DNA from: an uncultured Dehalococcoidia bacterium | GTDB lineage: Bacteria > Chloroflexota > Dehalococcoidia > UBA2247 > RBG-13-53-26 | Reading direction: 5' to 3' | Length of the DNA: 64,000 nt | Assembly: GCA_964617695.1 (NCBI GenBank) | Contig: CAZTYW010000001.1 | Span: forward strand, 11,684-75,683 | Shown here: one piece after another, positions 1 to 64,000 of the stretch | Position numbering within the stretch: position 1 is the stretch's first letter | Layout of the letters: the number at the start of each line of letters is the position of its first letter | Position numbers and translations under genes: made by a program | The notes under the pieces: model-generated | What the model was told of the DNA's origin: nothing | What the model saw: the letters and a program-made list of their open reading frames with translations, nothing else | Databases searched by the model: none

Positions 1-821
1 ACTGCGACAACTTCCTGGACACGGTGAACTGGGCGCTCGAATGCAAGGTGGATTGGGAACGGCATGAGGTAAGTCGGAGAGGTAAGAAGACCACCGTTCA
101 AGCTTTCCCTATCAGTATAGACTATGCCCAAATCTCTGAAGAAGCCCGAGAGCCGACGGTGTCCGAGGAGATGGACAGGCTCAGAAAGCGACTCGGGTTG
201 AGCCAGGAGATCATTGGGATTGGAATAGACCGGATTGACTATACGAAGGGTATTCCCGATCGTCTCAGGGCTATGGACCGCTTCTTTGAGAAGTACCCCG
301 ATTATCAAAAGCGAGTGGTGTTCATCCAGGTCGGAGCTCAAAGCCGGATCCACCTGGGCACGTACAAGCGGGTGAACGGCGAGATCGAGACGCTGGTGGA
401 GAAGATAAACTGGAAATATGGTTCGGGGCACTGGAAACCGATTGTCTACCTGCGGGGAAACACTGCCCCGCTGACTGTCATGGCTTTACGCAGGATGGCA
501 CATTTCTGCCTGGTATCCTCGCTTCACGACGGAATGAACCTCGTAGCTAAGGAGTTCGTCGCCAGTCGTTTTGATGAAGACGGCGTCCTCATTCTCAGTC
601 CGTTCACAGGGGCTGCACGTGAACTCACGGACGCAGTGATAGCAAACCCCTACGCCACCGATCACCTGGCTGAGGCCATAAGACAAGCCATCGAGATGCG
701 CCCCAGGGAACGGCGGCAACGCATGAGAAGGCTGAGAAGCTTGGTCGAACAGAACAACATATACAAGTGGGCAGAAGACATGACCTCCGAGTTGCTCAAC
801 CTTGGATTCGGAAGAAGCTGA
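1..821 (+). CDS. otsA: alpha,alpha-trehalose-phosphate synthase (GT20), C-terminal part; 5' end lies outside the window
   Basis: Reading frame is open to the window edge (..[13 protein letters not shown]..). GT20-like segment [18 protein letters not shown]...[10 protein letters not shown]...[14 protein letters not shown] at 819-821. Confidence 0.85.
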
Positions 822-1644
822 CACGGTGATACACCTCTTCTCCGCCTGGCAGGAACTCGTCACAAGGCTCGACCAGGCAACAAGCGTTATCCTCTTGAGT
901 GATTTCGACGGCACCCTAACCCCAATCGTGGATAGACCCGAGTTGGCCTGGCTTTCGGAACGGACAAGGGGCCTACTTCAAAGCCTGGTGAAGGGGGGCA
1001 GGTACACAGTAGGCATTATTAGCGGCAGAGCTCTCGACGACCTCAGAGACAGGGTTGGACTCGAAGAAGTACTCTACGCCGGGAACTACGGCCTGGAAAT
1101 AGAAGCTCCGTGGCTGAGGTTCGTGCAGCCCGCTGCTCAGCAAAGCAAGCCATTACTCGACAGCCTGTATCGAGAGCTGGTTCTGGCTCTGGAAGGAATG
1201 AACGGAGCTATCTTAGAGAACAAAAGGCTCAGCTTGAGCGTTCATTACCGTCTGGTCGAAGAAAGGCAAATCGACACACTCAAGACCATTGTGGAACGCG
1301 TCACGCATGACGCTGTGACCCACAGAGTGGTAAAGGTTGCCTGCGGGAAGAAGGTCTACGAGATTGCACCCGCAGTTGCATGGCACAAAGGGAAGGTTGT
1401 AGACCTGCTGATCGAAAGGCACCCGCAGAGCGGAGAGACGGGCACAGTCCTACCACTCTTTCTGGGCGATGATCTGAGTGACGAAGAAGGGTTCAGGGCC
1501 GTTGAGAAGCACAACGGCGTGTCTGTATTCGTGGGAGAGGCAAACAGTCAATCACATGCCCTTTACTTCCTCAGCACCCCCGATGAAGTAGATGAATTCC
1601 TGGCAAGGTTGGCACGATGTCGCATTCGAGGTGGCGGTTTATGA
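802..1644 (+). CDS. otsB: trehalose-6-phosphate phosphatase (HAD-IIB)
   Basis: HAD motif I LLSDFDGTLTP and C-terminal GDDLSDEEGF. Overlaps the otsA stop. Start ambiguous (TTG 802 or GTG 826). Confidence 0.8.
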   Translation: MDSEEADTVIHLFSAWQELVTRLDQATSVILLSDFDGTLTPIVDRPELAWLSERTRGLLQSLVKGGRYTVGIISGRALDDLRDRVGLEEVLYAGNYGLEIEAPWLRFVQPAAQQSKPLLDSLYRELVLALEGMNGAILENKRLSLSVHYRLVEERQIDTLKTIVERVTHDAVTHRVVKVACGKKVYEIAPAVAWHKGKVVDLLIERHPQSGETGTVLPLFLGDDLSDEEGFRAVEKHNGVSVFVGEANSQSHALYFLSTPDEVDEFLARLARCRIRGGGL

Positions 1645-1981
1645 CAAGACTAGTTTAGAGACTTGAACCAGAGATCACTTGACGCAAAGCTCCGGGCTTG
1701 CCAGAAGGGCCAAGTGCCTTTCTGGTTTTCTGCGTTTCCCCACCCCAACCACCGGCTCAGCAAACCACCCGGGAAGCTCAGCCAGCTCCAGAACGTCCTC
1801 AATTGCCTCTCGCAGCCCCAACGCGCACTTCCGCAAACCTACCGAGGCTTGACATCATCGCCTCGCCGATCGCACCCCGCAGTCTGCGTAGGGGTCCAAC
1901 ACACGCGCGCTGCGAAGACACCAACAACCCTCTTATCCGATAGAGGACAGCGTACAGAAGTAGCATCCATCAGGAGGTAAC

Positions 1982-3214
1982 GTGACACTCGCCGATCCAC
2001 CTCGCCATGAAACCAAGCGCCCGTGCCTGTCGGACTATGCGCCTTTCGTCGGCCATCGCCTGATCGAGGAAATCAACCTCCTCGGCCAGAGACTGGCCGG
2101 CAGGGTAATCCAGAACGTCAACTCCACCCGCGATGGAGGAGGTGTAGCTGAGATACTGAGGCGCATGGTGCCGCTGATGCAGCAGTTGGGAATAGACGCC
2201 CAATGGAGCGTTATCGACGGAGACCAGGAGTTCTTCCGAGCCACCAAGAAGATCCACAATGCCATCCACGGCAAAGCGGAAGACATATCTTCAAAGGAAT
2301 TCTCATTGCTCCTCGGGCCGTGTCAGGGAAAGCCGGAAGAATTCCTGTGTGGAGATGTCATCATGGTGCATGACCCACAACCCGTCTCCCTGGTCAGCAA
2401 GAGGATAGACCATGGAGAGAAATGGGTATGGCGATGCCACATCGACATGTCGGACCCTCCGATGGATGTATGGAGCTTCATCCAGGAGTTTGCCATCCAG
2501 TACGATGCTGCCGTCTTCTCCGCCCCCAGCTTTGCTCGAAACCTGCCCATTCCCGAATACTTTATTGCTCCCTCCATAGACCCTCTCAGCGCAAAGAACA
2601 CACAACTGCCCGAACATGTAGTGGACTCAGTTCTGACCAAGTACTGCATCCCTCGAGATAAACCCATCATTACCCAGGTCTCCCGCTTTGATCATCTGAA
2701 AGACCCTATCGGCGTGATTGAGGCCTTTGAGGTAGTCAGGAGTGATGTGGATTGCAGACTGGTACTTGCCGGAGGCGCGGCCAGCGATGATCCGGAGTCA
2801 AAGGAGCTACTGGAGAAGGTGAAAGAAAGGGCTATGCACAACGCCGACATACACGTGTTGTCACTTCCACCCGAAAGCGACCTCGAAATAAACGCCGTCC
2901 AGACAGCCTCTACCGTGATTCTACAGAAGTCGTTGCGCGAGGGCTTTGGGCTCACTATCAGCGAGGCAATGTGGAAGAGGAAACCGGTAGTAGCTTCTGC
3001 CGTGGGCGGCATACTGCTCCAGGTAAGGCATGACTTCAACGGCGTTCTATGTCATGACATACCGGGAGCTGCAAAGGCTGTAAAGCAACTGCTCAACAAC
3101 CCAGACTACGCCCGCCAGCTAGGAGACAACGGCAGGGAACACGTGAGGCAGAATTTCCTTATCACCAGGCACCTGAGAGATTACCTGTCGCTCTTCTCTT
3201 CACTCCTGCAGTGA
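1982..3214 (+). CDS. treT: TreT-type trehalose synthase (GT4 glycosyltransferase)
   Basis: GTG start 6 nt after AGGAGG. N-terminus NVNSTRDGGGVAEILRRMVPL...FFRATKKIHNAIHG resembles TreT enzymes as I recall them. GT4 core EGFGLTISEAMWKRKPVV. Confidence 0.6.
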   Translation: MTLADPPRHETKRPCLSDYAPFVGHRLIEEINLLGQRLAGRVIQNVNSTRDGGGVAEILRRMVPLMQQLGIDAQWSVIDGDQEFFRATKKIHNAIHGKAEDISSKEFSLLLGPCQGKPEEFLCGDVIMVHDPQPVSLVSKRIDHGEKWVWRCHIDMSDPPMDVWSFIQEFAIQYDAAVFSAPSFARNLPIPEYFIAPSIDPLSAKNTQLPEHVVDSVLTKYCIPRDKPIITQVSRFDHLKDPIGVIEAFEVVRSDVDCRLVLAGGAASDDPESKELLEKVKERAMHNADIHVLSLPPESDLEINAVQTASTVILQKSLREGFGLTISEAMWKRKPVVASAVGGILLQVRHDFNGVLCHDIPGAAKAVKQLLNNPDYARQLGDNGREHVRQNFLITRHLRDYLSLFSSLLQ

Positions 3215-3312
3215 TCAACAGCCGGCCTTCATCTGTCAGGGAGACCACCAGGTGCGACAACGGCGCCAGCAATTGCGGAGACAACCGCCAGCAGCGGGCA
3301 CAAATTCCGGCT

Positions 3313-3708
3313 TTATCTCTTGGTGTACTGGGGTGCCTTGCGGGCACGCTTTAGCCCGTACTTCTTGCGCTCCTTGATTCGAGCATCTCTGGTGACAAAG
3401 CCGTATCGTCGCAGGATCGGCTTCAATTCCTCATCTGCCTCCGCCAGGGCACGAGAAATGCCATGTCGGATGGCCCCAGCCTGGCCCGAAATCCCTCCGC
3501 CCTGCACCTTCGCCACCGCGTTGAATTGACCCAACGTGTTGGTGACTCGCAGCGGCTCAAGCACAACCGCCTGGAGCGCAGGAAGAGGAAGATATTCCTC
3601 CAAAGGCTTGCCGTTTACAATGACGGTGCCCGCGCCTCGTAGCAGCCTTACCCTGGCAATAGACGTCTTCCTCTTGCCCGTCCCGTAGTAATAAGCTTGT
3701 TCAGTCAC
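3313..3708 (-). CDS. rpsI: 30S ribosomal protein S9
   Basis: [14 protein letters not shown]...[19 protein letters not shown]...[17 protein letters not shown]. Confidence 0.95.
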
Positions 3709-4136
3709 CTGGCCCTCCCTTGGGCGTCCACCTGAGCCCGGTGCGGGTGATCATCACCTGCATACACTTTCAGCCTTCTCAACATGGCACGACCCTGTCG
3801 ATTGTGAGGGAGCATCCCCTTGACCGCATGTTGTATGACCCTGGTGGGGTGTGTAGCCAGCATTTCGGCCAGGGTGATACTCTTCAATCCCCCAGGGTAT
3901 TGCGTGTGCCGATAGTAGACCTTGTCATTGGCCTTCTTGCCTGTTACGCTGACGTTCGCCGCATTCACCACAACCACGAAATCACCAACGTCAAGGTGAG
4001 GAGAGTAGATGGGCTTACCCTTGCCCCGAAGCAAGGCGGCAATCTCAGTGGCCACCCTGCCCAGAGTCTTGCCGGACACATCAACGACCCACCAGCGCCG
4101 GTCGATTTCTGAAGCTCTTACGCTATACGTCTTCAT
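3705..4136 (-). CDS. rplM: 50S ribosomal protein L13
   Basis: [33 protein letters not shown]..; 4-nt overlap with rpsI. Confidence 0.95.
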
Positions 4137-4879
4137 TTCACCTCATATGCTGGTGGAAAATCTGGATAGCTGACTTTCATTAGACACAAGCCTTGAGCCG
4201 GCACGGCTGGTCCCACCGTTCCCGGATGCCCAGACCTGGCCAGCGCTTCAAACGTCTCAACCTCCATCTTGCCCAATCCCACCCGTATCAACCCGCCGAC
4301 GGTGTTGCGCACCTGGTGCGGCAGGAAGGAATTCGCTTCCATATCAAACACCACCAGGTCCCCATCCCTGCGAAGCTCAGCTTTGAAAACTCGGCGGTGC
4401 GTCCCACCACTGGTCACGGTCGAAAAAGGGGCGAAATCATGCTCTCCAATGAGCACACCACAAGCACGGGTCATAGCTCCCAGATCAAGGGCCTGGGGAA
4501 CAGAATGGACGAACCTCCGCATCAACGGAGACCGCGTGGGCCTGTTCAGGATAGTGTAGCGATACTCTCGACTCAGCGCATCATGCCGAACATCAAACCC
4601 TGTATCGACCTCATAGGCAGCCCTGACGGCAATGTCCGGAGGCAGATAGAAGTTCAATGCGTTTACCCAGGTCTCCAAAGGGAAACTGGAATTGGTCTTG
4701 AAGCTCACTACCTGTCCTTTGGCGTGAACCCCAGCATCCGTGCGGCTGGCTGCCGCGATGCGAATGTCCTCTCCGGTGAGTTTCTTCAGGGCGATCTCTG
4801 TTTCTCCCTGAATCGTGAGCGCATTGTCCTGGTACTGAGAACCATGATATCTGCTGCCATCATATTCCATAATCAGCAC
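4133..4879 (-). CDS. truA: tRNA pseudouridine(38-40) synthase
   Basis: [12 protein letters not shown]...[13 protein letters not shown]...[11 protein letters not shown]; canonical position upstream of rplM-rpsI. Confidence 0.9.
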
Positions 4880-4929
4880 GACTCTGCCAGGGGTCTCCCG
4901 ACTGAAAATCCCATCCTCCTCAGACCGTC

Positions 4930-5283
4930 CTACTTCACCAACTCAAGAAGCGCCATAGGAGCCGAGTCACCACGGCGCGGCCCGGTCTTCAACACCCGAG
5001 TGTATCCGCCGTTGCGACCGGCATACCTTGGAGCCAGCTCATTGAAGACCTTCTCCACAACCTTCTTGTCGCCTATCATGGCCAGCGCCTGCCGCCTGGC
5101 ATGGAGAGTACCGGCCTTGCCCAAGGTGATCACTCTCTCGCCAACGCTCCGAACCTCTTTGGCCTTCGCTTCGGTAGTAACGATCCGCTCGTGCCTCAAG
5201 AGCTCAGCGGCAAGGTTGCCATACAGGCTCATCCTGTGCCCCGTCGGCCTAGACAGCTTCCTTCCAGCAACCCTATGCCTCAT
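4930..5283 (-). CDS. rplQ: 50S ribosomal protein L17
   Basis: [34 protein letters not shown] chose the internal ATG at 5283; the longer ORF (to 5343) would overlap rpoA. Confidence 0.9.
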
Positions 5284-6220
5284 AATCCCCTTTCGAACGC
5301 AGAGAGAAGTCCATCTCCTCAAGACGCTCCTGCAGTTCCTCAACGGACTTTCGGCCCAACTTCTTCAGCGAAAGCAATTCCTGCTCCGTCATTTCCAGCA
5401 GTTGTCCCACTTTGCTGATCTTGTTTCTGCGCAAGCAGTTGAACACACGAGGCGACAGCCCCAGCCTTTCCAGAGGCATCTCGTACTGTTCGCTTGGCAC
5501 TCCAACCCCACCAGCCTCCCTGTCGAGTTCGCCCGCGTGAGCCGGAACCAGAGCGGTGAAATAGGCAAATTGCTCCCTCAGTATCTGAGCACTCTGACTC
5601 ACTGCTTCTATTACCGGCATAGTACCGTCAGTCCATACGTCGAGGACGAGTCTCTCATAGCCAGAGTGCTCAGCCAGTGTAGCCGGCTCCACAGAGTAAT
5701 TGACCTTGACCACCGGGGCGAAGATGGCATCCACGGGGATTATCCCTATGGGCAGCCCATCGGTATGACTGGCCGGAACATAACCCTTGCCCAACTCCAC
5801 ATTCAACTCAACGGAAAGCTTGGCTTCATCCGAATCGAGAGTGGCCAGATACAGATCAGGATTGGCCACCTCAAAGTCTGCCGAGGGTTGAATATCGCCC
5901 GCACGAACCTCCCTTTCGCCCTCCACTTCAAGAAACAGCTTGCCATTCTGCTTTGTCAGCGGACGCAATCGCAGCGCCTTCAGATTCAGCAGGAATTCCG
6001 TAGCGTCCTCTCTTACATGCGGAATCGTCGAGAACTCGTGCTGTATCCCTTCTATCTTTATCCACGTCACCGCTGCACCCAACAAAGAGCTGAGGAGAAC
6101 GCGCCGCAGAGCATTACCTAGAGTAATACCGAAGCCTCTCTCTAAAGGCTCGGCTACAAAACGCCCATACCTATCATCAGTTTCCGCACACTGCACTTTA
6201 GGCGTCACAAGGTAAGACAA
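5273..6220 (-). CDS. rpoA: DNA-directed RNA polymerase subunit alpha
   Basis: [28 protein letters not shown].. and C-terminal [22 protein letters not shown] (alpha-CTD). Confidence 0.95.
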
Positions 6221-6241
6221 AGCTGCTGCCTCCTTTCAAGG

Positions 6242-6868
6242 CTACCTGGAGTAGTACTCGACGATCATCTTTCCGTCAAACCTGGCGCCAATCTCCTCGG
6301 GCACAGGAAGGGTGAGTACCCGGGCTGTCAGATCATCCTTGTTCAAGCTCAGCCAGCTAGGAACCACCTGGGCACCGACCCTTTCAAGAGCGATCTTGTA
6401 AGGCTCTTTCTTCACGCCCTTCTCTCTCCAAGCAATGACGTCCCCCGGCTTGACCAGGAAAGACGGAACATCCACCTTTCGGCCGTTGACCATCAGGTGG
6501 CCGTGGCGCACCAATTGCCTGGCGTGGTTCCGAGACTCGGCGAACCCCAGACGATAGACCGTACTGTCCAAACGTCTTTCCAGCAACTGTTTCAGATTCT
6601 CACCTGTCGGACCGGGACTTCTCTCAGCTTTGATGAAGAATCTGTAAAACTGCCGCTCAAGCATGCCATAGTTGTATCTCGCTTTCTGCTTCTCTCGAAG
6701 CCGCAGCTCGTGATCAGACAACTTTCGAGGGCGCCTCGGCCGCTGTCCCGGAGGCGTTGGCCTCCTTTCCACAGAGCACCTGGCAGTAGCACATCTCTCG
6801 CCTTTGAGCATCAACTTCTCGCCTACCCGGCGACACAATCGACAAACAGGTCCGTGGTAGCGCGCCAT
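6242..6868 (-). CDS. rpsD: 30S ribosomal protein S4
   Basis: MARYHGPVCRLCRRVGEKLMLKGERC...YGMLERQF...LDSTVYRLGFA. Confidence 0.95.
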   Translation of the reverse strand: MARYHGPVCRLCRRVGEKLMLKGERCATARCSVERRPTPPGQRPRRPRKLSDHELRLREKQKARYNYGMLERQFYRFFIKAERSPGPTGENLKQLLERRLDSTVYRLGFAESRNHARQLVRHGHLMVNGRKVDVPSFLVKPGDVIAWREKGVKKEPYKIALERVGAQVVPSWLSLNKDDLTARVLTLPVPEEIGARFDGKMIVEYYSR

Positions 6869-6874
6869 TATTCC

Positions 6875-7273
6875 TCAGACCCTCCTTCTCTTTGGAGGTC
6901 GGCAGCCGTTGTGCGGTATGGGGGTGACGTCTCTGATACTGGTGACGTGAAGGCCGGCTATCTGAAGGGAGCGGATTGCCGCCTCCCGACCGCTGCCCGG
7001 CCCTTTCACAAAGACGTCGACCTGGCGCAGGCCATGCTCCCGGGCGCGCCTTGCTGCTCCTTCGGCCGCCATCTGCGCCGCGTACGGGGTGCCCTTGCGA
7101 GAACCCTTGAAACCGCCGGTACCTGAGCTTCCCCAGGCAATCACGTTCCCGGCAGGATCTGTCAGCGTGACGATGACGTTGTTAAACGTCGAATGGATGT
7201 AAGCCCTCCCGACAGGGACCGACTTTTTCTCCCTTCTCTTACCTCTTGGTCTTGCTTTCTTCCTCTCAGCCAT
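6875..7273 (-). CDS. rpsK: 30S ribosomal protein S11
   Basis: [40 protein letters not shown]...[20 protein letters not shown]. Confidence 0.95.
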
Positions 7274-7286
7274 ACTCCCTCAACCT

Positions 7287-7676
7287 CTACTTCTTGGCCA
7301 GTCCACGGCGCCTGCCTCTGCCGGCGACGGTCTGCTTGGCTCCGCGTTTGGTCCTGGCATTGGTTCGCGTGCGTTGCCCCCTAACCGGCAGCCTGTGCCT
7401 GTGCCTCAAACCCCGGTAGCTGCCAATCTCCGTGAGGCGGCCAACGTTGAGGCTAATCTCTTTCCTCAAATCACCTTCAACCCTATGTTCCCTGTCAATG
7501 ACCTCCCGGAGACGGCTCAATTCTTCCTCTGCCAAGTCGTTTGCCTTCTTGTCAGGGTTCACCGCAGCTTGAGCCAGTATACGCTTGCTCAGCGTAGGGC
7601 CAATCCCGTAGATGTACCGGAGACTGATCTCCACCCGTTTGGCTCCAGGAACATCAACACCTGCTATACGTGGCAC
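7287..7676 (-). CDS. rpsM: 30S ribosomal protein S13
   Basis: [25 protein letters not shown]...[27 protein letters not shown]. Confidence 0.95.
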
Positions 7677-7689
7677 TTGAACCTCCCCA

Positions 7690-7803
7690 TTATCCCTGTC
7701 TCTGTTTGTGCTTGGGATTGGAGCAAATGATCCTTACCAGACCCTTGCGTCTTACCACTTTGCACTGTTTGCAACGACGCTTGACCGAAGCCCGAACCTT
7801 CAC
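7690..7803 (-). CDS. rpmJ: 50S ribosomal protein L36 (zinc-ribbon form)
   Basis: Not in the ORF track (37 aa). Hand translation of the minus strand from GTG 7803: [40 protein letters not shown] at 7690-7692. Canonical position between infA and rpsM. Confidence 0.85.
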
Positions 7804-7820
7804 ATTACTCTCCAGGACAA

Positions 7821-8039
7821 TCACTTGAACCGATAGGTGACCCTTCCGCGACTCAAATCATAGGGCGAAAGCTCCATCCGCACCGTGTCACCGGGAAGAA
7901 TCTTGATGAAATGACGTCTCATCCTCCCAGAGATGTGAGCGAGCACCTTGTGTCCGTTAGGCAACTCAACACGAAACATAGCATTGGGCAGACACTCTGT
8001 AACCTTTCCTTCTACCTCTATCCTTTCCTTCTTAGCCAT
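7821..8039 (-). CDS. infA: translation initiation factor IF-1
   Basis: [37 protein letters not shown]...I.ILPGD.V..ELSPYDL.RGR..YR.K. Confidence 0.95.
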
Positions 8040-8048
8040 GCGCCTCGC

Positions 8049-8798
8049 TTACATCACCGTCAGAATCTCCGGCTCACTGTCAGTAATGGCAACAGTATGC
8101 TCGAAGTGAGCTGAAAGACTGCCATCAGCAGTGACAACTGTCCACTGATTGCCACCAACCCGGGTCCGCCACCCACCAGCATTCACCATAGGCTCAATAG
8201 CAAACGTCATCCCTCTCTGCAGCAGGGGACCCTGCCCAGGATACCCAAAATTGGGTATCTGAGGTTCTTCATGCATCTCTCGACCGATACCATGCCCTGT
8301 ATACTCCCTGACCACCGAGAATCCCCTTGATTCAGCATACACCTGAATGGCCGACGACACATCTCCCAGGTGCCCGCCACCCACAGCAGCCGCGATTCCA
8401 GCCATGAGAGCGCCCTCTGCCGCCTCCAGCAGTCTCCTGGCCTCAGGGCCAACATCACCAACACCCACAGTCAGGGCGGCGTCGCCTTGAAAACCGTCCA
8501 CGATTGAGCCCACGTCCAGCGCTACTACGTCTCCCTCCTGGATCACCCTGTCTCCAGGAATACCATGGACTACCTCATCGTTTATCGAAACACAGAGGCT
8601 GGCGGGAAATCCCCGGTATCCCTTGAACGAGGACTTGGCTCCATTTCCGGCCAGTTCTCGCACGCAGATTGCGTCCAACTCGAGTGTTTTCATTCCTGGT
8701 CGAAGTTCCTTCACCAGTGTTTGCAGCACTCTGGCTACAACCCTCCCCGCCCGCCGCATAGTAGCGATCTCGTCAGCAGACTTGACAATTATACCCAT
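8049..8798 (-). CDS. map: type I methionine aminopeptidase
   Basis: IIVKSADEIATMRRAGRVVA...HGIPG.R...GD.V..DVG....G..GD.A.T..VG...HG.G...HE.P. I chose the ATG at 8798, which clears the adk stop. Confidence 0.9.
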   Translation of the reverse strand: MGIIVKSADEIATMRRAGRVVARVLQTLVKELRPGMKTLELDAICVRELAGNGAKSSFKGYRGFPASLCVSINDEVVHGIPGDRVIQEGDVVALDVGSIVDGFQGDAALTVGVGDVGPEARRLLEAAEGALMAGIAAAVGGGHLGDVSSAIQVYAESRGFSVVREYTGHGIGREMHEEPQIPNFGYPGQGPLLQRGMTFAIEPMVNAGGWRTRVGGNQWTVVTADGSLSAHFEHTVAITDSEPEILTVM

Positions 8799-8805
8799 CT
8801 CTCCG

Positions 8806-9435
8806 CTAGCTGACCAACGCAAGCAGCCCCTTGTTAACCTCTTCGATAGTCTTCTCGCCGTCTACCTCAGCCAATCTACCGCTCCTCTCGTAGTAGTCGA
8901 TCAGGGGAGCAGTCTGAGCGAAATACACCTCAAGCCGCTTCCGGGCGGTTTCCACATTGTCGTCGGCGCGCTGATAGAGCTCCCCACCGCAAACGTCACA
9001 CTTGCCGGCTACCTTAGGCGGAGAGGAGACTACGTGATAAGGGGCCTGGCACTCCCTGCAGATCCAGCGCCCTCCCAGCCGTCGCAGAAGCTCCTCATCC
9101 GAGACCTTGATATATATGGTCCTGTCAATACCCTGATCCCCCAACGCCCCATCCAACGCCTGGGCCTGCTCAATCGTCCTGGGAAACCCGTCCAGTATGA
9201 ACCCGCTATTAATGCCGGCAATTCGCTCCAGGATCATTTTGACAGTCACGTCATCGGGAACCAGCAGGCCTTTCTCCATATAGGACTTGGCGATCTTGCC
9301 GAGTTCCGTCCCGTCGCGCTCAGCCTGACGAAACAGGTCCCCAGAGGCTATATGCACCAAACCGGTGACTTCACAAAGCCTCTCCGCTTGCGTCCCCTTA
9401 CCCGAACCTGGAGCACCTAGCAGAATGACACGCAA
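8806..9435 (-). CDS. adk: adenylate kinase (Zn-lid type)
   Basis: MRVILLGAPGSGKGTQAERL; lid CRECQAPYH...CDVCGGELYQRADD. Confidence 0.95.
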   Translation of the reverse strand: MRVILLGAPGSGKGTQAERLCEVTGLVHIASGDLFRQAERDGTELGKIAKSYMEKGLLVPDDVTVKMILERIAGINSGFILDGFPRTIEQAQALDGALGDQGIDRTIYIKVSDEELLRRLGGRWICRECQAPYHVVSSPPKVAGKCDVCGGELYQRADDNVETARKRLEVYFAQTAPLIDYYERSGRLAEVDGEKTIEEVNKGLLALVS

Positions 9436-9451
9436 TTCATACCTCCTGACA

Positions 9452-10729
9452 TTACCTGAGAAAGCCTTCGTAGCGCCGCATCAAGAGCTGCGATTCTAGC
9501 TGCTTCATTGTGTCCAGAGCCACACCGACCATAATCAACAAGGCAGTGCTGGAAAGAGCTACCACCTCAACATCAGTCGCCAGCCGAACGATGAAAGGCG
9601 ATATTGCCACCACGCCCAGGAACAGGGCTCCACCCCATGTAAGGCGGGTCATTACCTGGCCAAGATAAGTAGCCGTGGCATTACCGGGCCTCACCCCGGG
9701 TATGAAGCCACCCTGCTTCTGCAGGGTCTCAGGCAACTGCATCTGCTGGAATATGACCATGGTATAGAAAAACGTGAAGCCGACTACCAGAAGGAAATAG
9801 CCAATCCAGTAGCTCCAGTGTTCAGTCCAGGTCTGCAAGAACTCGGCCACGCCGCCACTGAAGAAATTAGCCACAGTCGCGGGCAGCGTAACCAGAGCCA
9901 GGGCAAAGATGAGCGGTATCATTCCTGCGCTATTAACGCGCAATGGGATGTGCGTCGAACCCGACTGCCTGTACATTCTCCTGCCTCTGAACACACTCTT
10001 GGAGTATTGGACGGGAATGCGCCGGTGCGCCTCGGTGACAACGACGATCAGAACGACTATGGCCAGCGCCAGGATTACGAAGCCGATCAGCCCGCCCAGG
10101 TTCTCCCTGGATATCAGGCCTCGACCCACCATCTCCGGCAGGCCCGCTACAATGCCTGCAAAGATTATCATGGAGACGCCATTGCCAATGCCCCGCTCGG
10201 TGATAAGCTCCCCCAGCCAAACGAGAAAAACAGTGCCCGCCGTCAAGGACAGGATTATTGTCACCGTGGCCAGAGCACCCCCGTCAGCCAATCCACCACC
10301 CCGGCTCAGCAGCACGAGTTGCGCATAGCCCTGTAGAGCAGCCATGGGTACGGTGAGCCAGTGCGTGTACATATTGATCTTGTTCCTTCCTGCCTCACCT
10401 TCCATAGAAAGCGCCTGCAACCTGGGAATAACCGGCGTCAGCAACTGCATGATAATGGTTGCAGTGATGTACGGATAAACACCCATAGCCACGATGCTGA
10501 AGTTGCGCATTGCCCCGCCGCTGAACAGATCGAGCATCCCCAGGAGCTGGTTCTGTTCGAAAATCTCTTCCAACGCTTCCAGATTCACCCCGGGAAGCGG
10601 CACATGGGCCACAAAACGAAAGATCACCAGGATTCCGAAGGTGAAGAGGAGCCTGCGTCTCAGATCGGGTAGACTGAAGGCGTCTATCAGGGCTTGAATC
10701 AGGCGTGGCCTACCTTGCCTCTGTTGCAC
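9452..10729 (-). CDS. secY: preprotein translocase subunit SecY
   Basis: Multi-TM protein with LRRRLLFTFGILVIFRFVAHVPLPG...GGAM..FSI.AMGV.PYITA.II.QLL. Position between rplO and adk. The start may lie slightly downstream. Confidence 0.93.
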   Translation of the reverse strand: MQQRQGRPRLIQALIDAFSLPDLRRRLLFTFGILVIFRFVAHVPLPGVNLEALEEIFEQNQLLGMLDLFSGGAMRNFSIVAMGVYPYITATIIMQLLTPVIPRLQALSMEGEAGRNKINMYTHWLTVPMAALQGYAQLVLLSRGGGLADGGALATVTIILSLTAGTVFLVWLGELITERGIGNGVSMIIFAGIVAGLPEMVGRGLISRENLGGLIGFVILALAIVVLIVVVTEAHRRIPVQYSKSVFRGRRMYRQSGSTHIPLRVNSAGMIPLIFALALVTLPATVANFFSGGVAEFLQTWTEHWSYWIGYFLLVVGFTFFYTMVIFQQMQLPETLQKQGGFIPGVRPGNATATYLGQVMTRLTWGGALFLGVVAISPFIVRLATDVEVVALSSTALLIMVGVALDTMKQLESQLLMRRYEGFLR

Positions 10730-11177
10730 TTCCTGCGGCCTCCACTCTTCCTCCCGCTGCTTCTATCTTCTTTCTCGCAGCAGTTGACAACCTGTCAGCC
10801 CTGACTACAAGGCCCCGACTTAACTCACCTGCAGCCAGAACTTTCACCGGCCTGCTCGCCGACTTGATCAGCCCCGCCTGGAATAAACGGTCGCGATCCA
10901 CTACACTTCCAGCCTCGAATATGTTCAACCGACCTACATTCACAATCGAATATGCTGTCTTGAAAATGTTAGTGAAGCCTCGCCTTGTGGGCAGGCGCTT
11001 CACCAGGGGCAACTGTCCGCCTTCGAAATAGGCCGGAATACTGGCACCGCTCCGTGACTTTTGCCCCTTTGCACCTCTCCCTGAATACCGGCCATGGCCA
11101 CTGCCCAACCCGCGGCCAACACGCTTTCGCCCGCGCTTCGACCTCGCAGGAGCTGCCAGTTCATTCTGTCCTGCCAC
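10710..11177 (-). CDS. rplO: 50S ribosomal protein L15
   Basis: KRGRKRVGRGLGSGHGRYSGRGAKGQKSRSG...FEGGQLPL.KRLP.RGF. Confidence 0.95.
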   Translation of the reverse strand: MAGQNELAAPARSKRGRKRVGRGLGSGHGRYSGRGAKGQKSRSGASIPAYFEGGQLPLVKRLPTRRGFTNIFKTAYSIVNVGRLNIFEAGSVVDRDRLFQAGLIKSASRPVKVLAAGELSRGLVVRADRLSTAARKKIEAAGGRVEAAGSATEAR

Positions 11178-11371
11178 TATTCCTCCACCTCCTCCACCCT
11201 GACCAGATGCCTCACCTTGGCCACCATGCCACGGATGGTGGGGGAGTCGTCATGCTTCACCGTTTGACGCAGGCGACGAAGCCCCAGGGCCCTGATAGTC
11301 ATCCTCTGGTCCCTGGCGTAACCTATATCACTCTTTATCCAGGTTATGGACAGTCTAGCCACTTTCGTCAC
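11177..11371 (-). CDS. rpmD: 50S ribosomal protein L30
   Basis: 64 aa, L.ITWIKS.IG....Q..T.RALGLRRL.QTV.H.D.P.IRGM. Position between rpsE and rplO. Confidence 0.9.
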   Translation of the reverse strand: MTKVARLSITWIKSDIGYARDQRMTIRALGLRRLRQTVKHDDSPTIRGMVAKVRHLVRVEEVEE

Positions 11372-11394
11372 TTCGTTTCCGTCGCATCACCGTA

Positions 11395-11874
11395 TTACTG
11401 CGCTTTTCGCCTGGCCACCACTTTCTCCGGCTCTCTCAACTGACTCAGCGCCATCACGGTTGCCTTCACCACATTTATCGGATTGGAGGCACCGAGAGAC
11501 TTGGTAAGAACGTCCTTGACGCCGGCAGCCTCAAGCACCGCCCGAACACTACCTCCGGCAATCACCCCGGTACCCGGCGCCGCCGGCTTCAGTATGACTT
11601 TGGCTGCTCCAAACTTGCCCATTATCTCATGCGGGATTGTCGTTCCCGCCAAAGATACCTCAGTCAAGTTCTTCCTGGCGATGACACCGGCCTTCTGGAT
11701 CGCCTGCGAGACCTCCTTCGCCTTCCCCATGCCAATTCCCACCTGGCCACTCCCATCGCCAACCGCTACCAGAGCACTGAAGCTGAGGTTCTTGCCGCCC
11801 TTTACCACTTTGGCAACGCGGTTCACGTGTATCAGCTTCTCGATTAGTTCCGCTTTGGCCTCTAATTGTTCCAC
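11395..11874 (-). CDS. rpsE: 30S ribosomal protein S5
   Basis: [38 protein letters not shown]. Confidence 0.95.
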
Positions 11875-11888
11875 GTTGACCTCTCGCC

Positions 11889-12221
11889 TCAGAACTCCAA
11901 TCCTGTCTTCCTGGCCGCTTCGGCCACAGCCCTGACGCGACCATGATACTTGTATCCACGCCTGTCGAAGACGACCGCGGTAACGCCCTTCTCCATAGCT
12001 CGCTTGCCAACCAACGACCCTACCAGCTCAGCACCCTTGATCTTCCCGTCTGCCTCACCTCTCAGCTCAGGCTCAAGGCTGCACGCGGAGGCCACAGTAT
12101 GAGAGTGGGCGTCGTCTATTATCTGGGCATAGGTGTGTTTCAGGCTACGGTACACACACAACCGGGGTCTTGACTTGTGAGCAACGCGCCGCTGGCGCAA
12201 CCTTCTGGCTATCCTACCCAT
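11889..12221 (-). CDS. rplR: 50S ribosomal protein L18
   Basis: [20 protein letters not shown]......[25 protein letters not shown]. Confidence 0.95.
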
Positions 12222-12224
12222 GTC

Positions 12225-12779
12225 CTACTTCTTCTTACCCGCTGCTCTACCGGCTTTGCCAGGCTTCAGGCGCACTTGCTCCCCGGAGTATCTGATGCCC
12301 TTGCCTTTATATGCATCAGGAGGACGAATAGCGCGGATGCTGGCGGCCACACGACCGACCAACTCCTTGTCTATTCCGAAGACCTTTATTCTATTCGCAC
12401 CCTCTACAGTGAGAGATATGCCTGGAGGCGCTGAAACCTCCACCGAGTGTGTGAAGCCCACCTGAAGACTTATCTTGTCGCCTGCAGTCTGAGCGCGATA
12501 CCCGACCCCCACAACGTCCAGATACCTCTCGAAGCCCTTATGCACCCCTTCCACCATGTTTGCCAGAAGACTGCGAGTCAGCCCATGCAAGGCGCGATAC
12601 ATCTTCTGGTCGTTGGGACGAGAGACGACCAGGTAATCATCCTTGGCAGCAATGGACATTGCTGGGTGAAAGGACCGACGAAGCTCACCCTTCGGCCCCT
12701 TCACAGTCACACTGCCCTTCCGAACAGCCACCGTGACCTCTTGTGGCAAGGGTATAGGTGATTGTCCAACTCTAGACAT
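12225..12779 (-). CDS. rplF: 50S ribosomal protein L6
   Basis: MSRVGQSPIPLP..V.V......VTVKGPKGEL...GVGYRA...G....L.VGF.H......PPG. Confidence 0.95.
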   Translation of the reverse strand: MSRVGQSPIPLPQEVTVAVRKGSVTVKGPKGELRRSFHPAMSIAAKDDYLVVSRPNDQKMYRALHGLTRSLLANMVEGVHKGFERYLDVVGVGYRAQTAGDKISLQVGFTHSVEVSAPPGISLTVEGANRIKVFGIDKELVGRVAASIRAIRPPDAYKGKGIRYSGEQVRLKPGKAGRAAGKKK

Positions 12780-12809
12780 CGTCGATCCGCCAGCCCGCCT
12801 TCTTCAAAG

Positions 12810-13205
12810 TCACCAGATGTAGCACAACAACTCGCCGCCGACACCCTGCTTCCATGCCTGCTGCCCAGTCAGTATCCCCTTAGAGGTAGAAACGATGGCG
12901 ATGCCGAGACCGCCGTACACGCGCGGGATCTCTGACCTGCCAACATACACCCTGAGCCCTGGCTTGCTTACCCGCTTCAGACCCGACAGCAGGGGCTGGT
13001 TCTTGTCATAGTACTTGAGGTAAAGCTTCAGTACCCGCCCTGGCCTGCCCTTCAGCACCTCGTAGCTGCCAATAAAACCTTCCTCCTTGAGCACCCTGGC
13101 GACAGCCAGCTTAACCTTAGACCAGGGTATCAGCACAAACTCCTGCCTCACCATATTCGCATTTCGTATCCTTGTCAGCATGTCAGCAATAGGGTCACTA
13201 ACCAT
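12810..13205 (-). CDS. rpsH: 30S ribosomal protein S8
   Basis: [17 protein letters not shown]...[15 protein letters not shown]...[10 protein letters not shown] chose the internal ATG at 13205; the longer ORF would run through rpsN. Confidence 0.93.
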
Positions 13206-13213
13206 ACCAGTGC

Positions 13214-13399
13214 CTACCAACTCGATTTCCTGACCCCGGCGATCAGCCCCTTCAGAGCCAGTTCCCGGAAGCAAATTCGGCAGAGGCCAAACTTGCGCAT
13301 GTAGGCGCGGGGCCGACCACACAAGTGGCATCTATTGTGCTGCTGGACTCTGTACTTCGGAGGACGCTGCGATTTCACAATCTTCGATGTCTTTGCCAA
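13214..13399 (-). CDS. rpsN: 30S ribosomal protein S14, type Z (zinc-binding)
   Basis: 61 aa, [17 protein letters not shown]...[34 protein letters not shown]. Confidence 0.93.
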
Positions 13400-13403
13400 C
13401 TCT

Positions 13404-13961
13404 CTAACCTCTCACAAACGGCATTCCCAGAAGCTGCAGAAGCCGTCTCCCGGCCTCATCTTCACCCGCGGTCGTCACTATAGTCACCTCAAGACCACGC
13501 GCTTTGTCTACCTTGTCGTAGTCAATCTCAGGGAAAACCAATTGATCCCTGAGACCCAGACTGTAGTTACCTCTGCCGTCAAACGAGCTTCTCGAAACAC
13601 CGCGGAAATCCCTGATGCGAGGCAGCACAGCATTGACAAGCCTATCCAGAAACTCATACATGCGTCTGCCGCGGAGTGTCACCATCATCCCAATTGGCAT
13701 TCCAGCCCTTAGCTTGAAGCTGGCGATCGACTTCCTTGCCCGAGTTGTCACTGGATGTTGGCCACATATGGCAGCCACGTCTCTCTCAGCCGATTCCAGA
13801 GCCTTCGCGTTCTGAATCGCCTCTCCCAGGCCGACGTTGATCACAATCTTGTCCAGTTTGGGCACCTGCATAATATTGGCGTAGCCAAACTCATTCAGCA
13901 TTGCAGGCACAACCTCCTGCAGGTACTTCTCCTTCAACCTGGGTGGAGCCTTGACTTCCAC
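13404..13961 (-). CDS. rplE: 50S ribosomal protein L5
   Basis: PRLKEKY...V.P.M..EFGY.N.MQVP.L.KIV.N.G.GEA. I chose the GTG at 13961, just after the rplX stop (13964); the longer ORF to 13994 would overlap rplX. Confidence 0.9.
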
Positions 13962-13963
13962 GC

Positions 13964-14272
13964 TCAATCGATCACCTCGTGACAAGAGGCGCAAACGCGC
14001 ACTTTCTTACCCCCCGCAAGGCGAAATCCTACCCGGACAGGCCTGCCACACTTGTTGCAGATCAACATCACCTTCGACACGTGAACGGGGGTCTCCAACT
14101 CGATGATGCCTGCCTGCCTGGTACCACGCCGAGCTCGCGAATGTTTCTTGGTCATGTTTACGCCGTCAACCAACAGCAACTCACCGCGCGGGTCGACACG
14201 CCGCACCTTTCCCTTCTTGCCCCTGTCGGAACCATTTATGACCATTACGTTGTCGTTCTTGCGAATCTTCAC
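13964..14272 (-). CDS. rplX: 50S ribosomal protein L24
   Basis: [24 protein letters not shown].......LVDGVNM.KKH. I chose the GTG at 14272, after the rplN stop (14277). Confidence 0.9.
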
Positions 14273-14276
14273 CTGG

Positions 14277-14645
14277 CTACAAGACCTCCGGTGCCAGAGA
14301 AATGATCCTGGCAAACTCCTTTTCTCGCAGTTCCCGGGCCACCGGGCCGAATATGCGCGTACCTCTCGGGTTATTCTGATCGGTAATGATCACGGCGGCA
14401 TTGTCATCGAATCTTATATATGAACCGTCGGGGCGCCGAAAGGGTCGAGCCGTCCGCACCACCACCGCCCTTACTACATCCCCCTTCTTTACCATGCCTC
14501 TGGGGACAGCTTGCTTCACAGAAGCGACTATTATGTCGCCTACCCTTGCATACCTCCGCCTTGTGCCTCCAGGCACATTTATGCACATGATGCTCTTGGC
14601 ACCGGTATTGTCGGCTACCCTAAGTCTACTGTACGGCTGAATCAT
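14277..14645 (-). CDS. rplN: 50S ribosomal protein L14
   Basis: [53 protein letters not shown]. Confidence 0.96.
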
Positions 14646-14913
14646 CTATATCTGCCCCGGCAACCTCCCCCCTGGTTACTATCTCTTTCACGCACCAGTG
14701 CTTGGTTTTGGAGAAGGGGCGGCTCTCTACAATTCGAACCACATCACCCACCCGACACGCATTGTCCTGGTCGTGGGCCTTTAGCTTGACCCGACGTCTC
14801 ATAATCTTCCGATACAACGGATGAGCCTTGCGGGATTCAACAGCAACCACCACGGTCTTGTCCATGCTGTCACTCATTACCCGACCCAACAAGCTCTTCC
14901 TCCCGCTATCCAT
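14626..14913 (-). CDS. rpsQ: 30S ribosomal protein S17
   Basis: [17 protein letters not shown]....HPLY.K...R..K.KAHD..N....GD.V.I.E.RP.SK.K.W. ATG 14913 is preceded by GGGAGG. The alternative GTG at 14928 has no spacing to its SD. Confidence 0.9.
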
Positions 14914-14981
14914 CAGCCTCCCTTTCACTCCTCCGATTCCAGTCCGTGCGAATCAACATCTGAGATCCCTTCCGCTGCAAC

Positions 14982-15179
14982 TCAGGCCTCAATCAGTTCC
15001 CTCTCTCGAATGACGGTCATCATTCTGGCAATCTTCTTCTTGACCCTGCAAATCTCGCGATGGTTGACCAGCTGCCTGGTGGCGAGACGGAACCTGAGAT
15101 TGAACAGTTCGCGACGCGCTTCCTCCAACTGCTTTGCCAACTCCTGGTCATTCAGGCCACGGATTTCGTCCACCCTCAC
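14982..15179 (-). CDS. rpmC: 50S ribosomal protein L29
   Basis: 65 aa, E.R.L.D.EL...L...[13 protein letters not shown]......V.K.IAR..TV..E. Confidence 0.92.
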
Positions 15180-15592
15180 TCCTCGCCTCCCTTGGTTACA
15201 AACCTGGTCTGGATGGGAAGTTTCTGAGCCGCCAGCCGCATGGCTTCCCTCGCCGCCTCTTCTCTGATGCCGCTCACCTCGAACAGCATTCTCCCAGGCT
15301 TGACCACAGCTACCCAGTGCTCCGGGCTGCCCTTGCCACTACCCATGCGCGTCTCCGCCGGCTTCTTGGTCATTGGCCTGTCAGGAAACACACGAATCCA
15401 CATCTTGACTCCACGACGGAGGTAGTGAACGATTGACCGGCGAGCCGCTTCAATCTGCCTGGCGGTGAGCCACGTGCTCTCCAAGGCCTGCAGCCCAAAA
15501 TCTCCAAACACCAGGGCATTGCCCGCCTGCGCAGTTCCTCTGAGGTTACCTTTATGTTGTTTCCGGTGCTTGACCCTCTTCGGTTGCAACAT
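15176..15592 (-). CDS. rplP: 50S ribosomal protein L16
   Basis: [22 protein letters not shown]...FGDFGLQA......T.RQIEAAR. Confidence 0.96.
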
Positions 15593-16343
15593 CCTCTATC
15601 ACCTTATCACTCGCTTCTTCCGAGGCCTCTTCGGCCGGCAATTCCTCCTCAGCTTGCGATGCCTCTTCGCCGCCTACAGCCGCAGGCTGAGTAATCTCCA
15701 CTTCGACCTCCTCGCGCTCGGGAAACACGTCGCCCCTGTAGATCCAGACCTTGATTCCGATCCGACCCAGCAGCGTACGGGCCTCACAGAACCCATAATC
15801 GATATCAGCGCGCAGGGTATGCAAGGGCACCCTGCCTTCGTGGAATGTTATCCTCCGCGCGATCTCTGCACCTCCAAGCCTGCCAGAGCACATTATTTTC
15901 ACTCCCTTGGCACCGGCCTGCATGGTGCGAGATATCGCCCGCCTCATAGCTCTGCGGTAGGCGATCTGCTGCTCTATTTGGTTCGCCACATTCTTCGCCA
16001 CCAGATAGCCGTCCAGTTCAGGCTCACGGACCTCCACTATGTTGAGCCGAATCTTCCTGCCACACATGTTTTCAAGCAGCCGTCTCAACTCATCTACTCT
16101 CTGACCACCCCTACCTATCACTATTCCCGGCCTGGCAGTGTGAGCTGTTACAACGACTTCCTTCGCCCAGCGCTCAATATCCAGCTTGGAAATACCCGCT
16201 TCCGAATTCCTCGACTGAATCAGGTTCCGGATGCGAAGGTCCTCTTGAACGAACTCAGCATAGCTCTTATCCGCATACCACCTTGAACGCCAGTCATTGA
16301 TGATCCCGATTCTGAAGCCTGTCGGATGAACCTTCTGCCCCAC
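15552..16343 (-). CDS. rpsC: 30S ribosomal protein S3 with a long acidic C-terminal tail
   Basis: [21 protein letters not shown]...Y...KH domain...[11 protein letters not shown]....[15 protein letters not shown]. Tail EEVEVEITQ...[26 protein letters not shown] overlaps the rplP start by 41 nt. Confidence 0.94.
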
Positions 16344-16682
16344 TTATTCCTCCGTGTCCACAACAGCAGTGATATGGCTTGTCCGCCTGAGAATGGGGTT
16401 TGCACGCCCCCTCGCCTGAGCACGAAATCTTCTTAAGCTGGCGGCCTGGTCGATATACAGGCCGACTATCTTCAGGTCCGACACAGGCACCTGATTATTG
16501 TTCTCTGCATTGGCCGCCGCCGATTTCACTACTTTGGCTATCGCCCGGGCTGAAGGAGTGGTGTAGAAACCGAGAAGTGCAAGCGCTTCGTCCACTCTTT
16601 TCCCACGCACCTCACTCGCCACCAGGCGCAGCTTCTTGGAAGATATGCCAACATACCTGGCAATCGCCCTCACCTTCATCAC
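16344..16682 (-). CDS. rplV: 50S ribosomal protein L22
   Basis: [26 protein letters not shown]......A....K...SA.ANAENN. Confidence 0.94.
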
Positions 16683-16966
16683 TTCTTCCTCTGACCACCC
16701 CGCTCTGACCTGGCCACGTGCCCTCTGAAAGTCCGAGTCGGCGCGAACTCACCCAGCCTGTGCCCTACCATATTCTCGGTGATGAAAATGGGGACATGCC
16801 TTCGTCCGTCGTGCACGGCAATAGTCTGGCCAACCATCTCTGGCACAACAGTGCAAGCGCGAGCCCACGTCTTTATGATCGTCTTCTCTCCCGTCGCACT
16901 GGCAGCCAGCACCTTCTTCATCAGCTTGGCATCGATAAACGGACCTTTCTTCACCGACCTCGACAT
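16679..16966 (-). CDS. rpsS: 30S ribosomal protein S19
   Basis: [15 protein letters not shown]..........IKTW.R...[36 protein letters not shown]. Confidence 0.96.
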
Positions 16967-16971
16967 CGCCC

Positions 16972-17793
16972 CTACTTTCTCCGCTTGACAATCATCTTGT
17001 CGCTGGACTTCCTTTTCCGTGTCTTGTAACCCAAAGCCGGCTTGCCCCAGGGAGTCTTCGGATTCATTCCCCGAGGAGACCTGCCTTCTCCCCCACCATG
17101 AGGATGATCACGGGGACTCATGGCCGAACCCCGAACCGTGGGCCGCCAGCCTAACCACCTGTTGCGTCCGGCCTTGCCCACATTAATATTCTGATGATCG
17201 AGATTACCCACCTGACCAACGGTGGCTGTACAGGCGCTCAGGATTTTGCGCAGCTCACCCGAGGGCAACTTTATCAGGGTATAGCGCTCCTCACGCCCCA
17301 TTACCTGGGCGGCGCTTCCGGCACTGCGCGCCAGTTGGGCTCCCCTTCCCGGTTGAAGCTCAATGTTGTGTACCATGGTGCCACTTGGGATCTGGTACAA
17401 AGGCAGCGCATTGCCCGCCTTCACCTCGGCGCCGGGGCCTGACAGAATGGTATCGCCTGGCGTCAAACCGATCGGTGCAATGATATAGCGCTTCTCTCCA
17501 TCGGCATACTGTGCCAAGGCTATCCGAGCTGAGCGGTTAGGATCGTATTCAATGGCCACGACTTCGGCAGGAATACCCGCCTTGTCCCGTTTGAAATCGA
17601 TAACGCGAAGCATCCGCTTCGCCCCACCCCCGCGATGACGCACCGTTATCCTTCCCTGATTGTTGCGTCCTGCCCTCTTCTTCAGAGGCAGAAGCAGAGA
17701 CTTCTCCGGCCCTTTCTTCGTAATCTCCTGGAAGCCAGAGCCAGTCATGCCTCGCCTGCCGGGAGAAGTTGGCTTATATACTTTCAGTGCCAT
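16972..17793 (-). CDS. rplB: 50S ribosomal protein L2
   Basis: [51 protein letters not shown]...[15 protein letters not shown]. Confidence 0.96.
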
Positions 17794-17795
17794 GG

Positions 17796-18080
17796 TTACA
17801 CGCCCTCAAACAACTCAATCTTCTGCCCGGCTTTGAGTGTGACCACCGCCTTCCTCCAGGAAGGTGTCAGGATCTGGCGTCTGCCCACCCTCCTTGTCTT
17901 GCCAGGGACCGTCATCACGTTTACATCCAGCACTTTGACCTTGAAAGCCTTCTCCACGGCTGCCTTGACCTGCCGTTTGTTAGTATTGCGAGCCACTTCA
18001 AAGGTATACTTCTGCTGCTCTTGAAGACCGGTGCTCTTTTCCGTCACGACAGGACGGCGCAACACTTCGTAGAGGTGCAT
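17796..18080 (-). CDS. rplW: 50S ribosomal protein L23
   Basis: [17 protein letters not shown]......KYTFEV....NK.QVK.AVEKAF.VKV..VN. I chose the ATG at 18080; the longer ORF would overlap rplD. Confidence 0.92.
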
Positions 18081-18087
18081 TCTCAGG

Positions 18088-18738
18088 CTAAGCCTCCTCT
18101 GAGATGGGCTGCCTTGCACCCCAGGTCTGCTCTACTCGGCGCACCGCTTCCGCCGTGATTACCAGGAACCGGTATGACAACAGGTCTGCAACGTTCAGCA
18201 ACGCCGCTGGCAGCGTTCTGGTTCGCGGCAGGTTGCGGGCTGACTTGACAATGTTAACTGCTGGCTCCGCGGTAACAATGAGTGCCGAATGATCCGCACC
18301 AAGCGTCCTCAGTATGCTCGCCATCTCTGCTGTCCTGGGCTGTGCCACATCGAACTCCTTCAATATCACCATTTCCCCAGAAGATGCCTTGGCGGAGAGC
18401 AGGCATTTCAGAGCCAGGCGACGCATCTTCTTGGGCATCCTCTGCCCGTAGCTTCTGGGGTGTGGCCCAAAGGCCTTCCCACCGCCTCTGAGAAGCGGCG
18501 AGCGCCTGGTTCCCCGTCTTGCCCATCCTGTGTGCTTCTGTCGAAACAGCTTTCTCGTGCTTCCGGAGACCTCCCCTCTTGTCTTCGTCGAAGCCGTCCC
18601 TAGCCGCGCATTGGCCAGTTGCCTGACCACGGCTTGATGCACCACGGGCTCGTTGAACGGCACTGCGAACACGCCGTCCTGAATCTCAATGTTCTCGACA
18701 ACCTCGCCCGACGTGTTGTGGACCGGAAACTGCATCAC
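18088..18738 (-). CDS. rplD: 50S ribosomal protein L4
   Basis: [42 protein letters not shown]...GGG.AFGP.PR.Y. Confidence 0.94.
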
Positions 18739-19376
18739 CGACGCCTGCCTCCCCCCGACTTCCTGATAATCAACAGCCCATTTGTGGCCCCGGGCACTGC
18801 GCCACCGATCAACAGGAGGTTCCTGCCTGCGTCCGCCTGAATCACCTTCAGGTTCCGCACGCTGACCCTCTCGCTGCCCATGTGTCCCGCCATGCGTGTC
18901 CCTTTGAAGACTCTTCCCGGAAACGTAGTTCCGCCGATAGAACCAGGGGCACGCAGCCGATCCGATTGACCATGTGTCTTGGGACCACCGCCAAAGTGGT
19001 GCCGTTTCACGACGCCCGCAAATCCTCTGCCCTTGGATGTTCCGACAACATCAACCCGATCTCCAGCCTCGAAAATGCCCACGTCTACGCGTTGCCCTAT
19101 CTCAACTGACTCAGGTCCTTCAATCCTGAATTCCCTCAGGTGTCTCAACTCCCGTCCTGCTCCCTTCAGATGTCCCTTCTCCGGGGCATTCAGCCGTTTC
19201 GTCTCACTGAAGCCAAGCTGCACCGCATCATACCCGTCCCTGGACCGTGTCTTCACTTGACACACAAAACAAGGACCGGCCTCTATCGCAGTGACCGCCT
19301 GCAAGTTGCCAGCATCATCGAAAACCTGGGTCATGCCTAGTTTTCGGCCAATGATCCCGTTAAAATACACTGCCAT
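18735..19376 (-). CDS. rplC: 50S ribosomal protein L3
   Basis: [13 protein letters not shown]...G....VT.IEAGPC.V.Q.KT...DGY.AVQLGF...TSKG.GFAG..KRH.F.GGP..HG. Confidence 0.96.
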
Positions 19377-19473
19377 TGTGTCTCCGTCTGCTGAACTCCC
19401 GCACGAATCCAGGTATCCCTGCTAGCAACGAGGTTTTCCACCCCTGACGCCGTCCAACTCGCTGGCGCTCACG

Positions 19474-19782
19474 CTATAACTTGATCTCCACATCAACCCC
19501 TGACGGCAAGTTCAACCGAGTCAGGGCCTCAATCGTCTTGGACGTAGGGTCAAGGATGTCTATTAGACGCTTGTGCGTACGGATCTCGAATTGCTCCCTG
19601 GAATCCTTGTCAATGAAAGGAGAGCGTATTACACAGAACTTCTGGATTCGCGTAGGCAACGGCACTGGCCCGGCGACACGAGCGCCAGTCTGCTCAGCCG
19701 TTTCCGTGATCTGCACCGCCGACTGGTCCAGAATCTTGTGATCAAATGATCTGAGCTTGATGCGAATCTTCTGCTTCGGCAT
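19474..19782 (-). CDS. rpsJ: 30S ribosomal protein S10
   Basis: QKIRIKL.S.DH..LD.S...I..TA...GA.V.GP.PLPT.......[22 protein letters not shown]. Confidence 0.96.
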
Positions 19783-19783
19783 C

Positions 19784-21865
19784 CTAGACCAACCTCCGCC
19801 CAGAACCGACGATCTGCTCCAGCAAAGCTGGAGGCAACTCCTGATAATGATGGAATTCCATCGAGTGTGTAGCCCTGCCCTGAGTCAATGACCTGAGCAC
19901 AGTCGCATAACCGAAAGTCTCTCCCAAAGGAATCAGAGCATGAATGACTCTGGTATGCCCCTGCACTCCAATGCCCTCAACGTGAGCTCTTCGCCCATCA
20001 ATGTCGCCGAGTATGTCACCCAGGAATTGCTCAGGTGTATATATGTCTAGTCTCATGATCGGCTCAAGCAGGGTAGGTTCGGCCCGGCTCGCTGCTTCAG
20101 TGGTAGCCATGGACCCTGCGATCTTGAAGGCCACATCAGATGAGTCCACCTCATGAAAGCCTCCGTCATACAGGGTCACTCTTGTATCCACTATCGGATA
20201 GCCGGCCAGTATACCCCTCTCCAGGGCCTCCCGTACGCCCGCCTCCACAGACGGAATGAATTCTCTCGGTATGACCCCTGCCTTGACCCGGTTGACAAAG
20301 CTGAAACCGCTGCCTCTCTCCGCTGGTTCTAGTTTGAGCACAACATGACCATACTGTCCCCGCCCGCCGAACTGTCTGATGAATCTGCCCTCGGCCTCCG
20401 CAGGCTGACTGATCGTTTCCTTGTAGGCCACCTGCGGTCTCCCAGTCCTTGCTTCGACCTTAAACTCGCTCCGCATCCGCTCCAACAGGACCTCCAGGTG
20501 GAGTTCACCCATGCCCGAGATAACGGTCTGTCCCGTCTCTGAGTCATAGTGAGTCTCAAAAGTCGGGTCCTCCTCTGTCAGTTTTGTCAGACTCTCCCCA
20601 ATTCGGTCCTGGTCAGCCTTGGTCTTCGGCTCGATAGCCACCGAGATAACCGGCTCCGGGAAGCGAATAGGCTCAAGCAGGATCGGCCTGGACGAATCAC
20701 ACAGGGTATCCCCAGTGAAAGTACTCTTCAAGCCCAGGGCAGCAGCAATGCCACCGGCGTGAACCTCGTCCACCTCCTCCCGCCGGTTGGCGTGCATCCT
20801 GAGCAGCCTGCCAAGCCGCTCCTTCCTTTGCTTCGTAGAGTTGAATACCTGGGCCTTGGCTTTCACCTTACCAGAATAGACTCGAAAATACACCAGCCTG
20901 CCAACGAACGGGTCAGTAACCACCTTGAAGGCAAGCGCCGAAAAAGGCTCACGCTCACTGGCCGTACGGGCAACTGTCTGGCCAGTCCTGGGATCGGAGC
21001 CTTCGATCGGCGGCACATCCAGAGGCGACGGCAGATAGTACACTATGGCGTCAAGAAGCGGCTGGATGCCCCTGTTTCTCAAAGCACTGCCACAGAGAAC
21101 AGGAACAAGCTTGTTGGCCACGCATGCCCTGCGCAGGGCTGCCCTGATCTCCGAAGCAGTCACCGAGCGTCCCTCCAGGTAAGCGCCCATGAACTGGTCA
21201 TCCTCTTCTGCCAGGCGCTCCAGCAGGATTTCCCTGTGCTGGCGAGCCTCCTGCCTGTAGTCCTCGGGGATATCCTTCACAACAGGCACCGAATCAATAT
21301 CTTCTGAGAAGGTCCAGGCTTTGTTCTCAATCAGGTCGACCACGCCTTCAAAGGACCTCTCCGCGCCCAACGGCAACTGCAGCGGCACCGCTTTCGCACC
21401 GAGAAGCTCCTCCAGCATACTCACCGTGTGGTAGAAATCAGCGCCCACCCGGTCCATCTTGTTAACGAAGCAGATCCTGGGGACCGCGTATCCATCCGCC
21501 TGTCTCCAGACGGTCTCGGACTGTGGCTGCACACCCGCTACCGCGTCCAGGACTACTACTCCGCCATCCAGCACTCGCAGACTTCGCTCCACCTCGGCAG
21601 TGAAATCGACATGGCCTGGCGTGTCGATCAGGTTGACACGGTGGCCCAGCCAGTAACAGGTGGTAGCCGCAGAGGTGATCGTTATTCCTCGCTCCCTTTC
21701 CTGATCCATCCAGTCCATTACCGCCGTTCCCTCGTCGACCGCCCCCAACTTATAGGTCCGGCCAGTGTAATAGAGAATCCTCTCGGTGACGGTAGTCTTC
21801 CCGGCATCGATGTGAGCAATTATTCCGATGTTTCTTACCTGACTCAGTTCAAAAGCCCCACGCAT
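19784..21865 (-). CDS. fusA: translation elongation factor G
   Basis: [24 protein letters not shown]...[22 protein letters not shown] 21865 is preceded by AGGAG. The longer ORF to 21952 would add an unconserved 29-aa extension overlapping rpsG. Confidence 0.93.
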
Positions 21866-21945
21866 GTCCCGCGCTCCTGTCGCAGGGATCTCCCGATCAG
21901 CCTGAACAACGGATGCAGTCAAGGATTCGGCAACCAATGATCTCT

Positions 21946-22416
21946 CTACCATCTGAAGTGTGCAAAGGCTTTGTTTGCCTCAGCCATTCTGTGGGTCTCT
22001 TCGCGCTTCTTGATCGTGGCTCCCTGACTTCGAAAGGCATCCACAATCTCAGCGGCCAGTCTCTCCGACATCGACCGCCCAGTCCGCGCCCTGGATGCCG
22101 CCAGCAGCCAGCGTATGGCAAGCACAGTACCACGTTCACCCCTTACTTCAACCGGAACCTGATAGGTAGCACCAGCAACTCGTCGCGGTTTCACCTGCAG
22201 CAGCGGCGTGGCATTCTTGATTGCCTGCTCAAGAACGTCCACCGGCGGTCTTTTCAGCTCATCAGAAGCAAGGTCAAGTGCCGTGTAGACGATCTTCTGC
22301 GCTGTGCTTTTCTTGCCCCACCTCATTACCTTGTTTGTGATTCTTGTTACCAGTTGACTACCGTACCTGGTATCAGGCGGCACATCCCTCTTTACTACCT
22401 TACCCCTCCGCGGCAT
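21946..22416 (-). CDS. rpsG: 30S ribosomal protein S7
   Basis: MPRRGKV.KR...PD..Y.S.LV......M..GKKS.A..IVY.AL........[16 protein letters not shown]. Confidence 0.96.
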
Positions 22417-22499
22417 CTGCTAACCTCCGAAGATCACAAAAAAAGACTCGGGCACTTCCTTCACGACTGCACACCATCCCCCGGCCAATCCAGAGAATC

Positions 22500-22922
22500 C
22501 TAAGCTCCCGAGCCCTTAACTCGCTTTGCTCCGTATCTACTGCGGCCTTGCCGACGATCAACCACCCCACCGGTATCCAGGGTGCCACGCACAATGTGGT
22601 AGCGCACCCCGGGAAGATCCTTAACCCTGCCTCCCTCAATGAGCACTACGGAGTGCTCCTGCAGGTTGTGCCCTTCGCCCGGAATATAGGCTGACACCTC
22701 CATGCCATTGCTCAGCCGCACCCGAGCGATCTTGCGCAAGGCAGAATTAGGTTTCTTGGGGGTCATGGTCTTGACCTGAACACAAACACCCCTCTTTTGC
22801 GGAGACTTTGTTTCTGTTGCCCGGCGCTTCAGCGCGTTGAAACCGCGAGCTAACGCCGGAGCCTTCGTTCTCCTTACCAGCCTGGTACGCCCTCGTCGAA
22901 CAAGTTGATTAACAGTGGGCAT
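22500..22922 (-). CDS. rpsL: 30S ribosomal protein S12
   Basis: [12 protein letters not shown]......K.PAL...[61 protein letters not shown]. Confidence 0.96.
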
Positions 22923-22961
22923 CGTTTCGTTTTACGAAGCTTTGAGACACACCAAAGAAGG

Positions 22962-22990
22962 AATTTACCATTATTGAAAGCAAAAGTCAA
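22962..22990 (-). promoter_or_regulatory. candidate sigma-70-type promoter of the str/ribosomal operon
   Basis: Minus strand reads TTGACT (22990-22985), a 17-nt spacer, then TAAATT (22967-22962). It sits about 40 nt upstream of the rpsL ATG. Confidence 0.4.
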
Positions 22991-23413
22991 GCTGGAGGCA
23001 TCTCACCTTGATCGAGAGGACGGTCGACCGCCAGACTTGCGTCGCCGAACCAACCCCACCCAACTCGCCAGCACGGTAACACGCCACTACTGATGGGGAA
23101 CCGTCAGAGCTCATTGGACGGTGTGTGAAAGTCGCTGATATAATTGTCACGTCTGAATGCTCATCATCCGGCGGCAGGGCTTAACAGCAGGCTGAGTGCT
23201 AGTTGCTTTGTCCTCCAAAGCCCGCCATTAACTCGTGCGAAAAGCAACTCACAGAGCCAGAAAACCTCTGCAACGCAGCAAAGCTGCTATCTGCAGGCTA
23301 TTTCCATCAGTCGCTCCTGAGGCTATTCCCTGCACCGAACGCTCAAGTTACGAGGCGAAGCCCGCTCTGCCCAGGCAGTAGTGCTCGCAAATCAGAACCA
23401 AGGAGGTACTAAC

Positions 23414-24175
23414 GTGACGAAAAGGCTGGATGGCAAAGTCGCTCTTGTTACGGGGGCCGGTTCCGGAATTGGCCGCAGCACAGCCCTCCTCTTTGCCAGC
23501 GACGGGGCAAAGGTTGTAGCCGCCGATGTCGTGGTCGACGGCGGCGAGGAGACAGTAAACATGATCAAAGGGGCTGGAGGCCAGGCCATCTTCGTCAAGA
23601 CCGACGTCACTCAAGCGGATGAGGTCGAGGCGATGGTTCGAAAGACTGTAGAGGACTACGGCAGGCTGGACTACGCCTTCAACAACGCAGGCATTGAGGG
23701 GGAGCCCGTCAGCCTGACCAGGTGCAGCGAGGAGAGCTGGGATCGGGTACTCAGCGTGAACCTCAAAGGGGTATGGCTGTGCATGAAGCACGAGATCCGT
23801 CAAATGCTGAAGCAAGGCGGTGGGGCGATTGTCAACACGTCCTCGGTGGCAGGACTGGTTGGCTTCGGTGGCAACCCAGCCTACGTGGCTGCCAAACATG
23901 GCGTCGTTGGGTTGACAAAGAGCGCCGCCCTGCAATACGCCCAGCGCGGCATCCGCGTAAACGCCGTCTGTCCAGGTGTTATCGCCACACCCATGAACAA
24001 GCGCCTGCTTGACGAGCATCCAGAGCTGGAGACGATGCTAACAGGCATGGAGCCCGTCGGCCGGATGGGCACACCCGAGGAAGTTGCCCGTGCGGTGGTC
24101 TGGCTGTGCTCAGATGAAGCCTCGTTTGTCACCGGGCAACCACTGGCGGTGGATGGCGGCCTGGTGGCACAGTAG
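23414..24175 (+). CDS. short-chain dehydrogenase/reductase (classical SDR, FabG/glucose-dehydrogenase-like)
   Basis: [16 protein letters not shown] (TGxxxGxG), NNAG, S..YVAAKHG (YxxxK). GTG 23414 follows AAGGAGG with good spacing. Confidence 0.85.
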
Positions 24176-24315
24176 GGAGTCCCATCGACTCCAGGCGACA
24201 CCACCACACCTGCACCCCCGGGACGACTGCCACGGAAAGGCGCTCGTCACAGTGGGGCCCTGGCCTGCGACTCATGTGTCTACGGCAGTGGTAGGCAGAG
24301 CGTGGGACACCCTGT

Positions 24316-24729
24316 TCACAACAGCTCCATTAGCTGGATCAGGGTGCCGTGAGCCAATTGGGGGCACACAAAGACGAACTTCACCCTGCCAAAGCTAGCT
24401 TCGACCTCAGTTGGCGTGTCGTCTACAAACTGAATGCCCTTCGCTTTCAGTTGGCTCACCACTTCTTCTATGTTCGATACTTTCAGCGTCATGTGCTGAA
24501 GACCTTCGCCGTGTTTTTCGATGAACCTTGCTACGGGTCCGCCAAGAGAGACGGGTTCAATCAACTCAAGCATCACATCGCCCATGTAGCAAACGCCGTA
24601 CCTCATCCCATGAGGTTCATATGAGTCTCCTTCTCCTGGCGTCAGTCCAAAAACATCCGTGAAGAGTCTGGTTGCCTTTTCCAGGCTTCTGACCGCTATG
24701 CCGACTTTCAACAGTCCTTCTATTGCCAC
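24316..24729 (-). CDS. VOC-family protein, methylmalonyl-CoA epimerase-like
   Basis: GIAVRSLEKATRLF.DVFG......EP.......V......LELIEP......ARF.EKHGEG.QH...KV..I. GTG 24729 is preceded by GGAGAGG. The longer ORF overlaps moaC. Confidence 0.6.
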   Translation of the reverse strand: MAIEGLLKVGIAVRSLEKATRLFTDVFGLTPGEGDSYEPHGMRYGVCYMGDVMLELIEPVSLGGPVARFIEKHGEGLQHMTLKVSNIEEVVSQLKAKGIQFVDDTPTEVEASFGRVKFVFVCPQLAHGTLIQLMELL

Positions 24730-24745
24730 GCTGTCACCTCTCCAG

Positions 24746-25201
24746 TCATTCGAACACGACCGCGCCGCTCTTGCCGCCACTCTTCTTGACCAGCCGAATA
24801 CCGCCTATCTCCATGCCTGCATCCACGCCTTTGCACATGTCGTAAATAGTCAGAGCGCTTATGGCCACGGCGACGAGGGCCTCCATCTCCACTCCTGTCT
24901 TGCCCGTGCTTCTGGCCGTAGCCGTTATCTGCACGCTGCTATCCTTCTCCTCATCCACAAGAAACTCCACCCTGACCTCGGTAAGCAGCAAAGGGTGACA
25001 CAGCGGCAGTAGCTGTGGCACCTTCTTCGCCGCCATGATGCCCGCTACCTGAGCCGTGGCAAGAACATCGCCTTTGGGCAACGCGCCCTGGCGAAGCAAC
25101 TTCAACGTCGACGGCTGCATCCTCACCCAGCCCTTTGCCACTGCCTCTCGCTCGGTGTCAGCTTTCTGGCTTATGTCAACCATGTGGACGCGGTCTTCCA
25201 T
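24746..25201 (-). CDS. moaC: cyclic pyranopterin monophosphate synthase
   Basis: HMVDIS.K..T.R.A.A.G.V.M...T......[21 protein letters not shown]...[11 protein letters not shown]. Confidence 0.92.
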
Positions 25202-25210
25202 CCTGCCAGT

Positions 25211-26191
25211 TCATCCTCCTACCTGAGTCATGAATCGTCCTTGTGGCACAGATCCCTGTGCCACCCGATGACCTTCCGGTTTCGCAGCTATGGCCTCCAG
25301 TATCAGGTGTCCTACATCCTCAGAAGACGCCCCCCGCCGTAGGGCACATTTCAGGTCCAACTCCTGATCAGACAGAAGACAAGGTAGCAGCTTCCCATCG
25401 GCCGTAAGCCGCAGCCGATTGCACCTGAAGCAAAAATGCTCGCTGACCGGGGTTATGAAGCCAATAGTGCCCTCTGCACCTGGAAGACGATAGTACTTGG
25501 CTGGGCCGACGCCCACCAGCGGCGAGCAAGGCTCGAGGTCTCCCAGGGGAGCAAGCCTCTGCCACATCTCCTCAGCAGATACGAATTCCGGAACAGCCGT
25601 GATTCTCTGTATGAGGGGCATCAGCTCGATGAACCGCACATGCCAACCTTCCCTGCTGAGCCAGGCGAAGTCGACGAGTTCATCATCGTTGAGACCACGC
25701 ATGACCACCACGTTTATCTTGACTGGCTCGAGTCCTAGCCTCCGGGCCTCCGTAATGCCTGCCAATACTTCGGGCAGCCTGTCATATCCCGTGACTCGCT
25801 CAAACCTTTCCCTCCTCAGGCTATCGAGACTGACGTTCACGCGCCTCAGACCCGATTCTTTCAGCTCCGCTGCCTGGCCTTTGAGCAGTACGCCATTCGT
25901 GGTCAGGGAGATGTCATCGATCCCATCGATTGACGCCAGCATCCTCACCAGACTCGCCAGGCCCAGCCTCACCAGCGGTTCGCCACCGCTGATCCTAACC
26001 TTGCCAATGCCCACCTGCGCCGCCGCCTGGACCACCAGAGCGATCTCTTCATAAGTGAGGAGGTCCGAATGTTGCTTCAGCCGAATCCCATCAGCAGGCA
26101 TGCAGTACACGCAGCGAAGATTGCAGCGGTCAGTAACGGAGATACGCAGGTAATTCACAGGACGCTGGAATGAATCCGACACTCCACTCAC
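25211..26191 (-). CDS. moaA: GTP 3',8-cyclase (radical SAM)
   Basis: LRISVTDRCNLRCVYCMP (CxxxCxxC), ..RISGGEPLVR.., C-terminal FCFRCNRLRLTADGKL..CL and terminal GG. Confidence 0.93.
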   Translation of the reverse strand: MSGVSDSFQRPVNYLRISVTDRCNLRCVYCMPADGIRLKQHSDLLTYEEIALVVQAAAQVGIGKVRISGGEPLVRLGLASLVRMLASIDGIDDISLTTNGVLLKGQAAELKESGLRRVNVSLDSLRRERFERVTGYDRLPEVLAGITEARRLGLEPVKINVVVMRGLNDDELVDFAWLSREGWHVRFIELMPLIQRITAVPEFVSAEEMWQRLAPLGDLEPCSPLVGVGPAKYYRLPGAEGTIGFITPVSEHFCFRCNRLRLTADGKLLPCLLSDQELDLKCALRRGASSEDVGHLILEAIAAKPEGHRVAQGSVPQGRFMTQVGG

Positions 26192-26194
26192 CGG

Positions 26195-26800
26195 CTAGCC
26201 TCCCGCTGCATACCTCTCCAGAAAGCGAAGAGCCTTCCTCAAGGCTTCGCCCCTGTGACTCACCCGGTTCTTATCCTCGATCGAGAGCTCCGCCATGGTC
26301 TTGCCCATTTCAGGCAGGTAGAAAATCGGATCATACCCAAAACCCTGGCTCCCCCTCGGCTCAAAAGCGATAATCCCCCTGCATTCGCCTTCACAAACGC
26401 CCACCAGGTCTGACATTGATGCAATGGCAATCACACACCTGAACCGGGCTGAGCGCTGCTCCCAAGGGACCCCGTCGAGGCGCGATAGCACAAAGGCGAT
26501 CCTCCCTGCATCAGAAGCATCCTCTCCGGCGTAACGGGCAGACAGAGGGCCAGGTTCGCCTCCCAGGGCATCTACTTCGAGCCCCGAATCGTCAGCCATC
26601 ACCAGACATGGCCTGTCAGTGGCGTAGGCGATCGCCTTCAGCCTGGCATTTTCTTCCAGAGTGCACCCTGTTTCACTTACCTCCAGGCTTGCACCCTCTG
26701 CCGCCAAACTGGTCAACTCAAACGGAGCACCTTGGAGAAGCAGAGAGTATTCCCTTATCTTGGCTGGGTTTCTGGTGGCAATGAGTAGCTTCGGGTTCAC
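26195..26800 (-). CDS. rdgB: non-canonical purine NTP pyrophosphatase (RdgB/HAM1)
   Basis: L.IATRN..K..E....L.......DDSGLEVDALGG.PG..SARYAG.......GFGYDPIF......KT.AEL....KN..SHRG.A. Confidence 0.88.
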   Translation of the reverse strand: MNPKLLIATRNPAKIREYSLLLQGAPFELTSLAAEGASLEVSETGCTLEENARLKAIAYATDRPCLVMADDSGLEVDALGGEPGPLSARYAGEDASDAGRIAFVLSRLDGVPWEQRSARFRCVIAIASMSDLVGVCEGECRGIIAFEPRGSQGFGYDPIFYLPEMGKTMAELSIEDKNRVSHRGEALRKALRFLERYAAGG

Positions 26801-27891
26801 AGGTCTACGAATCTTGGCTGCAGCTTCTTCATCACCTCAGGCATGGTTGTGTACTCCATCTCTTCCAGAGGAAGCCGATGAGGCTCGAACGGACCATGGC
26901 GACGCAAGTACTCGGCAACCTCGTTCGCCCACTGGCGCGCGCGGTCGAAGGCCAGATCATCAAACATGTCCCGTGGTCCCACCAACATGCCCGCCGAAAG
27001 CTGGAACCCATAGCAGATCACCCTGGGGGGGCCATCAAACCTGGAAGGATTGGCCTGCCTTTGGGCCGTGGGCATGAGCGGGCCATTGTGCGAGCCGCGC
27101 ATCCAGCCCTCTACCATCTGAGGCATGGCGAATGGTTCAAGAATCTCGCCAACTGCGGGGAAATTCCCTTGCGATCGCACGATGCATACAGGGTCGTCTT
27201 TCCCCACATATCGGCCGGCAATCAAAGCCAGGCGCTGGGTTGAGGAAACAGCCGCTACATCACCTGTGTCGCGGTGGTAGACCGCCTTGACCACATAGCG
27301 ACTGGGGGCGCCCACAAACACCAGCATATCGTATGTTTCGTCAGGAGCGTTAAAGGTGATCTTCTTGCTCTCTTTGACATCGTGCACTTCGAACGCGAAG
27401 CCGGAATGCATGTTCGAGGCAATCACCAGTCCGATGGTGTTGAAGGGATCGGCAAACATCCTGTACAGTGGCATATTCCACGCCCCTGAAGAGGTCTTGT
27501 CCGCCATGAATATCAATACCGTCTCAGCCTGTCGTTCATCAATCTGCATTTCGGCCACACCGGGCCCCATGCCCTTGACATTGCCGGAGAACGCCTCCGC
27601 AAGGAGGTCCTGACCTGCCCCATGCAGCTTCAGCTTCCTTGCCACACTGGTGCATTCCACAAAGGTATCCCAGGCCAGCTTGTGTATGCGGTCACTTTCC
27701 TCCCCGGACTCGTGCGTCATGATCAACTCAACGTCATCGCCGCAGTTGGTCACATGAAAATCCGCCAGCAGTCCATCCTTTCTGGCAGCCTGTAGACATT
27801 CCTGAGCTCTGTTCAGAACCTCGGGATGGGAACTGGAATGGCCTACCCAGCCACCGACATCCGCCTTAATCACACTCAATGTGATCCCCAT
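26797..27891 (-). CDS. fbp: fructose-1,6-bisphosphate aldolase/phosphatase (class V FBPase)
   Basis: N-terminus ITLSVIKADVGGWVGHSSSHPEVL. About 364 aa in length. Matches the bifunctional archaeal/deep-branching bacterial FBP A/P family as I recall it. Confidence 0.85.
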   Translation of the reverse strand: MGITLSVIKADVGGWVGHSSSHPEVLNRAQECLQAARKDGLLADFHVTNCGDDVELIMTHESGEESDRIHKLAWDTFVECTSVARKLKLHGAGQDLLAEAFSGNVKGMGPGVAEMQIDERQAETVLIFMADKTSSGAWNMPLYRMFADPFNTIGLVIASNMHSGFAFEVHDVKESKKITFNAPDETYDMLVFVGAPSRYVVKAVYHRDTGDVAAVSSTQRLALIAGRYVGKDDPVCIVRSQGNFPAVGEILEPFAMPQMVEGWMRGSHNGPLMPTAQRQANPSRFDGPPRVICYGFQLSAGMLVGPRDMFDDLAFDRARQWANEVAEYLRRHGPFEPHRLPLEEMEYTTMPEVMKKLQPRFVDL

Positions 27892-28081
27892 GCATCCTCC
27901 TTAACACAAGGTTTGGGCACGATACCAAAGAATGTCGCCGAAAGTATAACCTATGAGGGGAGGCAACGCAAACCCCTGTGACTACCATCCGTGGGCACAG
28001 TCTGACGCTGAAGAGGATCGATGCCTCCACCCCTGGGAACGGTCATGTAGGAACGTAGCCTAGAAGTCGGACAGGAACAGC

Positions 28082-28118
28082 AACAGAAAAAGGCCACCGG
28101 TATAGCTACCAGTGGCCT
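28082..28118 (-). terminator. intrinsic terminator downstream of ftsZ
   Basis: Minus strand: AGGCCAC-T-GGTA-GCTA-TACC-G-GTGGCCT followed by TTTTTCTGTT. It starts 25 nt after the ftsZ stop. Confidence 0.7.
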
Positions 28119-28142
28119 CACGTAGCCTCGCCAACTCGGCCG

Positions 28143-29231
28143 CTAAGACCTTCTGGACATTCGACGCATCGTAACCGGACGGCGCATGAAGGCAGGTGCC
28201 TCCAGCCTGCTCTCATCTGACTCCAGCTCTCTGATCAAGCCGCGGAACTCCTCGTCCTTCCGCGCCTCCGTCACCGCCTTAATCGGAGCAAAACCGGTGG
28301 CCACAAGCGTAATGCGCACATCATTGTCGAGCTTCTTATCCACGGTTACGCCAAAGATGACCATAGCCTCTTCGTCCACCGCTGCTTCAACCACGCCCGC
28401 TGCCTGGCTGACCTCAGCCAGGGTCAGGTTCGGTGGTCCAGAGACAACATACAGCACGCCGGTTGCCCCCTCAATAGGCACCTCTAACAGGTCACTGGAG
28501 ATTGCGGCACGGGCACCCTCCACGACCCGATTCTGTCCCGTACCGTAGCCAATAGACAGCCAGGCAGGACCAGCGTCCCTCATGATCGAAGTCACGTCAG
28601 CAAAGTCGAGGTTTATTAGCCCCGGCACGGTGATAACCTCACTGATGGCGCGCACCCCGATCATGAGCACATCGTCCGCCGTCTTGAAGGCGTTATCAAC
28701 AGTCACCTTGTCGCCAGTTATGCTAAGCAACCGCTCGTTGGGGATCACTATCATGGCATCAACTTCGCCCTGCAGTTCAGTGATCCCCTCCTCAGCTATC
28801 TGCTGGCGACGTGCCATTTCGAAGTTGAAGGGTTTGGTGACTATGGCAATGGTGAGCGCTCCACTCTCGCGCGCCAGCCTGGCAATCATCGGAGACGCTC
28901 CGGTCCCAGTACCTCCACCCAGACCCGCAGCAATGAAGACCATATTGGCGCCGCTGACCACGTTCCGCAACCCTTCAATGCTTTCCTCCGCCGATGCCCG
29001 TCCCTTCACTGGATCGCCACCGACGCCCAGTCCACCAGATATCCGTTCGCCAATCTGAACGCGGGTCGGTGCCTCGTTCGACATCAAAGCTTGCACGTCC
29101 GTGTTCACGGCGATGAACTCCACCCCATAAATCTCCGCCCGAACCATACGGTTAATGGCATTCGAACCACCACCACCCACTCCTACTGCCTTGATCCTAC
29201 AAGCTGCGGGTGTAAAACTGGTCTTCGCCAT
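28143..29231 (-). CDS. ftsZ: cell division GTPase FtsZ
   Basis: IKAVGVGGGGSNAINRM...NTD.QAL......GLGAGG.P..G...AE......GGGTGTGASP..A..A. Confidence 0.96.
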   Translation of the reverse strand: MAKTSFTPAACRIKAVGVGGGGSNAINRMVRAEIYGVEFIAVNTDVQALMSNEAPTRVQIGERISGGLGVGGDPVKGRASAEESIEGLRNVVSGANMVFIAAGLGGGTGTGASPMIARLARESGALTIAIVTKPFNFEMARRQQIAEEGITELQGEVDAMIVIPNERLLSITGDKVTVDNAFKTADDVLMIGVRAISEVITVPGLINLDFADVTSIMRDAGPAWLSIGYGTGQNRVVEGARAAISSDLLEVPIEGATGVLYVVSGPPNLTLAEVSQAAGVVEAAVDEEAMVIFGVTVDKKLDNDVRITLVATGFAPIKAVTEARKDEEFRGLIRELESDESRLEAPAFMRRPVTMRRMSRRS

Positions 29232-29284
29232 GCCCCCTCCTCATTTGTCAGCAGTTTTCGTCTAAGAAAGCCCCGGCTGCCAGA

Positions 29285-30523
29285 TCAGCTCTTGGTCTCT
29301 GGTTCGCCGAAAACGATCCTCGGTCGCCTAGCCCAAAGGGTATTCCACCCACTAACCAATCCAGCATAGAATCGTTGCAGGCCGCCACCTAAATCAGCAC
29401 CCAGCATGCCCTCCTGACTTTCTGCACCCCAAAGCAAAAGGCCCACGCTGGCTGCATAGGCCGGATCATCCAAGCCGTCGGCCCCCTGCGGTAATTCTCT
29501 GGGTTTTCCAACCCGAGTCTGGACCCCCAGCACTTCCTGAGCGAATTGATCGATGCCTGGCAACTTTGCAGTGCCGCCAGTCAGGACCAGGATATTCGGC
29601 ACATACGGTGTCTTGGACAGAATCATCCGCAGGATTTCCTCGACCCTGGCTCTGATAATGTAGCTCACTTCTTCAGAGCTGGTCTTGTACTTCTGCAGCA
29701 TGTCTCCGCCAGAACTCTCGACCAATTCTGGGTACAGGCCTCCGCATCTTACCTTCAGTTCCTCGGCTGCACTGAACGGCACGCTCAAGCCAACTGCCAA
29801 GTCGTTGGTTATCTGTTTGCCTCCCACGGGAAGAACAGACGTGTGCCAGATACTGCCATCCCTGTAGACCGCAATGCCCGTGGTACCTCCGCCGACGTCG
29901 GCTGCAATAACACCCATTTCCCTATCCTCTGGCTCCAGCACGGCCTCACTGGAAGCCAGGGGGTTAGCCACAAAACTATCCAATGTCAGCCCCAAGCCGG
30001 CTCGCCTCAAACACGCCGCCAGATTCTCCATATAGCCGAGATCAGCCGTAACAATGTGGGCCTCCAAATCCAGCCGGAAGCCGTGCATCCCCAGCGGATT
30101 CCTAATGCCGCCCACCCGGTCGATAGCGTACTGTCTCTTGACGAAGTTGACCTTGATCCGGTCATCGGGGAAAACGACAGATTGAATCTTCCTCTCGGCC
30201 TCCCTGATTGCCAGCTCGGTCACCAGATGGTCGCGCCGGCGCGTATCCACCGACACCATGGGGTTGGTGGAACTAATATGCTTGCCGCTAAAACCGACAA
30301 AGGCCGCCCGTACCTTTGGTGCAGTACTCTCTGCCTTCTCTACCGACTCCTTGATGACTGCGGTCGCATCATCCAGGTCTACGATAATGCCCTTTTGTAC
30401 ACCACGAGACGGTGCCTGCCCTATGCCGAGAATCTGGACAATCCTGCCATCGCTGACATTTGCAATGACAGTGCAAACCTTCGTACTGCCTATGTCAATG
30501 CAAGCTATGTTACCAGCCGCCAT
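29285..30523 (-). CDS. ftsA: cell division protein FtsA (actin-like ATPase)
   Basis: ACIDIGSTKVCTVIA..........G.G...S.G..KG.I.D......DVGGGTT.IAV...G.......PVGG..ITND.A; directly upstream of ftsZ. Confidence 0.9.
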   Translation of the reverse strand: MAAGNIACIDIGSTKVCTVIANVSDGRIVQILGIGQAPSRGVQKGIIVDLDDATAVIKESVEKAESTAPKVRAAFVGFSGKHISSTNPMVSVDTRRRDHLVTELAIREAERKIQSVVFPDDRIKVNFVKRQYAIDRVGGIRNPLGMHGFRLDLEAHIVTADLGYMENLAACLRRAGLGLTLDSFVANPLASSEAVLEPEDREMGVIAADVGGGTTGIAVYRDGSIWHTSVLPVGGKQITNDLAVGLSVPFSAAEELKVRCGGLYPELVESSGGDMLQKYKTSSEEVSYIIRARVEEILRMILSKTPYVPNILVLTGGTAKLPGIDQFAQEVLGVQTRVGKPRELPQGADGLDDPAYAASVGLLLWGAESQEGMLGADLGGGLQRFYAGLVSGWNTLWARRPRIVFGEPETKS

Positions 30524-30747
30524 TTCCCCCTCCTTTTCTGAAAGGATCTTGCCTATTTCACGTCGTAGATCTGCCCGCGTCCCCGAGGAAACCGCTCTTT
30601 TGGCGCTGATTATACCTAGCGAGCGAATTCGGTGTCAAGCACCTGAGCGGCCCATACAAATCATCGGCAGATCGAGGTTCAACCCTACTTCGGTCGGCAT
30701 CTCCTCGCAATATGCTTTCTATGGGCACATAAACACTGCCGACCCGG

Positions 30748-31002
30748 TCAATACTGTTGCCACTTTTCGCGCAACAAGTCCAGAATGTCTTTCAAATAGA
30801 AGTAGCGTACGAGTTTCCTCTCGGTACCCCTTTCCCTGTACCCGGCCTGCTCCTTGGTGGTAAGGCGTTCGAGCACCCGGACGGTCTGATTATAGCTGTG
30901 ATTCACCCCATTGGCAATCTCAGTCGTGGTGCTTTCAAAATGCCCTGCCAAGGCCTCCTGCCTCAAGAAACTCAGCACAGCTTGTTCATTATCCTGTACC
31001 AT
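30748..31002 (-). CDS. small winged-helix DNA-binding protein (84 aa)
   Basis: AVLSFLRQEALAGHFESTTTEIANGVNHSYNQTVRVLERLTTKEQAGYRERG looks like an HTH plus wing. Divergent from AOR1 and 224 nt upstream of ftsA. Confidence 0.5.
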   Translation of the reverse strand: MVQDNEQAVLSFLRQEALAGHFESTTTEIANGVNHSYNQTVRVLERLTTKEQAGYRERGTERKLVRYFYLKDILDLLREKWQQY

Positions 31003-31222
31003 AACTCAAGTCCTATGATATGACATACGTTGTGGCCTGTGGTACACCATATCACGCATGCTATGATCTGTCAAGTGCCTAAACGGCTCATGAAATTGAG
31101 CCAACCGTCCATTGGAATGCCCAACCCCCTGTCTGCCCACCTGCACAGCCGTGCCAATGGCCGTTCTCTCTCAACAGACCAGGAGTCAACAGAGAAAACA
31201 CGACGACATTTCGCGGTTCGAC

Positions 31223-31251
31223 AGGCACGAACGGCAGAAACATGCGATAAT
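31223..31251 (+). promoter_or_regulatory. promoter-like element upstream of AOR1 (AGGCACG-N16-GATAAT)
   Basis: AGGCACG at 31223-31229 and GATAAT at 31246-31251, 27 nt before the ATG. The same architecture occurs upstream of AOR2. Confidence 0.35.
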
Positions 31252-31277
31252 CTAAACCGAGTCTAGGAGGAAAAGCC

Positions 31278-33227
31278 ATGACCTTCGGATACGCCGGGAA
31301 GCTCCTGAGACTGGACCTATCTGCAGGAAGCATCTCCAGGCTCTCCACGCCTGACTACGCAGACGATTTCCTGGGCGGCAGAGGCCTTGGCGCCAAGGTC
31401 TACTGGGACGAGGTGCCGCCCGAGGCAGGCGCGCTCGACGCTGAAAACAGGTTGGTATTCGCCACCGGTCCCCTGGCTGGCTTGCCCACGATAGGCGCTT
31501 CACGCTGGCAGGTCTGCGGCAAGTCCCCGGCCCACCGCCCGAAGCAGTTCTCGTACTGCAATCTGGGAGGAAGATGGGGCGCTGATCTGAAGTTTGCCGG
31601 CTATGACGCCATTGTGGCCCATGGCAAATCGGAGAAACCCGTCTATCTCCTCATCGCCAAGGACGCCATCGAAGTCAGGGACGCCTCTGCCCTGTGGGCC
31701 CAGGGCGCCATTGAGACCAGGCAGACCCTCAAAAGGGAACTTGGCGACTTTGCCAGAGTAGTCGCCATCGGTCCCGCTGGCGAAAACATGGCGGCGATGT
31801 CAACGTTGCTTGCCGAGAACGATGCCAGCGGTTCAGCAGGCATGGGGGCGGTTATGGGTTCGAAGAAGCTCAAGGCCATCGTAGTACTCGGCGGTGATCG
31901 GAAGCCCGTGGACGTTGCCCACCCTGAAAGGCTGCGAGAGTTGATTCGGTACTACCGCGGACTGCGCAGAATCACTCTGAGATCGTCATCCTACCGATTC
32001 TCAACCGATAAGGTGCCCAGTCTCAGCCATACCAAGATGAGGCGGATGGATCCGTGCTACGGGTGCCTGGGATGCTCAAGGAGGTCATACCAGGCGGACG
32101 ACGGCAGTAAGGGCAAGTTCATGTGCAACTCGGCCATGTTCTATCAGCCCTGGGCCGTAAGCTATTACGGCGAATGGAATGACGTGCCCTTCCACGCCAC
32201 CAGGCTTGTCAACACATACGGCCTGGACTCAAAGGCGGTTGACCGCATGATCAGTTGGCTCCACAGCTGCTATGAAGCCGGCATCCTGACCGAGGAGAAC
32301 ACAGGGATACCACTGTCGAAGATAGGCAGCCTGGCATTCATAGAGACTCTGGTCCGGAGACTGTCGTTTCGTCAGGGCTTCGGAGATATCCTGGCCAGAG
32401 GTCTGGAAGAGGCTGCAAAGTCCATCGGTCCTGCGGCCGAAGAGCATGTCGGCAGAATCGGTTATGTAGCCATGCCGGGGTACAAAGACATCTATGGCCC
32501 AAGACTCTACATCACCAATGCCTTGTTCTACGCCATGGAACCCAGGATACCAATACAGCAACTCCACGAGGTGGGGACCCTGATCCCTAAATGGGTGTCT
32601 TGGGTCCGCGGGACTCCAGGCGCCAGTGCTTCATCCGAAGTGGTGCGTAGAATAGCCGAGAGGTTCTGGGGCGGGGAGCCGGCGGCCGATTTCTCCACCT
32701 ACGAGGGCAAGTCGCTGGCGGCCAGGATGATACAGGACCGACAGACCGCCAAGGAGTGCCTGATTCTTTGCGACTACGTCTGGCCGATTACGGACCTGGA
32801 GACAACCGACGACCATGTCGGCGATCCTACTCTGGAGAGTCAGATCCTATCCGCCGTCACCGGAAAGGATGTGGATGAAGACGGACTATACGGCATAGGC
32901 GAGCGAGTCTTTAATCTGCAAAGAGCGATACTGGTCAGGGAGGGCCACAGGGGACGGGACTTCGATCGCCTACCCGAATACTGCTTCACCGAGCCGCTGC
33001 AATTCGACTTCATGAACCCGGACTGCCTGGTGCCAGGCAAGGACGGAGAGGTGGTCTCTCGCAAGGGTGCGGTTCTCGACAGGAACGAATTCGAGCGGAT
33101 GAAAGACCGTTACTACCAGATCAGGGGATGGGACGTGACAACTGGTCTTCAAACCCGGGAATCCCTGGAGAGGCTGGGGCTGAGGGAGGTTGCCGATGAC
33201 CTCGAGCGCAGAGGCCTGCTTGCGTAG
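31278..33227 (+). CDS. aldehyde:ferredoxin oxidoreductase family protein (W/Mo-pyranopterin, [4Fe-4S]), paralog 1
   Basis: AOR N-domain FGYAGKLLRLDLS...FLGGRGLGAKVYWDEV...GPLAG......SRW.VCGKSP; Cys cluster DPCYGCLGC...KFMCNS; later ECLILCDYVWP; C-terminal YYQIRGWD..TGLQTRESLERLGL. AGGAGG RBS. Confidence 0.85.
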   Translation: MTFGYAGKLLRLDLSAGSISRLSTPDYADDFLGGRGLGAKVYWDEVPPEAGALDAENRLVFATGPLAGLPTIGASRWQVCGKSPAHRPKQFSYCNLGGRWGADLKFAGYDAIVAHGKSEKPVYLLIAKDAIEVRDASALWAQGAIETRQTLKRELGDFARVVAIGPAGENMAAMSTLLAENDASGSAGMGAVMGSKKLKAIVVLGGDRKPVDVAHPERLRELIRYYRGLRRITLRSSSYRFSTDKVPSLSHTKMRRMDPCYGCLGCSRRSYQADDGSKGKFMCNSAMFYQPWAVSYYGEWNDVPFHATRLVNTYGLDSKAVDRMISWLHSCYEAGILTEENTGIPLSKIGSLAFIETLVRRLSFRQGFGDILARGLEEAAKSIGPAAEEHVGRIGYVAMPGYKDIYGPRLYITNALFYAMEPRIPIQQLHEVGTLIPKWVSWVRGTPGASASSEVVRRIAERFWGGEPAADFSTYEGKSLAARMIQDRQTAKECLILCDYVWPITDLETTDDHVGDPTLESQILSAVTGKDVDEDGLYGIGERVFNLQRAILVREGHRGRDFDRLPEYCFTEPLQFDFMNPDCLVPGKDGEVVSRKGAVLDRNEFERMKDRYYQIRGWDVTTGLQTRESLERLGLREVADDLERRGLLA

Positions 33228-33308
33228 GCGTACGACTTGACCGCCCGATCAGACCAGCCATACAATCTGGGCAAGTGGCAAACAGGACCGTCCGAGCCGG
33301 ACTACCTG

Positions 33309-33325
33309 TGCGCCAATTTGGCGCA
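33309..33325. promoter_or_regulatory. perfect 17-bp palindrome TGCGCCAA-T-TTGGCGCA between AOR1 and the following SDR
   Basis: Read directly. It ends 27 nt upstream of the SDR ATG. The 12-nt core GCCAATTTGGCG recurs at 55920-55931. Confidence 0.4.
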
Positions 33326-33351
33326 ATGGGATTACGTTAGGAGGCGAGTGA

Positions 33352-34110
33352 ATGAAATCGATGTTTGACCTCACCGACAGGGTGGCCATCGTAACCGGGG
33401 CCGGCAGGGGGATAGGGAAAGCCTTATCGCTGGGGCTGGCCCACTTCGGCGCAAATGTAGTTGTTGCGGCTCGAACAGCAGGCGACGTTGACAAGACTGC
33501 GGACGAGATTCGCTCTCTGGGCAGAAGGGCCCTGGCTGTGCCTGCTGACGTGCAAGAAAAAGAGCAGGTGGCCGATATGGTGGCCAGGACCCTGGCAGAG
33601 TTCAACAGGATTGACATTCTGATCAACAACGTGGGCGGCGGTCCTCGGAGAGCGGCCTTTGACCAGGGCCAGAGGTTCTGGGATGCCATCATGCGGCTGA
33701 ACCTCACCACCACCCTGTTATGCAGCAAGGCAGTGGCACAGGTGATGAAAGAGCAGGGCAAAGGGAACATAATAAACATCGCTTCCGCAATCGGGCGAGG
33801 CAATATGCCCGAGTTCTCAGCCTACGCGGTTTCAAAGGATGGGGTGATCACCTTGACGGCTCGCCTGGCCATCGAATGGGCCAAAGACAACATTCGGGTC
33901 AACGCCATAGCTCCGGGCTTTGTGGCGACTGAAATGGCTGCCGAGTGGTTCAAGACAGACCCGGACTTGAGCCAGGAGATGAAGAGGATTCCTATGGGTC
34001 GGCCGGCCAAGCCGGAGGACCTCATTGGCGGAGCGATCTATCTTGCTTCAGACGCTTCTGAATACGTTACGGGCAAGACGCTTTACATCGACGGCGGGCT
34101 TTTCCACTAG
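33352..34110 (+). CDS. short-chain dehydrogenase/reductase (SDR-A)
   Basis: RVAIVTGAGRGIGKAL, NNVG, S..YAVSKDG (YxxxK), PMGR...PEDL.G...YLASDAS.YVTG. TAGGAGG RBS. Confidence 0.85.
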   Translation: MKSMFDLTDRVAIVTGAGRGIGKALSLGLAHFGANVVVAARTAGDVDKTADEIRSLGRRALAVPADVQEKEQVADMVARTLAEFNRIDILINNVGGGPRRAAFDQGQRFWDAIMRLNLTTTLLCSKAVAQVMKEQGKGNIINIASAIGRGNMPEFSAYAVSKDGVITLTARLAIEWAKDNIRVNAIAPGFVATEMAAEWFKTDPDLSQEMKRIPMGRPAKPEDLIGGAIYLASDASEYVTGKTLYIDGGLFH

Positions 34111-34208
34111 TCGTCTGAGAGCGAGAAGCGTGAGGTATGGGGTTCATCAGGGCCCGCTATTCTACTCATTCGAGGCGCTATAGCTCAAAGCCAGCCCGTT
34201 TGCCAACC

Positions 34209-35009
34209 CTACCACATTACCAACCCCCCGCTGACGCTGATGGTCTGGCCGGTGAGAAAAGAAGCACGTTCAGAGGCCAGGAACAGCACGCAGTCTGCTA
34301 TGTCCTCTGGCTTTCCCAGGCGCCTGAGAGGCCAGTACTTCATCGCCTTTTGAAGCACGTCAGAGCTATAGGTCTCATATCCCCATTTCTTCCAGAAGCT
34401 TTCCTGCCCGACATGGTCGGGACTATCCGGAACAATCCAGCCTGGCGACACAACGTTGACGTTTATCCCATGGCGACCCAACTCCCAGGCCAGCGCCCTC
34501 GAAAGGGCGATGACCCCTCCCTTGGCCCCACCATAGACAGCCAGGTTGATTGCCCCAAACCCGGACTGCCCCGAAGCTGAGGCGATGTTGACGATCTTGC
34601 CGTATTTGCGTCCAATCATATGATCGACAACCCCTCTGACGCAGTTGATCACACTCCAGTAGTTCAGCCTTATCTCCTTGTCCCACTCATCCCTCGGCTT
34701 CTCCATAAATGGCCGGTTGCGCGGCGTACCACCAGCATTGTTGACCAGCACGTCTATGTTGCCAAAAGTCTGCAGAGTCTCGTTCACCGTCGCCTGCACC
34801 GAGTCCCAATCAGTCACGTCCGTCCTGACAAACACCGCCTTGCCACCCAGCCGGTTCGCCTCATCCACCACCCTGCACCCCTGCTCCGCGTCTACCTCAG
34901 CATTTACGATATTTGAACCTTCCCGGGCAAAGCCCAGGACGATGCCCCGCCCGATATTGGAGCCTCCGCCCGTAACGATGACTGTCTTACCAGCCAAACC
35001 CAGGTCCAC
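34209..35009 (-). CDS. short-chain dehydrogenase/reductase (SDR-B)
   Basis: GKTVIVTGGGSNIGRG, NNAG, S..YGGAKGG, LGKPEDIA..V.FLAS..ASF.TGQ. I chose the GTG at 35009, preceded by AAAGGAGAG; the longer ORF to 35171 overlaps the upstream gene. Confidence 0.82.
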   Translation of the reverse strand: MDLGLAGKTVIVTGGGSNIGRGIVLGFAREGSNIVNAEVDAEQGCRVVDEANRLGGKAVFVRTDVTDWDSVQATVNETLQTFGNIDVLVNNAGGTPRNRPFMEKPRDEWDKEIRLNYWSVINCVRGVVDHMIGRKYGKIVNIASASGQSGFGAINLAVYGGAKGGVIALSRALAWELGRHGINVNVVSPGWIVPDSPDHVGQESFWKKWGYETYSSDVLQKAMKYWPLRRLGKPEDIADCVLFLASERASFLTGQTISVSGGLVMW

Positions 35010-35029
35010 TCTCGCTCTCCTTTCGGGAC

Positions 35030-35590
35030 TTATTCCTCTATCCTGAACTCCCACTGGCAGGCGACCTCGTCTGGCCCTGGGCGAGGAGCCACCTTGAGAG
35101 GCTTGACCTGGATGGCCGGATTGACAGCGGCAGCGTATGCTTTCATGCCCTCGAATTCGAGGACCTGGCACGTCTGGGCTATCCGCTCCGGGTTATCTCT
35201 CTCCAGGGCTGCCAGCGCCGGACATTCGAACACGGTTAGTATGGCGTGATTCCTGTTCTTGAGGTCAAACTCGTACCTGTACAGGTCCTGCGCGAAAGAC
35301 CCGATCAGTTGACACGTCTTCGCATAGGCCTCCACGTCATTCCCTCGAATATTTGCCGCCTCCATCGCCCATTTCATCTCGTACTTGCCTATTCTTGTCC
35401 AGTTCGCCAGCAGGCACTCGAACGCAACTTCATCACCCAGCCTGTTGCGAACCTGCTCTTGCCAGTAGACATCCAGCACCAGCAACTCCCTGCAATACGC
35501 CTTCAGCAGCTTCGCCAATACGTCCTTGGAGAAGTCTTCATACCTGACATTGGGCACGAACTTCCCGCTGTAGTCCCTCAATTCCTGCAT
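35030..35590 (-). CDS. uncharacterised 186-aa protein, tandem paralog 3 of 3 (three invariant Cys)
   Basis: MQELRDYSGKF...EDFSK...NHAILTVFEC...ER...TCQVLE...NPAIQV..LKVAPR.....EVACQWEF. ATG 35590 is preceded by GGAGAGGAG. The 61-aa upstream extension of the ORF is low-complexity and absent from the paralogs. Confidence 0.7.
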   Translation of the reverse strand: MQELRDYSGKFVPNVRYEDFSKDVLAKLLKAYCRELLVLDVYWQEQVRNRLGDEVAFECLLANWTRIGKYEMKWAMEAANIRGNDVEAYAKTCQLIGSFAQDLYRYEFDLKNRNHAILTVFECPALAALERDNPERIAQTCQVLEFEGMKAYAAAVNPAIQVKPLKVAPRPGPDEVACQWEFRIEE

Positions 35591-35748
35591 CCGATTCTCC
35601 TCTCCAGTACCGTTTACCGAAACCCCTCCGAGCCCCTCATCTCCTGACTCGTCCGCGCGCCTCCGTTCCGTCCCGTGTCCGGTGTGATCAGCAGTCACCA
35701 GCCCGATCGCAGCAACATCCACGGCACGACTCCGTCGTGCGCCGCAAT

Positions 35749-36306
35749 TCACTCCCCCAACTTCAACTCCCACTGACAGGCAATCTCTTCCTGACTCTGG
35801 CGTGGGGGCAGCTTCAAGGCTGTCACCTTTATCCTGGGATTGATGAGATACTTCCTTATCGCTGCTTCTTCCAGTTCATAGCAGATCGGCTGTATCATCT
35901 CCGGGGCTTCCCTTTCGTAGTATATGAGCGAGCGGCACTGCGTTATGGTCATGATAACGTGGTTCGGACTCTTGATGTCGTACTCCACCGGATACAGCGG
36001 CCCAATGTTGTTGTCCAGAGGCAGTTGGAGACATTTGAGGGAATCCAGCACCGTGTTTAGCTGAATGCCGGCAATCTTGGGATACCGCGGATTGACCTGC
36101 GCCGCCACCTTCTCCCAGGCTTCGAGATTGCATTCGTTCGCCACATCGAAACCGCATCTCTTCTTTACGGCATCGTACCAGATGCCGGCCATACGAATCC
36201 ATGCAAACTGCCACACCGTCATGAGCTTCAGCAGGAATTCCTTGGAGAAATCCTCGAACGTCAGGTCCGGCTTGAATGGGCCGCTATAGTCGTTTAGCTC
36301 CGTCAT
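35749..36306 (-). CDS. uncharacterised 185-aa protein, tandem paralog 2 of 3
   Basis: MTELNDYSGPF...EDFSK...NHVIMTITQC...ER...ICYELE...NPRIKVTALKLPPRQSQEEIACQWEL. ATG 36306 is preceded by AAAGGAAAGGGGGG. Confidence 0.7.
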   Translation of the reverse strand: MTELNDYSGPFKPDLTFEDFSKEFLLKLMTVWQFAWIRMAGIWYDAVKKRCGFDVANECNLEAWEKVAAQVNPRYPKIAGIQLNTVLDSLKCLQLPLDNNIGPLYPVEYDIKSPNHVIMTITQCRSLIYYEREAPEMIQPICYELEEAAIRKYLINPRIKVTALKLPPRQSQEEIACQWELKLGE

Positions 36307-36367
36307 ATCACAGCCCCCCTTTCCTTTACTTGACCTTTCCTGGCACATACCTTGTCCTATCCAACGG

Positions 36368-36931
36368 CTAGTCCCCCAGTCTGAACTCCCATTGGCAGGC
36401 GATCTCGTCGGCGCTTTTGCGTGGTGGCAGTTTCAGCGCCCTTACCTTAATCCTGGGATTGAACAGGCCGGCGGCTGCCTGAAAGCCCTCCACATCGAGC
36501 ACCTCACAGGCGTGCTTCTGCATCTCCCTCTCTCCGTGTCTCTCATAATACTCAAGCCCGAGACACCGCCTGATGGTCAGTATGCCGTAGTTCTTGTCCT
36601 TGAGCTCACACTCAAACTCTGGGAATATCGCCCCGCCGCCCGGATCTGTTTGAATGAACTTGAGAACACTGGCAACGTCATCGCCCCATATGTTGAGCGC
36701 CTCCCTCACCCGACCCACCTCCAATGCAGTCTCTCGCCTCCACACCTCCGCGTCCAGCTCGCGAGCCATGTCCTCACCAAACCTCTCCCTGATGAGTGAG
36801 TACCAGATGCCGTCCAGACCTACGTAGAGCTTCCCCGCTGCCTGCCAAAGCCGCACGAGTGCCGCTTTTGAGAAGTCATCCAGCCTCAGATTCCGGCGGA
36901 ACTCTCCGCTGTAGTCCTCCAAGTCTTCCAT
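36368..36931 (-). CDS. uncharacterised 187-aa protein, tandem paralog 1 of 3
   Basis: MEDLEDYSGEF...DDFSK...NYGILTIRRC...ER...ACEVLD...NPRIKVRALKLPPRKSADEIACQWEF. ATG is preceded by GAAGGAGG. Confidence 0.72.
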   Translation of the reverse strand: MEDLEDYSGEFRRNLRLDDFSKAALVRLWQAAGKLYVGLDGIWYSLIRERFGEDMARELDAEVWRRETALEVGRVREALNIWGDDVASVLKFIQTDPGGGAIFPEFECELKDKNYGILTIRRCLGLEYYERHGEREMQKHACEVLDVEGFQAAAGLFNPRIKVRALKLPPRKSADEIACQWEFRLGD

Positions 36932-37214
36932 GTTCGACCTCCTTCAGCAATCCTATTGCCTCTCTGGTCTTGCCGGCGGGGCACGCGCAGCCGGATGGCC
37001 ATCACGCTGCACCTGCGCCGAGACACCTGTAGCACAAGGAAAAACGGCCGCCACCTGTTACTACGGCGGCAGCCCAGCCATCATAGCCCAGAAGCCTTAG
37101 ATCTGTGACTCTGCGCCCCCTGGTTTGCCAGGGTTTGCCTTTTTCACCGCATCGCGCCAAGCTTATCTTGGCCTTTCCTGGACTTCTTATAACCCAGCCG
37201 CAACGGACAAGTCA

Positions 37215-37244
37215 AGGCACGGTCAGCAACAGCAAAGGTATAAT
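37215..37244 (+). promoter_or_regulatory. promoter-like element upstream of AOR2 (AGGCACG-N17-TATAAT)
   Basis: AGGCACG at 37215-37221 and TATAAT at 37239-37244, 60 nt before the ATG. It parallels the AOR1 element. Confidence 0.4.
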
Positions 37245-37304
37245 TCACAAGGAAGGTCTATTCAACCACAGCGGTTGACATGAAGCACCGCGGAAGGAGT
37301 GTAG

Positions 37305-39221
37305 ATGAAGCCTTTCGGATACGCCGGGAAGATACTCAGAGTGGACCTGTCTTCGAGACAGGTAGCCGATTCCCCGACCCTGGACTACAGCAATACGTTT
37401 CTGGGCGGAAGGGGCATCGCCACCAAGATATATTGGGATGAGGTGCTACCCGAAGTCAAGGCGTTAGATGCCGGCAACAGGCTGATAATGGCTGTCGGCC
37501 CGCTGGCCGGCATCCCCGTCCTGGGCGGCTCAAGATGGACCGTCTGCGGCAAGTCACCTCTCCGAACCCCTGAACACTTCTCGCACTGCAATCTCGGCGG
37601 ACGGTGGGGTGCTGAACTCAAGTTCGCCGGCTACGATGCGGTTGTCTTCCAGGGTAGATCGGAACAGCCGGCGTACCTCTTCCTGCACGATGGAGTTGCA
37701 GAGCTGAAGGATGCCTCAGCCCTGTGGGGCAAGGGCGCCATCGAGACCCGTGACATCCTCAAGAGAGAGTTGGGCGGCTCGGTGAAAGTGGTAGCTATCG
37801 GCCCCGCCGGGGAAAACCTGGTGACTATGGCAAGCCTGCTGGCAGATAACGATGCCAGCGGCTCCGGCGGCCTGGGTGCTACCATGGGGGCCAAGAGGCT
37901 AAAGGCAATTGCAGTCCAGGGGACGGCCAGGGGAGTAAGGGTAGCTCAGCCTGACAGACTGAGCCAGATCACCAGGTACTTCCGTGGACTGGGCAAAGGC
38001 GTCTTCACTGCGTGGGGAACGGACTACCTGCCGACGGGACCCAAAGTCAAGAAAGACCCATGCTATGGCTGCCTGGGCAACTGTCTCAGGATGACGTACG
38101 GCACCGACGACGGCAAAAGGGGCAAGTTCATGTGTCAGTCAGCCATGTTCTATCAACCGTGGTCTTACCGGTATTACGGACAACAGAATGACGTCCCCTT
38201 CTACGCCAACAGGGTCTGCGACGACTACGGGCTGGACACATGGGCAATAGACGTAATGATTGCCTGGCTGAACAGGTGCCGCAAAGCCGGCATCCTGACC
38301 GACAACATTGCGGGCCTTCCCCTGTCCAAACTGGGCACTCCCGAGTTCATTGAGACCCTGGCCAGACAAATATCCCTGAGGGAAGGCTTCGGGGACATCC
38401 TGGCGGACGGGCTGCCCAGGGCTGCAAGCACGGCCGGGGCCGAGGCGACGCAGCAAATCAAGCACGGCGACCCCTACGAGCCCAGGCTATACATCACCAC
38501 GGCACTGCTGTGGGCCATGGAGCCAAGAGAGCCAATACAGCAGCTGCACGAGGTGGGACTGCCTGTGGCCCAATGGGTAAGCTGGGTCAAGAAGGTTGAA
38601 GGCGCCTACGTCTCAAGCGATGTGATTAGAGCCATTGCCAGGAGATTCTGGGGAAGTGAAATTGCCGCTGATTTCTCGACGTGCGAAGGCAAGGCCCTGG
38701 CAGCAAAGATGATCCAGGACCGCGAGTATGCCAAGGAATGTCTTGTCCTCTGCGACTGGGTATTCCCCGTCATGGACACCAGAAATAGCGAGGACCATGT
38801 CGGTGATCCCACTCTGGAAAGCCAGATACTGTCTGCCGTCACAGGAAACGAAACGGACGAACGGGCGCTCTATAGCACGGGGGAGACCGTCTTCAATCTG
38901 CAGAGGTCAATACTGGTCAGGGAGGGTCACAAAGCCAGGGAAGATGACAGACTTCCTGATGACTGGCACAGCGTGCCGCTGGCCAAGGGAATCACGAACG
39001 TCGAATGCCTGGTACCCGGCAAAGACGGAGAGGTGACATCCAGGAAGGGCGCGGTGGTCGACAGGGCAGAATTCGAAAAGATGAAAGATGAATACTATCG
39101 GCTGCGCAGGTGGGAGGTGGCTACCGGCCTGCAGACCAGGGATAACCTGGAGGGCCTGGGGCTGGGAGAGGTGGCCGCGGACCTGGAACAAAGAGGGCTC
39201 ATGGCAAGTCAACAGGAATAG
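37305..39221 (+). CDS. aldehyde:ferredoxin oxidoreductase family protein, paralog 2
   Basis: Aligns with AOR1 along its whole length (FGYAGKILRVDLS...FLGGRGIATKIYWDEV...SRWTVCGKSP...NLGGRWGAELKFAGYDA...DPCYGCLGNC...KFMCQS...ECLVLCDWVFP...YYRLRRWE..TGLQTRDNLEGLGL). GGAAGGAG RBS. Confidence 0.85.
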   Translation: MKPFGYAGKILRVDLSSRQVADSPTLDYSNTFLGGRGIATKIYWDEVLPEVKALDAGNRLIMAVGPLAGIPVLGGSRWTVCGKSPLRTPEHFSHCNLGGRWGAELKFAGYDAVVFQGRSEQPAYLFLHDGVAELKDASALWGKGAIETRDILKRELGGSVKVVAIGPAGENLVTMASLLADNDASGSGGLGATMGAKRLKAIAVQGTARGVRVAQPDRLSQITRYFRGLGKGVFTAWGTDYLPTGPKVKKDPCYGCLGNCLRMTYGTDDGKRGKFMCQSAMFYQPWSYRYYGQQNDVPFYANRVCDDYGLDTWAIDVMIAWLNRCRKAGILTDNIAGLPLSKLGTPEFIETLARQISLREGFGDILADGLPRAASTAGAEATQQIKHGDPYEPRLYITTALLWAMEPREPIQQLHEVGLPVAQWVSWVKKVEGAYVSSDVIRAIARRFWGSEIAADFSTCEGKALAAKMIQDREYAKECLVLCDWVFPVMDTRNSEDHVGDPTLESQILSAVTGNETDERALYSTGETVFNLQRSILVREGHKAREDDRLPDDWHSVPLAKGITNVECLVPGKDGEVTSRKGAVVDRAEFEKMKDEYYRLRRWEVATGLQTRDNLEGLGLGEVAADLEQRGLMASQQE

Positions 39222-39230
39222 CGAGCGTGT

Positions 39231-39941
39231 TTACACCCGGGCGGTTGCTGTGTCGAGCACGTCGGTTTCCGCACCGTTCGGAAGTATCATTCCGTTGCCG
39301 AGGCGGACAACCCTGTCTGCTGTGCGAGCCAGGTTGGCATCGTGGGTCACTATGATGAGTGTGGCACCCATTTCCCTGTTCAGGTGACACAACAGATCGA
39401 CTATCTCCTCGCCGGTTGCAGCGTCGAGAGTGCCCGTCGGCTCGTCCCCGAGCACCAGCGGTGGATTGTTGGCTACGGCACGGGCTATTGCCACCCTCTG
39501 CCTTTCCCCACCCGACAGCATGGCGGGTCTATGATACAACCTGTCCTTCAGACCCACCGCTTCCAGTAGCTCAGCAGCTCTCCTCTTCCTGTCTTGGGGC
39601 TTCATTCCGGCGGCACACATTGGAAGCTGAACGTTTTCGAAGGCATTCAGTGTCGGAATTAGATTGTGCAGTTGAAACACAAACCCAACCTTCTGCGCCC
39701 TGAAACGGTCAAGGTTCGAGATACTGGATACGTCGCTGCCATCAACGCACACCCTGCCTCTTGTGGGCGTGTCGAGAGCGCCGATGATGTTGAGTAGCGT
39801 GGTCTTGCCGCTGCCCGAGACTCCCAGCACAGAGACAAAAGCACCTCTCTCGACGCACAGGTCAACCTCTCTAAGTGCAGCCACTCTACCTCCAAAGTAG
39901 GTCTTGGACAGGCCCTCGATCTGCACCATAACACTACTCAT
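39231..39941 (-). CDS. ABC transporter ATP-binding protein (MacB/LolD-like)
   Basis: Walker [11 protein letters not shown]-loop, signature [14 protein letters not shown], Walker [16 protein letters not shown] 39941 overlaps the permease stop. Confidence 0.9.
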
Positions 39942-41046
39942 GGCACAGCGCCTCCGCCGGTGACAGACGGCATGCGCGGTAAGCCGGCAATGCTCCACCA
40001 AGCAGACCAAGGAGCAGCGCCACGGCCAAACCAAGAAGGAAAGCATATCCGCTGAAAGCGGGGCTGATCAGACCCTTGACCGAGGGCAGAGACGTGATCA
40101 GGCAGATAGCGGCTACTCCGAGCAGGCTGCCGATAACAAAACCCGCCAGGCTGAGCAGCATCGACTCACCGAGAATCATCTTCAGAATGTTGAACCGACT
40201 CCAACCTGCGGCTCTCAATATTCCGATCTCTCTCATCCGCTCCCAGAAAGACATCGACATGATACTGACTACTCCTATGCCTCCCATGATAACCGCAATC
40301 GAGTAGAAGACCCAGGCAGAGGTATCCACAACTTCAATGCTGGACAAAGCCTCCAGAAGCCGGGAGGGAGGTGCAACGCTCAGAAAAAGCTGTCCCGATT
40401 CTATGCGGTTGATCACGTCCTCCTCGTCTGCGCCCGGTTCCAGGTAGATGGCGACCAACGTCACCTTTCCTTCTCGCCCAGCCACTTCCTGGGCTTCCGC
40501 CAGGGAGATCATGCCACCGCCGTCGAGGTAGGCACTCCCTGTTGAATACACTCCCGCCACCCTGAATTCTTCACCTGACTCCAATTCGAGCAGACTGCCC
40601 AACTGAAGACCAAGGTTGCTCCTTGCCCCTTTCCCCAGCAACACCTCAGCCGGATTCTCAAGACGCCTTCCCTCCACGATCTGTGCGTCACTCAGATAGA
40701 GGTCGCTATCTTCGGGAGAGGCACCGAGCAGGTTGAAAGAGGACATCTCAGGAAGTCTGACGCTTGTCACCAGAAAACCCGTGGCACTTTCCACCCCTTC
40801 ATAGGCCTCGACATCCTCCACGCTCGAATCGGGAATTGAACCGCTGGTGAGACCAGCCAGCCCCCTCTGAGTGGCTATCAGGTCGGCCTGGGTCAACTCG
40901 GCACCGGCGCCCAGCTCCTTCTTGAGATCGGTGGCCAGCGCAAAGATAGCAACGATCACTGCCACGCTAACGCCGACACCCAGGGCCGTAAGCCAAGTCC
41001 TGCTACGGCGCGCCCACAGGTTCTTCAATACTAACGTAAGAAGCAT
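39934..41046 (-). CDS. ABC transporter permease, FtsX/MacB type
   Basis: N-terminal TM (LKNLWARRSRTWLTALGVGVSVAVIVAIF), a large extracytoplasmic domain of about 230 aa, then three C-terminal TMs with the FtsX-like ...REIGILRAAGWSR..I. Confidence 0.8.
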   Translation of the reverse strand: MLLTLVLKNLWARRSRTWLTALGVGVSVAVIVAIFALATDLKKELGAGAELTQADLIATQRGLAGLTSGSIPDSSVEDVEAYEGVESATGFLVTSVRLPEMSSFNLLGASPEDSDLYLSDAQIVEGRRLENPAEVLLGKGARSNLGLQLGSLLELESGEEFRVAGVYSTGSAYLDGGGMISLAEAQEVAGREGKVTLVAIYLEPGADEEDVINRIESGQLFLSVAPPSRLLEALSSIEVVDTSAWVFYSIAVIMGGIGVVSIMSMSFWERMREIGILRAAGWSRFNILKMILGESMLLSLAGFVIGSLLGVAAICLITSLPSVKGLISPAFSGYAFLLGLAVALLLGLLGGALPAYRACRLSPAEALCHE

Positions 41047-41061
41047 ACTCTCTCTGCGAGC

Positions 41062-41103
41062 TATTCAAAAACTGTGGGGTGGCAGTCGAACTCCACCCCA
41101 CAG
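41062..41103 (-). terminator. intrinsic terminator between the 801-aa gene and the ABC permease
   Basis: Minus strand: CTGTGGGGTGG-AGTTCGACTG-CCACCCCACAG (perfect 11-bp stem) followed by TTTTTGAATAG. Confidence 0.7.
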
Positions 41104-41135
41104 CAGTGAAAGACGTAGTTTTACAGGGGGAACGC

Positions 41136-43541
41136 CTAGGCAGCAGTTGCCCGGGCCCGCCGCAACAGGACAACCACCAAGGCCGCCAACAGCAAGCCAC
41201 CGACTATGCCGCCAATCAGGGCCCAGTTCATTCCAGCAGACTGCACTGCCACCAGGCCAAAGTATGAGAAACCAGCGGATATGCCTTCGAACACGGCATT
41301 ATCGCCCTGGTAGCCGACGAAATTGGTGATCAACACCTGGGCCGTGTCATCGCTGACGCGGAATACCCTGATATTCTTCACCCCGTATTCATCGGCCCAA
41401 TCGCGTCCCACTTTCAGAGTTACTACTGCATTCTCCAGATTGTTGCTGGACAGATTGGTCCCATCCACTCTGACTACGTAAGCTACCTCCAGTATGGTCA
41501 GCCCGGCCTCGGCAGCCGCTGACTCAAACGCAGCCTGGACCTCCTCTGGCGCGTTCTTCAGCCCGGTTATCTGAATCTTGGCACCGGCAGGTGCATCCGT
41601 GACGTCTACATTCATGCCTACTGCACACAGGCCTATCTGAGCATCCAGGTCGCTGAAGTCCAACAGTTGGTCTTCAATCTCCACCTTCCCGCTTCCCTCC
41701 GCAACCTCCTGCTCCACCAGTGGCGGCGGCATCAGATATGCTGCCCCGGTTACCTGCACATCCGTATCTGTCGCAGAAAAAGCAAACCCGAGGGCAAAGC
41801 GCAGAGGAATGATACTGCAGAGGAACTCAAAATCTGCTAGCTCGTCCTCGGTCATCTCCGCGGTGGGTGCCGAGGCTACTGCAGCCTCAAGTGCATCTGT
41901 CAGATTCAGATATACTATACCCAGGCTGTCCTCAGGCAACAGACCCAGCACGCCCTCAAATTGCTCGGCTTCGTCCAGCGAGGGAACGCTGCCCTGGCTA
42001 GCAGCCACCGCGGCCTCCAGAGCAGCAGTGGTCGAGCCAATCACCAGGTAATCGGTGCCGTCAACGTCCAGGAACAGCCAGCCCGGTGACGCACCGTCCG
42101 CCGCTATTCCATCGTTTGAAACCAGCGTGGCGTCGACCCCACCGACGGTGGTCGGCGACGTTTCGAGCAGGTCCGGCTCGCCTTCCGCCTCGGACTCTAT
42201 AATCGTGTTGAGGGCGCCGATTATGGTGTTGAGGTGCGCCTCAACCGCACTCGGCTCGTCGACCTCGAACATGATGAGGACGTCAAGCGTCTGCGGTTGC
42301 ATGCCCTCTCCAAAGTCAACGGGAAGCAGGGCGAACGAGAACTCGCCTGTCATCCAACCGAAGACATCGTTGTCTATGTCCACGCCAAGCTCGGTAGCAA
42401 TGATGTCGAGCATCTCTTCGAAGGTCTCTGCCTCCGGGGTAGCCTCCCAGTTGTCACTTATTATGCTCCGCACCTGCTGCCAGTAGGCATTCACGTCTTG
42501 CCACGATGCATAGAGCAGTGTGCCCTCTGGCACGATTCCCGCGCTCTTCAGCGACGCGGGTTCCGTGCTGGGCAATGTCACTCCCTCAGGAAGAGGACTG
42601 GTGGCAGTCACGCTTATACCACTGCCCGTAACGCAAAGGGACGCCGCCAAATATGGGGGAACGTAGCCGCCGAGCATCTCAACCAGACCTCCGAGCCCAT
42701 CCTGCTCCCCCTCAGGCGGAACAATCTCTAGAGAGTTCTGCCATATCTCTCCCAAGTTCAGGTAGACCATCCCCACCCTGTCTGCGGGGAGGGCAGCCTG
42801 GGCCTGCTGGAAGTCGGCGTCGTCGGCCAGCGACCCGGACAGACCAGCATCAACTATCAAGTCAAGACAGCTCTCCAGCAGGTCCGCGTCACGGGCCACC
42901 GAAACCAGAATGTACCGGTCGGTGAAAGCCCAGTAAGTCCCCGTCCCTGGGAAACCATAAAGAGTGTCGACTCCACGGTAACTCGTCAGATCATCCTTGG
43001 TAGGAACAGCCGGCAGTCCTGCTTCATCAGCCAAGAAAGGCAGGAGCTCTCCGAAGACGAAGTCATCCGAAGCTGCCTTGTCCGTAGTCCCGATGAACCA
43101 TATGGCGTCAGGATCTTCTACACTGGCGTTCGTGAGGCCTCGAACCGCTATGCCCATCTCTGGGCCCAGCCAGGTGAATATGTCCTCAATGTCGATACCG
43201 TTCTCTTCCTCGGACTCCGCAAGAAATTCCGCCCATTTGGCTTTCACATTCGGGTTCTGCCACCAGTAGTTGAGGAGACCCAGCATCTTGGTCATCTGGT
43301 CCTCACTGGGGGCAAGATTGACCGTCAGGTAGAGTTCAACATCATTGGGAAGGAACTGCGCTGTCTCCTCACCCTGGTGTTGATCCGCAGCCAGAGCAGG
43401 AGCGCCGATGCCCGCCAGGCTCGCAAGGAGCGACACCACGACTAGTAACGGCAGCGCTCTCCAGGAGATTGATCGGCGAAAGCTTCCCCGACGTCCTGTC
43501 CTGGGTCTTTCAGAAGAAACGACTTCCATGAGCGTATTCAT
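41136..43541 (-). CDS. 801-aa acidic secreted protein with a C-terminal membrane anchor (candidate cell-surface protein)
   Basis: N-terminus has an RR-containing n-region, hydrophobic core LPLLVVVSLLASLAGIGAPALA and an ALA|AD site. The body is long and D/E-rich. The C-terminus is a TM (WALIGGIVGGLLLAALVVVLL) plus a basic tail RRARATAA. The pre-anchor segment ...VTLKVGRDWADEYGVKNIRVFRVSDD...FEGISAGFSYFGLVAV resembles archaeal pre-PGF-type domains (from memory, unverified). Confidence 0.6.
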   Translation of the reverse strand: MNTLMEVVSSERPRTGRRGSFRRSISWRALPLLVVVSLLASLAGIGAPALAADQHQGEETAQFLPNDVELYLTVNLAPSEDQMTKMLGLLNYWWQNPNVKAKWAEFLAESEEENGIDIEDIFTWLGPEMGIAVRGLTNASVEDPDAIWFIGTTDKAASDDFVFGELLPFLADEAGLPAVPTKDDLTSYRGVDTLYGFPGTGTYWAFTDRYILVSVARDADLLESCLDLIVDAGLSGSLADDADFQQAQAALPADRVGMVYLNLGEIWQNSLEIVPPEGEQDGLGGLVEMLGGYVPPYLAASLCVTGSGISVTATSPLPEGVTLPSTEPASLKSAGIVPEGTLLYASWQDVNAYWQQVRSIISDNWEATPEAETFEEMLDIIATELGVDIDNDVFGWMTGEFSFALLPVDFGEGMQPQTLDVLIMFEVDEPSAVEAHLNTIIGALNTIIESEAEGEPDLLETSPTTVGGVDATLVSNDGIAADGASPGWLFLDVDGTDYLVIGSTTAALEAAVAASQGSVPSLDEAEQFEGVLGLLPEDSLGIVYLNLTDALEAAVASAPTAEMTEDELADFEFLCSIIPLRFALGFAFSATDTDVQVTGAAYLMPPPLVEQEVAEGSGKVEIEDQLLDFSDLDAQIGLCAVGMNVDVTDAPAGAKIQITGLKNAPEEVQAAFESAAAEAGLTILEVAYVVRVDGTNLSSNNLENAVVTLKVGRDWADEYGVKNIRVFRVSDDTAQVLITNFVGYQGDNAVFEGISAGFSYFGLVAVQSAGMNWALIGGIVGGLLLAALVVVLLRRARATAA

Positions 43542-43933
43542 GTGCCCGTATCCCCTTTCTGATCGATAGCATTAATCAAACAGGCCATCGCAGAGCCTGG
43601 TACCATCCCGCAGAAGAACCATTCGCCATTCACGGCGACCGATTCTGCCTCACCAGGACTGCCACAGTGATGAGAATCAATCTCGAACACAAGCCTGGTT
43701 TGTATCACAAGAACCGCGGGGCTGTCAAGTGCTTCGCGGGATGCCACAAAGCTACGAGGTACCTGCGTCAGGCTTTCGCTACCTTTGGTCGGAATTTCAA
43801 GCCGTTTGGCTACCGCGGCCGCTGAGTTGCCGTTCACGTCACGGACGACCGGCGATCCCGACCCGGCACCACGCGCTATCGCAGGCGGATGGAAGCTAAG
43901 CTGGAACATGGGCAGGTGTTTGACGCACAGCAT
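43538..43933 (-). CDS. hypothetical protein (131 aa), doubtful
   Basis: Only open frame in the 420-nt gap upstream of the 801-aa gene. Its stop overlaps that gene's ATG (ATGA). I recognise no motif and see no clear SD. Confidence 0.2.
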   Translation of the reverse strand: MLCVKHLPMFQLSFHPPAIARGAGSGSPVVRDVNGNSAAAVAKRLEIPTKGSESLTQVPRSFVASREALDSPAVLVIQTRLVFEIDSHHCGSPGEAESVAVNGEWFFCGMVPGSAMACLINAIDQKGDTGT

Positions 43934-43960
43934 GTCGCCAACTAAACTTGGTAGCCAGAA

Positions 43961-45424
43961 ATGGGTGGCTACGGTCTCGTAGATGAAATCCCCATTGCGG
44001 CAAATGCGGCTGATATTTTCGCACTGCTCCACGGACGTCCCTTCAGCTTCTTCCTCGACAGCGGCATGGACCCGCAGAATCTGGGGCGCTACTCCTTCAT
44101 CGGCATAAGACCCTTTCTTGTGCTGACGAGCCGCGGCGACAGCCTGACTTTCCTCACCCGAAAGGGAGCCGAGCACCGAAAGGGCAATCCTTTCGATGCC
44201 CTGCGCAGACTGCTTAGCGAGTATAGCCTTGGGCCACGCGATTCTCCCCTCCCATTGTCGGGAGGCGCGGTAGGGTATCTGAGCTATGACCTGTGTCACT
44301 TCGTCGAGCATCTACCATGCAAGGCAATCGATGATCTTCAGCTCCCCGAGAGCTGCCTTGCCTTCTACGACTCGGTACTTGCCTTCGACCACTTGAAGCG
44401 CAAAGCCTACATCGCGTGCAGCGGCTTTCCCGAGCAGGAAGAACACAGCAGGCTGAGGACAGCTGCCAGACGCATGAAGGAACTCAAGGGACTGCTGTCC
44501 GACCTTCTTTCCAGAAGTCCCGGCAACGGGCGCTCCCTCTTTGTCCACGAACACCCACCCACGCCCAACCCGGTGTCGGCAGGTGAGCCCAGACCCAACT
44601 TTACTCGACAGGAATACGTTGAGGCAGTGCAGAAGGCGAGAGACTACATTGCCGCCGGAGATATCTTCCAGGTCAATCTGTCCCAGAGGTTTGAGACAGA
44701 CTTTCCTGGCTCACCATACCACCTGTACCGGCGCTTGCGACGCATCAACCCTGCCCCTTTCGCTGCCTACCTCAACTTCGGCCCGGTCACGGTTTTGAGT
44801 GCCTCCCCGGAGAGGTTCCTGCTGGTCAACGGTGACCGCGTGGAGACACGCCCCATGAAAGGCACACGCCCACGCGGCAGCACTGTCCTGGAAGACGAGG
44901 CCCTGGCCAGGGAGCTGGTTCACAGCGCCAAGGACAGAGCGGAGAATGTCATGATCGTTGACCTCGAAAGGAATGACCTGGGAAAGGTGTGCCACTTCGG
45001 CTCGGTGAGACTGAAGGAATTGTGGACTCTGGAGAAATATGCTACTGTATTCCAGCTAACCTCTACGGTGGAAGGGAGGTTGCAGTCGGGCAGGAACAGG
45101 ATCGACCTGCTGGAAGCATGCTTTCCCGGCGGTTCAATCACCGGCGCTCCCAAGGTGAGGGCCATGGAAATCATCGATGAGTTGGAGCCGACCAGGCGCA
45201 GCATCTACACAGGTTGCATCGGGTATTTCAGCTTCAGCGGCGAAATGGATACCAACATCGCCATCCGCACCATCCTGATCAAGGGCAGAAAAGCATACTT
45301 CCAGGTGGGAGGAGGCATAACCTACGATTCAGACCCAGAGGCAGAATACCAGGAGACCATCGACAAAGCGAGGGCGCTGGTGCAGTCTCTCAGCCCATCG
45401 CCCGATACAGCGGTGTTGACATGA
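43961..45424 (+). CDS. pabB: aminodeoxychorismate synthase component I
   Basis: Chorismate-binding family: FFLDSG...YDL.......SPERFL......V.TRP.KGT.PRG.......L..S.KD.AEN.MIVDL.RND......GGSITGAPK.RAMEII.ELE...R..YTG..GY. Followed by pabA and an ADC-lyase-like gene. Confidence 0.8.
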   Translation: MGGYGLVDEIPIAANAADIFALLHGRPFSFFLDSGMDPQNLGRYSFIGIRPFLVLTSRGDSLTFLTRKGAEHRKGNPFDALRRLLSEYSLGPRDSPLPLSGGAVGYLSYDLCHFVEHLPCKAIDDLQLPESCLAFYDSVLAFDHLKRKAYIACSGFPEQEEHSRLRTAARRMKELKGLLSDLLSRSPGNGRSLFVHEHPPTPNPVSAGEPRPNFTRQEYVEAVQKARDYIAAGDIFQVNLSQRFETDFPGSPYHLYRRLRRINPAPFAAYLNFGPVTVLSASPERFLLVNGDRVETRPMKGTRPRGSTVLEDEALARELVHSAKDRAENVMIVDLERNDLGKVCHFGSVRLKELWTLEKYATVFQLTSTVEGRLQSGRNRIDLLEACFPGGSITGAPKVRAMEIIDELEPTRRSIYTGCIGYFSFSGEMDTNIAIRTILIKGRKAYFQVGGGITYDSDPEAEYQETIDKARALVQSLSPSPDTAVLT

Positions 45425-46014
45425 TTCTGATCATCGATAACTACGACTCCTTCGTCTACAACCTCGCCCAATACGTGGGCGAGCTAGGACATGAACCTGT
45501 TGTTCGTCGCAACGATGCGATCACTTTGGACGAAATAGGCCATCTCGCCCCCACCCACATCATTATCTCTCCGGGGCCGGGCACCCCTCTGGATGCCGGC
45601 ATCTCCAACGACGTTGTGCGACACTTCGGCGGCGTAATTCCCATTTTGGGTGTCTGTCTGGGGCACCAGTGCATCGGCTATGTATACGGCGGCGTGGTCG
45701 ACCGCCACAACCCTACCCATGGGAAGGCGTCCGTCATCTACCACGACGGCAAGACCATTTTCTCTGGCCTTCCCAATCCGATAGAGGCTGGACGCTACCA
45801 CTCCCTCATCGTCCAAGCAGATAGCGTGCCCTCCTGTCTTGAGACCTCGGCCTCTTTGGCCACCGGAGAGGTCATGGGCCTGCGCCACAAAGAGTACGTG
45901 GTCGAGGGAGTACAGTTTCATCCCGAATCCGTGCTCACCGCCAGCGGTCACCAAATACTGGACAACTTTCTGCATTTGTCCACGGCCCTCTGGAACCCAG
46001 GTCCAGGTCGCTAG
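45421..46014 (+). CDS. pabA: aminodeoxychorismate/anthranilate synthase glutamine amidotransferase component II
   Basis: MILIIDNYDSFVYNLAQY...SPGPG.P......PILGVCLGHQ.I......HGK.S......YHSL......V.G.QFHPES. ATGA overlap with pabB. Confidence 0.88.
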   Translation: MILIIDNYDSFVYNLAQYVGELGHEPVVRRNDAITLDEIGHLAPTHIIISPGPGTPLDAGISNDVVRHFGGVIPILGVCLGHQCIGYVYGGVVDRHNPTHGKASVIYHDGKTIFSGLPNPIEAGRYHSLIVQADSVPSCLETSASLATGEVMGLRHKEYVVEGVQFHPESVLTASGHQILDNFLHLSTALWNPGPGR

Positions 46015-46027
46015 CCACAGGAAGCCA

Positions 46028-46984
46028 GTGGAAGAAATCGTCTATCTCAAAGGCTCTCTCATGCCGTCGTCCCAGGCCAGGCTATCTTGCCGAGACTATG
46101 GCTTCCTTTACGGCTATGGACTGTTCGAGACCATGAGGGCTTACTCGGGGCACGTCTTCCTCGTGGACAGACACCTTGACCGCCTGTACCGCTCAGCGAG
46201 CTTCCTGGGAATAGACTCGGCAGACCTACCTGACATGCGGAAAGCCATCTACGATACCCTCCAGGCAAACAGACTGTCTGACGCCCGCATCAGGCTCACG
46301 GTGTCAGGCGGTGAGGGGACGCCCTTTCCCGACCTCAGCCTGCATCGGCCCCCAACAGTGTTGATCGTGGCCACGCCTTACGCCGGCCACTCAGATGAGG
46401 TCTATCATCGAGGATTCACTGCCATAGTGTCTCGAATTCGGCGCAACACCCAGTCACCCAGTTCGGGTGTCAAATCCCTCAACTACCTCGATAGCCTGCT
46501 GGCGCGTCAGGAAGCCCGGATGGCGGGTGCCGATGAGGCCGTACTGCTCAATGAGCAGGGGTTCGTGGCTGAAGCCAGCACCAGCAACGTCTTTGCTGCC
46601 TCAGCAGACACGTTGCTCACGCCCAGCGAGGGCAGCGGCATATTGCCAGGCATCACACGCGAGGTCGTTTTGGAGTTGGCTGGCTCCCTCGGACTCAGGG
46701 TGGTAACAGGCAGAATGACGCTGACAGAGCTGAGCCAAGCTGACGAAGCCTTCCTCACCAACTCTCTGGTTGAAATAATGCCTCTCACTCAACTCAGCGA
46801 GCAGGTGATCGGCTCTGGACGGCCAGGTACGCTAACAGTGCAACTGAGCCAGGCGTACAAGACACTGGTACGAGACGCTGTCAACCAGCATTCAGGCCGG
46901 ACCGATTCGCCCGGGGCTTCCCACTCACCCAGAGGTGGTGACAACGGCTCTCCTGAGTTCCATCGAAGCGCCGACTCCGGCTAG
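46028..46984 (+). CDS. pabC: aminodeoxychorismate lyase (class IV aminotransferase fold)
   Basis: VYLKGSLMPSSQARLSCRDYGFLYGYGLFETMRAY.G.VF....HL.RL..SA......KSLNYL...LA..EA...GADEA..LN..G.V.E.STSN.F. I chose the GTG at 46028, upstream of the conserved N-terminus. Confidence 0.75.
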   Translation: MEEIVYLKGSLMPSSQARLSCRDYGFLYGYGLFETMRAYSGHVFLVDRHLDRLYRSASFLGIDSADLPDMRKAIYDTLQANRLSDARIRLTVSGGEGTPFPDLSLHRPPTVLIVATPYAGHSDEVYHRGFTAIVSRIRRNTQSPSSGVKSLNYLDSLLARQEARMAGADEAVLLNEQGFVAEASTSNVFAASADTLLTPSEGSGILPGITREVVLELAGSLGLRVVTGRMTLTELSQADEAFLTNSLVEIMPLTQLSEQVIGSGRPGTLTVQLSQAYKTLVRDAVNQHSGRTDSPGASHSPRGGDNGSPEFHRSADSG

Positions 46985-47256
46985 TGGTTTCCAGTTCTAT
47001 TGGCTGACAGGAATGGCAGCACCGCGTTCGTCGCCGCAGTACGTGCTGGACCACACGAACGAGGCCTTCTGACCCTTCAGGCTCACCAAAGTGCCCCTTT
47101 TTCTTTATGGGCATGAGACCGATTGGCCTTGCACAACGGTGCCCTGCACAAATAAATTTAGGTGTCGGTGCAGCTACGAACGGCCGCAAACTGGAACCCA
47201 GACCGGAACGCCTCGCTCTGCATAGCAGAAAAAGAGAGGGGAGGTAATCCTTAGCT

Positions 47257-48390
47257 ATGGAAACGTGGTCCCCCAACGGTAATGAGGGTAACGACGTGGA
47301 GAAGCAAGACGCAAGAACGCTGATCCACATGCTTAGCGATAGCAACTGGCTCATTCGCTGCGACGCCTGCCAGGCTCTCGAAAGGCTTGGCGACATTCTG
47401 GCTGTGGAGCCACTGGCCAGGTTGGTCCTTGAAGACGAGAGCAACCTTGTACGCGCCCAGGCAGCCCAGGCGCTGGGGAGAATCGGCACCAGCCAGGCTG
47501 TTGAGCCGCTTGTCAAGGCACTGTCCGATGCCGACTGCTTCGTGCGGGCCCACGCAGCCCAGGCACTCGGGAGAATCGGTGACACCGAGGCTATTGAACA
47601 TCTCATCGGCACCTTAAACGACAGCAATGATCTTGTGCGCGGGCGCGCCATCCAGGCGATGGGCAAAATCGGCGATGGTCACGCTGCAGAAGCCGTGGCT
47701 GCTCTGCTTTCGGACAAGGAGATGTGTATCCATGCCGTACACGCGTTGGCCAGGATTGGCCAACCTGCCATCAGGCCTATGATGAAGGCAGTCGCCAACA
47801 ATCATGATCTTTGCATGCTTGCCGCAGAAGCGCTGTGTCGGATGGGCGAGGCAGCGATTGATGGGATTGCTGAAGAGTTGCTTCGCGGCGAGGATGCCTA
47901 CATACGGATGGCCGCGGCAAAGGCGCTTGGCCGCCTGCGGGATAGCACGGCCATCAGGCCGCTGATCGAAGCTGCTGCTGGCAACTATGCTGTGTGGGGC
48001 TACGCTACTGAGGCCTTGAGGGAGATGGGCGAGCCTGCTGTGGAGCCTCTCGTCGAGGCACTGAATGACGTTAATGCCAGCACGCAGGAGTGCGCCGCTC
48101 GGATGCTGGGAGCCGTTGGCAGTGACGACGTCGTGGGCCCACTGATCGATTCCCTCGGCAGTGACGAATCCACCGTGCGTGCCACAGCCGCCGAAGCGCT
48201 GGGAAGTATCGGCGACAAGCGCGCCGTCAAGCCACTCATTGACGCCACCAGGGACACCGAGGTGCGCGTGGCCGAGAACGCAGCAATAGCGTTGGGGAGA
48301 ATCAGCGCTCCCCGGAACGCACTATCCGGCCAGGACCTGGCCGATATTCACATACGCTGGAGGGCTCAGTACCGGCCATTCAGCGACTAG
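47257..48390 (+). CDS. HEAT-repeat (PBS-lyase HEAT-like) protein, about 10-11 repeats
   Basis: Repeating ~31-aa unit VR..AA.ALG.IGD..A(V/I)EPL(I/V).AL.D.d. GAGAGGGGAGG RBS. Confidence 0.85.
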   Translation: METWSPNGNEGNDVEKQDARTLIHMLSDSNWLIRCDACQALERLGDILAVEPLARLVLEDESNLVRAQAAQALGRIGTSQAVEPLVKALSDADCFVRAHAAQALGRIGDTEAIEHLIGTLNDSNDLVRGRAIQAMGKIGDGHAAEAVAALLSDKEMCIHAVHALARIGQPAIRPMMKAVANNHDLCMLAAEALCRMGEAAIDGIAEELLRGEDAYIRMAAAKALGRLRDSTAIRPLIEAAAGNYAVWGYATEALREMGEPAVEPLVEALNDVNASTQECAARMLGAVGSDDVVGPLIDSLGSDESTVRATAAEALGSIGDKRAVKPLIDATRDTEVRVAENAAIALGRISAPRNALSGQDLADIHIRWRAQYRPFSD

Positions 48391-48413
48391 CCTGAATACA
48401 AACGGGTCTTGCC

Positions 48414-48461
48414 CAGCAAAAAAAGCAGGATGGTCCATGAGTTGGACATCCTGCTTTCATT
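48414..48461. terminator. bidirectional intrinsic terminator between convergent genes
   Basis: A7 run, then hairpin AGCAGGATGGTCCA-tgagt-TGGACATCCTGCT (one bulge), then TTTCATT. It reads as stem plus U-tract on both strands. Confidence 0.65.
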
Positions 48462-48511
48462 GTGTGTCCTGCGAGCACAAAATCAGGGGAGGCAGCTGGT
48501 ACCCCAGCGGT

Positions 48512-49147
48512 CTAAATCAACTTCCGTTTGTACGCTTCCGCTATGGCTTCCGAGCGATTTCGGACATCGAGTTTCTCGAAGATGCGCTGCACGTCCCGCT
48601 TAACCGTTGCCTCGCTCAGAAAGAGCTGGGCGCCGATTTCCCTGGTAGTGGAGCCACCAGCGATCAAACGCAGTATCTCTAACTCACGTTCCGACAGATG
48701 CGACCGCTCAGCACCCCTTATCAGATTAGAGAACTCCGCCAGTAGCTCCCGGCTGATGGGGCTAAGTGGGGCCCTGCCCTGCCGGACAGCTCTGATAGCC
48801 TGAATCAGTTCCTCGCGCTTGACGTCCTTGAGGAGATAACCCGAGGCGCCGGCTTCAATGGCTTCAGCAACATACTCCTCGTACAAGGTCAACATGATGA
48901 CCTGGCAATCCGGCAGCTTGTCCTTCATCAGCCGGACTGCCTCGACACCGTCCGGCCCGGGCATCTTGATGTCCATCAGGACGATGTCAGGGCAATGCAA
49001 CTCAGCCTGCTTGACCGCCTCTGTGGCATTGGCAGCCTCACCCACGACCTTCATGTCGGGTTCTAGCGTGAGCATGTGTCGCAGCCCGTCGCGAACAACC
49101 TGGTGGTCGTCCACCAGCAGTACTCGGATGGTCTCCCTAGCTTCCAT
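48512..49147 (-). CDS. NarL/LuxR-family response regulator (RR1)
   Basis: REC domain IRVLLVDDHQVVRDGL...DIVLMDIKMPG.DG plus C-terminal LuxR HTH LSERELEILRLIAGGSTTREIGAQLFLSEATVKRDV. ATG 49147 is preceded by GAGGAGGGG. Confidence 0.9.
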   Translation of the reverse strand: MEARETIRVLLVDDHQVVRDGLRHMLTLEPDMKVVGEAANATEAVKQAELHCPDIVLMDIKMPGPDGVEAVRLMKDKLPDCQVIMLTLYEEYVAEAIEAGASGYLLKDVKREELIQAIRAVRQGRAPLSPISRELLAEFSNLIRGAERSHLSERELEILRLIAGGSTTREIGAQLFLSEATVKRDVQRIFEKLDVRNRSEAIAEAYKRKLI

Positions 49148-49348
49148 GCCCCTCCTCGGTCCGTCTCGTGGCAGCCGCCTCATAGCCAAACCTCATCTTA
49201 TTGCATCCATCTGGACATCGCAAGCCGCCAAAAGGTTTTATTCGCTGCGCCCGACGGCGTCATCTTGTTGACCCCATATGGGCCGTCCCATCAGGCCAGC
49301 CAACAGAGATTGACAATCGACCAGTGTGTGAACCATCCAGGAAACCGA

Positions 49349-49984
49349 CTAAATCAGCTTCCCCTTGTAGCCTTGCGACACGGCGCCCGAGCGGCTCTTG
49401 ACTCCCAGTTTGCCAAAGAGTCCGTGCATTTCCCGCTTTACAGTCGTCTCGCTGAGGAAAAGCTGCTGAGCGACCTGCCTGTTGGTGGCACCAGCAGCAA
49501 GGAGACGGAGTATCTCGAGTTGCCTGTCTGACAGACTGTGCCCCGGCTTCACTTTGCCACTGGCCAGACTACTGAACTCGCCCACGAGTCTCCGTGTCAG
49601 AGCAGGATTGAGCGGAGACTGCCCCTGGTAGGCGACTCTGACAGCCTGGCTCAACTCGTCGCGCTTCACGTCCTTGAGCAGGTAGCCCACGGCGCCGGCC
49701 TCAATGGCCTCGGGCATGTACTCTTCGTACAGGGTCAGCATGATGATGTTGCAGGCCACCTGCATCTCCTTCAGCCTTCGGGTCGCCTCGATTCCATCCC
49801 CGCCGTGCATCTTGACATCCATCAGAACCACATCCGGCCTGTGCAACTCCGCTTCCCTGAGCGCGTCTTGCAGGTTCCCGGCCTCACCCACCACGCAAAT
49901 GTCATCCTCCAACTCCAGCATACGGCGCAATCCCTCACGTACCACCTGATGATCATCTACTAACAGCACCTTGATAGCTGACAT
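49349..49984 (-). CDS. NarL/LuxR-family response regulator (RR2, paralog of RR1)
   Basis: IKVLLVDDHQVVREGL...DVVLMDVKMHGGDG...LSDRQLEILRLLAAGATNRQVAQQLFLSETTVKREM. ATG 49984 is preceded by GGAGGGAG. Confidence 0.9.
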   Translation of the reverse strand: MSAIKVLLVDDHQVVREGLRRMLELEDDICVVGEAGNLQDALREAELHRPDVVLMDVKMHGGDGIEATRRLKEMQVACNIIMLTLYEEYMPEAIEAGAVGYLLKDVKRDELSQAVRVAYQGQSPLNPALTRRLVGEFSSLASGKVKPGHSLSDRQLEILRLLAAGATNRQVAQQLFLSETTVKREMHGLFGKLGVKSRSGAVSQGYKGKLI

Positions 49985-50015
49985 GGCGCTCTCCCTCCAA
50001 GTTGGTTGATGCTGC

Positions 50016-52112
50016 TTACCTGGCCTGTTCGCCAGCTTCAACGCTGTCCGCCAACACAGCTGCAGTCACAGGCAGCTTCAAGGATACGCTTGTGCCTGCC
50101 CCCGGTTTCGATTTTAGCTTCAGGGTTGCTCCCAGCATTGATGCCCTCTCATTCATACCCATAAGGCCCATATGCCCGACCGCCACCGCACTTCTCATCG
50201 TCCGCGGTACATTGAACCCTTTGCCATTGTCGTGAATCTCGACAGAGACAACTTCTGCGTCGAACCGCAGTTTGACCACCACTGCGCTAGCTCCAGAGTG
50301 CTTCTGGACGTTGTTCAGGGCCTCCTGGACGACCCGATAGATTGCCAGCTCGGAACTGGCGGCCAGGCGCACCGGCTCGCCTATGGTTTCAAAGTGGTAG
50401 GCAATGCCGGAGGTCTTCAAACCCTCGGAGAGCCGCCGTACTGCATGCACCAGCCCCAACTCGTCCAAAGCTGGCGGATGGAGGCCAGCCATAACCCGAC
50501 GAATCTCCTTCAGACTCTTGTCGATGGTACTCTCGATTTCGGCCAACTCGCTTTGGGCCTCACCGTTGCCCCCACTTGACAACAGAGCACTGCAGGTCTG
50601 CATTCGATATGAAGCGCCGACCAGCCACTGCGCCACACTGTCGTGCAACTCAACCGAGATCCTGCGCCGCTCTTCCTCCTGGGCAAGAACCGTCTTGGCC
50701 AGTAGCTGCTCCACGCGCCGCTGATGCTCTTTGACGTCCTCAAGCATCATGGCATTCTCTATGACCATAGCCGCTTCACCGGACATGGTGGTGAGCAGGT
50801 CCACATCTTCCTTCGAATAAGCAGCGTATGACCTCTTCCTGCCAAGACCCAGAATGCCAACCAGGCCGCCTTTCCTCATTATGGGACAGAATAACTCGAG
50901 TTCCAGGGCATCGATGTCATCACACTCTCTCTCCCACAGGCCCTTGAACTCTGGGGCAATATCCAGTTTCTCCCTGTAGAGCACCCTCCCTTCCCTCGCC
51001 AGCCAGCCAATGATGGGGTTGTCTTTGGCTAGCCTCAATATTCCGTCCGGCGGATCAGCGGTTCGTGGCTGGGCAAAACGCACCACGAAATCTCCTCCGT
51101 CGGTCTCGGGCAACAGCAGGAAGGCTCTCCTGCTACCCAGAGCCATGGTTATGGGGAACAACATGTTGTCAGCCAGCTCACGCAGGTTCAGAACATTGCC
51201 CATGCGCTGGCTGAAGGTGAGCAACGTACGGCGGTAATCATAGGTACCGCCGTAGAACATCCTGTCCACCCCCCGCTGAATGATCTCTCGCAATGGCTCA
51301 AACAGGACGGCAAACGACAGCGCCAGCCCTGCTGCCAGGGCTACGAAGCCGTAGTCTGGCCAGTCCAGCGTCGATTTCTGAATGAGGAATAGCAGCAACA
51401 GGTAGGCGCTGGTTAGCACAATGCTCAGGGCCGAGTAAGCCAGTCCTCTGCGAACCATGATTCTGACATCCAGCAACTGGTACCTCAGAACAGCGTAAAA
51501 GACAATGAGTGCGTTGGCCAAATTGGCAACGTGATCAAGAGGATAGACCCCCAGCGACGAACTAAGGTTCGTCATGCCGCCCACGATAACCACGCCCAGC
51601 CCAATGCCAAGGTAGACGATTCTCCTGCGATCCAGAGAGTCAGAAAGGCGCCTATATCTCTGCAGGAGAGAGTATGCTGCCGTCAAGGCGATAGGTACAC
51701 AGCCGCCAACGAGAAGGTACATGTACGACCCGTATTCGGTGTACAGGCCTCCGTCCTGCGTGTATGCCAGCCTCGGCATCTTGCCCGTAAAGGCGAGAAC
51801 GGCAGTGGCCAACAGGAACAGATATCCCAACGGCACAAGAAACCCGCCAGGCCTATTGACGAAGGCGCGGACGAAGCGGTAGTAGCTAACCGTCATCCAC
51901 ACAAGGGCCACCACCAGAAACCGAACGCACAGCTCCGTGTCCAGGTGCACATTGGCACGAGCCATGAAGGACCAGAAACTCCAGGCGGTGGCTGCGACAA
52001 GATACCAGGTGAAGCTTGTATGGACCCTGGTGTGGCGGTGCCGCAGCATGATGGCCAGCAGGGGGAAGTAGGCCAGGAAGCCCAAGAACGGTATTACGGT
52101 GTTAACAATCAC
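50016..52112 (-). CDS. sensor histidine kinase: multi-TM N-domain, GAF-like domain, HisKA_3, HATPase
   Basis: About 270 aa of hydrophobic helices (roughly 7). Central GAF-like region. H-box RRRISVELHDSVAQWL. ATPase N/G boxes ALNNVQKH...IHDNGKGF...GHMGLMGMNERA..LGA.L...S.PG.GT. Confidence 0.85.
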   Translation of the reverse strand: MIVNTVIPFLGFLAYFPLLAIMLRHRHTRVHTSFTWYLVAATAWSFWSFMARANVHLDTELCVRFLVVALVWMTVSYYRFVRAFVNRPGGFLVPLGYLFLLATAVLAFTGKMPRLAYTQDGGLYTEYGSYMYLLVGGCVPIALTAAYSLLQRYRRLSDSLDRRRIVYLGIGLGVVIVGGMTNLSSSLGVYPLDHVANLANALIVFYAVLRYQLLDVRIMVRRGLAYSALSIVLTSAYLLLLFLIQKSTLDWPDYGFVALAAGLALSFAVLFEPLREIIQRGVDRMFYGGTYDYRRTLLTFSQRMGNVLNLRELADNMLFPITMALGSRRAFLLLPETDGGDFVVRFAQPRTADPPDGILRLAKDNPIIGWLAREGRVLYREKLDIAPEFKGLWERECDDIDALELELFCPIMRKGGLVGILGLGRKRSYAAYSKEDVDLLTTMSGEAAMVIENAMMLEDVKEHQRRVEQLLAKTVLAQEEERRRISVELHDSVAQWLVGASYRMQTCSALLSSGGNGEAQSELAEIESTIDKSLKEIRRVMAGLHPPALDELGLVHAVRRLSEGLKTSGIAYHFETIGEPVRLAASSELAIYRVVQEALNNVQKHSGASAVVVKLRFDAEVVSVEIHDNGKGFNVPRTMRSAVAVGHMGLMGMNERASMLGATLKLKSKPGAGTSVSLKLPVTAAVLADSVEAGEQAR

Positions 52113-52412
52113 TAGAACAACTACCCTCTTGGCATATTAACCCAGAGTTAACATTTGTTAGACGACTGTAAACAAGCAAACAATTATGCATACGAGACTG
52201 GGAGTTGTCAATAGGTCACGTGAATATTGTTCGTGGAAATGGCCAATCGCCGAAAATCCTGGGGGCTGCAAACATAGCGTGTCACCCGAATTCGGCCACC
52301 TTTGACGTCAAATAGCGCGGGCTCGTTGTTTCGGTCGCGGACCGGGGGTGCCGCAGAGGTCACTCTGATCAACTCGACACCACGGCCCCGACAAACGAGG
52401 GAGACATAAATG

Positions 52413-52449
52413 GAGCAGACCCTTGCCTGAGGAAGACAAGGGTCTGCTC
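52413..52449. repeat. perfect 13-bp inverted repeat (hairpin) in a 520-nt intergenic region
   Basis: GAGCAGACCCTTG-cctgaggaaga-CAAGGGTCTGCTC. On the minus strand it is followed by CATTTATGTCTCCC, a weak U-tract. Confidence 0.6.
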
Positions 52450-52632
52450 ACACATTGATGTGAGACTTGGCATCACTTACCGGAGACTAAGCAGCTCACC
52501 CCCCTTAGCATCGCAAGACATGCTCGCCAACAGGCCATACTCCGGCCAGCAATGCTTCTACGGGCATTCCAACATCTATCACTCGTCACGACACTGCCAA
52601 TCATTTGCGGTACCTCGCCCCACCCGATGCTT

Positions 52633-54237
52633 CTAAGAGCGAGCACACTCCAACAGGGTTCCCATCACTCTGTCAGAGGGATTGAGGTGGGGTGGCTTCA
52701 AGTGAGCCAAGTCAGCACCCGCTGCTCGCTGTATGGAAATGTATTCTCGAAATGCCCCTGCAGGAAGTAGCGTCACCTCAATAGGTTGTAGGCCTATCAT
52801 GGTCTCCAGCTCTGCATATGACCTGTCCAGCTTCCGTAGCTGCTGATGTATGGCCCGAGCCACCTGATCCGGACGTCTGAAACCGTTGCAATTCTGCTTG
52901 AGTTCAAGGTATACCCGCAGCACCGGCTTCTCTCCTGCCTCCTTGCACGCCGTCCACTCCTCGTACTCTAACCCCGCATTCTCGATGGCGCGCCAGATGG
53001 TCTTCTCGGTCAGCCGTGTAAACCCGGCCAGGTCAATCAGGCCATCGACTCGGCACTCGTACTGCATCTGAGGGATGTCTATGTTTAGAGCCTCGTTTCG
53101 CAGTGAAGTTATCTTGATCAGATCGCCTATTCGGTATCTGACGAAAGCACCACCGCGAAAGTTGGTGATGACTATTTCGTAGTTCTGCCCGGCCTGGACC
53201 TCGTCCAGGAGCAGCGTTTTCGGCCGATAACCCGCATCCATCCTCGACCTGCGAGACTCGTTCTCTGGAATGAACTCCAGCAAGTTCAGAAATGGGATGA
53301 AGGTCATGTCCTGATAGTCCCAGGTCTGCATGGCTATGACTACGCCCTCGGTGCAGCCATATAGATCGAGAGGATATCTACCCCACATTTCCTTGATCTT
53401 GTTCTTGTAGATCGAGGCGTCAGTGCCCGCAACAGCGATACCCTTCAGTGACCACAGGTCCTTGGGCAGAATGGCACGACGCTCCAACTTGCTCTTCGCA
53501 AGTGCTTTTGCCAGGCGAAGAGCAAGTCTCGGTTTTGACATCATCGGCAGGATATCCTTGAGACCAATGCTGCGATTGAGACGCTCGCCCACACCAACAA
53601 GCACGCCAGGAAGGCCAAAAAACAGGTCCATCCCTTCGGAAAGGGCCATCTGGAAGCCTTTCTGGACTCTGTCCTCAAAGCCCATTTTCTCCGCCTCGTC
53701 CAGCGGGGGGAGAAACTCCAAAGGCAACTCCCGTTCTGCCAAACGCCCGATCGTTCCTGTGAGGTAGGGCGGAGGAGCCAACGCATAGAGGATTTTCTCA
53801 TGACCACCAAAACTGATGTCACCGCGCTCTTTGCAGGTGCAGAAGATCAAGTAGGCGAAAACCAGGTTGCCCAGCTCGTCGTATAGCTTCTGTGTCATGG
53901 GAGCCCATTTGAAGCCAAACTCCCCCGAATTGCCCGAGGTATGGGTCCACAGCGCAGGCTTCTCAGGCAGCACGTCCTCCCTTCGATCCAGCAGATAGCA
54001 GGCATAGTCGGCATAGGTCGTGAGCGGCACCTGCTCCCGAAACTCTTCCACACTGCTGGGCTTTGCCCCCCGCATCACCTTTTCTCCTAACTCGCATCCT
54101 TTCAGGAGCTCCAACTGCTCCAGCAGCAGTCGCCGCTGTATGCCCATGCACTGGTCTATGCTGAGATCAATGTAACCGCAGCACATCTGCCACAGCTCAT
54201 CGTACCTTCCCTGGTTCAGCAGCCTTATTGCGGACAT
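52633..54237 (-). CDS. GH3-like / ANL-superfamily adenylate-forming enzyme
   Basis: 534 aa. Three adenylation motifs in GH3-like spacing: WTHTSGNSGEFGFKWAP (motif 1), LDLYGCTEGVV (YGxTE), VRYRIGDLIKI (YRxGD). N-terminal FREQVPLTTYADY resembles bacterial GH3 homologues. Confidence 0.55.
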   Translation of the reverse strand: MSAIRLLNQGRYDELWQMCCGYIDLSIDQCMGIQRRLLLEQLELLKGCELGEKVMRGAKPSSVEEFREQVPLTTYADYACYLLDRREDVLPEKPALWTHTSGNSGEFGFKWAPMTQKLYDELGNLVFAYLIFCTCKERGDISFGGHEKILYALAPPPYLTGTIGRLAERELPLEFLPPLDEAEKMGFEDRVQKGFQMALSEGMDLFFGLPGVLVGVGERLNRSIGLKDILPMMSKPRLALRLAKALAKSKLERRAILPKDLWSLKGIAVAGTDASIYKNKIKEMWGRYPLDLYGCTEGVVIAMQTWDYQDMTFIPFLNLLEFIPENESRRSRMDAGYRPKTLLLDEVQAGQNYEIVITNFRGGAFVRYRIGDLIKITSLRNEALNIDIPQMQYECRVDGLIDLAGFTRLTEKTIWRAIENAGLEYEEWTACKEAGEKPVLRVYLELKQNCNGFRRPDQVARAIHQQLRKLDRSYAELETMIGLQPIEVTLLPAGAFREYISIQRAAGADLAHLKPPHLNPSDRVMGTLLECARS

Positions 54238-54842
54238 CTTTGTCCCCTCCTTCCCTGGACTCCATGATGCAGTCTTGCTGGCTTCAAGGTCCTTAGACAG
54301 GCACTTATACTCTTTCTGGTAGGTATCAGCATCGGCGTGTTTCGCCTGTAGTCTGCATAGCCGGGAAACATCCTGCCGAAGAGGTACTTATCCTGGATAA
54401 GCACGTACGCAATCTCCATCAGCATCCATACCGGGAAAGCAATCAGCAGAAGCTTCGACTCGGTGACGAGGACAAGCGAGATGAGGAACAGGGCGTAACC
54501 GAGCACCCCGGGGTGGCGCACCAGAGCATAGGCGCCCGTCGTTACCAGCCTGTCTCCCACACCGGGAGCAACATACGTCCGGCGAAAGGGCAGGTTGACT
54601 AGCAGGGAATACGTGAGCGCAATGACAGATAAGATCAAGAGGCACCATCCCACTGACGACAACCACCCAGGCAACGCCAATCTCTCGGACCTGAGGCAAA
54701 CCATCAAGGTGGCAAAGACGACCAGCCCGACGGAGACAAAGCCAACGGCCGGCTTGGCGCGACTCCTCTTGAGCGAGGCCACCTCGAAGACTGGCGCCAC
54801 GAGGAAACCCAGTGCACCCACAACTATATATATATAGGCCAT
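54225..54842 (-). CDS. membrane methyltransferase, ICMT/PEMT-like family
   Basis: About 5 TM helices. Signature LVTTGAYALVRHPGVLGYALFLI...YRRNTPMLIP. Its 3' end overlaps the GH3-like gene start by 13 nt. Confidence 0.6.
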   Translation of the reverse strand: MAYIYIVVGALGFLVAPVFEVASLKRSRAKPAVGFVSVGLVVFATLMVCLRSERLALPGWLSSVGWCLLILSVIALTYSLLVNLPFRRTYVAPGVGDRLVTTGAYALVRHPGVLGYALFLISLVLVTESKLLLIAFPVWMLMEIAYVLIQDKYLFGRMFPGYADYRRNTPMLIPTRKSISACLRTLKPARLHHGVQGRRGQRCPQ

Positions 54843-54886
54843 CGTGACTAATCTGTCACAGAAGAGAGTATTAGGGAAGTGATTAT

Positions 54887-54949
54887 GTTCTAGAACAATG
54901 TTCTATTTGGACACAGTACGGCCGTGCCGAATTGAGAAGAACATGTTCC
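54887..54949. promoter_or_regulatory. cluster of GAACA/TGTTC palindromes (candidate operators) upstream of the ICMT-GH3 pair
   Basis: TGTTCTAGAACA (54887-54898, perfect 12-mer), TAGAACA-A-TGTTCTA (54892-54906, perfect 7-1-7) and GAACATGTTC (54940-54949, perfect 10-mer). Confidence 0.5.
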
Positions 54950-55161
54950 CAATCTGGGCTGCTATTGGCTCTACAGGCGACAAGGGGTGAGGTCAATCGG
55001 CAAGAATGCGACCTCAGAGCCAAAGCAGAAGAAAAGCAAACAAAAAAAGGAAAGTCCCTTTTTTGGGTGCCCAACTTGATTCTGAAGGGGTGTCCGTCGA
55101 CTACCCGCTAGGCAGCCGCGCAGTGGATGCCACTGCTCACCGTTGCGTCTCTGCCCCCCTA

Positions 55162-55476
55162 TTAAGACGCGCCGGAGGTTTTCTGTATTCCACTCAGTCT
55201 TTGATTGAGTTCTTCGAGGTCGCCCTTTACTGGCTGCTTGCCAAGTTCAAGGCCATAGCTAACAACAAATTCTAGAAAGCTTCGCAGGAGATCCTTGATA
55301 CCGTGCTCGAACTCACGGAGTGCACCCTCTGTGACATACCCATTATCTCTGGGCGCTTCCCTCAACTGGTTGTCGATCAAGTAACTTATGAACTCTGCCT
55401 GGCTCATGTCGCCGCGATTCTCGTCGATCTTCTTGACCAAATCAACTGGCACTATCAACATCCTCTTCTCAGCCAT
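55162..55476 (-). CDS. small protein with an RHH/CopG-like N-terminus (104 aa)
   Basis: KRMLIVPVDLVKKIDENRGDMSQAEFISYLID fits a strand-helix-helix pattern. The C-terminal half is helical. GAAGGGG RBS. Confidence 0.4.
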   Translation of the reverse strand: MAEKRMLIVPVDLVKKIDENRGDMSQAEFISYLIDNQLREAPRDNGYVTEGALREFEHGIKDLLRSFLEFVVSYGLELGKQPVKGDLEELNQRLSGIQKTSGAS

Positions 55477-55491
55477 GTCGGATACACCCCT

Positions 55492-55803
55492 TCAATCAAG
55501 ATTTGATCGCGGACTTTCAGAAGGCTCGAACCCATCCCCCAAGCCCAACATCTCCAGCAGGCTTTCTATGTTTTTCAGCAGTCTGAGCCCGTTCTCATTC
55601 ACTTTGTAGGTAGTGATCGGGTTACCCACCTTTATAATCCTCATGAATCCACGCTGGGTGAGGAAGTCGAGGTAACGTTGAAGCTGGCGGTAGCTCATGT
55701 TGGCGCTATACATGATCTCGGTCTTGCCCGCCTCGCCTAACCTGAGTATGTCGCCCATTACCTCGATATTAGAACGCCGACCATTCAACCCATCTGTCCT
55801 CAT
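55492..55803 (-). CDS. winged-helix DNA-binding protein (archaeal-type wHTH, 103 aa)
   Basis: IEVMGDILRLGEAGKTEIMYSANMSYRQLQRYLDFLTQRGFMRIIKVGNPITTYKVNENGLRLL matches the small wHTH family common in archaea, as I recall it. Confidence 0.6.
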   Translation of the reverse strand: MRTDGLNGRRSNIEVMGDILRLGEAGKTEIMYSANMSYRQLQRYLDFLTQRGFMRIIKVGNPITTYKVNENGLRLLKNIESLLEMLGLGDGFEPSESPRSNLD

Positions 55804-56177
55804 GCCTCTATCAACCCCCTCTCGTCGAGCGCTCCTCCGCTACTCCCGCACGGAATCTCACCGCACACAGTCCCATAACCCGATATTTCAAGTTTTCAGG
55901 CGGCCTATGACCCCAAAGGGCCAATTTGGCGAGCCACCCGGCCCACCTTTATGCATCCAACAGTATATCATGGGAAATGCAGTTGTCAATACATACCCGC
56001 GGAAGACTGAGTCGACGACACTAATTTGCCGGGCCAGACAAAGCGGCAGCAGCCCATTGCGAGTCGTCTCAATAGCTCCCTCTCGAACCACCGGGAACGA
56101 ACCAACGCCGGCCCCGTTGCAGAGCCTCTTTGCCCACCGTGGTGAGTGTCTGATATCATTTGGCATCGGTAAATGCC

Positions 56178-57212
56178 ATGAGAGTCGGACTGGTCTATCA
56201 TCCCGTGTATCTGAATCACCAAACGGGGCGTCATGTGGAGAATGCTCACAGACTTGAAGAGACGGCTGAGCTGTTGCAGTCCAGTGGTGTTACACAGCAA
56301 CTGGTGGAGATAAGCCCGGAGCAGGTCTCGCCGGACGAACTGGCGCAGGTACATTCGGTAGACCACATGGCGCGAGTCGAAAACCTGTGCCGATCAGGCG
56401 GTGGCTGGCTCGATGCAGACACGGTTGTATCACCGCCCTCCTACGATGTGGCCCTGTACGCTGCTGGCGGCGTCCTCAAAGCGACACAGGCGGTAATCAC
56501 AGGGGAACTGGACAGCGCCTTTGCCCTGGTCAGACCGCCGGGTCACCATGCCACACACTCCAGAGCCATGGGATTCTGCCTTTTCAACAACATTGCTGTT
56601 GCTGCGAGGCAAGCCACCAGAAGTCAGCAGATCGCCCGCGTCCTCATCGTTGACTTCGACGTACATCATGGCAATGGGACACAGGACGCCTTCTACGACG
56701 ACCCCGCCGTGCTCTATTTCTCCACCCACCAGTGTCCCCTGTATCCCGGCACAGGAAGCATCGAAGAGGTCGGCAAAGACAAAGGCGTGGGGGCCACGAT
56801 CAATGTGCCACTGCCCCCATGGTCTCACGACGAAGACTATCTGCAGGTCTATGAGCGAGTTCTGGTCCCCGCCGCTCGGCGATTTCGGCCTGAGCTTGTG
56901 CTGGTCTCAGCAGGATATGACCCTCACTGGAAAGACCCCATCTCCTTGATGCAGGTCAGCACGACTGGTTTCGCCCAGATGGTACGAATACTGAAAGAGT
57001 TGGCCTCGGAACTATGCCAGGGTCGGCTGGTATTCACCCTGGAAGGCGGCTACGACACCTCGGCTCTGGCCTACTCAGTAAAGGCGACGCTGGATACATT
57101 GCTGGGACGAGGTGACATCGATGATCCTCTGGGCAAGCCGGTTCACGCCGATAACGCAGCCGAGGTCGATTCCATCATTCAACGGGTGAAGGCTGTGCAT
57201 GGGCTGGCCTAG
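56178..57212 (+). CDS. histone deacetylase-family (AcuC/acetylpolyamine amidohydrolase-like) deacetylase
   Basis: RPPGHHA, IVDFDVHHGNGTQD, SAGYD.H..DP, LEGGYD. Confidence 0.88.
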   Translation: MRVGLVYHPVYLNHQTGRHVENAHRLEETAELLQSSGVTQQLVEISPEQVSPDELAQVHSVDHMARVENLCRSGGGWLDADTVVSPPSYDVALYAAGGVLKATQAVITGELDSAFALVRPPGHHATHSRAMGFCLFNNIAVAARQATRSQQIARVLIVDFDVHHGNGTQDAFYDDPAVLYFSTHQCPLYPGTGSIEEVGKDKGVGATINVPLPPWSHDEDYLQVYERVLVPAARRFRPELVLVSAGYDPHWKDPISLMQVSTTGFAQMVRILKELASELCQGRLVFTLEGGYDTSALAYSVKATLDTLLGRGDIDDPLGKPVHADNAAEVDSIIQRVKAVHGLA

Positions 57213-57361
57213 CACGCCTCAGCCGCTGCCACATCTCGCTTCGGGCTCCGACCCGACTGGTCAACCCATGTGAGCTGCCAGCCACGGGTGACGTTTGGCC
57301 AACGCGCTTCCTGTGACAGGAGCCACAAGAACTGAGACGGAGCACCGCAACGGAACGCGCT

Positions 57362-59047
57362 CTACATCGTCTCGGGCGCGGTCATACCCATGAGGTGCAA
57401 AGCGCGGGCAAAGACAATCTTGGCAGCCTCAACAAGCTTCAGCCGAGCTGCCGTCAAAGACTCGTCATCGGAAATCACCCGGCATTGCCTGTAAAAGCTG
57501 TGAAACAGCGTGGCCAGGTCCTGAGCGTAATACGGAAGGTGATGAGGTTCGAGGTTGCCAGCAACCATCTCCACCACCTCCGTTAGCTGAAGCATCTTTC
57601 TAATGAGAGTCAACTCAGGCTCACTGACAAGCAGACTCACGTCACCCTGGCTGTAGTCTATGTTTCTGTCTCGGGCGAGACGGAGAATGCTGGAAATGCG
57701 AGCGTGAGCATACTGAACGTAATAGACCGGGTTGTCAGCAGACTGTCTCTTGGCCAGCTCCAGGTCAAAGTCCATCTGACTATCTACTGAGCGCGCCAGA
57801 AAGAAGAAGCGACAGGCATCCGCACCAACCTCCTCCACCAGGTCTCGAAGAGTGACCAGTTCCCCGCTGCGCTTGGAAACCCGGATCTCGACATCGCCGC
57901 GCCTCAGCGTCACCATCTGGGTAATTATGACTTCCAGCCTGCCGGGGTCAATGCCCAGGGCGTGAACAATCGCTCTCATTCGAGGCACGTGTCCCTGGTG
58001 GTCAGCCCCCCAAATGTTGATAACCCGATCGAACTTGCGCTCCAGGAACTTGTTATAGTGATAGGCAACGTCAGATGCAAAGTATGTCGGCGTGCCATTG
58101 CTGCGCACCAGCACGTTGTCCTTGTCCCCACCCATTTCAGACGAGACAAACCAGACCGCACCCTCCTTCTCAGCTATGTACCCCGCCTGCTCCAACAACG
58201 ACATTGCCTTCTGATACTGCCCCCGATCATACAGGTCTCTCTCGCTGAACCAGACGTCGAAGTTGACACCCAACAGTTGCAGGTCATCCTTGATCGAGTC
58301 AAGGACCCTTCCTAGCCCGATCGCTCCTATCTCGGCAACCGCCTGCTCGTGAGGCAGGTCAAGCAGGCTACTGCCTCTTTCGGCAACGATCTGCTCCGCC
58401 AGGTCCACCACGTAGCCGCCGTGGTAGCCATCCGCTGGTATCTCAGCACTCACACCCAAGGCTTGCTGGTAACGCGCGTATAGGGACCGGTAGAAAGCAT
58501 CCATTTGAGCACCAGCGTCATTGACATAGTACTCCCTCTCCACAGCATATCCACAGGCATCCAGCACATTCGCCAGAGTATCCCCCAGGATCGCCCCCCT
58601 CCCGTGCCCGACGTGCAGGGGTCCAGTGGGATTGACGCTCACGAACTCCAACTGCAGCCTCGAGCCCTTCCCCAAATCCACCTGCCCGCACGCCTCACCA
58701 GCCCGTAAGATGACTTCAACCTGCTGGGTCAGCCAGTCATTCCTCAGAGTGAAATTGATGAACCCCGGAGGCGCCACCTCTATCTTCTCCACCTCCGGGA
58801 TGGGCGCAATCAACTTTGCCACGCTCCGAGCCAGGTCCAGCGGACGGGCCCCCACGGCTCGAGCCAGCTTCAGAGGCAAATTGCAGGCGTAGTCTCCGTG
58901 AGCCACATTCTGGGGATGCTCAACAGTAATCTGAGGTAGATCGACCTGGGGTAGTGAGCCAGTCTGCTGCGCCTGGACAGCAGCCTGCTCCACAATACGG
59001 GCAATCTTGTGTTTAAGCATGAAGACTCTGGCTTGTTCCGACGACAA
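57362..59047 (-). CDS. argS: arginine--tRNA ligase
   Basis: SVNPTGPLHVGHGRGA (HIGH), ...DHQGHV.R......MSKRSG-like VSKRSGELVTL, C-terminal anticodon-binding domain ending in M. Confidence 0.93.
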   Translation of the reverse strand: MSSEQARVFMLKHKIARIVEQAAVQAQQTGSLPQVDLPQITVEHPQNVAHGDYACNLPLKLARAVGARPLDLARSVAKLIAPIPEVEKIEVAPPGFINFTLRNDWLTQQVEVILRAGEACGQVDLGKGSRLQLEFVSVNPTGPLHVGHGRGAILGDTLANVLDACGYAVEREYYVNDAGAQMDAFYRSLYARYQQALGVSAEIPADGYHGGYVVDLAEQIVAERGSSLLDLPHEQAVAEIGAIGLGRVLDSIKDDLQLLGVNFDVWFSERDLYDRGQYQKAMSLLEQAGYIAEKEGAVWFVSSEMGGDKDNVLVRSNGTPTYFASDVAYHYNKFLERKFDRVINIWGADHQGHVPRMRAIVHALGIDPGRLEVIITQMVTLRRGDVEIRVSKRSGELVTLRDLVEEVGADACRFFFLARSVDSQMDFDLELAKRQSADNPVYYVQYAHARISSILRLARDRNIDYSQGDVSLLVSEPELTLIRKMLQLTEVVEMVAGNLEPHHLPYYAQDLATLFHSFYRQCRVISDDESLTAARLKLVEAAKIVFARALHLMGMTAPETM

Positions 59048-59062
59048 TGCCCCGCTACAGGG

Positions 59063-59977
59063 CTAACGAGGAACCCTCAATGAAGGCAGGCTGAACCTTC
59101 TACCTCTCCTCTCCTCGCCAACAGCTCGTTGGACCTCTCCCCGTCCCTGCCTGAGGGCCACCACCAGGGCGCCGGGACCACCATGAACTCCCAGCCCTGG
59201 GCCAACTCTGGATACTATGGACTCCTTCTCCGGGATAAGCGACTTCAGTCGCGTGACGAGGCTCTCCGCTTCTTTTGGCACGGTGTTGTGCACCACAGCT
59301 ATATCCTCAACAGGCAGGCGTTTCTTGACAAATTCATACAGGCGCTCCAGACCTTTGACGCGAGTGCGCGCCAGGCCCACCGGTGCCACCTCTCCATTGC
59401 GCATGGTGATCATTGGCTTCACCTTGATCATAGCTCCAAGCAGGCGCGAAGCTCCGCCCAGGCGTCCACCTCTGAGTGCATACTTCAGTGTGTCAAGCAC
59501 AGCAAGAACGTGTATTCTAGGAATGGAGTTCCACACCACCTCCAGCACCTCCTCCATGCCAGCACCAAGCCGCGCCTTCTCAGCGGCAGCCATGGTAACA
59601 AGCCCCAGGCCCATGCTCACCGACTCGGAATCAACCACCTCAACACGGCATGCACGCTTCAACTCCTCTTTGCCCAGGACGGCCGACTTGTAAACAGCGC
59701 TTAGCTTGGAGGTGACTACCACCGAGACGATCTCGTTGCTCTCCTCAGACAGCCGATCGTAGACCTCGGCAAAATCGCCCGGCGACGGAGCCGAAGTCGT
59801 CGGATGCACCCGGTCGTCCTGCAATCTGCGGTAGAACTCGTCGCCGCTTATGTCGACTCCATCCCGGTACGTCTTGTCGCCAAAATGCACATATGCAGGC
59901 ACTACCGTGATGCCCAGCGCTTCCGCTATTTGAGACGGGATATCGCAAGTGCTATCAGTGACTATCCTTACCGTCAT
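59063..59977 (-). CDS. DegV family fatty-acid-binding protein (FakB-like) with a basic C-terminal tail
   Basis: VRIVTDSTCDIP......GI.VVP..V.FGD..YRDGVD......TS.PSPG.F. About 25 extra Arg-rich residues at the C-terminus. Confidence 0.85.
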   Translation of the reverse strand: MTVRIVTDSTCDIPSQIAEALGITVVPAYVHFGDKTYRDGVDISGDEFYRRLQDDRVHPTTSAPSPGDFAEVYDRLSEESNEIVSVVVTSKLSAVYKSAVLGKEELKRACRVEVVDSESVSMGLGLVTMAAAEKARLGAGMEEVLEVVWNSIPRIHVLAVLDTLKYALRGGRLGGASRLLGAMIKVKPMITMRNGEVAPVGLARTRVKGLERLYEFVKKRLPVEDIAVVHNTVPKEAESLVTRLKSLIPEKESIVSRVGPGLGVHGGPGALVVALRQGRGEVQRAVGEERRGRRFSLPSLRVPR

Positions 59978-60810
59978 CAGTTCTCCAACACAGCGACACC
60001 GATTACATGCGGGCCAACGTGTACTCCTACCGCAGGCCCAACCCTGGAGATATAGATACGCCCCCTAGGGAACAGGCCACCCAATCGGTCAGCCAGTGCT
60101 TCTGCTTCGTCGGGGGTAACGGCATGCTCAACGGCCAGCTCCCTGATGCGAGGATAACTCTGAACAAAATCGACCAGCCTGTCTATTGCCTTGGACCGAC
60201 TCCGCTCCCTGCCGAAAGGGTGTACTTCACCACCCTTCACACCAATGATGGGGTTCACCTTCAGTACAGACCCCAGCAGCGCCTGTGCCCTGCCGATGCG
60301 CCCACCCTTTCTGAGATACTCAAGAGTATCGAAGCACATGTAGACGTGTGCCTTCGGAACGGCCTCCCTGGCAGCATCGATCAAGCGGTCCAGGTCTGCA
60401 CCCTTCTGAGCCTCTTTGGCACACGTGATGACTACCAGGCCTTCCGCCATACCCCCTGTCTCAGAGTCGACCACCTCCACCCGACACCTCTTCTTCATCT
60501 GCTCCTTGCCCCGAAGGGCTACTTCACAGACGGCGCTGAGTTTGGCGGAAGCGTGAATGGAGAGGATCTCATCCGTTTCTTCGGCCAGTCTGTCATAGAC
60601 TTCGCTCATTTCTCCCGGCGACGGCGTACTGGTGACAGGCAACCTGCGGTTCGTTGCCAACTTGCGATAGAACTCATCAGTGCTCAGATCCACACCATCC
60701 CGGTAGACATCTGAGCCGAAGCGCACATACAGAGGGACAACAACAATGCCAAACTCTTCAGCTAGCTTAGGGGGGAGATCAGCAACGGTATCCGTTACTA
60801 TTCTAACCAT
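59977..60810 (-). CDS. DegV family fatty-acid-binding protein (FakB-like)
   Basis: VRIVTDTVADLP......GIVVVPLYVRFGSDVYRDGVD......TSTPSPGE; paralog of the downstream gene. Confidence 0.87.
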   Translation of the reverse strand: MVRIVTDTVADLPPKLAEEFGIVVVPLYVRFGSDVYRDGVDLSTDEFYRKLATNRRLPVTSTPSPGEMSEVYDRLAEETDEILSIHASAKLSAVCEVALRGKEQMKKRCRVEVVDSETGGMAEGLVVITCAKEAQKGADLDRLIDAAREAVPKAHVYMCFDTLEYLRKGGRIGRAQALLGSVLKVNPIIGVKGGEVHPFGRERSRSKAIDRLVDFVQSYPRIRELAVEHAVTPDEAEALADRLGGLFPRGRIYISRVGPAVGVHVGPHVIGVAVLEN

Positions 60811-60824
60811 AGCGGCTGCCCACG

Positions 60825-62483
60825 CTATTCGACAGAGGCAATGTAATTATAGTGGGGCTGACCCCCGTATACCAGTTCCAGTTCGAGGTGCGGATACTGG
60901 TGTCGAATCCTGTCCGTAGTCCGCTTGGCTTCTAGCTCTCTTGTGTCCCTGCCATAGTAGATCGTGACTACTTCACTCTGCTCCGTATCGAGACGCGCCA
61001 GCACGTGCCAGAGGACTTCGTCAGGCCTCTCACCCACGTAGGCCAGCTTCCCATCGACGAACCCGATGGCCTGTTTCACCCTGATCTTCAGACGGCCGAT
61101 CTTCGCAGGGCGCACCGCCCGGGTGACCTCTACCGTCGTCACCGCGGAACTGGCCTCCCTCATTAGAGATGCATTCGTCCGCAGATCGGCATCGTAGTTG
61201 AAGCATAAAAGAGCAGCTATCCCTTGCGGCATTGTCTCCGTGGCCACCACTCTTACCTTCTTATCTGTCAGACCGGGCACCTGCCTCACAGTGGGAATGA
61301 TGTTCTTATTGTTGGGCAGGACTATCACCTTGTCCTGCGGTACCGATTCCACCGCCGCCAGCAACTCCCGAGTGCTCGGATTCATCGTCTGACCACCGGG
61401 CACAATAGCAGTCACTCCCAGGCTACGGAACACCTCAGCCAGGCCCTCGCCCGAGACAACTGCCACGGTTGCGATGTCAGCCGGCGGGGCTTGTGCCTTG
61501 GTCGCCTCGGCAAAATCCCTGTGCTGGTCATCCATGTTCTGTACCTTTATCTCGTGAAGTACACCCATCGAGGTAGCATATTGGATAACCTTCCCCGGCT
61601 CAAAGGTATGGATATGGACGTGAACCATCTTCTCATCGCCCACAACAATGAGGCATTGCCCCTGCCTCATTAACCGCTTGACAATCTTGTCCCGGTCCAG
61701 TGGCTTGCGACCTTCCGCCACGAACTCGGTGCAGTATCCGTAGGGCTCCTCAGTCTCCGCCGTCAGTCGTGGCACTCTGGATGCCAGAGCAACGCTGCTG
61801 GGAACGACTTCGGGGCGCCCGTGCTGCATCTCAGCGTCTTCCCCTTTAAGGTACTTGAGGGCACCTTCCAGCACTACGTACAGCCCCTGCCCCCCGGCAT
61901 CGACAACCCCTGCCTGTCGCAGGACAGGAAGCAGATTCGGGGTGTTAGCCACGGAATCCCTGGCCCCCACCACTGCAGCCTCCAAGACTGAAATGAGGTC
62001 CTGGGTCTGCCCAGAAACCTCCCGAGCGGCAACGGAGGCATCCCTGGCTACAGTCAGTATCGTTCCCTCCGTGGGATGCGTCAGCGCCCTATAGGCCATA
62101 GCAGCCCCTTCGGCCAGAGCAACAGCAAAGTCACCGCCAACGAACGATTGCCTGTCCCCCAACCCCTGGGCCAGACCCCGGAAAATCTGAGACAGGATTA
62201 CGCCGCTGTTGCCCCGGGCACCCATCAGGGCCCCACGCGCCATAGCCTGTGCCACCGCAGAGGCGTTGGTATCCGGAGCGCGATACGCCTCTTCGACCGT
62301 GGACCGCATAGTAAGAAGCATGTTTGTACCGCAGTCACCATCAGGTACGGGGAAAACGTTCAGAGCATTGATGTCGGGAGCGCTCTTCTCCAGCCACGAC
62401 GTAGCTGCGCCGAACATCTCCCGCAACTCCCGCCCGTCGTAGGACGCCGCTTTGCTCCCCTTCCTGCCCCGAGCCTCTTGCAT
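60825..62483 (-). CDS. DAK2-domain protein YloV / fatty acid kinase FakA-like
   Basis: N-terminal DAK2 domain: NVFPVPDGDCGTNM...RGNSGVILSQ. 552 aa. Divergent from rpmB, as in many Gram-positive genomes. Confidence 0.85.
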   Translation of the reverse strand: MQEARGRKGSKAASYDGRELREMFGAATSWLEKSAPDINALNVFPVPDGDCGTNMLLTMRSTVEEAYRAPDTNASAVAQAMARGALMGARGNSGVILSQIFRGLAQGLGDRQSFVGGDFAVALAEGAAMAYRALTHPTEGTILTVARDASVAAREVSGQTQDLISVLEAAVVGARDSVANTPNLLPVLRQAGVVDAGGQGLYVVLEGALKYLKGEDAEMQHGRPEVVPSSVALASRVPRLTAETEEPYGYCTEFVAEGRKPLDRDKIVKRLMRQGQCLIVVGDEKMVHVHIHTFEPGKVIQYATSMGVLHEIKVQNMDDQHRDFAEATKAQAPPADIATVAVVSGEGLAEVFRSLGVTAIVPGGQTMNPSTRELLAAVESVPQDKVIVLPNNKNIIPTVRQVPGLTDKKVRVVATETMPQGIAALLCFNYDADLRTNASLMREASSAVTTVEVTRAVRPAKIGRLKIRVKQAIGFVDGKLAYVGERPDEVLWHVLARLDTEQSEVVTIYYGRDTRELEAKRTTDRIRHQYPHLELELVYGGQPHYNYIASVE

Positions 62484-62561
62484 CTTGTTAGCTCCCCTTG
62501 TATTATTGTTGTGGTAATCTTACAGGAAAAATACTCTTTGTCAAGATTGTAGCCAGAGACG

Positions 62562-62747
62562 ATGCCGAAGTGCGATATCTGTGGGAAGACAGCCCAGTTC
62601 GGGCACAACGTGAGTCACTCCAAGCGTCATACAAAGCGCCGCTGGTTGCCTAACATACGTAGTGCCACACTGTCAGTGAACGGAATTGAGAGACGCGTTC
62701 GGGTGTGCACGCGCTGCCTGCGAACCAGCTACAAACTGGTGCGCTAG
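62562..62747 (+). CDS. rpmB: 50S ribosomal protein L28 (Cys-containing form)
   Basis: MPKCDICGK....G.NVSHS.....R.W.PN........NG...RV.VCT.CLR. Confidence 0.92.
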   Translation: MPKCDICGKTAQFGHNVSHSKRHTKRRWLPNIRSATLSVNGIERRVRVCTRCLRTSYKLVR

Positions 62748-62820
62748 TCGACAAGCTCTCTCCGCTGACCATCCGGTAACCGTGCTCCAAGCCAACCGTT
62801 AGACGCTAGGCGCACAAAAC

Positions 62821-64000
62821 CTAGACGCTAGCCTCACCCTCAACAACATTTCTTGCCCTGGTCAGTTGGGCTTCCACCTGCTGAGGCGCGGTGCCACCCA
62901 CGTTATTCCGAGCAGCAACAGAGGAATCCACCGTAATGGCATAGACGTCATCCTCGAAAAGGGCCGAGAAACGCCGGTATTCGTCGAGACCAAGCTGATG
63001 CAAGCCGACGCCCTTGCCGAAGGCATGACTTACCAGCTCGCCCACAACGCCGTGGGCCTGGCGGAACGGCATCCCCTTCCTCACCAGGTAATCAGCCACA
63101 TCGGTGGCCAGACTGTAGCTTTCCTCGGCAGCATGGCGCGTCCGTGAAGAATTCACCTTCATGGTGCGTACCATTCCTGCAAAAACTTCCAGGGTAGAGA
63201 CCAGCGTGTCTACCGCATCAAACAGACCCTCCTTGTCCTCCTGCAAGTCCCTGTTGTAGGCCAGGGGTAGTGCTTTGAGGACGGTCAGGGTAGCCATCAG
63301 GTTGCCGTAGGTCCGTCCAACCTTCCCACGGGCCAGCTCTGCCACATCAGGGTTCTTTTTCTGAGGCATCATGCTGGACCCGGTGGCGTAGGCCTCGTCT
63401 ATGTCGAGGAAATCGAACTCTGCCGACGACCACATAACAAACTCCTCAGCCAGGCGTGAAAGGTGCATCATGGCTATGCTGGCCGCCGCCTGGTAGTCGA
63501 TCACAAAGTCCCTGTCAGACACGGCGTCAATGCTGTTTTGACTTATCTGGCTGAAGCCCAATTCTTTGGCCGCAAAGGCACGGTCAACAGGATACGGCAC
63601 ACCGGCTACCGCTCCGCTCCCCAAAGGCAGAACATCGGCCCGCCTGAGGCAGTCCTTGAACCTGGATATGTCACGCTCCAGCATCTCGAAGTAAGCTAAC
63701 AGATGGTGAGCGAACAGCACGGGCTGGGCTCTCTGGAGGTGAGTATAACCCGGCATGATTACGTGCTTGTTGGCCTCGGCCACATCCAGAAGAGCACTCT
63801 GAAGCTGCCTGACTCGCCTGATTGTGTCTGCCACGGCTTCCTTGGTGAACAGACGCATGTCAAGGGCAACCTGGTCATTCCTGGAACGGGCAGTGTGGAG
63901 CTTGCCCGCCAACTCGCCCACCTTCTCCCCGAGGCGGGACTCGATGTTCATGTGAATGTCCTCCAGCTCAGACTTGAACTGGAATGTCCCCTGCTCGATC
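62821..64000 (-). CDS. argH: argininosuccinate lyase, N-terminus outside the window
   Basis: Frame stays open to the window edge (..EQGTFQFKSELEDIHMNIESRL..). Fumarate-lyase signature GSSMMPQKKNPD. Confidence 0.93.
   Translation of the reverse strand, partial: IEQGTFQFKSELEDIHMNIESRLGEKVGELAGKLHTARSRNDQVALDMRLFTKEAVADTIRRVRQLQSALLDVAEANKHVIMPGYTHLQRAQPVLFAHHLLAYFEMLERDISRFKDCLRRADVLPLGSGAVAGVPYPVDRAFAAKELGFSQISQNSIDAVSDRDFVIDYQAAASIAMMHLSRLAEEFVMWSSAEFDFLDIDEAYATGSSMMPQKKNPDVAELARGKVGRTYGNLMATLTVLKALPLAYNRDLQEDKEGLFDAVDTLVSTLEVFAGMVRTMKVNSSRTRHAAEESYSLATDVADYLVRKGMPFRQAHGVVGELVSHAFGKGVGLHQLGLDEYRRFSALFEDDVYAITVDSSVAARNNVGGTAPQQVEAQLTRARNVVEGEASV

Follow-up and report, generated by a model that had tools for sequence, protein, structure and literature searches.

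What chemistry is served by a cluster in which two paralogous AOR-family oxidoreductases share some eight kilobases with two SDRs, three small cysteine-containing proteins and a short divergent gene, and do these genes belong together at all? The locus lies within a 64-kb window (the whole stretch of DNA analysed), where all eight genes were recovered at the positions proposed by an earlier sequence-only reading, with the start codons of three (SDR-B, P2 and P3) revised. On the plus strand, AOR1 (31278–33227, 649 aa; Pfam AFOR_N E 4.6e-64, AFOR_C E 7.3e-52) is followed co-directionally, as had been described, by SDR-A (33352–34110, 252 aa; Pfam adh_short and adh_short_C2, about 1e-56 to 1e-60), and AOR2 (37305–39221, plus strand, 638 aa; AFOR_N and AFOR_C) is its paralogue at the far end. 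Between them, an operon on the minus strand begins with P1 (36368–36931, 187 aa), divergent from AOR2, continues through P2 (35749–36306, 185 aa) and P3 (35030–35590, 186 aa), and ends with SDR-B (34209–35009 within an ORF spanning 34209–35171; 266 aa; Pfam adh_short). The genes of this minus-strand set and their Shine–Dalgarno sequences stand as first proposed, but its SDR-B, P2 and P3 starts do not. SDR-B most likely initiates at the GTG at 35009, since the SDR domain begins at residue 62 of the ORF and a AAAGGAGAG Shine–Dalgarno sequence precedes that GTG; P2 and P3 now start at an M-x-E-L-x-DYSG motif that is conserved in homologues and has a Shine–Dalgarno sequence upstream. Purine-rich elements of this kind lie 5–10 nt upstream of all eight genes.

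The weakest of them precedes the 84-aa ORF (30748–31002, minus strand), which is indeed divergent from AOR1 but whose winged-helix label is weak. Neither Pfam (E ≤ 0.1) nor NCBIfam searches gave a significant match, tblastn of related loci returned zero homologues, and the similarities to DnaD_N (E 0.11), TrmB (E 0.13) and an HTH_45-like domain are local and marginal. It may encode a small regulator of the winged-helix type, and it is doubtful whether it belongs to the module. To the other seven proteins, the profile searches assigned the AOR, adh_short and DUF6125 families. Upstream by about 5 kb, and separated from the cluster by Ham1, FBPase, ftsZ and ftsA, lie moaC (24746–25201) and moaA (25211–26191), both Pfam-supported, as the same reading had noted.

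First, are AOR1 and AOR2 aldehyde enzymes? Their paralogy is confirmed by 60% identity and 75% similarity over the full length, with the previously quoted motifs present, and their family membership by Pfam scores for AFOR_N/AFOR_C of 216/177 bits (AOR1) and 218/174 bits (AOR2) against cut-offs of 29.8/27. Five cysteines of AOR1 (C260, C263, C266, C283 and C498) are invariant across 49 members of its subclade, which comprises AORs of at least 56% identity. Four of the five, C260, C263, C266 and C498, are the [4Fe-4S] cysteines and align with the cluster cysteines of PfAOR, BamB and YdhV; the first three are spaced CxxCxxC in AOR1 and CxxCxxxC in AOR2. Signs of a W/Mo bis-pyranopterin comprise the motifs YGLDS/T and E/D-x-L-x-L-C and the nearby moaA/moaC, and the AlphaFold2 model of AOR1 (pLDDT 89.5) matches all solved AOR-family structures at TM 0.71–0.78. 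Both proteins are predicted from their sequences to be cytoplasmic W- or Mo-bis-pyranopterin/[4Fe-4S] enzymes. Their relatives carry the source annotation “aldehyde:ferredoxin oxidoreductase”.

The fifth cysteine, C283 in AOR1 and C277 in AOR2, is a candidate metal ligand. It occupies the same column as C322 of BamB and C336 of YdhV, the BamB correspondence being obtained with HMMER and also with MAFFT using a 376-aa BamB fragment (P0164), and the AOR1 “KFMC” aligns with the BamB “MMKC”. According to a 2025 review, a Cys ligand to W/Mo sets the BamB and YdhV clades apart from all others of the AOR/WOR family, which lack it; these two clades also lack the aldehyde-type second shell, and they are the only ones that are not aldehyde oxidoreductases (PMC12096430). 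The second shell of AOR1 gives a mixed picture. The position of PfAOR Glu313 is taken by a Tyr289 that is invariant in the subclade (“EYE” becoming “FYQ”), and the region of Thr243 is shortened and of low pLDDT in the AOR1 model. The counterpart of His448 is uncertain, since H430 lies 7 residues past a conserved Arg as compared to 4 in PfAOR, and that of Tyr427 is the nearly invariant Y406.

The phylogeny points the same way. In a neighbour-joining tree of few taxa (377 columns, 200 bootstraps, this method only, with PDB sequences rebuilt from alignment printouts), the window clade and a 40%-identity clade are united at 100 and are sister to BamB plus YdhV at 74.5, and all four are split from PfAOR, 9mqx and FOR at 100. 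On this small tree, the placement check that had been proposed among characterised AOR clades puts the pair outside the classical AORs, and the AOR1/AOR2 clade emerges as sister of BamB (class II benzoyl-CoA reductase) together with E. coli YdhV.

One could still hold, with the sequence-only reading, that AOR1 and AOR2 are aldehyde oxidoreductases of the ordinary, ferredoxin-dependent kind, specialised for two substrates, with the SDRs supplying or removing aldehydes and the triplet as an AOR accessory. The annotation of the relatives fits this, as do the fold, which matches AORs no less well than it does BamB (TM 0.74–0.78), the conserved counterpart of the second-shell Tyr427, and the near-constant SDR neighbours. 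Set against it are the invariant cysteine at the BamB C322/YdhV C336 position, a ligand that the aldehyde-oxidising clades (AOR sensu stricto, FOR, WOR5 and GOR) all lack (PMC12096430), the replacement of Glu313 by Tyr, the grouping with BamB/YdhV in the tree, neighbours typical of CoA-ester rather than alcohol or aldehyde metabolism, and small partner proteins that are not AOR-specific. We regard this explanation as unlikely. Because a BamB/YdhV-type cysteine ligand is present and Glu313 is missing, aldehyde/alcohol/acid chemistry is itself unlikely; the two proteins are probably not aldehyde enzymes, and the alcohol/aldehyde/acid redox module that had been envisaged becomes doubtful.

How close, then, are they to the systems that they resemble? 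With the classical AORs (P. furiosus 1aor, C. autoethanogenum 9g7j and FOR 1b25) they share both Pfam domains, the fold (TM 0.74–0.75), the YGLD(T/S) cofactor-binding motif and Tyr427. In the classical enzymes, however, W has no protein ligand, whereas AOR1 and AOR2 have an insertion with the invariant cysteine, and the two groups fall on opposite sides of the fully supported split. BamB shares with the pair the AOR/WOR family, the four [4Fe-4S] cysteines, a cysteine in the W-ligand (Cys322) position, the lack of a Glu313-type second shell and a size of about 650 aa; it ranks first for the AOR query both by query-normalised TM (0.78) and in the single-sequence PDB search. Yet the identity is only about 26–34% (26% in the Foldseek structural alignment, 34% to fragment P0164), and in the tree BamB pairs with YdhV rather than with the AOR1/AOR2 clade. 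Moreover, Glu251, His255, Glu257 and His260, which form the Zn site and proton conduit of BamB, are missing from AOR1, AOR2 and all relatives: the BamB segment “QEMAIHDEKWH” belongs to an inserted stretch of about 40 residues that these proteins lack, and AOR1 residues 220–256 contain one His and one Glu. YdhV, a Mo-bis-MPT AOR-family protein of E. coli, has in common with the pair the Cys336-equivalent ligand and the C-terminal “LC(D/N)xVWP” motif around the fourth FeS cysteine, but differs in its 30% identity, its 700-aa length and several insertions absent from AOR1/AOR2; the NCBIfam model of its clade, PRK09849, scores the AORs at 305 and 289 bits, below its cut-off of 868.

Nor does the cluster carry the partner genes of either system. 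No bamC–I genes (FeS, HdrA-like and NuoF-like subunits) were found across the 64-kb window, the cluster included, and none of the YdhV operon partners YdhY and YdhX (ferredoxins), YdhU, YdhW and YdhT is in the cluster. YdhW and YdhT were also considered as relatives of the small proteins and proved unrelated, with hhalign probabilities of 0.3% and 0.1% against the DUF6125 profile. The eight genes fill 30.7–39.2 kb with no ferredoxin or flavoprotein gene among them, and a tblastn panel gave no Fer4-type match across the window. The earlier statement that no known AOR partner is encoded therefore holds for the cluster itself but not for its relatives, which encode candidate electron partners, namely a FixABCX-like set and proteins of 330 aa whose C terminus carries a 2x[4Fe-4S] domain. 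Relatives further adjoin genes for CoA transferases, acyl-CoA dehydrogenases, an enoyl-CoA hydratase and OYE-type reductases; genes for a CoA ligase, a CoA transferase or a hydratase are absent from the window cluster.

Second, is the neighbourhood conserved? Among nine subclade loci that were seeded on the AOR, and hence not selected for the small proteins, an SDR lies within 6 kb in eight and a DUF6125 gene (the family of P1–P3, see below) within 6 kb in five, as compared to none of five AOR loci of the 40%-identity sister clade. At least 11 independent contigs combine the AOR, SDR and DUF6125 families, and gene order differs among them; such shuffling between loci speaks for selection that keeps the genes linked and against synteny by descent. 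At one related locus, L067, an AOR2 orthologue (72% identity) shares the right-hand flank seen here and is accompanied by a single DUF6125 gene transcribed divergently. That unrelated accessory genes have come to lie side by side by chance, in a variable part of the genome, could be argued from the multi-copy nature of all three families in these genomes and from the AOR loci that lack DUF6125. Such a coincidence is hardly credible in view of the recurrence across those contigs, the difference between subclade and sister clade, and the lack of any DUF6125 copy in the rest of the window, roughly 55 kb. The check for co-occurrence that had been called for thus favours the cluster, AOR, SDR-B and DUF6125 recurring in many Chloroflexota contigs in shuffled order and not by chance. 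A triplet that is not enriched beside AOR or SDR genes, or that belongs to a family with an unrelated housekeeping role, had been named as reducing the cluster to coincidence; neither was found, because the cluster recurs and DUF6125 has no known function.

SDR-B is the partner most conserved across the AOR subclade, its orthologues (62–81% identity) adjoining subclade genes at L018, L034, L035, L042, L045, L063, L067 and L068. Both SDRs are of the classical, FabG-like type. Pfam adh_short scores are 190 bits (SDR-A) and 169 bits (SDR-B), and the sole NCBIfam model exceeded is the broad “subfamily” NF005559 (234 and 221.5 bits, respectively, against 215). No NCBIfam equivalog model reached its cut-off for either SDR, BadH giving 193 against 431, and the best PDB matches of SDR-A are entries for generic FabG, gluconate dehydrogenase or uncharacterised SDRs.

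Third, what are P1, P2 and P3? The triplet had been called uncharacterised, but its family can be assigned. The proteins score 57.3, 50.5 and 36.0 bits, respectively, to PF19620 (DUF6125; cut-off 27), which is also matched by 44 of 44 aligned homologues. They share 39–41% pairwise identity and fall into three deep subfamilies in a neighbour-joining tree, which rules out a recent triplication. The P3 branch holds most of the DUF6125 copies linked to AOR/SDR-B, grouping with those of L018, L045, L034 and L035, and P2 relatives occur in tandem arrays and next to OYE-type genes. All DUF6125 matches with a source name are from Chloroflexota, and the family is multi-copy per genome; the literature searched does not mention it, and no member has a known function.

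DUF6125 is often, not always, found beside the AOR1/AOR2 enzyme clade. Considering that four of the nine subclade loci lack it within 6 kb, and that the locus L042 retains only a 33-aa remnant, it is not an obligate AOR subunit. Conversely, loci seeded on DUF6125 have this AOR clade within 5 kb in 5 of 38 cases, and the family also occurs beside OYE-type, DMSOR-type (Mo-pterin) and HGD-D-type enzymes and in arrays of up to six genes. The proposal that the triplet is an AOR accessory accordingly keeps its recurrence but loses its AOR specificity.

The AlphaFold2 model of P1 (pLDDT 95.9) has predicted helices followed by a four-stranded sheet, and its Foldseek matches, to Bet3/TRAPPC3, MopR/PoxR (V4R) and H-NOX, are weak (TM 0.38–0.52, E 0.01–0.1). 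No sequence-level match of DUF6125 was obtained to any solved structure or to V4R, MopR/PoxR or Bet3. P1 matches ATC_hydrolase (PF14196) at 15.2 bits (E 0.04) against a gathering score of 28.1, and 27 of the 44 homologues give sub-threshold matches (best E 3.3e-5); with all scores sub-threshold, a superfamily relationship is the most that they indicate. In the alignment, C123, C142 and C179 are invariant and Glu182 nearly so, together with invariant D6, Y7, K91, Q94, T119 and K167; an invariant N-terminal DYSG lies outside the PF19620 match, which starts at residue 20. Such polar residues would be no less at home in an active site than in a binding pocket. V4R, ATC_hydrolase and HNOB are similar domains, and a three-Cys cluster is common to V4R (the phenol-sensor domains of PoxR/MopR) and ATC_hydrolase (PMC5847659), descriptions with which the predicted fold and three conserved cysteines of P1–P3 agree. 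DUF6125 is predicted to be distantly related to ATC_hydrolase and to adopt a V4R/Bet3/H-NOX-like fold.

Two other functions can be imagined for these proteins, with the AORs and SDRs in the first acting as we propose below. They could be hydrolases or isomerases akin to L-ATC hydrolase, acting on a ring or thioester intermediate produced by the reductase and opening or rearranging it. By sequence they come closest to ATC_hydrolase (27 of 44), a family founded on an enzyme that splits a thiazoline ring (PMC5847659); many polar residues and three cysteines are invariant, and the genes lie in-line in catabolic operons, amid those for reductases, SDRs and CoA transferases. We consider such an enzymatic role improbable, as every PF14196 match falls below the gathering score, the structural neighbours are binding or scaffold domains rather than enzymes, and at three loci (L008, L014 and L016) four to six paralogues stand in an array that no other enzyme gene interrupts. 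Alternatively, the three cysteines and the nearly invariant Glu182 could bind metal or Fe-S, making DUF6125 an electron carrier or cofactor chaperone for ferredoxin-dependent reductases in place of the ferredoxin that the cluster lacks; its neighbours (AOR, DMSOR-type with an Fe4S4 domain, HGD-D with its activator, and OYE with FeS) all need low-potential electrons. However, the homologous three-Cys cluster of MopR/PoxR holds structural Zn, L018 and L004 have DUF6125 plus separate 2x[4Fe-4S] proteins, and so strong a paralogue diversification is unusual for electron carriers, which makes such a role very unlikely.

The explanation that we prefer, though with slightly less than even confidence, is a modular catabolic set of Cys-ligated AORs, SDRs and substrate-binding DUF6125 proteins in an anaerobic bacterium of the Chloroflexota (Dehalococcoidia type). 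In AOR1 and AOR2, the first shell of the metal would be filled by four dithiolene sulfurs and Cys283 or Cys277, so that aldehyde binding and hydroxylation in the style of classical AORs would not take place. It is more likely that the enzymes deliver low-potential electrons and protons to some unsaturated or aromatic acid or CoA thioester, with metal and substrate never in direct contact. The electrons would be drawn from a donor of the ferredoxin type whose gene lies in another part of the genome. Hydroxyl and keto groups of neighbouring pathway intermediates would be interconverted by the FabG-like SDRs, SDR-B in particular. The DUF6125 proteins would be small members of the V4R/ATC-hydrolase/H-NOX-like superfamily, their three-Cys site probably binding Zn, and may act as dimers, as many fused two-domain members and adjacent paralogues suggest; such homo- or heterodimers would bind a hydrophobic substrate or intermediate and hand it over to the SDR/AOR pair. 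P3 would be the partner dedicated to AOR/SDR-B, and P1 and P2 would be paralogues drawn from subfamilies whose usual service is to other reductases. Whatever its substrate, the cluster is real and recurs in Dehalococcoidia/Chloroflexota, as a conserved but modular catabolic unit.

All eight genes that the sequence-only reading proposed for the accessory cluster lie where it had placed them, each behind a purine-rich ribosome-binding site, in agreement with the Shine-Dalgarno sequences it described. The plus strand carries AOR1 (31278-33227) and AOR2 (37305-39221), AOR/WOR-family genes with the Pfam domains AFOR_N and AFOR_C whose proposed paralogy is borne out by 60% identity and 75% similarity end to end, and, directly after AOR1, SDR-A (33352-34110). 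On the minus strand are the small cysteine proteins P1 (36368-36931), P2 (35749-36306) and P3 (35030-35590), all matching PF19620, and SDR-B (34209-35009). The starts of P2, P3 and SDR-B were shifted inward to codons with a Shine-Dalgarno sequence upstream, and the new P2 and P3 starts also fit a conserved N-terminus, M-x-E-L-x-DYSG. Compared with the PDB and NCBIfam, SDR-A and SDR-B return generic FabG-like matches only and no hint of substrate. The genes moaC and moaA do lie about 5 kb upstream, and the reported lack of a ferredoxin partner extends to the whole window, where a tblastn panel detected none. As for the 84-aa ORF divergent from AOR1, its existence stands and its label as a winged-helix protein was not confirmed, the matches being marginal; tblastn found no homologue in the related loci fetched from other genomes or contigs (denoted by L-numbers, with coordinates within the locus). 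Two of those loci carry a 91-aa HTH_45 (PF14947) winged-helix gene a few kilobases from AOR genes (L063:12406-12681, L067:2334-2609), whose sole likeness to the 84-aa ORF is a 25-residue local match.

Core chromosome makes up the remainder of the window, with ribosomal proteins, SecY, EF-G, FtsZ/FtsA, ArgRS and trp genes. Just past moaC lies a third FabG-like SDR of 264 aa (23381-24175, plus strand), neighboured by a glyoxalase-family gene (24316-24780). The left end (24-3214) holds the trehalose synthesis genes GT20, trehalose phosphatase and TreT-like, and the stretch 47257-54237 encodes a HEAT/PBS-lyase repeat protein, a 7TM-GAF histidine kinase with a LuxR-type response regulator, and a GH3-family (acyl-acid amido synthetase-like) protein. 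A 642-aa ORF on the plus strand (4193-6121) has no Pfam hit and lies where GC skew and the adjacent genes favour the minus strand; it may be either novel or spurious.

First, the two AORs carry the cofactor-binding motifs of the family together with a cysteine-ligand motif, and it is the latter that sets them apart from the enzymes after which they are usually named. Five cysteines (C260, C263, C266, C283 and C498) are invariant in 49 members of the subclade, that is, AORs at least 56% identical to those of the window. Four are [4Fe-4S] ligands, and the fifth, in "KFMC", aligns both with Cys322 ("MMKC") of BamB, the class II benzoyl-CoA reductase subunit, and with Cys336 ("GGNTC") of YdhV, the Mo AOR-family protein of E. 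coli. According to a 2025 review, the cysteine at this position is a protein ligand to W/Mo that no AOR/WOR clade other than those of BamB and YdhV possesses, and the BamB and YdhV clades are without the second-shell residues typical of aldehyde-oxidizing enzymes (PMC12096430). Consistent with the latter point, the classical "EYE" motif containing Glu313 of P. furiosus AOR (PfAOR) is replaced by an invariant "FYQ" in the window clade; PfAOR Tyr427 is kept, and for Thr243 and His448 the alignment gave no placement. Because of the predicted cysteine ligand, the label "aldehyde:ferredoxin oxidoreductase" that annotation pipelines give to this clade, which includes at least 120 clusters (90% identity level) at least 60% identical to AOR1, is probably wrong. 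That an AOR/WOR clade should be uncharacterized is in itself no surprise, since many are still hypothetical (PMC12096430). The paralogues differ in how their first three FeS cysteines are spaced, CxxCxxC in AOR1 (32052-32075) and CxxCxxxC in AOR2 (38058-38084); both spacings occur together in L018 as well (L018:8771, L018:12212), which suggests two conserved subtypes.

The overall placement of the clade is consistent with this reading, to a degree that varies with the method. Among solved structures the top single-sequence match is BamB (4z3w), the N-terminal domain matches every family member to about the same degree, and with the clade profile classical AORs and BamB score within about 10% of each other. 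In an NJ tree built on 377 columns with 200 bootstraps, the window clade groups with a sister clade about 40% identical to it (support 100), this pair adjoins BamB plus YdhV (74.5), and all four split from PfAOR, the 9mqx enzyme and FOR (100); we count the tree as support, not proof, since it samples few taxa and three of its sequences were reconstructed from alignment printouts. A BamB-seeded search yielded mainly truncated or frameshifted fragments, of which only P0164 (376 aa) was usable. Foldseek with the AF2 model of AOR1 (pLDDT 89.5, with low values in the cysteine-bearing loop) did not separate BamB from classical AORs, all family structures scoring TM 0.71-0.78. In its presumed working the cluster comes closest to a BamB or a YdhV system, of which it looks like a stripped-down version, but its AORs are orthologues of neither protein: the insertion bearing Glu251, His255, Glu257 and His260 of BamB is deleted and bamC-I genes are absent, while YdhV shares 30% identity with them, their NCBIfam score of 305 falls short of the cut-off of 868, and the ydh operon partners are missing. 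The sister clade (L047-L060, e.g., L048:9998-11929 and L054:9995-11905; identity to the window AORs 39-43%) likewise has the BamB/YdhV-type cysteine, in "LRGC". It never adjoins DUF6125; its usual neighbour is a protein of some 310-335 aa that ends in a 2x[4Fe-4S] domain and whose N-terminal part, about 260 aa long, has no Pfam hit.

Second, the triplet belongs to a recognized family: P1, P2 and P3 each score above the gathering threshold of Pfam PF19620 (DUF6125), of which the literature searched made no mention. A recent triplication is excluded as their origin by their mutual identity of 39-41% and by an NJ tree of 65 members, in which they fall into three deep subfamilies. Eleven residues are invariant in the family (D6, Y7, W64, K91, Q94, T119, C123, C142, K167, C179 and W181), and 27 of 44 members give sub-threshold matches to ATC_hydrolase (PF14196). 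PDB sequence searches with DUF6125 profiles returned nothing meaningful; the AF2 model of P1 (pLDDT 95.9), in turn, retrieves with Foldseek a weak but coherent set comprising Bet3/TRAPPC3, the phenol-sensing V4R domains of MopR and PoxR, and H-NOX (TM 0.4-0.5, E 0.01-0.1). Galperin and colleagues described HNOB, V4R and ATC_hydrolase as similar domains, with a cluster of three conserved cysteines common to V4R, including the MopR/PoxR phenol-sensor domains, and ATC_hydrolase (PMC5847659). DUF6125 fits this pattern, and its three invariant cysteines may form a metal site. About 1,000 clusters at the 50% identity level make up the family, which appears confined to Chloroflexota, all 39 loci from a one-genome-per-species GTDB set lying in Dehalococcoidia/Chloroflexota MAGs. 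Genomes often hold several loci, and arrays reach six genes. The representative library contains many two-domain fusions of 380-440 aa, pointing to a dimer as the working unit; a Rosetta-stone search found such tandem DUF6125-DUF6125 proteins and no fusion to other domains. The copies at L008:823-4398, L014:1435-3779, L016:56-2452 and L001:15149-16309 show head-to-tail arrays of four to six paralogues, as in the first three, and two-domain fusions of about 386 aa. YdhW and YdhT, the partners of YdhV with unknown function, were rejected as relatives of DUF6125 (hhalign probability 0.3% and 0.1%).

Third, the association of AOR, SDR and DUF6125 recurs in relatives, as seen when all fetched loci were screened by tblastn with a panel of window proteins and neighbour proteins of DUF6125 loci. 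Within 5 kb, DUF6125-seeded loci carry a further DUF6125 (13/38), an SDR (12/38) or an AOR of this subclade (5/38). Encoded in these loci, too, are OYE-type reductases, a DMSOR-type Mo enzyme, HGD-D together with its activator, acyl-CoA dehydrogenases and 2x[4Fe-4S] proteins. AOR-seeded loci were not picked for DUF6125; they came from a metagenome scan and from the longest contigs among homologues, with usable flanks required. Within 6 kb of subclade AORs, five of nine such loci have DUF6125 and eight of nine an SDR, often an SDR-B orthologue (62-81% identity). Among the five usable sister-clade loci none has DUF6125, and three have the protein of about 330 aa ending in a 2x[4Fe-4S] domain. 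Gene order varies: P3-SDRB-SDR-AOR (L045), AOR-P3-SDRB-AOR (L018), P3-DUF-AOR-SDRB (L034 and L035), DUF-SDRB-AOR (L068) and DUF-AOR-cyclase-SDR (L064:5426-10124; the cyclase is PF04199, and DUF6125 and AOR are 3 nt apart as called). The AOR/SDR-B-linked DUF6125 copies of L018, L045, L034 and L035 fall in one branch of the family tree, with window P3 beside them. At L042 (2438-2536), a 33-aa DUF6125 remnant (76% to P1) between an AOR (67%) and an SDR-B orthologue (79%) suggests that the gene has decayed and is dispensable. Given the locus counts and this remnant, the association is real and enriched, neither exclusive nor obligatory.

Several of these loci have further features of their own. 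L067:5202-13911 and window 36368-45424 have a common right-hand flank (AOR2 orthologue at 72%, ABC ATPase, FtsX/MacB permease, DUF3352, chorismate-binding enzyme); L067 has one DUF6125 gene, divergent from its AOR, lacks AOR1, SDR-A, P3 and P2 at that position, and carries an SDR-B orthologue (81%) about 5 kb off. On the flanks of the L064 cluster lie two ADP-forming acyl-CoA synthetase-like genes and one for an OYE-type reductase. At L065:1-13971, FixABCX-like genes (ETF alpha, beta, ETF-QO/FixC, small ferredoxin), a possible electron-bifurcating source of low-potential electrons, stand directly upstream of two tandem subclade AORs, and after the AORs come genes for an OYE-type reductase, an SDR, a DUF6125 protein and a family III CoA transferase. 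L018, the best-matching two-AOR locus, looks like a large catabolic island, its further genes (920-7956 and 13651-16590) encoding HpaB/4-hydroxybutyryl-CoA-dehydratase-family, methylmalonyl-CoA-mutase-like, DUF7064/7065 and SnoaL-like proteins as well as four proteins, each about 335 aa long and ending in a 2x[4Fe-4S] domain.

How might these parts work together? A metal already holding five sulfur ligands, as predicted here, would not support inner-sphere aldehyde chemistry of the classical AOR kind, so that BamB-like outer-sphere transfer of electrons and protons to the substrate seems more likely. The substrates may be organic acids as CoA esters, judging from neighbours in relatives, which include CoA transferases, acyl-CoA dehydrogenases, enoyl-CoA hydratase, OYE-type reductases, FixABCX-like electron-transfer flavoprotein genes and solute-binding proteins; organisms of this kind have been proposed to degrade aromatics anaerobically. 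SDR-B would catalyze an adjacent hydroxyl/keto step. For DUF6125, the fold relatives and the diversification of paralogues favour a dimeric binder of small molecules or presenter of substrate. Nearly as likely is a hydrolase or isomerase, for which the ATC-hydrolase kinship and the invariant polar residues speak, and an electron carrier or metallochaperone is possible but less likely. One might picture the AOR clade as a third functional type in the cysteine-ligated (BamB/YdhV) branch, a stand-alone low-potential reductase of an aromatic or hard-to-reduce organic substrate, with DUF6125 dimers as unrecognized substrate-presenting or catalytic partners common to AOR-, OYE-, DMSOR- and HGD-D-type reductases in Dehalococcoidia; taken whole, we regard this picture as speculative and rather unlikely.

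Finally, what is new here is the placement of a large, Chloroflexota-restricted and apparently mis-annotated AOR clade in the putatively cysteine-ligated branch, its linkage to a specific SDR and DUF6125, and the recurrence of DUF6125 beside several different anaerobic reductases. Uncultured Dehalococcoidia count among the most abundant bacteria of the subsurface, and what is said of their carbon metabolism derives mostly from annotation. The predicted cysteine ligand puts the clade next to the BamB type, to our knowledge the only tungsten enzyme that dearomatizes a ring without ATP. The substrate, once found, would enlarge the very small number of cysteine-ligated W/Mo-pterin chemistries by a new reaction and could inform the function of YdhV. 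DUF6125 recurs beside four reductase families, and a role for it, once assigned, would annotate many catabolic islands together.

Follow-up and report, generated by a model that had tools for sequence, protein, structure and literature searches.

The window analysed here is a 64-kb stretch of DNA from an uncultured Dehalococcoidia bacterium, and within it lie three consecutive minus-strand genes, A, B and C, that encode proteins of the Pfam family DUF6125. They are surrounded by genes for short-chain dehydrogenase/reductase (SDR) proteins and for aldehyde:ferredoxin oxidoreductases (AOR), and a structured leader precedes the first of them. The features, in order of position, are:

31278..33227, plus strand: AOR1, an AOR family protein of 649 aa, paralogous to AOR2 (60% identical)
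33352..34110, plus strand: SDR1, 252 aa, downstream of AOR1 and convergent with SDR2 (adh_short_C2, E 7.9e-60)
34209..35009, minus strand: SDR2, 266 aa, 20 nt downstream of C (adh_short_C2, E 2.7e-56), the probable last gene of the operon
35030..35590, minus strand: DUF6125 paralog C, 186 aa, starting MQELRD with a GGAGAGGAG ribosome-binding site ahead
35749..36306, minus strand: DUF6125 paralog B, 185 aa, starting MTELND within a longer ORF
36368..36931, minus strand: DUF6125 paralog A, 187 aa, the first gene of the operon
37038..37074, minus strand: intrinsic-terminator-like hairpin, a 10-bp G+C-rich stem followed by U5, found by the terminator scan and in MFE and centroid folds
37065..37149, minus strand: predicted c-di-GMP-I riboswitch aptamer (Rfam RF01051) in the 5' leader of gene A
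37186..37215, minus strand: promoter-like sequence TTGACT-N18-TATAAG, upstream of the aptamer, spotted by eye and uncalled by the scan
37305..39221, plus strand: AOR2, a protein of the tungsten-type AOR family of 638 aa with AFOR_N and AFOR_C domains, divergent from the operon

The coordinates, strand and lengths (187, 185 and 186 aa) that the initial annotation had given for the three genes coincide with the ORFs that we found, and A, B and C are the only DUF6125 copies within the window. A longer form of C (247 aa, from a GTG start at 35773) was rejected because the extension overlaps B, is of low complexity and is missing in orthologs. A and B are 41% identical, A and C 39%, and B and C 37% (BLASTP E 5e-39 for the last pair), a likeness far beyond chance by sequence comparison; the earlier estimate by eye of about one-third identity was thus right on relatedness and slightly low as a figure. 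A regex check located in the three proteins every motif that had been listed, the sole slip being the spacer of the C-terminal motif, which is PR-x4-E and not PR-x5-E. The highest mean hydropathy over 19 residues (Kyte-Doolittle) is at most 1.2 in all three, in agreement with the proposed lack of a TM segment.

By their sequences, A, B and C are ordinary members of Pfam DUF6125 (PF19620), with scores of 57.3, 50.8 and 37.2 bits against a gathering score of 27. The matches run from position 2 or 3 to position 163 or 164 of a profile of 164, so that compared with this family they match end to end and nothing differs. DUF6125 is well supported as a stand-alone domain of ∼185 aa and comprises ∼1,000 clusters at 50% identity; homologs are named "DUF6125 family protein" by NCBI, no NCBIfam family matched A, B or C, and the literature searched contained no mention of DUF6125 that we could find. 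Searches of PDB sequences, with protein A or with a 49-sequence profile, returned chance-level matches only. The recurrent second-best Pfam family is ATC_hydrolase (PF14196), which 29 of the 49 homologs match at E<=0.1 (best 9.8e-6), a result that points to remote kinship only. Protein A itself matches it with 15.2 bits (E 0.04), under the gathering score of 28.1, and B and C have no match at E<=1. The match to A is collinear, residues 43-146 aligning to profile positions 12-115 of 145 and taking in C123 and C142, and the ATC family has been described with three conserved cysteines (PMC5847659). On these profile matches, sub-threshold but recurring, DUF6125 is a remote relative of ATC_hydrolase, and the guess of a "DUF-type / ATC-hydrolase-like" family made from the sequence alone proved apt in both halves, with DUF6125 passed by all three proteins and ATC_hydrolase the sub-threshold runner-up. 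ATC hydrolase converts L-2-amino-thiazoline-4-carboxylate to carbamoyl-cysteine. The three genes differ from that system in that there is no indication of a thiazoline substrate and no gene for a carbamoyl-cysteine amidohydrolase near A, B and C. A tblastn search of plasmids for an annotated ATC hydrolase returned only the DUF6125 homologs of Nonomuraea and Monoglobus, the former of which is useful for its gene context.

The initial annotation had described the genes as a tandem triplication. Taken as one recent event this does not hold, because far closer orthologs of each paralog exist in other genomes (79-86% identical). Orthologs of B reach 79-84% in L046, L051 and L007, and those of C reach 82% in L046 and L051 and 58-71% as singletons elsewhere; the related locus L007 has A and B only, C being missing. 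An ancient origin of the three diverged paralogs is therefore well supported. Dehalococcoidia, like other uncultured Chloroflexota, have a greatly expanded DUF6125 complement, arrays of two to six copies and two-domain fusions being common in Dehalococcoidia; 65 arrays are singletons.

The shared cysteines are at positions 123/142/179 of A, 124/142/177 of B and 123/141/178 of C, that is, with the C-x17/18-C-x34/36-C spacing reported before. Their conservation in wider homologues had been set beforehand as a test of the claim of an invariant triad, and the claim survives it, as the cysteines are kept at 91-100%: at 99/99/100% in 145 non-redundant domains and at 97/95/91% in 151 domains of the top 150 representatives of 50%-identity clusters, with homologs in Actinobacteria and Firmicutes keeping them as well. 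W64, W181 and a PPR turn are present in A, B and C, in the 145 non-redundant domains and across phyla, and together with the cysteines they are all that is universally conserved in DUF6125. Many further polar residues (D6, Y7, S8, K91, Q94, E130, R171 and E182) are kept across paralogs of 35-40% identity. None of the three proteins has a clear fourth metal ligand, a possible one (Cys178) being found in only 38 of 151 relatives. They also have no CxxCxxC or CP motif, their cysteines being 17-36 residues apart, and no histidine is shared by the three proteins or kept in the family alignments (H132 and H140, the only two of A, are unmatched in B and C).

Modelling and a Foldseek search, which the initial annotation had suggested, gave a confident AF2 model of A (pLDDT 96, pTM 0.89) and fold matches to V4R, H-NOX and TRAPPC3 structures. 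With two independent models, the top PDB matches were MopR/PoxR/DmpR, H-NOX and TRAPPC3, with probabilities up to 0.99; E-values were weak (>=0.02) and TM-scores overall 0.4-0.5. The predicted DUF6125 fold, an N-terminal helical layer on a four-stranded sheet as in V4R, H-NOX and TRAPPC3, is well supported by these models. The best structural matches are the V4R domains of the phenol-responsive activators MopR, PoxR and DmpR (7VQF, 5FRV/W/X/U and 5KBx; probability 0.96-0.99, TM-scores 0.41-0.46), which have the same two-layer helix/sheet fold, form dimers and carry a Cys-rich Zn site beside a conserved Trp and a buried ligand pocket, and the invariant W64 and W181 of DUF6125 may be compared with that Trp. 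In DmpR the Zn ligands are Cys151, Glu172, Cys177 and Cys185, and the conserved Trp separates the Zn from the ligand pocket (PMC7264223). However, the cysteine spacing is x18/x36 in DUF6125 versus x25/x7 in DmpR, Glu-x-x-Cys is missing, and DUF6125 proteins stand alone (185-187 aa), without an AAA+ or DNA-binding domain. With A, B and C as queries, the Pfam V4R and XylR_N models gave no match at E<=1, nor was there a sequence match to the PDB entries of MopR, PoxR or DmpR; likewise, the Zn pattern Cys-x(20-25)-Glu-x(2-4)-Cys-x7-Cys is absent from the three proteins, which have no Glu 3-5 residues ahead of the second Cys. TRAPPC3/Bet3 proteins match the fold with TM-scores up to 0.5; they contain internal hydrophobic cavities, form homodimers or heterodimers of paralogs and have a Zn that tethers sheet to helix, and their Asgard homologs bind Zn via four cysteines (PMC10933270). 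They differ from DUF6125 in being eukaryotic or archaeal vesicle-tethering proteins with no sequence kinship, whereas the context of DUF6125 is bacterial and catabolic.

Of the three cysteines in the model, one is found where strand 2 ends, one within the long helix and one where strand 4 begins, a topology from which we infer that they cluster in space. By analogy to V4R and TRAPPC3 they would most likely hold Zn. Across this fold the positions of the Zn ligands drift, and the site always tethers sheet to helix and makes the ligand cavity (PMC10933270); three conserved cysteines are moreover common to V4R and ATC hydrolase (PMC5847659). It is therefore possible that DUF6125 builds a site equivalent to that of V4R from different positions, where Zn would pin sheet and helix together and give form to an internal cavity for a small molecule. 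As for assembly, the fold relatives of both the DmpR type (PMC7264223) and the TRAPPC3 type (PMC10933270) are dimers, and DUF6125 proteins are probably homo- or heterodimers too. The hetero-oligomer that had been proposed for A, B and C is so far only hinted at, by natural two-domain DUF6125 fusions (34 of 149 representatives, in which no other fusion partner was found) and by the model of one fusion protein, with a pTM of 0.85 and a disordered linker.

With regard to the neighbouring genes, A, B, C and SDR2 appear from their arrangement to be co-transcribed, and they lie between two tungsten-type AOR genes. Related Chloroflexota (L004, L007, L046 and L051) keep the order AOR2, A, B, (C), SDR, AOR1. 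The SDR2 gene call is found in L040, and its orthologs adjoin DUF6125 arrays in L004, L007 and L046; orthologs of AOR2, whose closest PDB relatives are 1AOR and BamB, flank arrays in L004, L007 and L039 (65-73% identity), and those of AOR1 occur in L004 and L007 (68-71%). SDR1 is missing at the equivalent position in L007 and L046. Among 105 non-redundant DUF6125 loci, an SDR gene was found within three genes in 32 (24 SDR genes being directly adjacent) and an AOR gene in 18 (13 directly adjacent), which makes SDR the commonest neighbour. The contexts as a whole are heterogeneous and include an acyl-CoA dehydrogenase with a B12 mutase, Mo-oxidoreductases, CODH/ACS and pterin methyltransferases. 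The actinobacterial homologs, a clade 73-97% identical across two classes, adjoin SDR and 3-hydroxyisobutyrate-dehydrogenase-like genes in all five genomes examined, an NAD-dependent aldehyde dehydrogenase in three of them and a TetR gene in two. These aldehyde dehydrogenase and SDR neighbours tie the family to alcohol/aldehyde/acid conversion. We considered and rejected a role as a dedicated AOR subunit or ferredoxin, because the partner of the actinobacterial homologs is an NAD-dependent aldehyde dehydrogenase, and an AOR is missing from the vicinity of many copies in Chloroflexota.

A predicted c-di-GMP-I riboswitch, which had gone unnoticed in the initial annotation, precedes the operon. 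The leader matches the full GEMM-I model (RF01051, positions 1-87 of 87) with 65.4 bits, well over the gathering score of 35 (E 1.5e-10), and in the closest related lineage (L046, L051 and L055) a homologous aptamer is found upstream of the array (52.2 bits in L046). The final 4 nt of the P2 3' strand of the aptamer are also part of the 5' arm of the terminator-like hairpin, its probable expression platform, and a corresponding hairpin in L046 shows compensatory changes (GGGCTACCAC/GTGGTAGCCC followed by a T-run). The sequence TTGACT-N18-TATAAG might serve as the promoter, and TTGACT-N17-TATAAC occupies the same relative position in L046. Operon expression is probably tuned by the level of a cyclic dinucleotide. 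The window aptamer keeps G at the position equated with G20 of Vc2, where L046 has A, and the G20A change is characteristic of GEMM-Ib variants that bind c-GAMP or are bispecific (PMC6140456). The search with Rfam in 23 related loci and with our own covariance model in 91 sources located the aptamer only in the window lineage and in that of L046/L051/L055. A general riboswitch control of DUF6125 arrays was consequently rejected, since the aptamer is limited to two closely related lineages among ∼100 loci. In the literature searched we found no report of GEMM-I upstream of a DUF6125 array with an SDR gene, which appears to be an unusual cargo, and nothing relevant on c-di-GMP riboswitches in Chloroflexi or on AOR in Dehalococcoidia.

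The whole is best explained, with about an even chance of being right, if DUF6125 proteins are dimeric Zn-Cys3 proteins that process a small molecule within an alcohol/aldehyde/acid module encoded by a riboswitch-led operon. They would handle a small organic substrate of a pathway of alcohol, aldehyde and carboxylic acid conversion. In the version that we prefer this would be metal-dependent catalysis of the ATC-hydrolase type, in which the addition of water or the opening of a ring makes or removes a carbonyl compound, and the paralogs would supply different substrate specificities. The catalytic version is weakened by the fact that none of the nearest structures is an enzyme, all being binders, and a non-catalytic role as carrier of a substrate or aldehyde is nearly as likely. 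A bolder form of the proposal, in which DUF6125 is a new class of Zn-Cys3 enzymes or of obligate substrate-channelling partners on the V4R/H-NOX fold, is rather improbable: paralog heterodimers would work alongside aldehyde oxidisers (in anaerobic Chloroflexota the tungsten AORs, in aerobic Actinobacteria the NAD-dependent aldehyde dehydrogenases) and would be switched on in some Chloroflexota by a cyclic-dinucleotide riboswitch, of the c-di-GMP type here and with the c-GAMP-like G20A change in the sister lineage.

Of the alternatives, the strongest is that the proteins are simply non-catalytic binders, either dimers that shuttle or sequester a hydrophobic or reactive intermediate, for instance an aldehyde, between SDR and AOR/ALDH, or stand-alone sensors that modulate a partner, with a ligand that differs by paralog. 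We regard this as possible, if clearly less likely than our main proposal. It agrees with the nature of the nearest structures (phenol sensors, heme H-NOX and palmitate-binding TRAPPC3), with heterodimeric paralog sets being typical of TRAPPC3/Bet3, and with the TetR gene next to two of the five actinobacterial loci; a cysteine triad, two Trp and a PPR turn as the sole universals would also fit a structural metal site with a variable pocket. However, the operons in which DUF6125 genes stand encode enzymes, and the Chloroflexota loci include neither a regulator nor an output domain; besides, the nearest sequence family bears the name of an enzyme, many polar residues besides the cysteines are kept across the divergent paralogs, and the actinobacterial clade is strongly conserved across its two classes.

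The remaining readings take the conserved residues or the fold matches in other directions. Exactly three invariant cysteines could hold a [3Fe-4S] or a site-differentiated [4Fe-4S] cluster, making DUF6125 proteins dedicated low-potential electron carriers for the ferredoxin-dependent AORs and nearby redox enzymes; the hosts are anaerobes, the window module has no ferredoxin gene although AORs need ferredoxin, and many neighbours are ferredoxin-linked (AOR, Mo-oxidoreductase, CODH/ACS and NuoF-like). We think this improbable, since the same triad is present in aerobic Actinobacteria beside an aldehyde dehydrogenase and an SDR that are independent of ferredoxin, ferredoxin-like CxxCxxC or CP motifs are missing, the Cys sites of the fold relatives hold Zn, and the commonest neighbour is an NAD(P)-using SDR. 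The presence of H-NOX structures among the top fold matches, of a c-di-GMP riboswitch ahead of the operon, and of B12-binding/mutase, pterin methyltransferase and CODH/ACS genes at some loci could in turn suggest binders of heme or another tetrapyrrole (gas or corrinoid), linked to cyclic-di-GMP signalling. We reject an H-NOX-like heme role, which has very little to recommend it, because there is no conserved His; the Y-x-S-x-R motif of H-NOX was not seen in the alignments inspected, and Pfam HNOB matched neither A, B and C (E<=1) nor the 49 homologs (E<=0.1). Besides, the riboswitch is found in two lineages only, and it acts upstream of DUF6125 proteins and is no target of them.

Beyond the family entry, DUF6125 now has a fold assignment, a conserved core of Cys3 and Trp, a record of tandem arrays and of fusions, and a gene neighbourhood of SDR, AOR and ALDH. 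Existing knowledge is not overturned by this, and the three genes are ordinary members of a catalogued family. Experimenters can nevertheless make use of the fold, the probable metal site, the dimer hypothesis and a reproducible pathway context, that of an SDR with an aldehyde-oxidising enzyme. Uncultured Chloroflexota, Dehalococcoidia included, dominate anoxic sediments, and if DUF6125 proteins are enzymes or carriers they would supply a missing piece in models of tungsten AOR use by these organisms. The riboswitch would be a rare case of a catabolic operon under cyclic-dinucleotide control, in a phylum whose signalling of this kind has been little studied. Finally, should the heterodimer and riboswitch reading be true, second-messenger signalling would be directly coupled to tungsten-enzyme carbon catabolism in these bacteria.

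The three consecutive minus-strand paralog genes reported in the initial annotation are real and were accurately described, as both the ORF coordinates and the alignment confirm:

36368-36931, minus strand: gene A, 187 aa
35749-36306, minus strand: gene B, 185 aa, starting at MTELND inside a longer ORF
35030-35590, minus strand: gene C, 186 aa, starting at MQELRD behind a good Shine-Dalgarno sequence

The three proteins align nearly without gaps (41% identity for A/B, 39% for A/C and 37% for B/C, the last with a BLASTP E value of 5e-39) and are the only DUF6125 copies in the 64-kb window. The motifs listed previously were all recovered in A, B and C by regular expressions, with one spacer corrected from PR-x5-E to PR-x4-E; the C-x17/18-C-x34/36-C cysteine spacing was the same, and the lack of a TM segment agrees with the absence of any hydrophobic segment from the three proteins. 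The spacer between B and C (35591-35748) is 158 nt long, compared to ∼20 nt in the related locus L046 (L numbers designate loci from other genomes), and carries a short hairpin (GCACGAC/GTCGTGC) without a T-run.

A, B and C belong to an already catalogued family, Pfam DUF6125 (PF19620), in which they are unremarkable, with scores of 57, 51 and 37 bits, respectively, against a gathering score of 27. No NCBIfam model matches any of them, DUF6125 is not mentioned in the literature searched, and no solved structure was detectable by sequence search. The earlier guess of an ATC-hydrolase-like or DUF-type family was therefore close: besides the DUF6125 membership, kinship to ATC_hydrolase (PF14196) is real, this being the sole recurrent second family (matched by 29 of the 49 homologs with E<=0.1, best 9.8e-6), but it is remote and A itself falls below threshold (E 0.04). 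An exhaustive HMM search (E<=1e-3) yielded 1,006 DUF6125 clusters at 50% identity, and the Cys triad is a hallmark of the family. Its three positions are conserved in 99%, 99% and 100% of 145 non-redundant domains from 105 loci, and in 97%, 95% and 91% of 151 domains taken from the 150 top-ranking cluster representatives, the third rising to 97% once gapped sequences are left out. The initial annotation had made its reading depend on these cysteines persisting in wider homologs, where we find them 91-100% conserved. In a cross-phylum alignment covering Chloroflexota, Actinobacteria, one Firmicute and distant representatives, the sole invariant positions are W64, C123, C142, P170, C179 and W181 (protein A numbering).

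The term triplication, taken as a recent event, does not hold, since the nearest relatives of each protein are found in other genomes and are far closer to it than its own-genome paralogs. The closest orthologs are 79-86% identical for A (L046, L007 and L051), 79-84% for B, and 82% for C (L046/L051), with C also found as singletons at 58-71% elsewhere. These data show that A, B and C are ancient paralogs. The A-B-C-SDR order (SDR, short-chain dehydrogenase) is kept in L046/L051 with a fourth copy in front, and L007 and L052 have A-B only. Tandem multiplicity is normal for the family: of the arrays not cut by contig ends, 65 hold a single copy and 29 hold 2-6. Furthermore, natural fusions of two DUF6125 domains (∼385-390 aa) account for 34 of the 149 cluster representatives, P0121-P0128 among them, and are also seen at L004 8682-9839 and L001 15149-16309. 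The AlphaFold2 model of one fusion reached a pTM of 0.85 despite a disordered linker, indicating that the two domains pack confidently and suggesting that the fusion is a fixed pseudo-dimer. Because the fold relatives are also dimers, this predicted packing gives indirect support to the hetero-oligomer proposed in the initial annotation. In L039 (2348-2539) a DUF6125 remnant (residues ∼1-32 plus 153-186) lies between the AOR2 and SDR2 orthologs, apparently the product of an internal deletion in this MAG.

The leader of A contains a c-di-GMP-I riboswitch that was absent from the initial annotation:

37065-37149, minus strand: c-di-GMP-I aptamer (RF01051), full model, 65.4 bits (gathering score 35)
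37074-37038, minus strand: terminator-like hairpin 3' of the aptamer, G+C-rich and with a U-run

This aptamer is the sole Rfam match in the 64-kb window and ends 134 nt upstream of the A start codon. The 5' arm of the hairpin shares the last 4 nt of the aptamer P2 helix, so that ligand binding may oppose termination. A homologous aptamer (52 bits) precedes the four-gene DUF6125 array in L046 (88-172, plus strand), L051 (7115-7211) and L055 (2348-2444), together with an equivalent terminator whose base changes with respect to the window are compensatory; in this sister lineage the A orthologs are 86% (L046/L049) or 79% (L051/L055) identical. The aptamer was not found in other related loci, either with Rfam on 23 loci or with R1, our own covariance model, on 91 sources. 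Immediately 5' of P1, the window has an unpaired G where L046 has A. We equate this base with G20 of Vc2; the G20A change is characteristic of GEMM-Ib variants that bind c-GAMP or are bispecific (PMC6140456).

A, B and C appear to form an operon with an SDR and are flanked by tungsten-type aldehyde oxidoreductases (AORs), in the order AOR1(+) SDR1(+) / SDR2(-) C(-) B(-) A(-) / AOR2(+), with ftsA/ftsZ at one end of the module and an ABC/FtsX exporter at the opposite end. AOR1 and AOR2 are 60% identical, and a search with AOR2 placed Pyrococcus AOR and BamB at about the same distance from it. The same arrangement of AOR2, A, B, SDR2 and AOR1 orthologs occurs in L004 and L007, and A-B-C, SDR2 and AOR1 are retained in L046/L051. 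Other features of the module and its surroundings are:

31278-33227: AOR1, [4Fe-4S] Cys motif CYGCLGC (C-x2-C-x2-C)
37305-39221: AOR2, [4Fe-4S] Cys motif CYGCLGNC (C-x2-C-x3-C)
25211-26191, minus strand: MoaA-type radical-SAM gene, 5 kb upstream of the module
26797-27891, minus strand: archaeal-type class V fructose-1,6-bisphosphatase (FBPase_3) gene
52633-54237, minus strand: GH3-family (acyl-acid amido synthetase-like) protein, downstream
47257-48390, plus strand: 377-aa HEAT/PBS-lyase repeat protein, downstream

The usual AOR spacing of this motif is C-x2-C-x3-C, and MoaA-type radical-SAM proteins act in pterin cofactor synthesis, which is relevant to both AORs. The last two proteins appear to have no relation to the DUF6125 finding.

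Commonest families within three genes of DUF6125 in 105 non-redundant loci
SDR: 32 loci, 24 genes directly adjacent
AOR: 18 loci, 13 genes directly adjacent
Acyl-CoA dehydrogenase: 12 loci, 10 genes directly adjacent
LivJ-type binding protein (Peripla_BP_6): 10 loci, 10 genes directly adjacent
B12-binding protein plus mutase: 9 loci each, 0 genes directly adjacent
Mo-oxidoreductase: 6 loci, 4 genes directly adjacent
Old-yellow-enzyme type reductase: 6 loci, 4 genes directly adjacent

A second conserved arrangement, in ∼10 Dehalococcoidia loci (L009, L010, L013, L090, L092, L095, L096, L098 and L100), has an SDR followed by 5-6 tandem DUF6125 genes that converge on acyl-CoA dehydrogenase, B12-binding and methylmalonyl-CoA-mutase-like genes; NuoF-like and formate-dehydrogenase-like genes lie upstream of it in L013 and L090.

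A tblastn match in Nonomuraea led to a large actinobacterial DUF6125-like clade that spans Actinomycetes and Acidimicrobiia at 73-97% identity; the majority of its members have no precomputed Pfam match. These proteins (L128 6992-7657; L130-L133) are 223-240 aa long and extend at the C-terminus to a final PPMRDGTPH. The Nonomuraea, Amycolatopsis and Actinomadura gene adjoins an NAD-dependent aldehyde dehydrogenase, an SDR and a 3-hydroxyisobutyrate-dehydrogenase-like (HIBDH-like) gene, the latter two genera having a CMD-family gene too, and in two Acidimicrobiia it adjoins SDR, HIBDH-like and CMD genes plus a TetR-P450-SDR-P450-ferredoxin set. The trio of aldehyde-oxidising enzyme, SDR and DUF6125 thus recurs in aerobes with a non-homologous aldehyde oxidiser, which ties DUF6125 to the substrate pathway and not to tungsten enzymes or ferredoxin.

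The AlphaFold2 model of A (pLDDT 96, pTM 0.89) comprises 3-4 helices, a β-hairpin, two helices and a second strand pair. Foldseek against the PDB matched it to V4R phenol-sensor domains (MopR, PoxR and DmpR), H-NOX domains and TRAPPC3/Bet3 proteins (probability up to 0.98, weak E-values of at least 0.02, TM-scores 0.4-0.5), and a second independent model returned an identical list. The V4R/H-NOX/TRAPPC3-like fold is thus a confident prediction. Galperin et al. (PMC5847659) relate the HNOB, V4R and ATC-hydrolase domains to one another and note three conserved Cys common to V4R and ATC hydrolase. In DmpR, Zn is bound by Cys151, Glu172, Cys177 and Cys185, and a conserved Trp stands between Zn and the phenol pocket (PMC7264223). 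In Asgard TRAPPC3/V4R proteins, which dimerise via N-terminal helices, the Zn ligand positions drift and the site always tethers sheet to helix, making the ligand cavity (PMC10933270). Of the DUF6125 cysteines, one closes strand 2, one sits in the long helix at its second turn and one opens strand 4, a predicted topology compatible with convergence on one site. We propose that the triad would form a Zn site stapling the sheet to the helix, and that DUF6125 proteins would be dimers. An H-NOX-type heme site is ruled out because no His is conserved in either the A/B/C or the cross-phylum alignment.

DUF6125 would then handle a small organic substrate of an alcohol/aldehyde/acid pathway. We lean slightly towards catalysis of the ATC-hydrolase type, since the operon is embedded among enzymes, many polar residues are conserved and the actinobacterial clade shows strong conservation. 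A non-catalytic role, as carrier or sensor, has almost the same likelihood, the structural neighbours all being binders. Because homologs occur in aerobic, NAD-linked contexts, transfer of electrons through an Fe-S cluster is less likely. Beyond the original observation, this work adds a fold assignment for DUF6125, its association with a pathway in both anaerobes and aerobes, and the cyclic-dinucleotide riboswitch of this operon.
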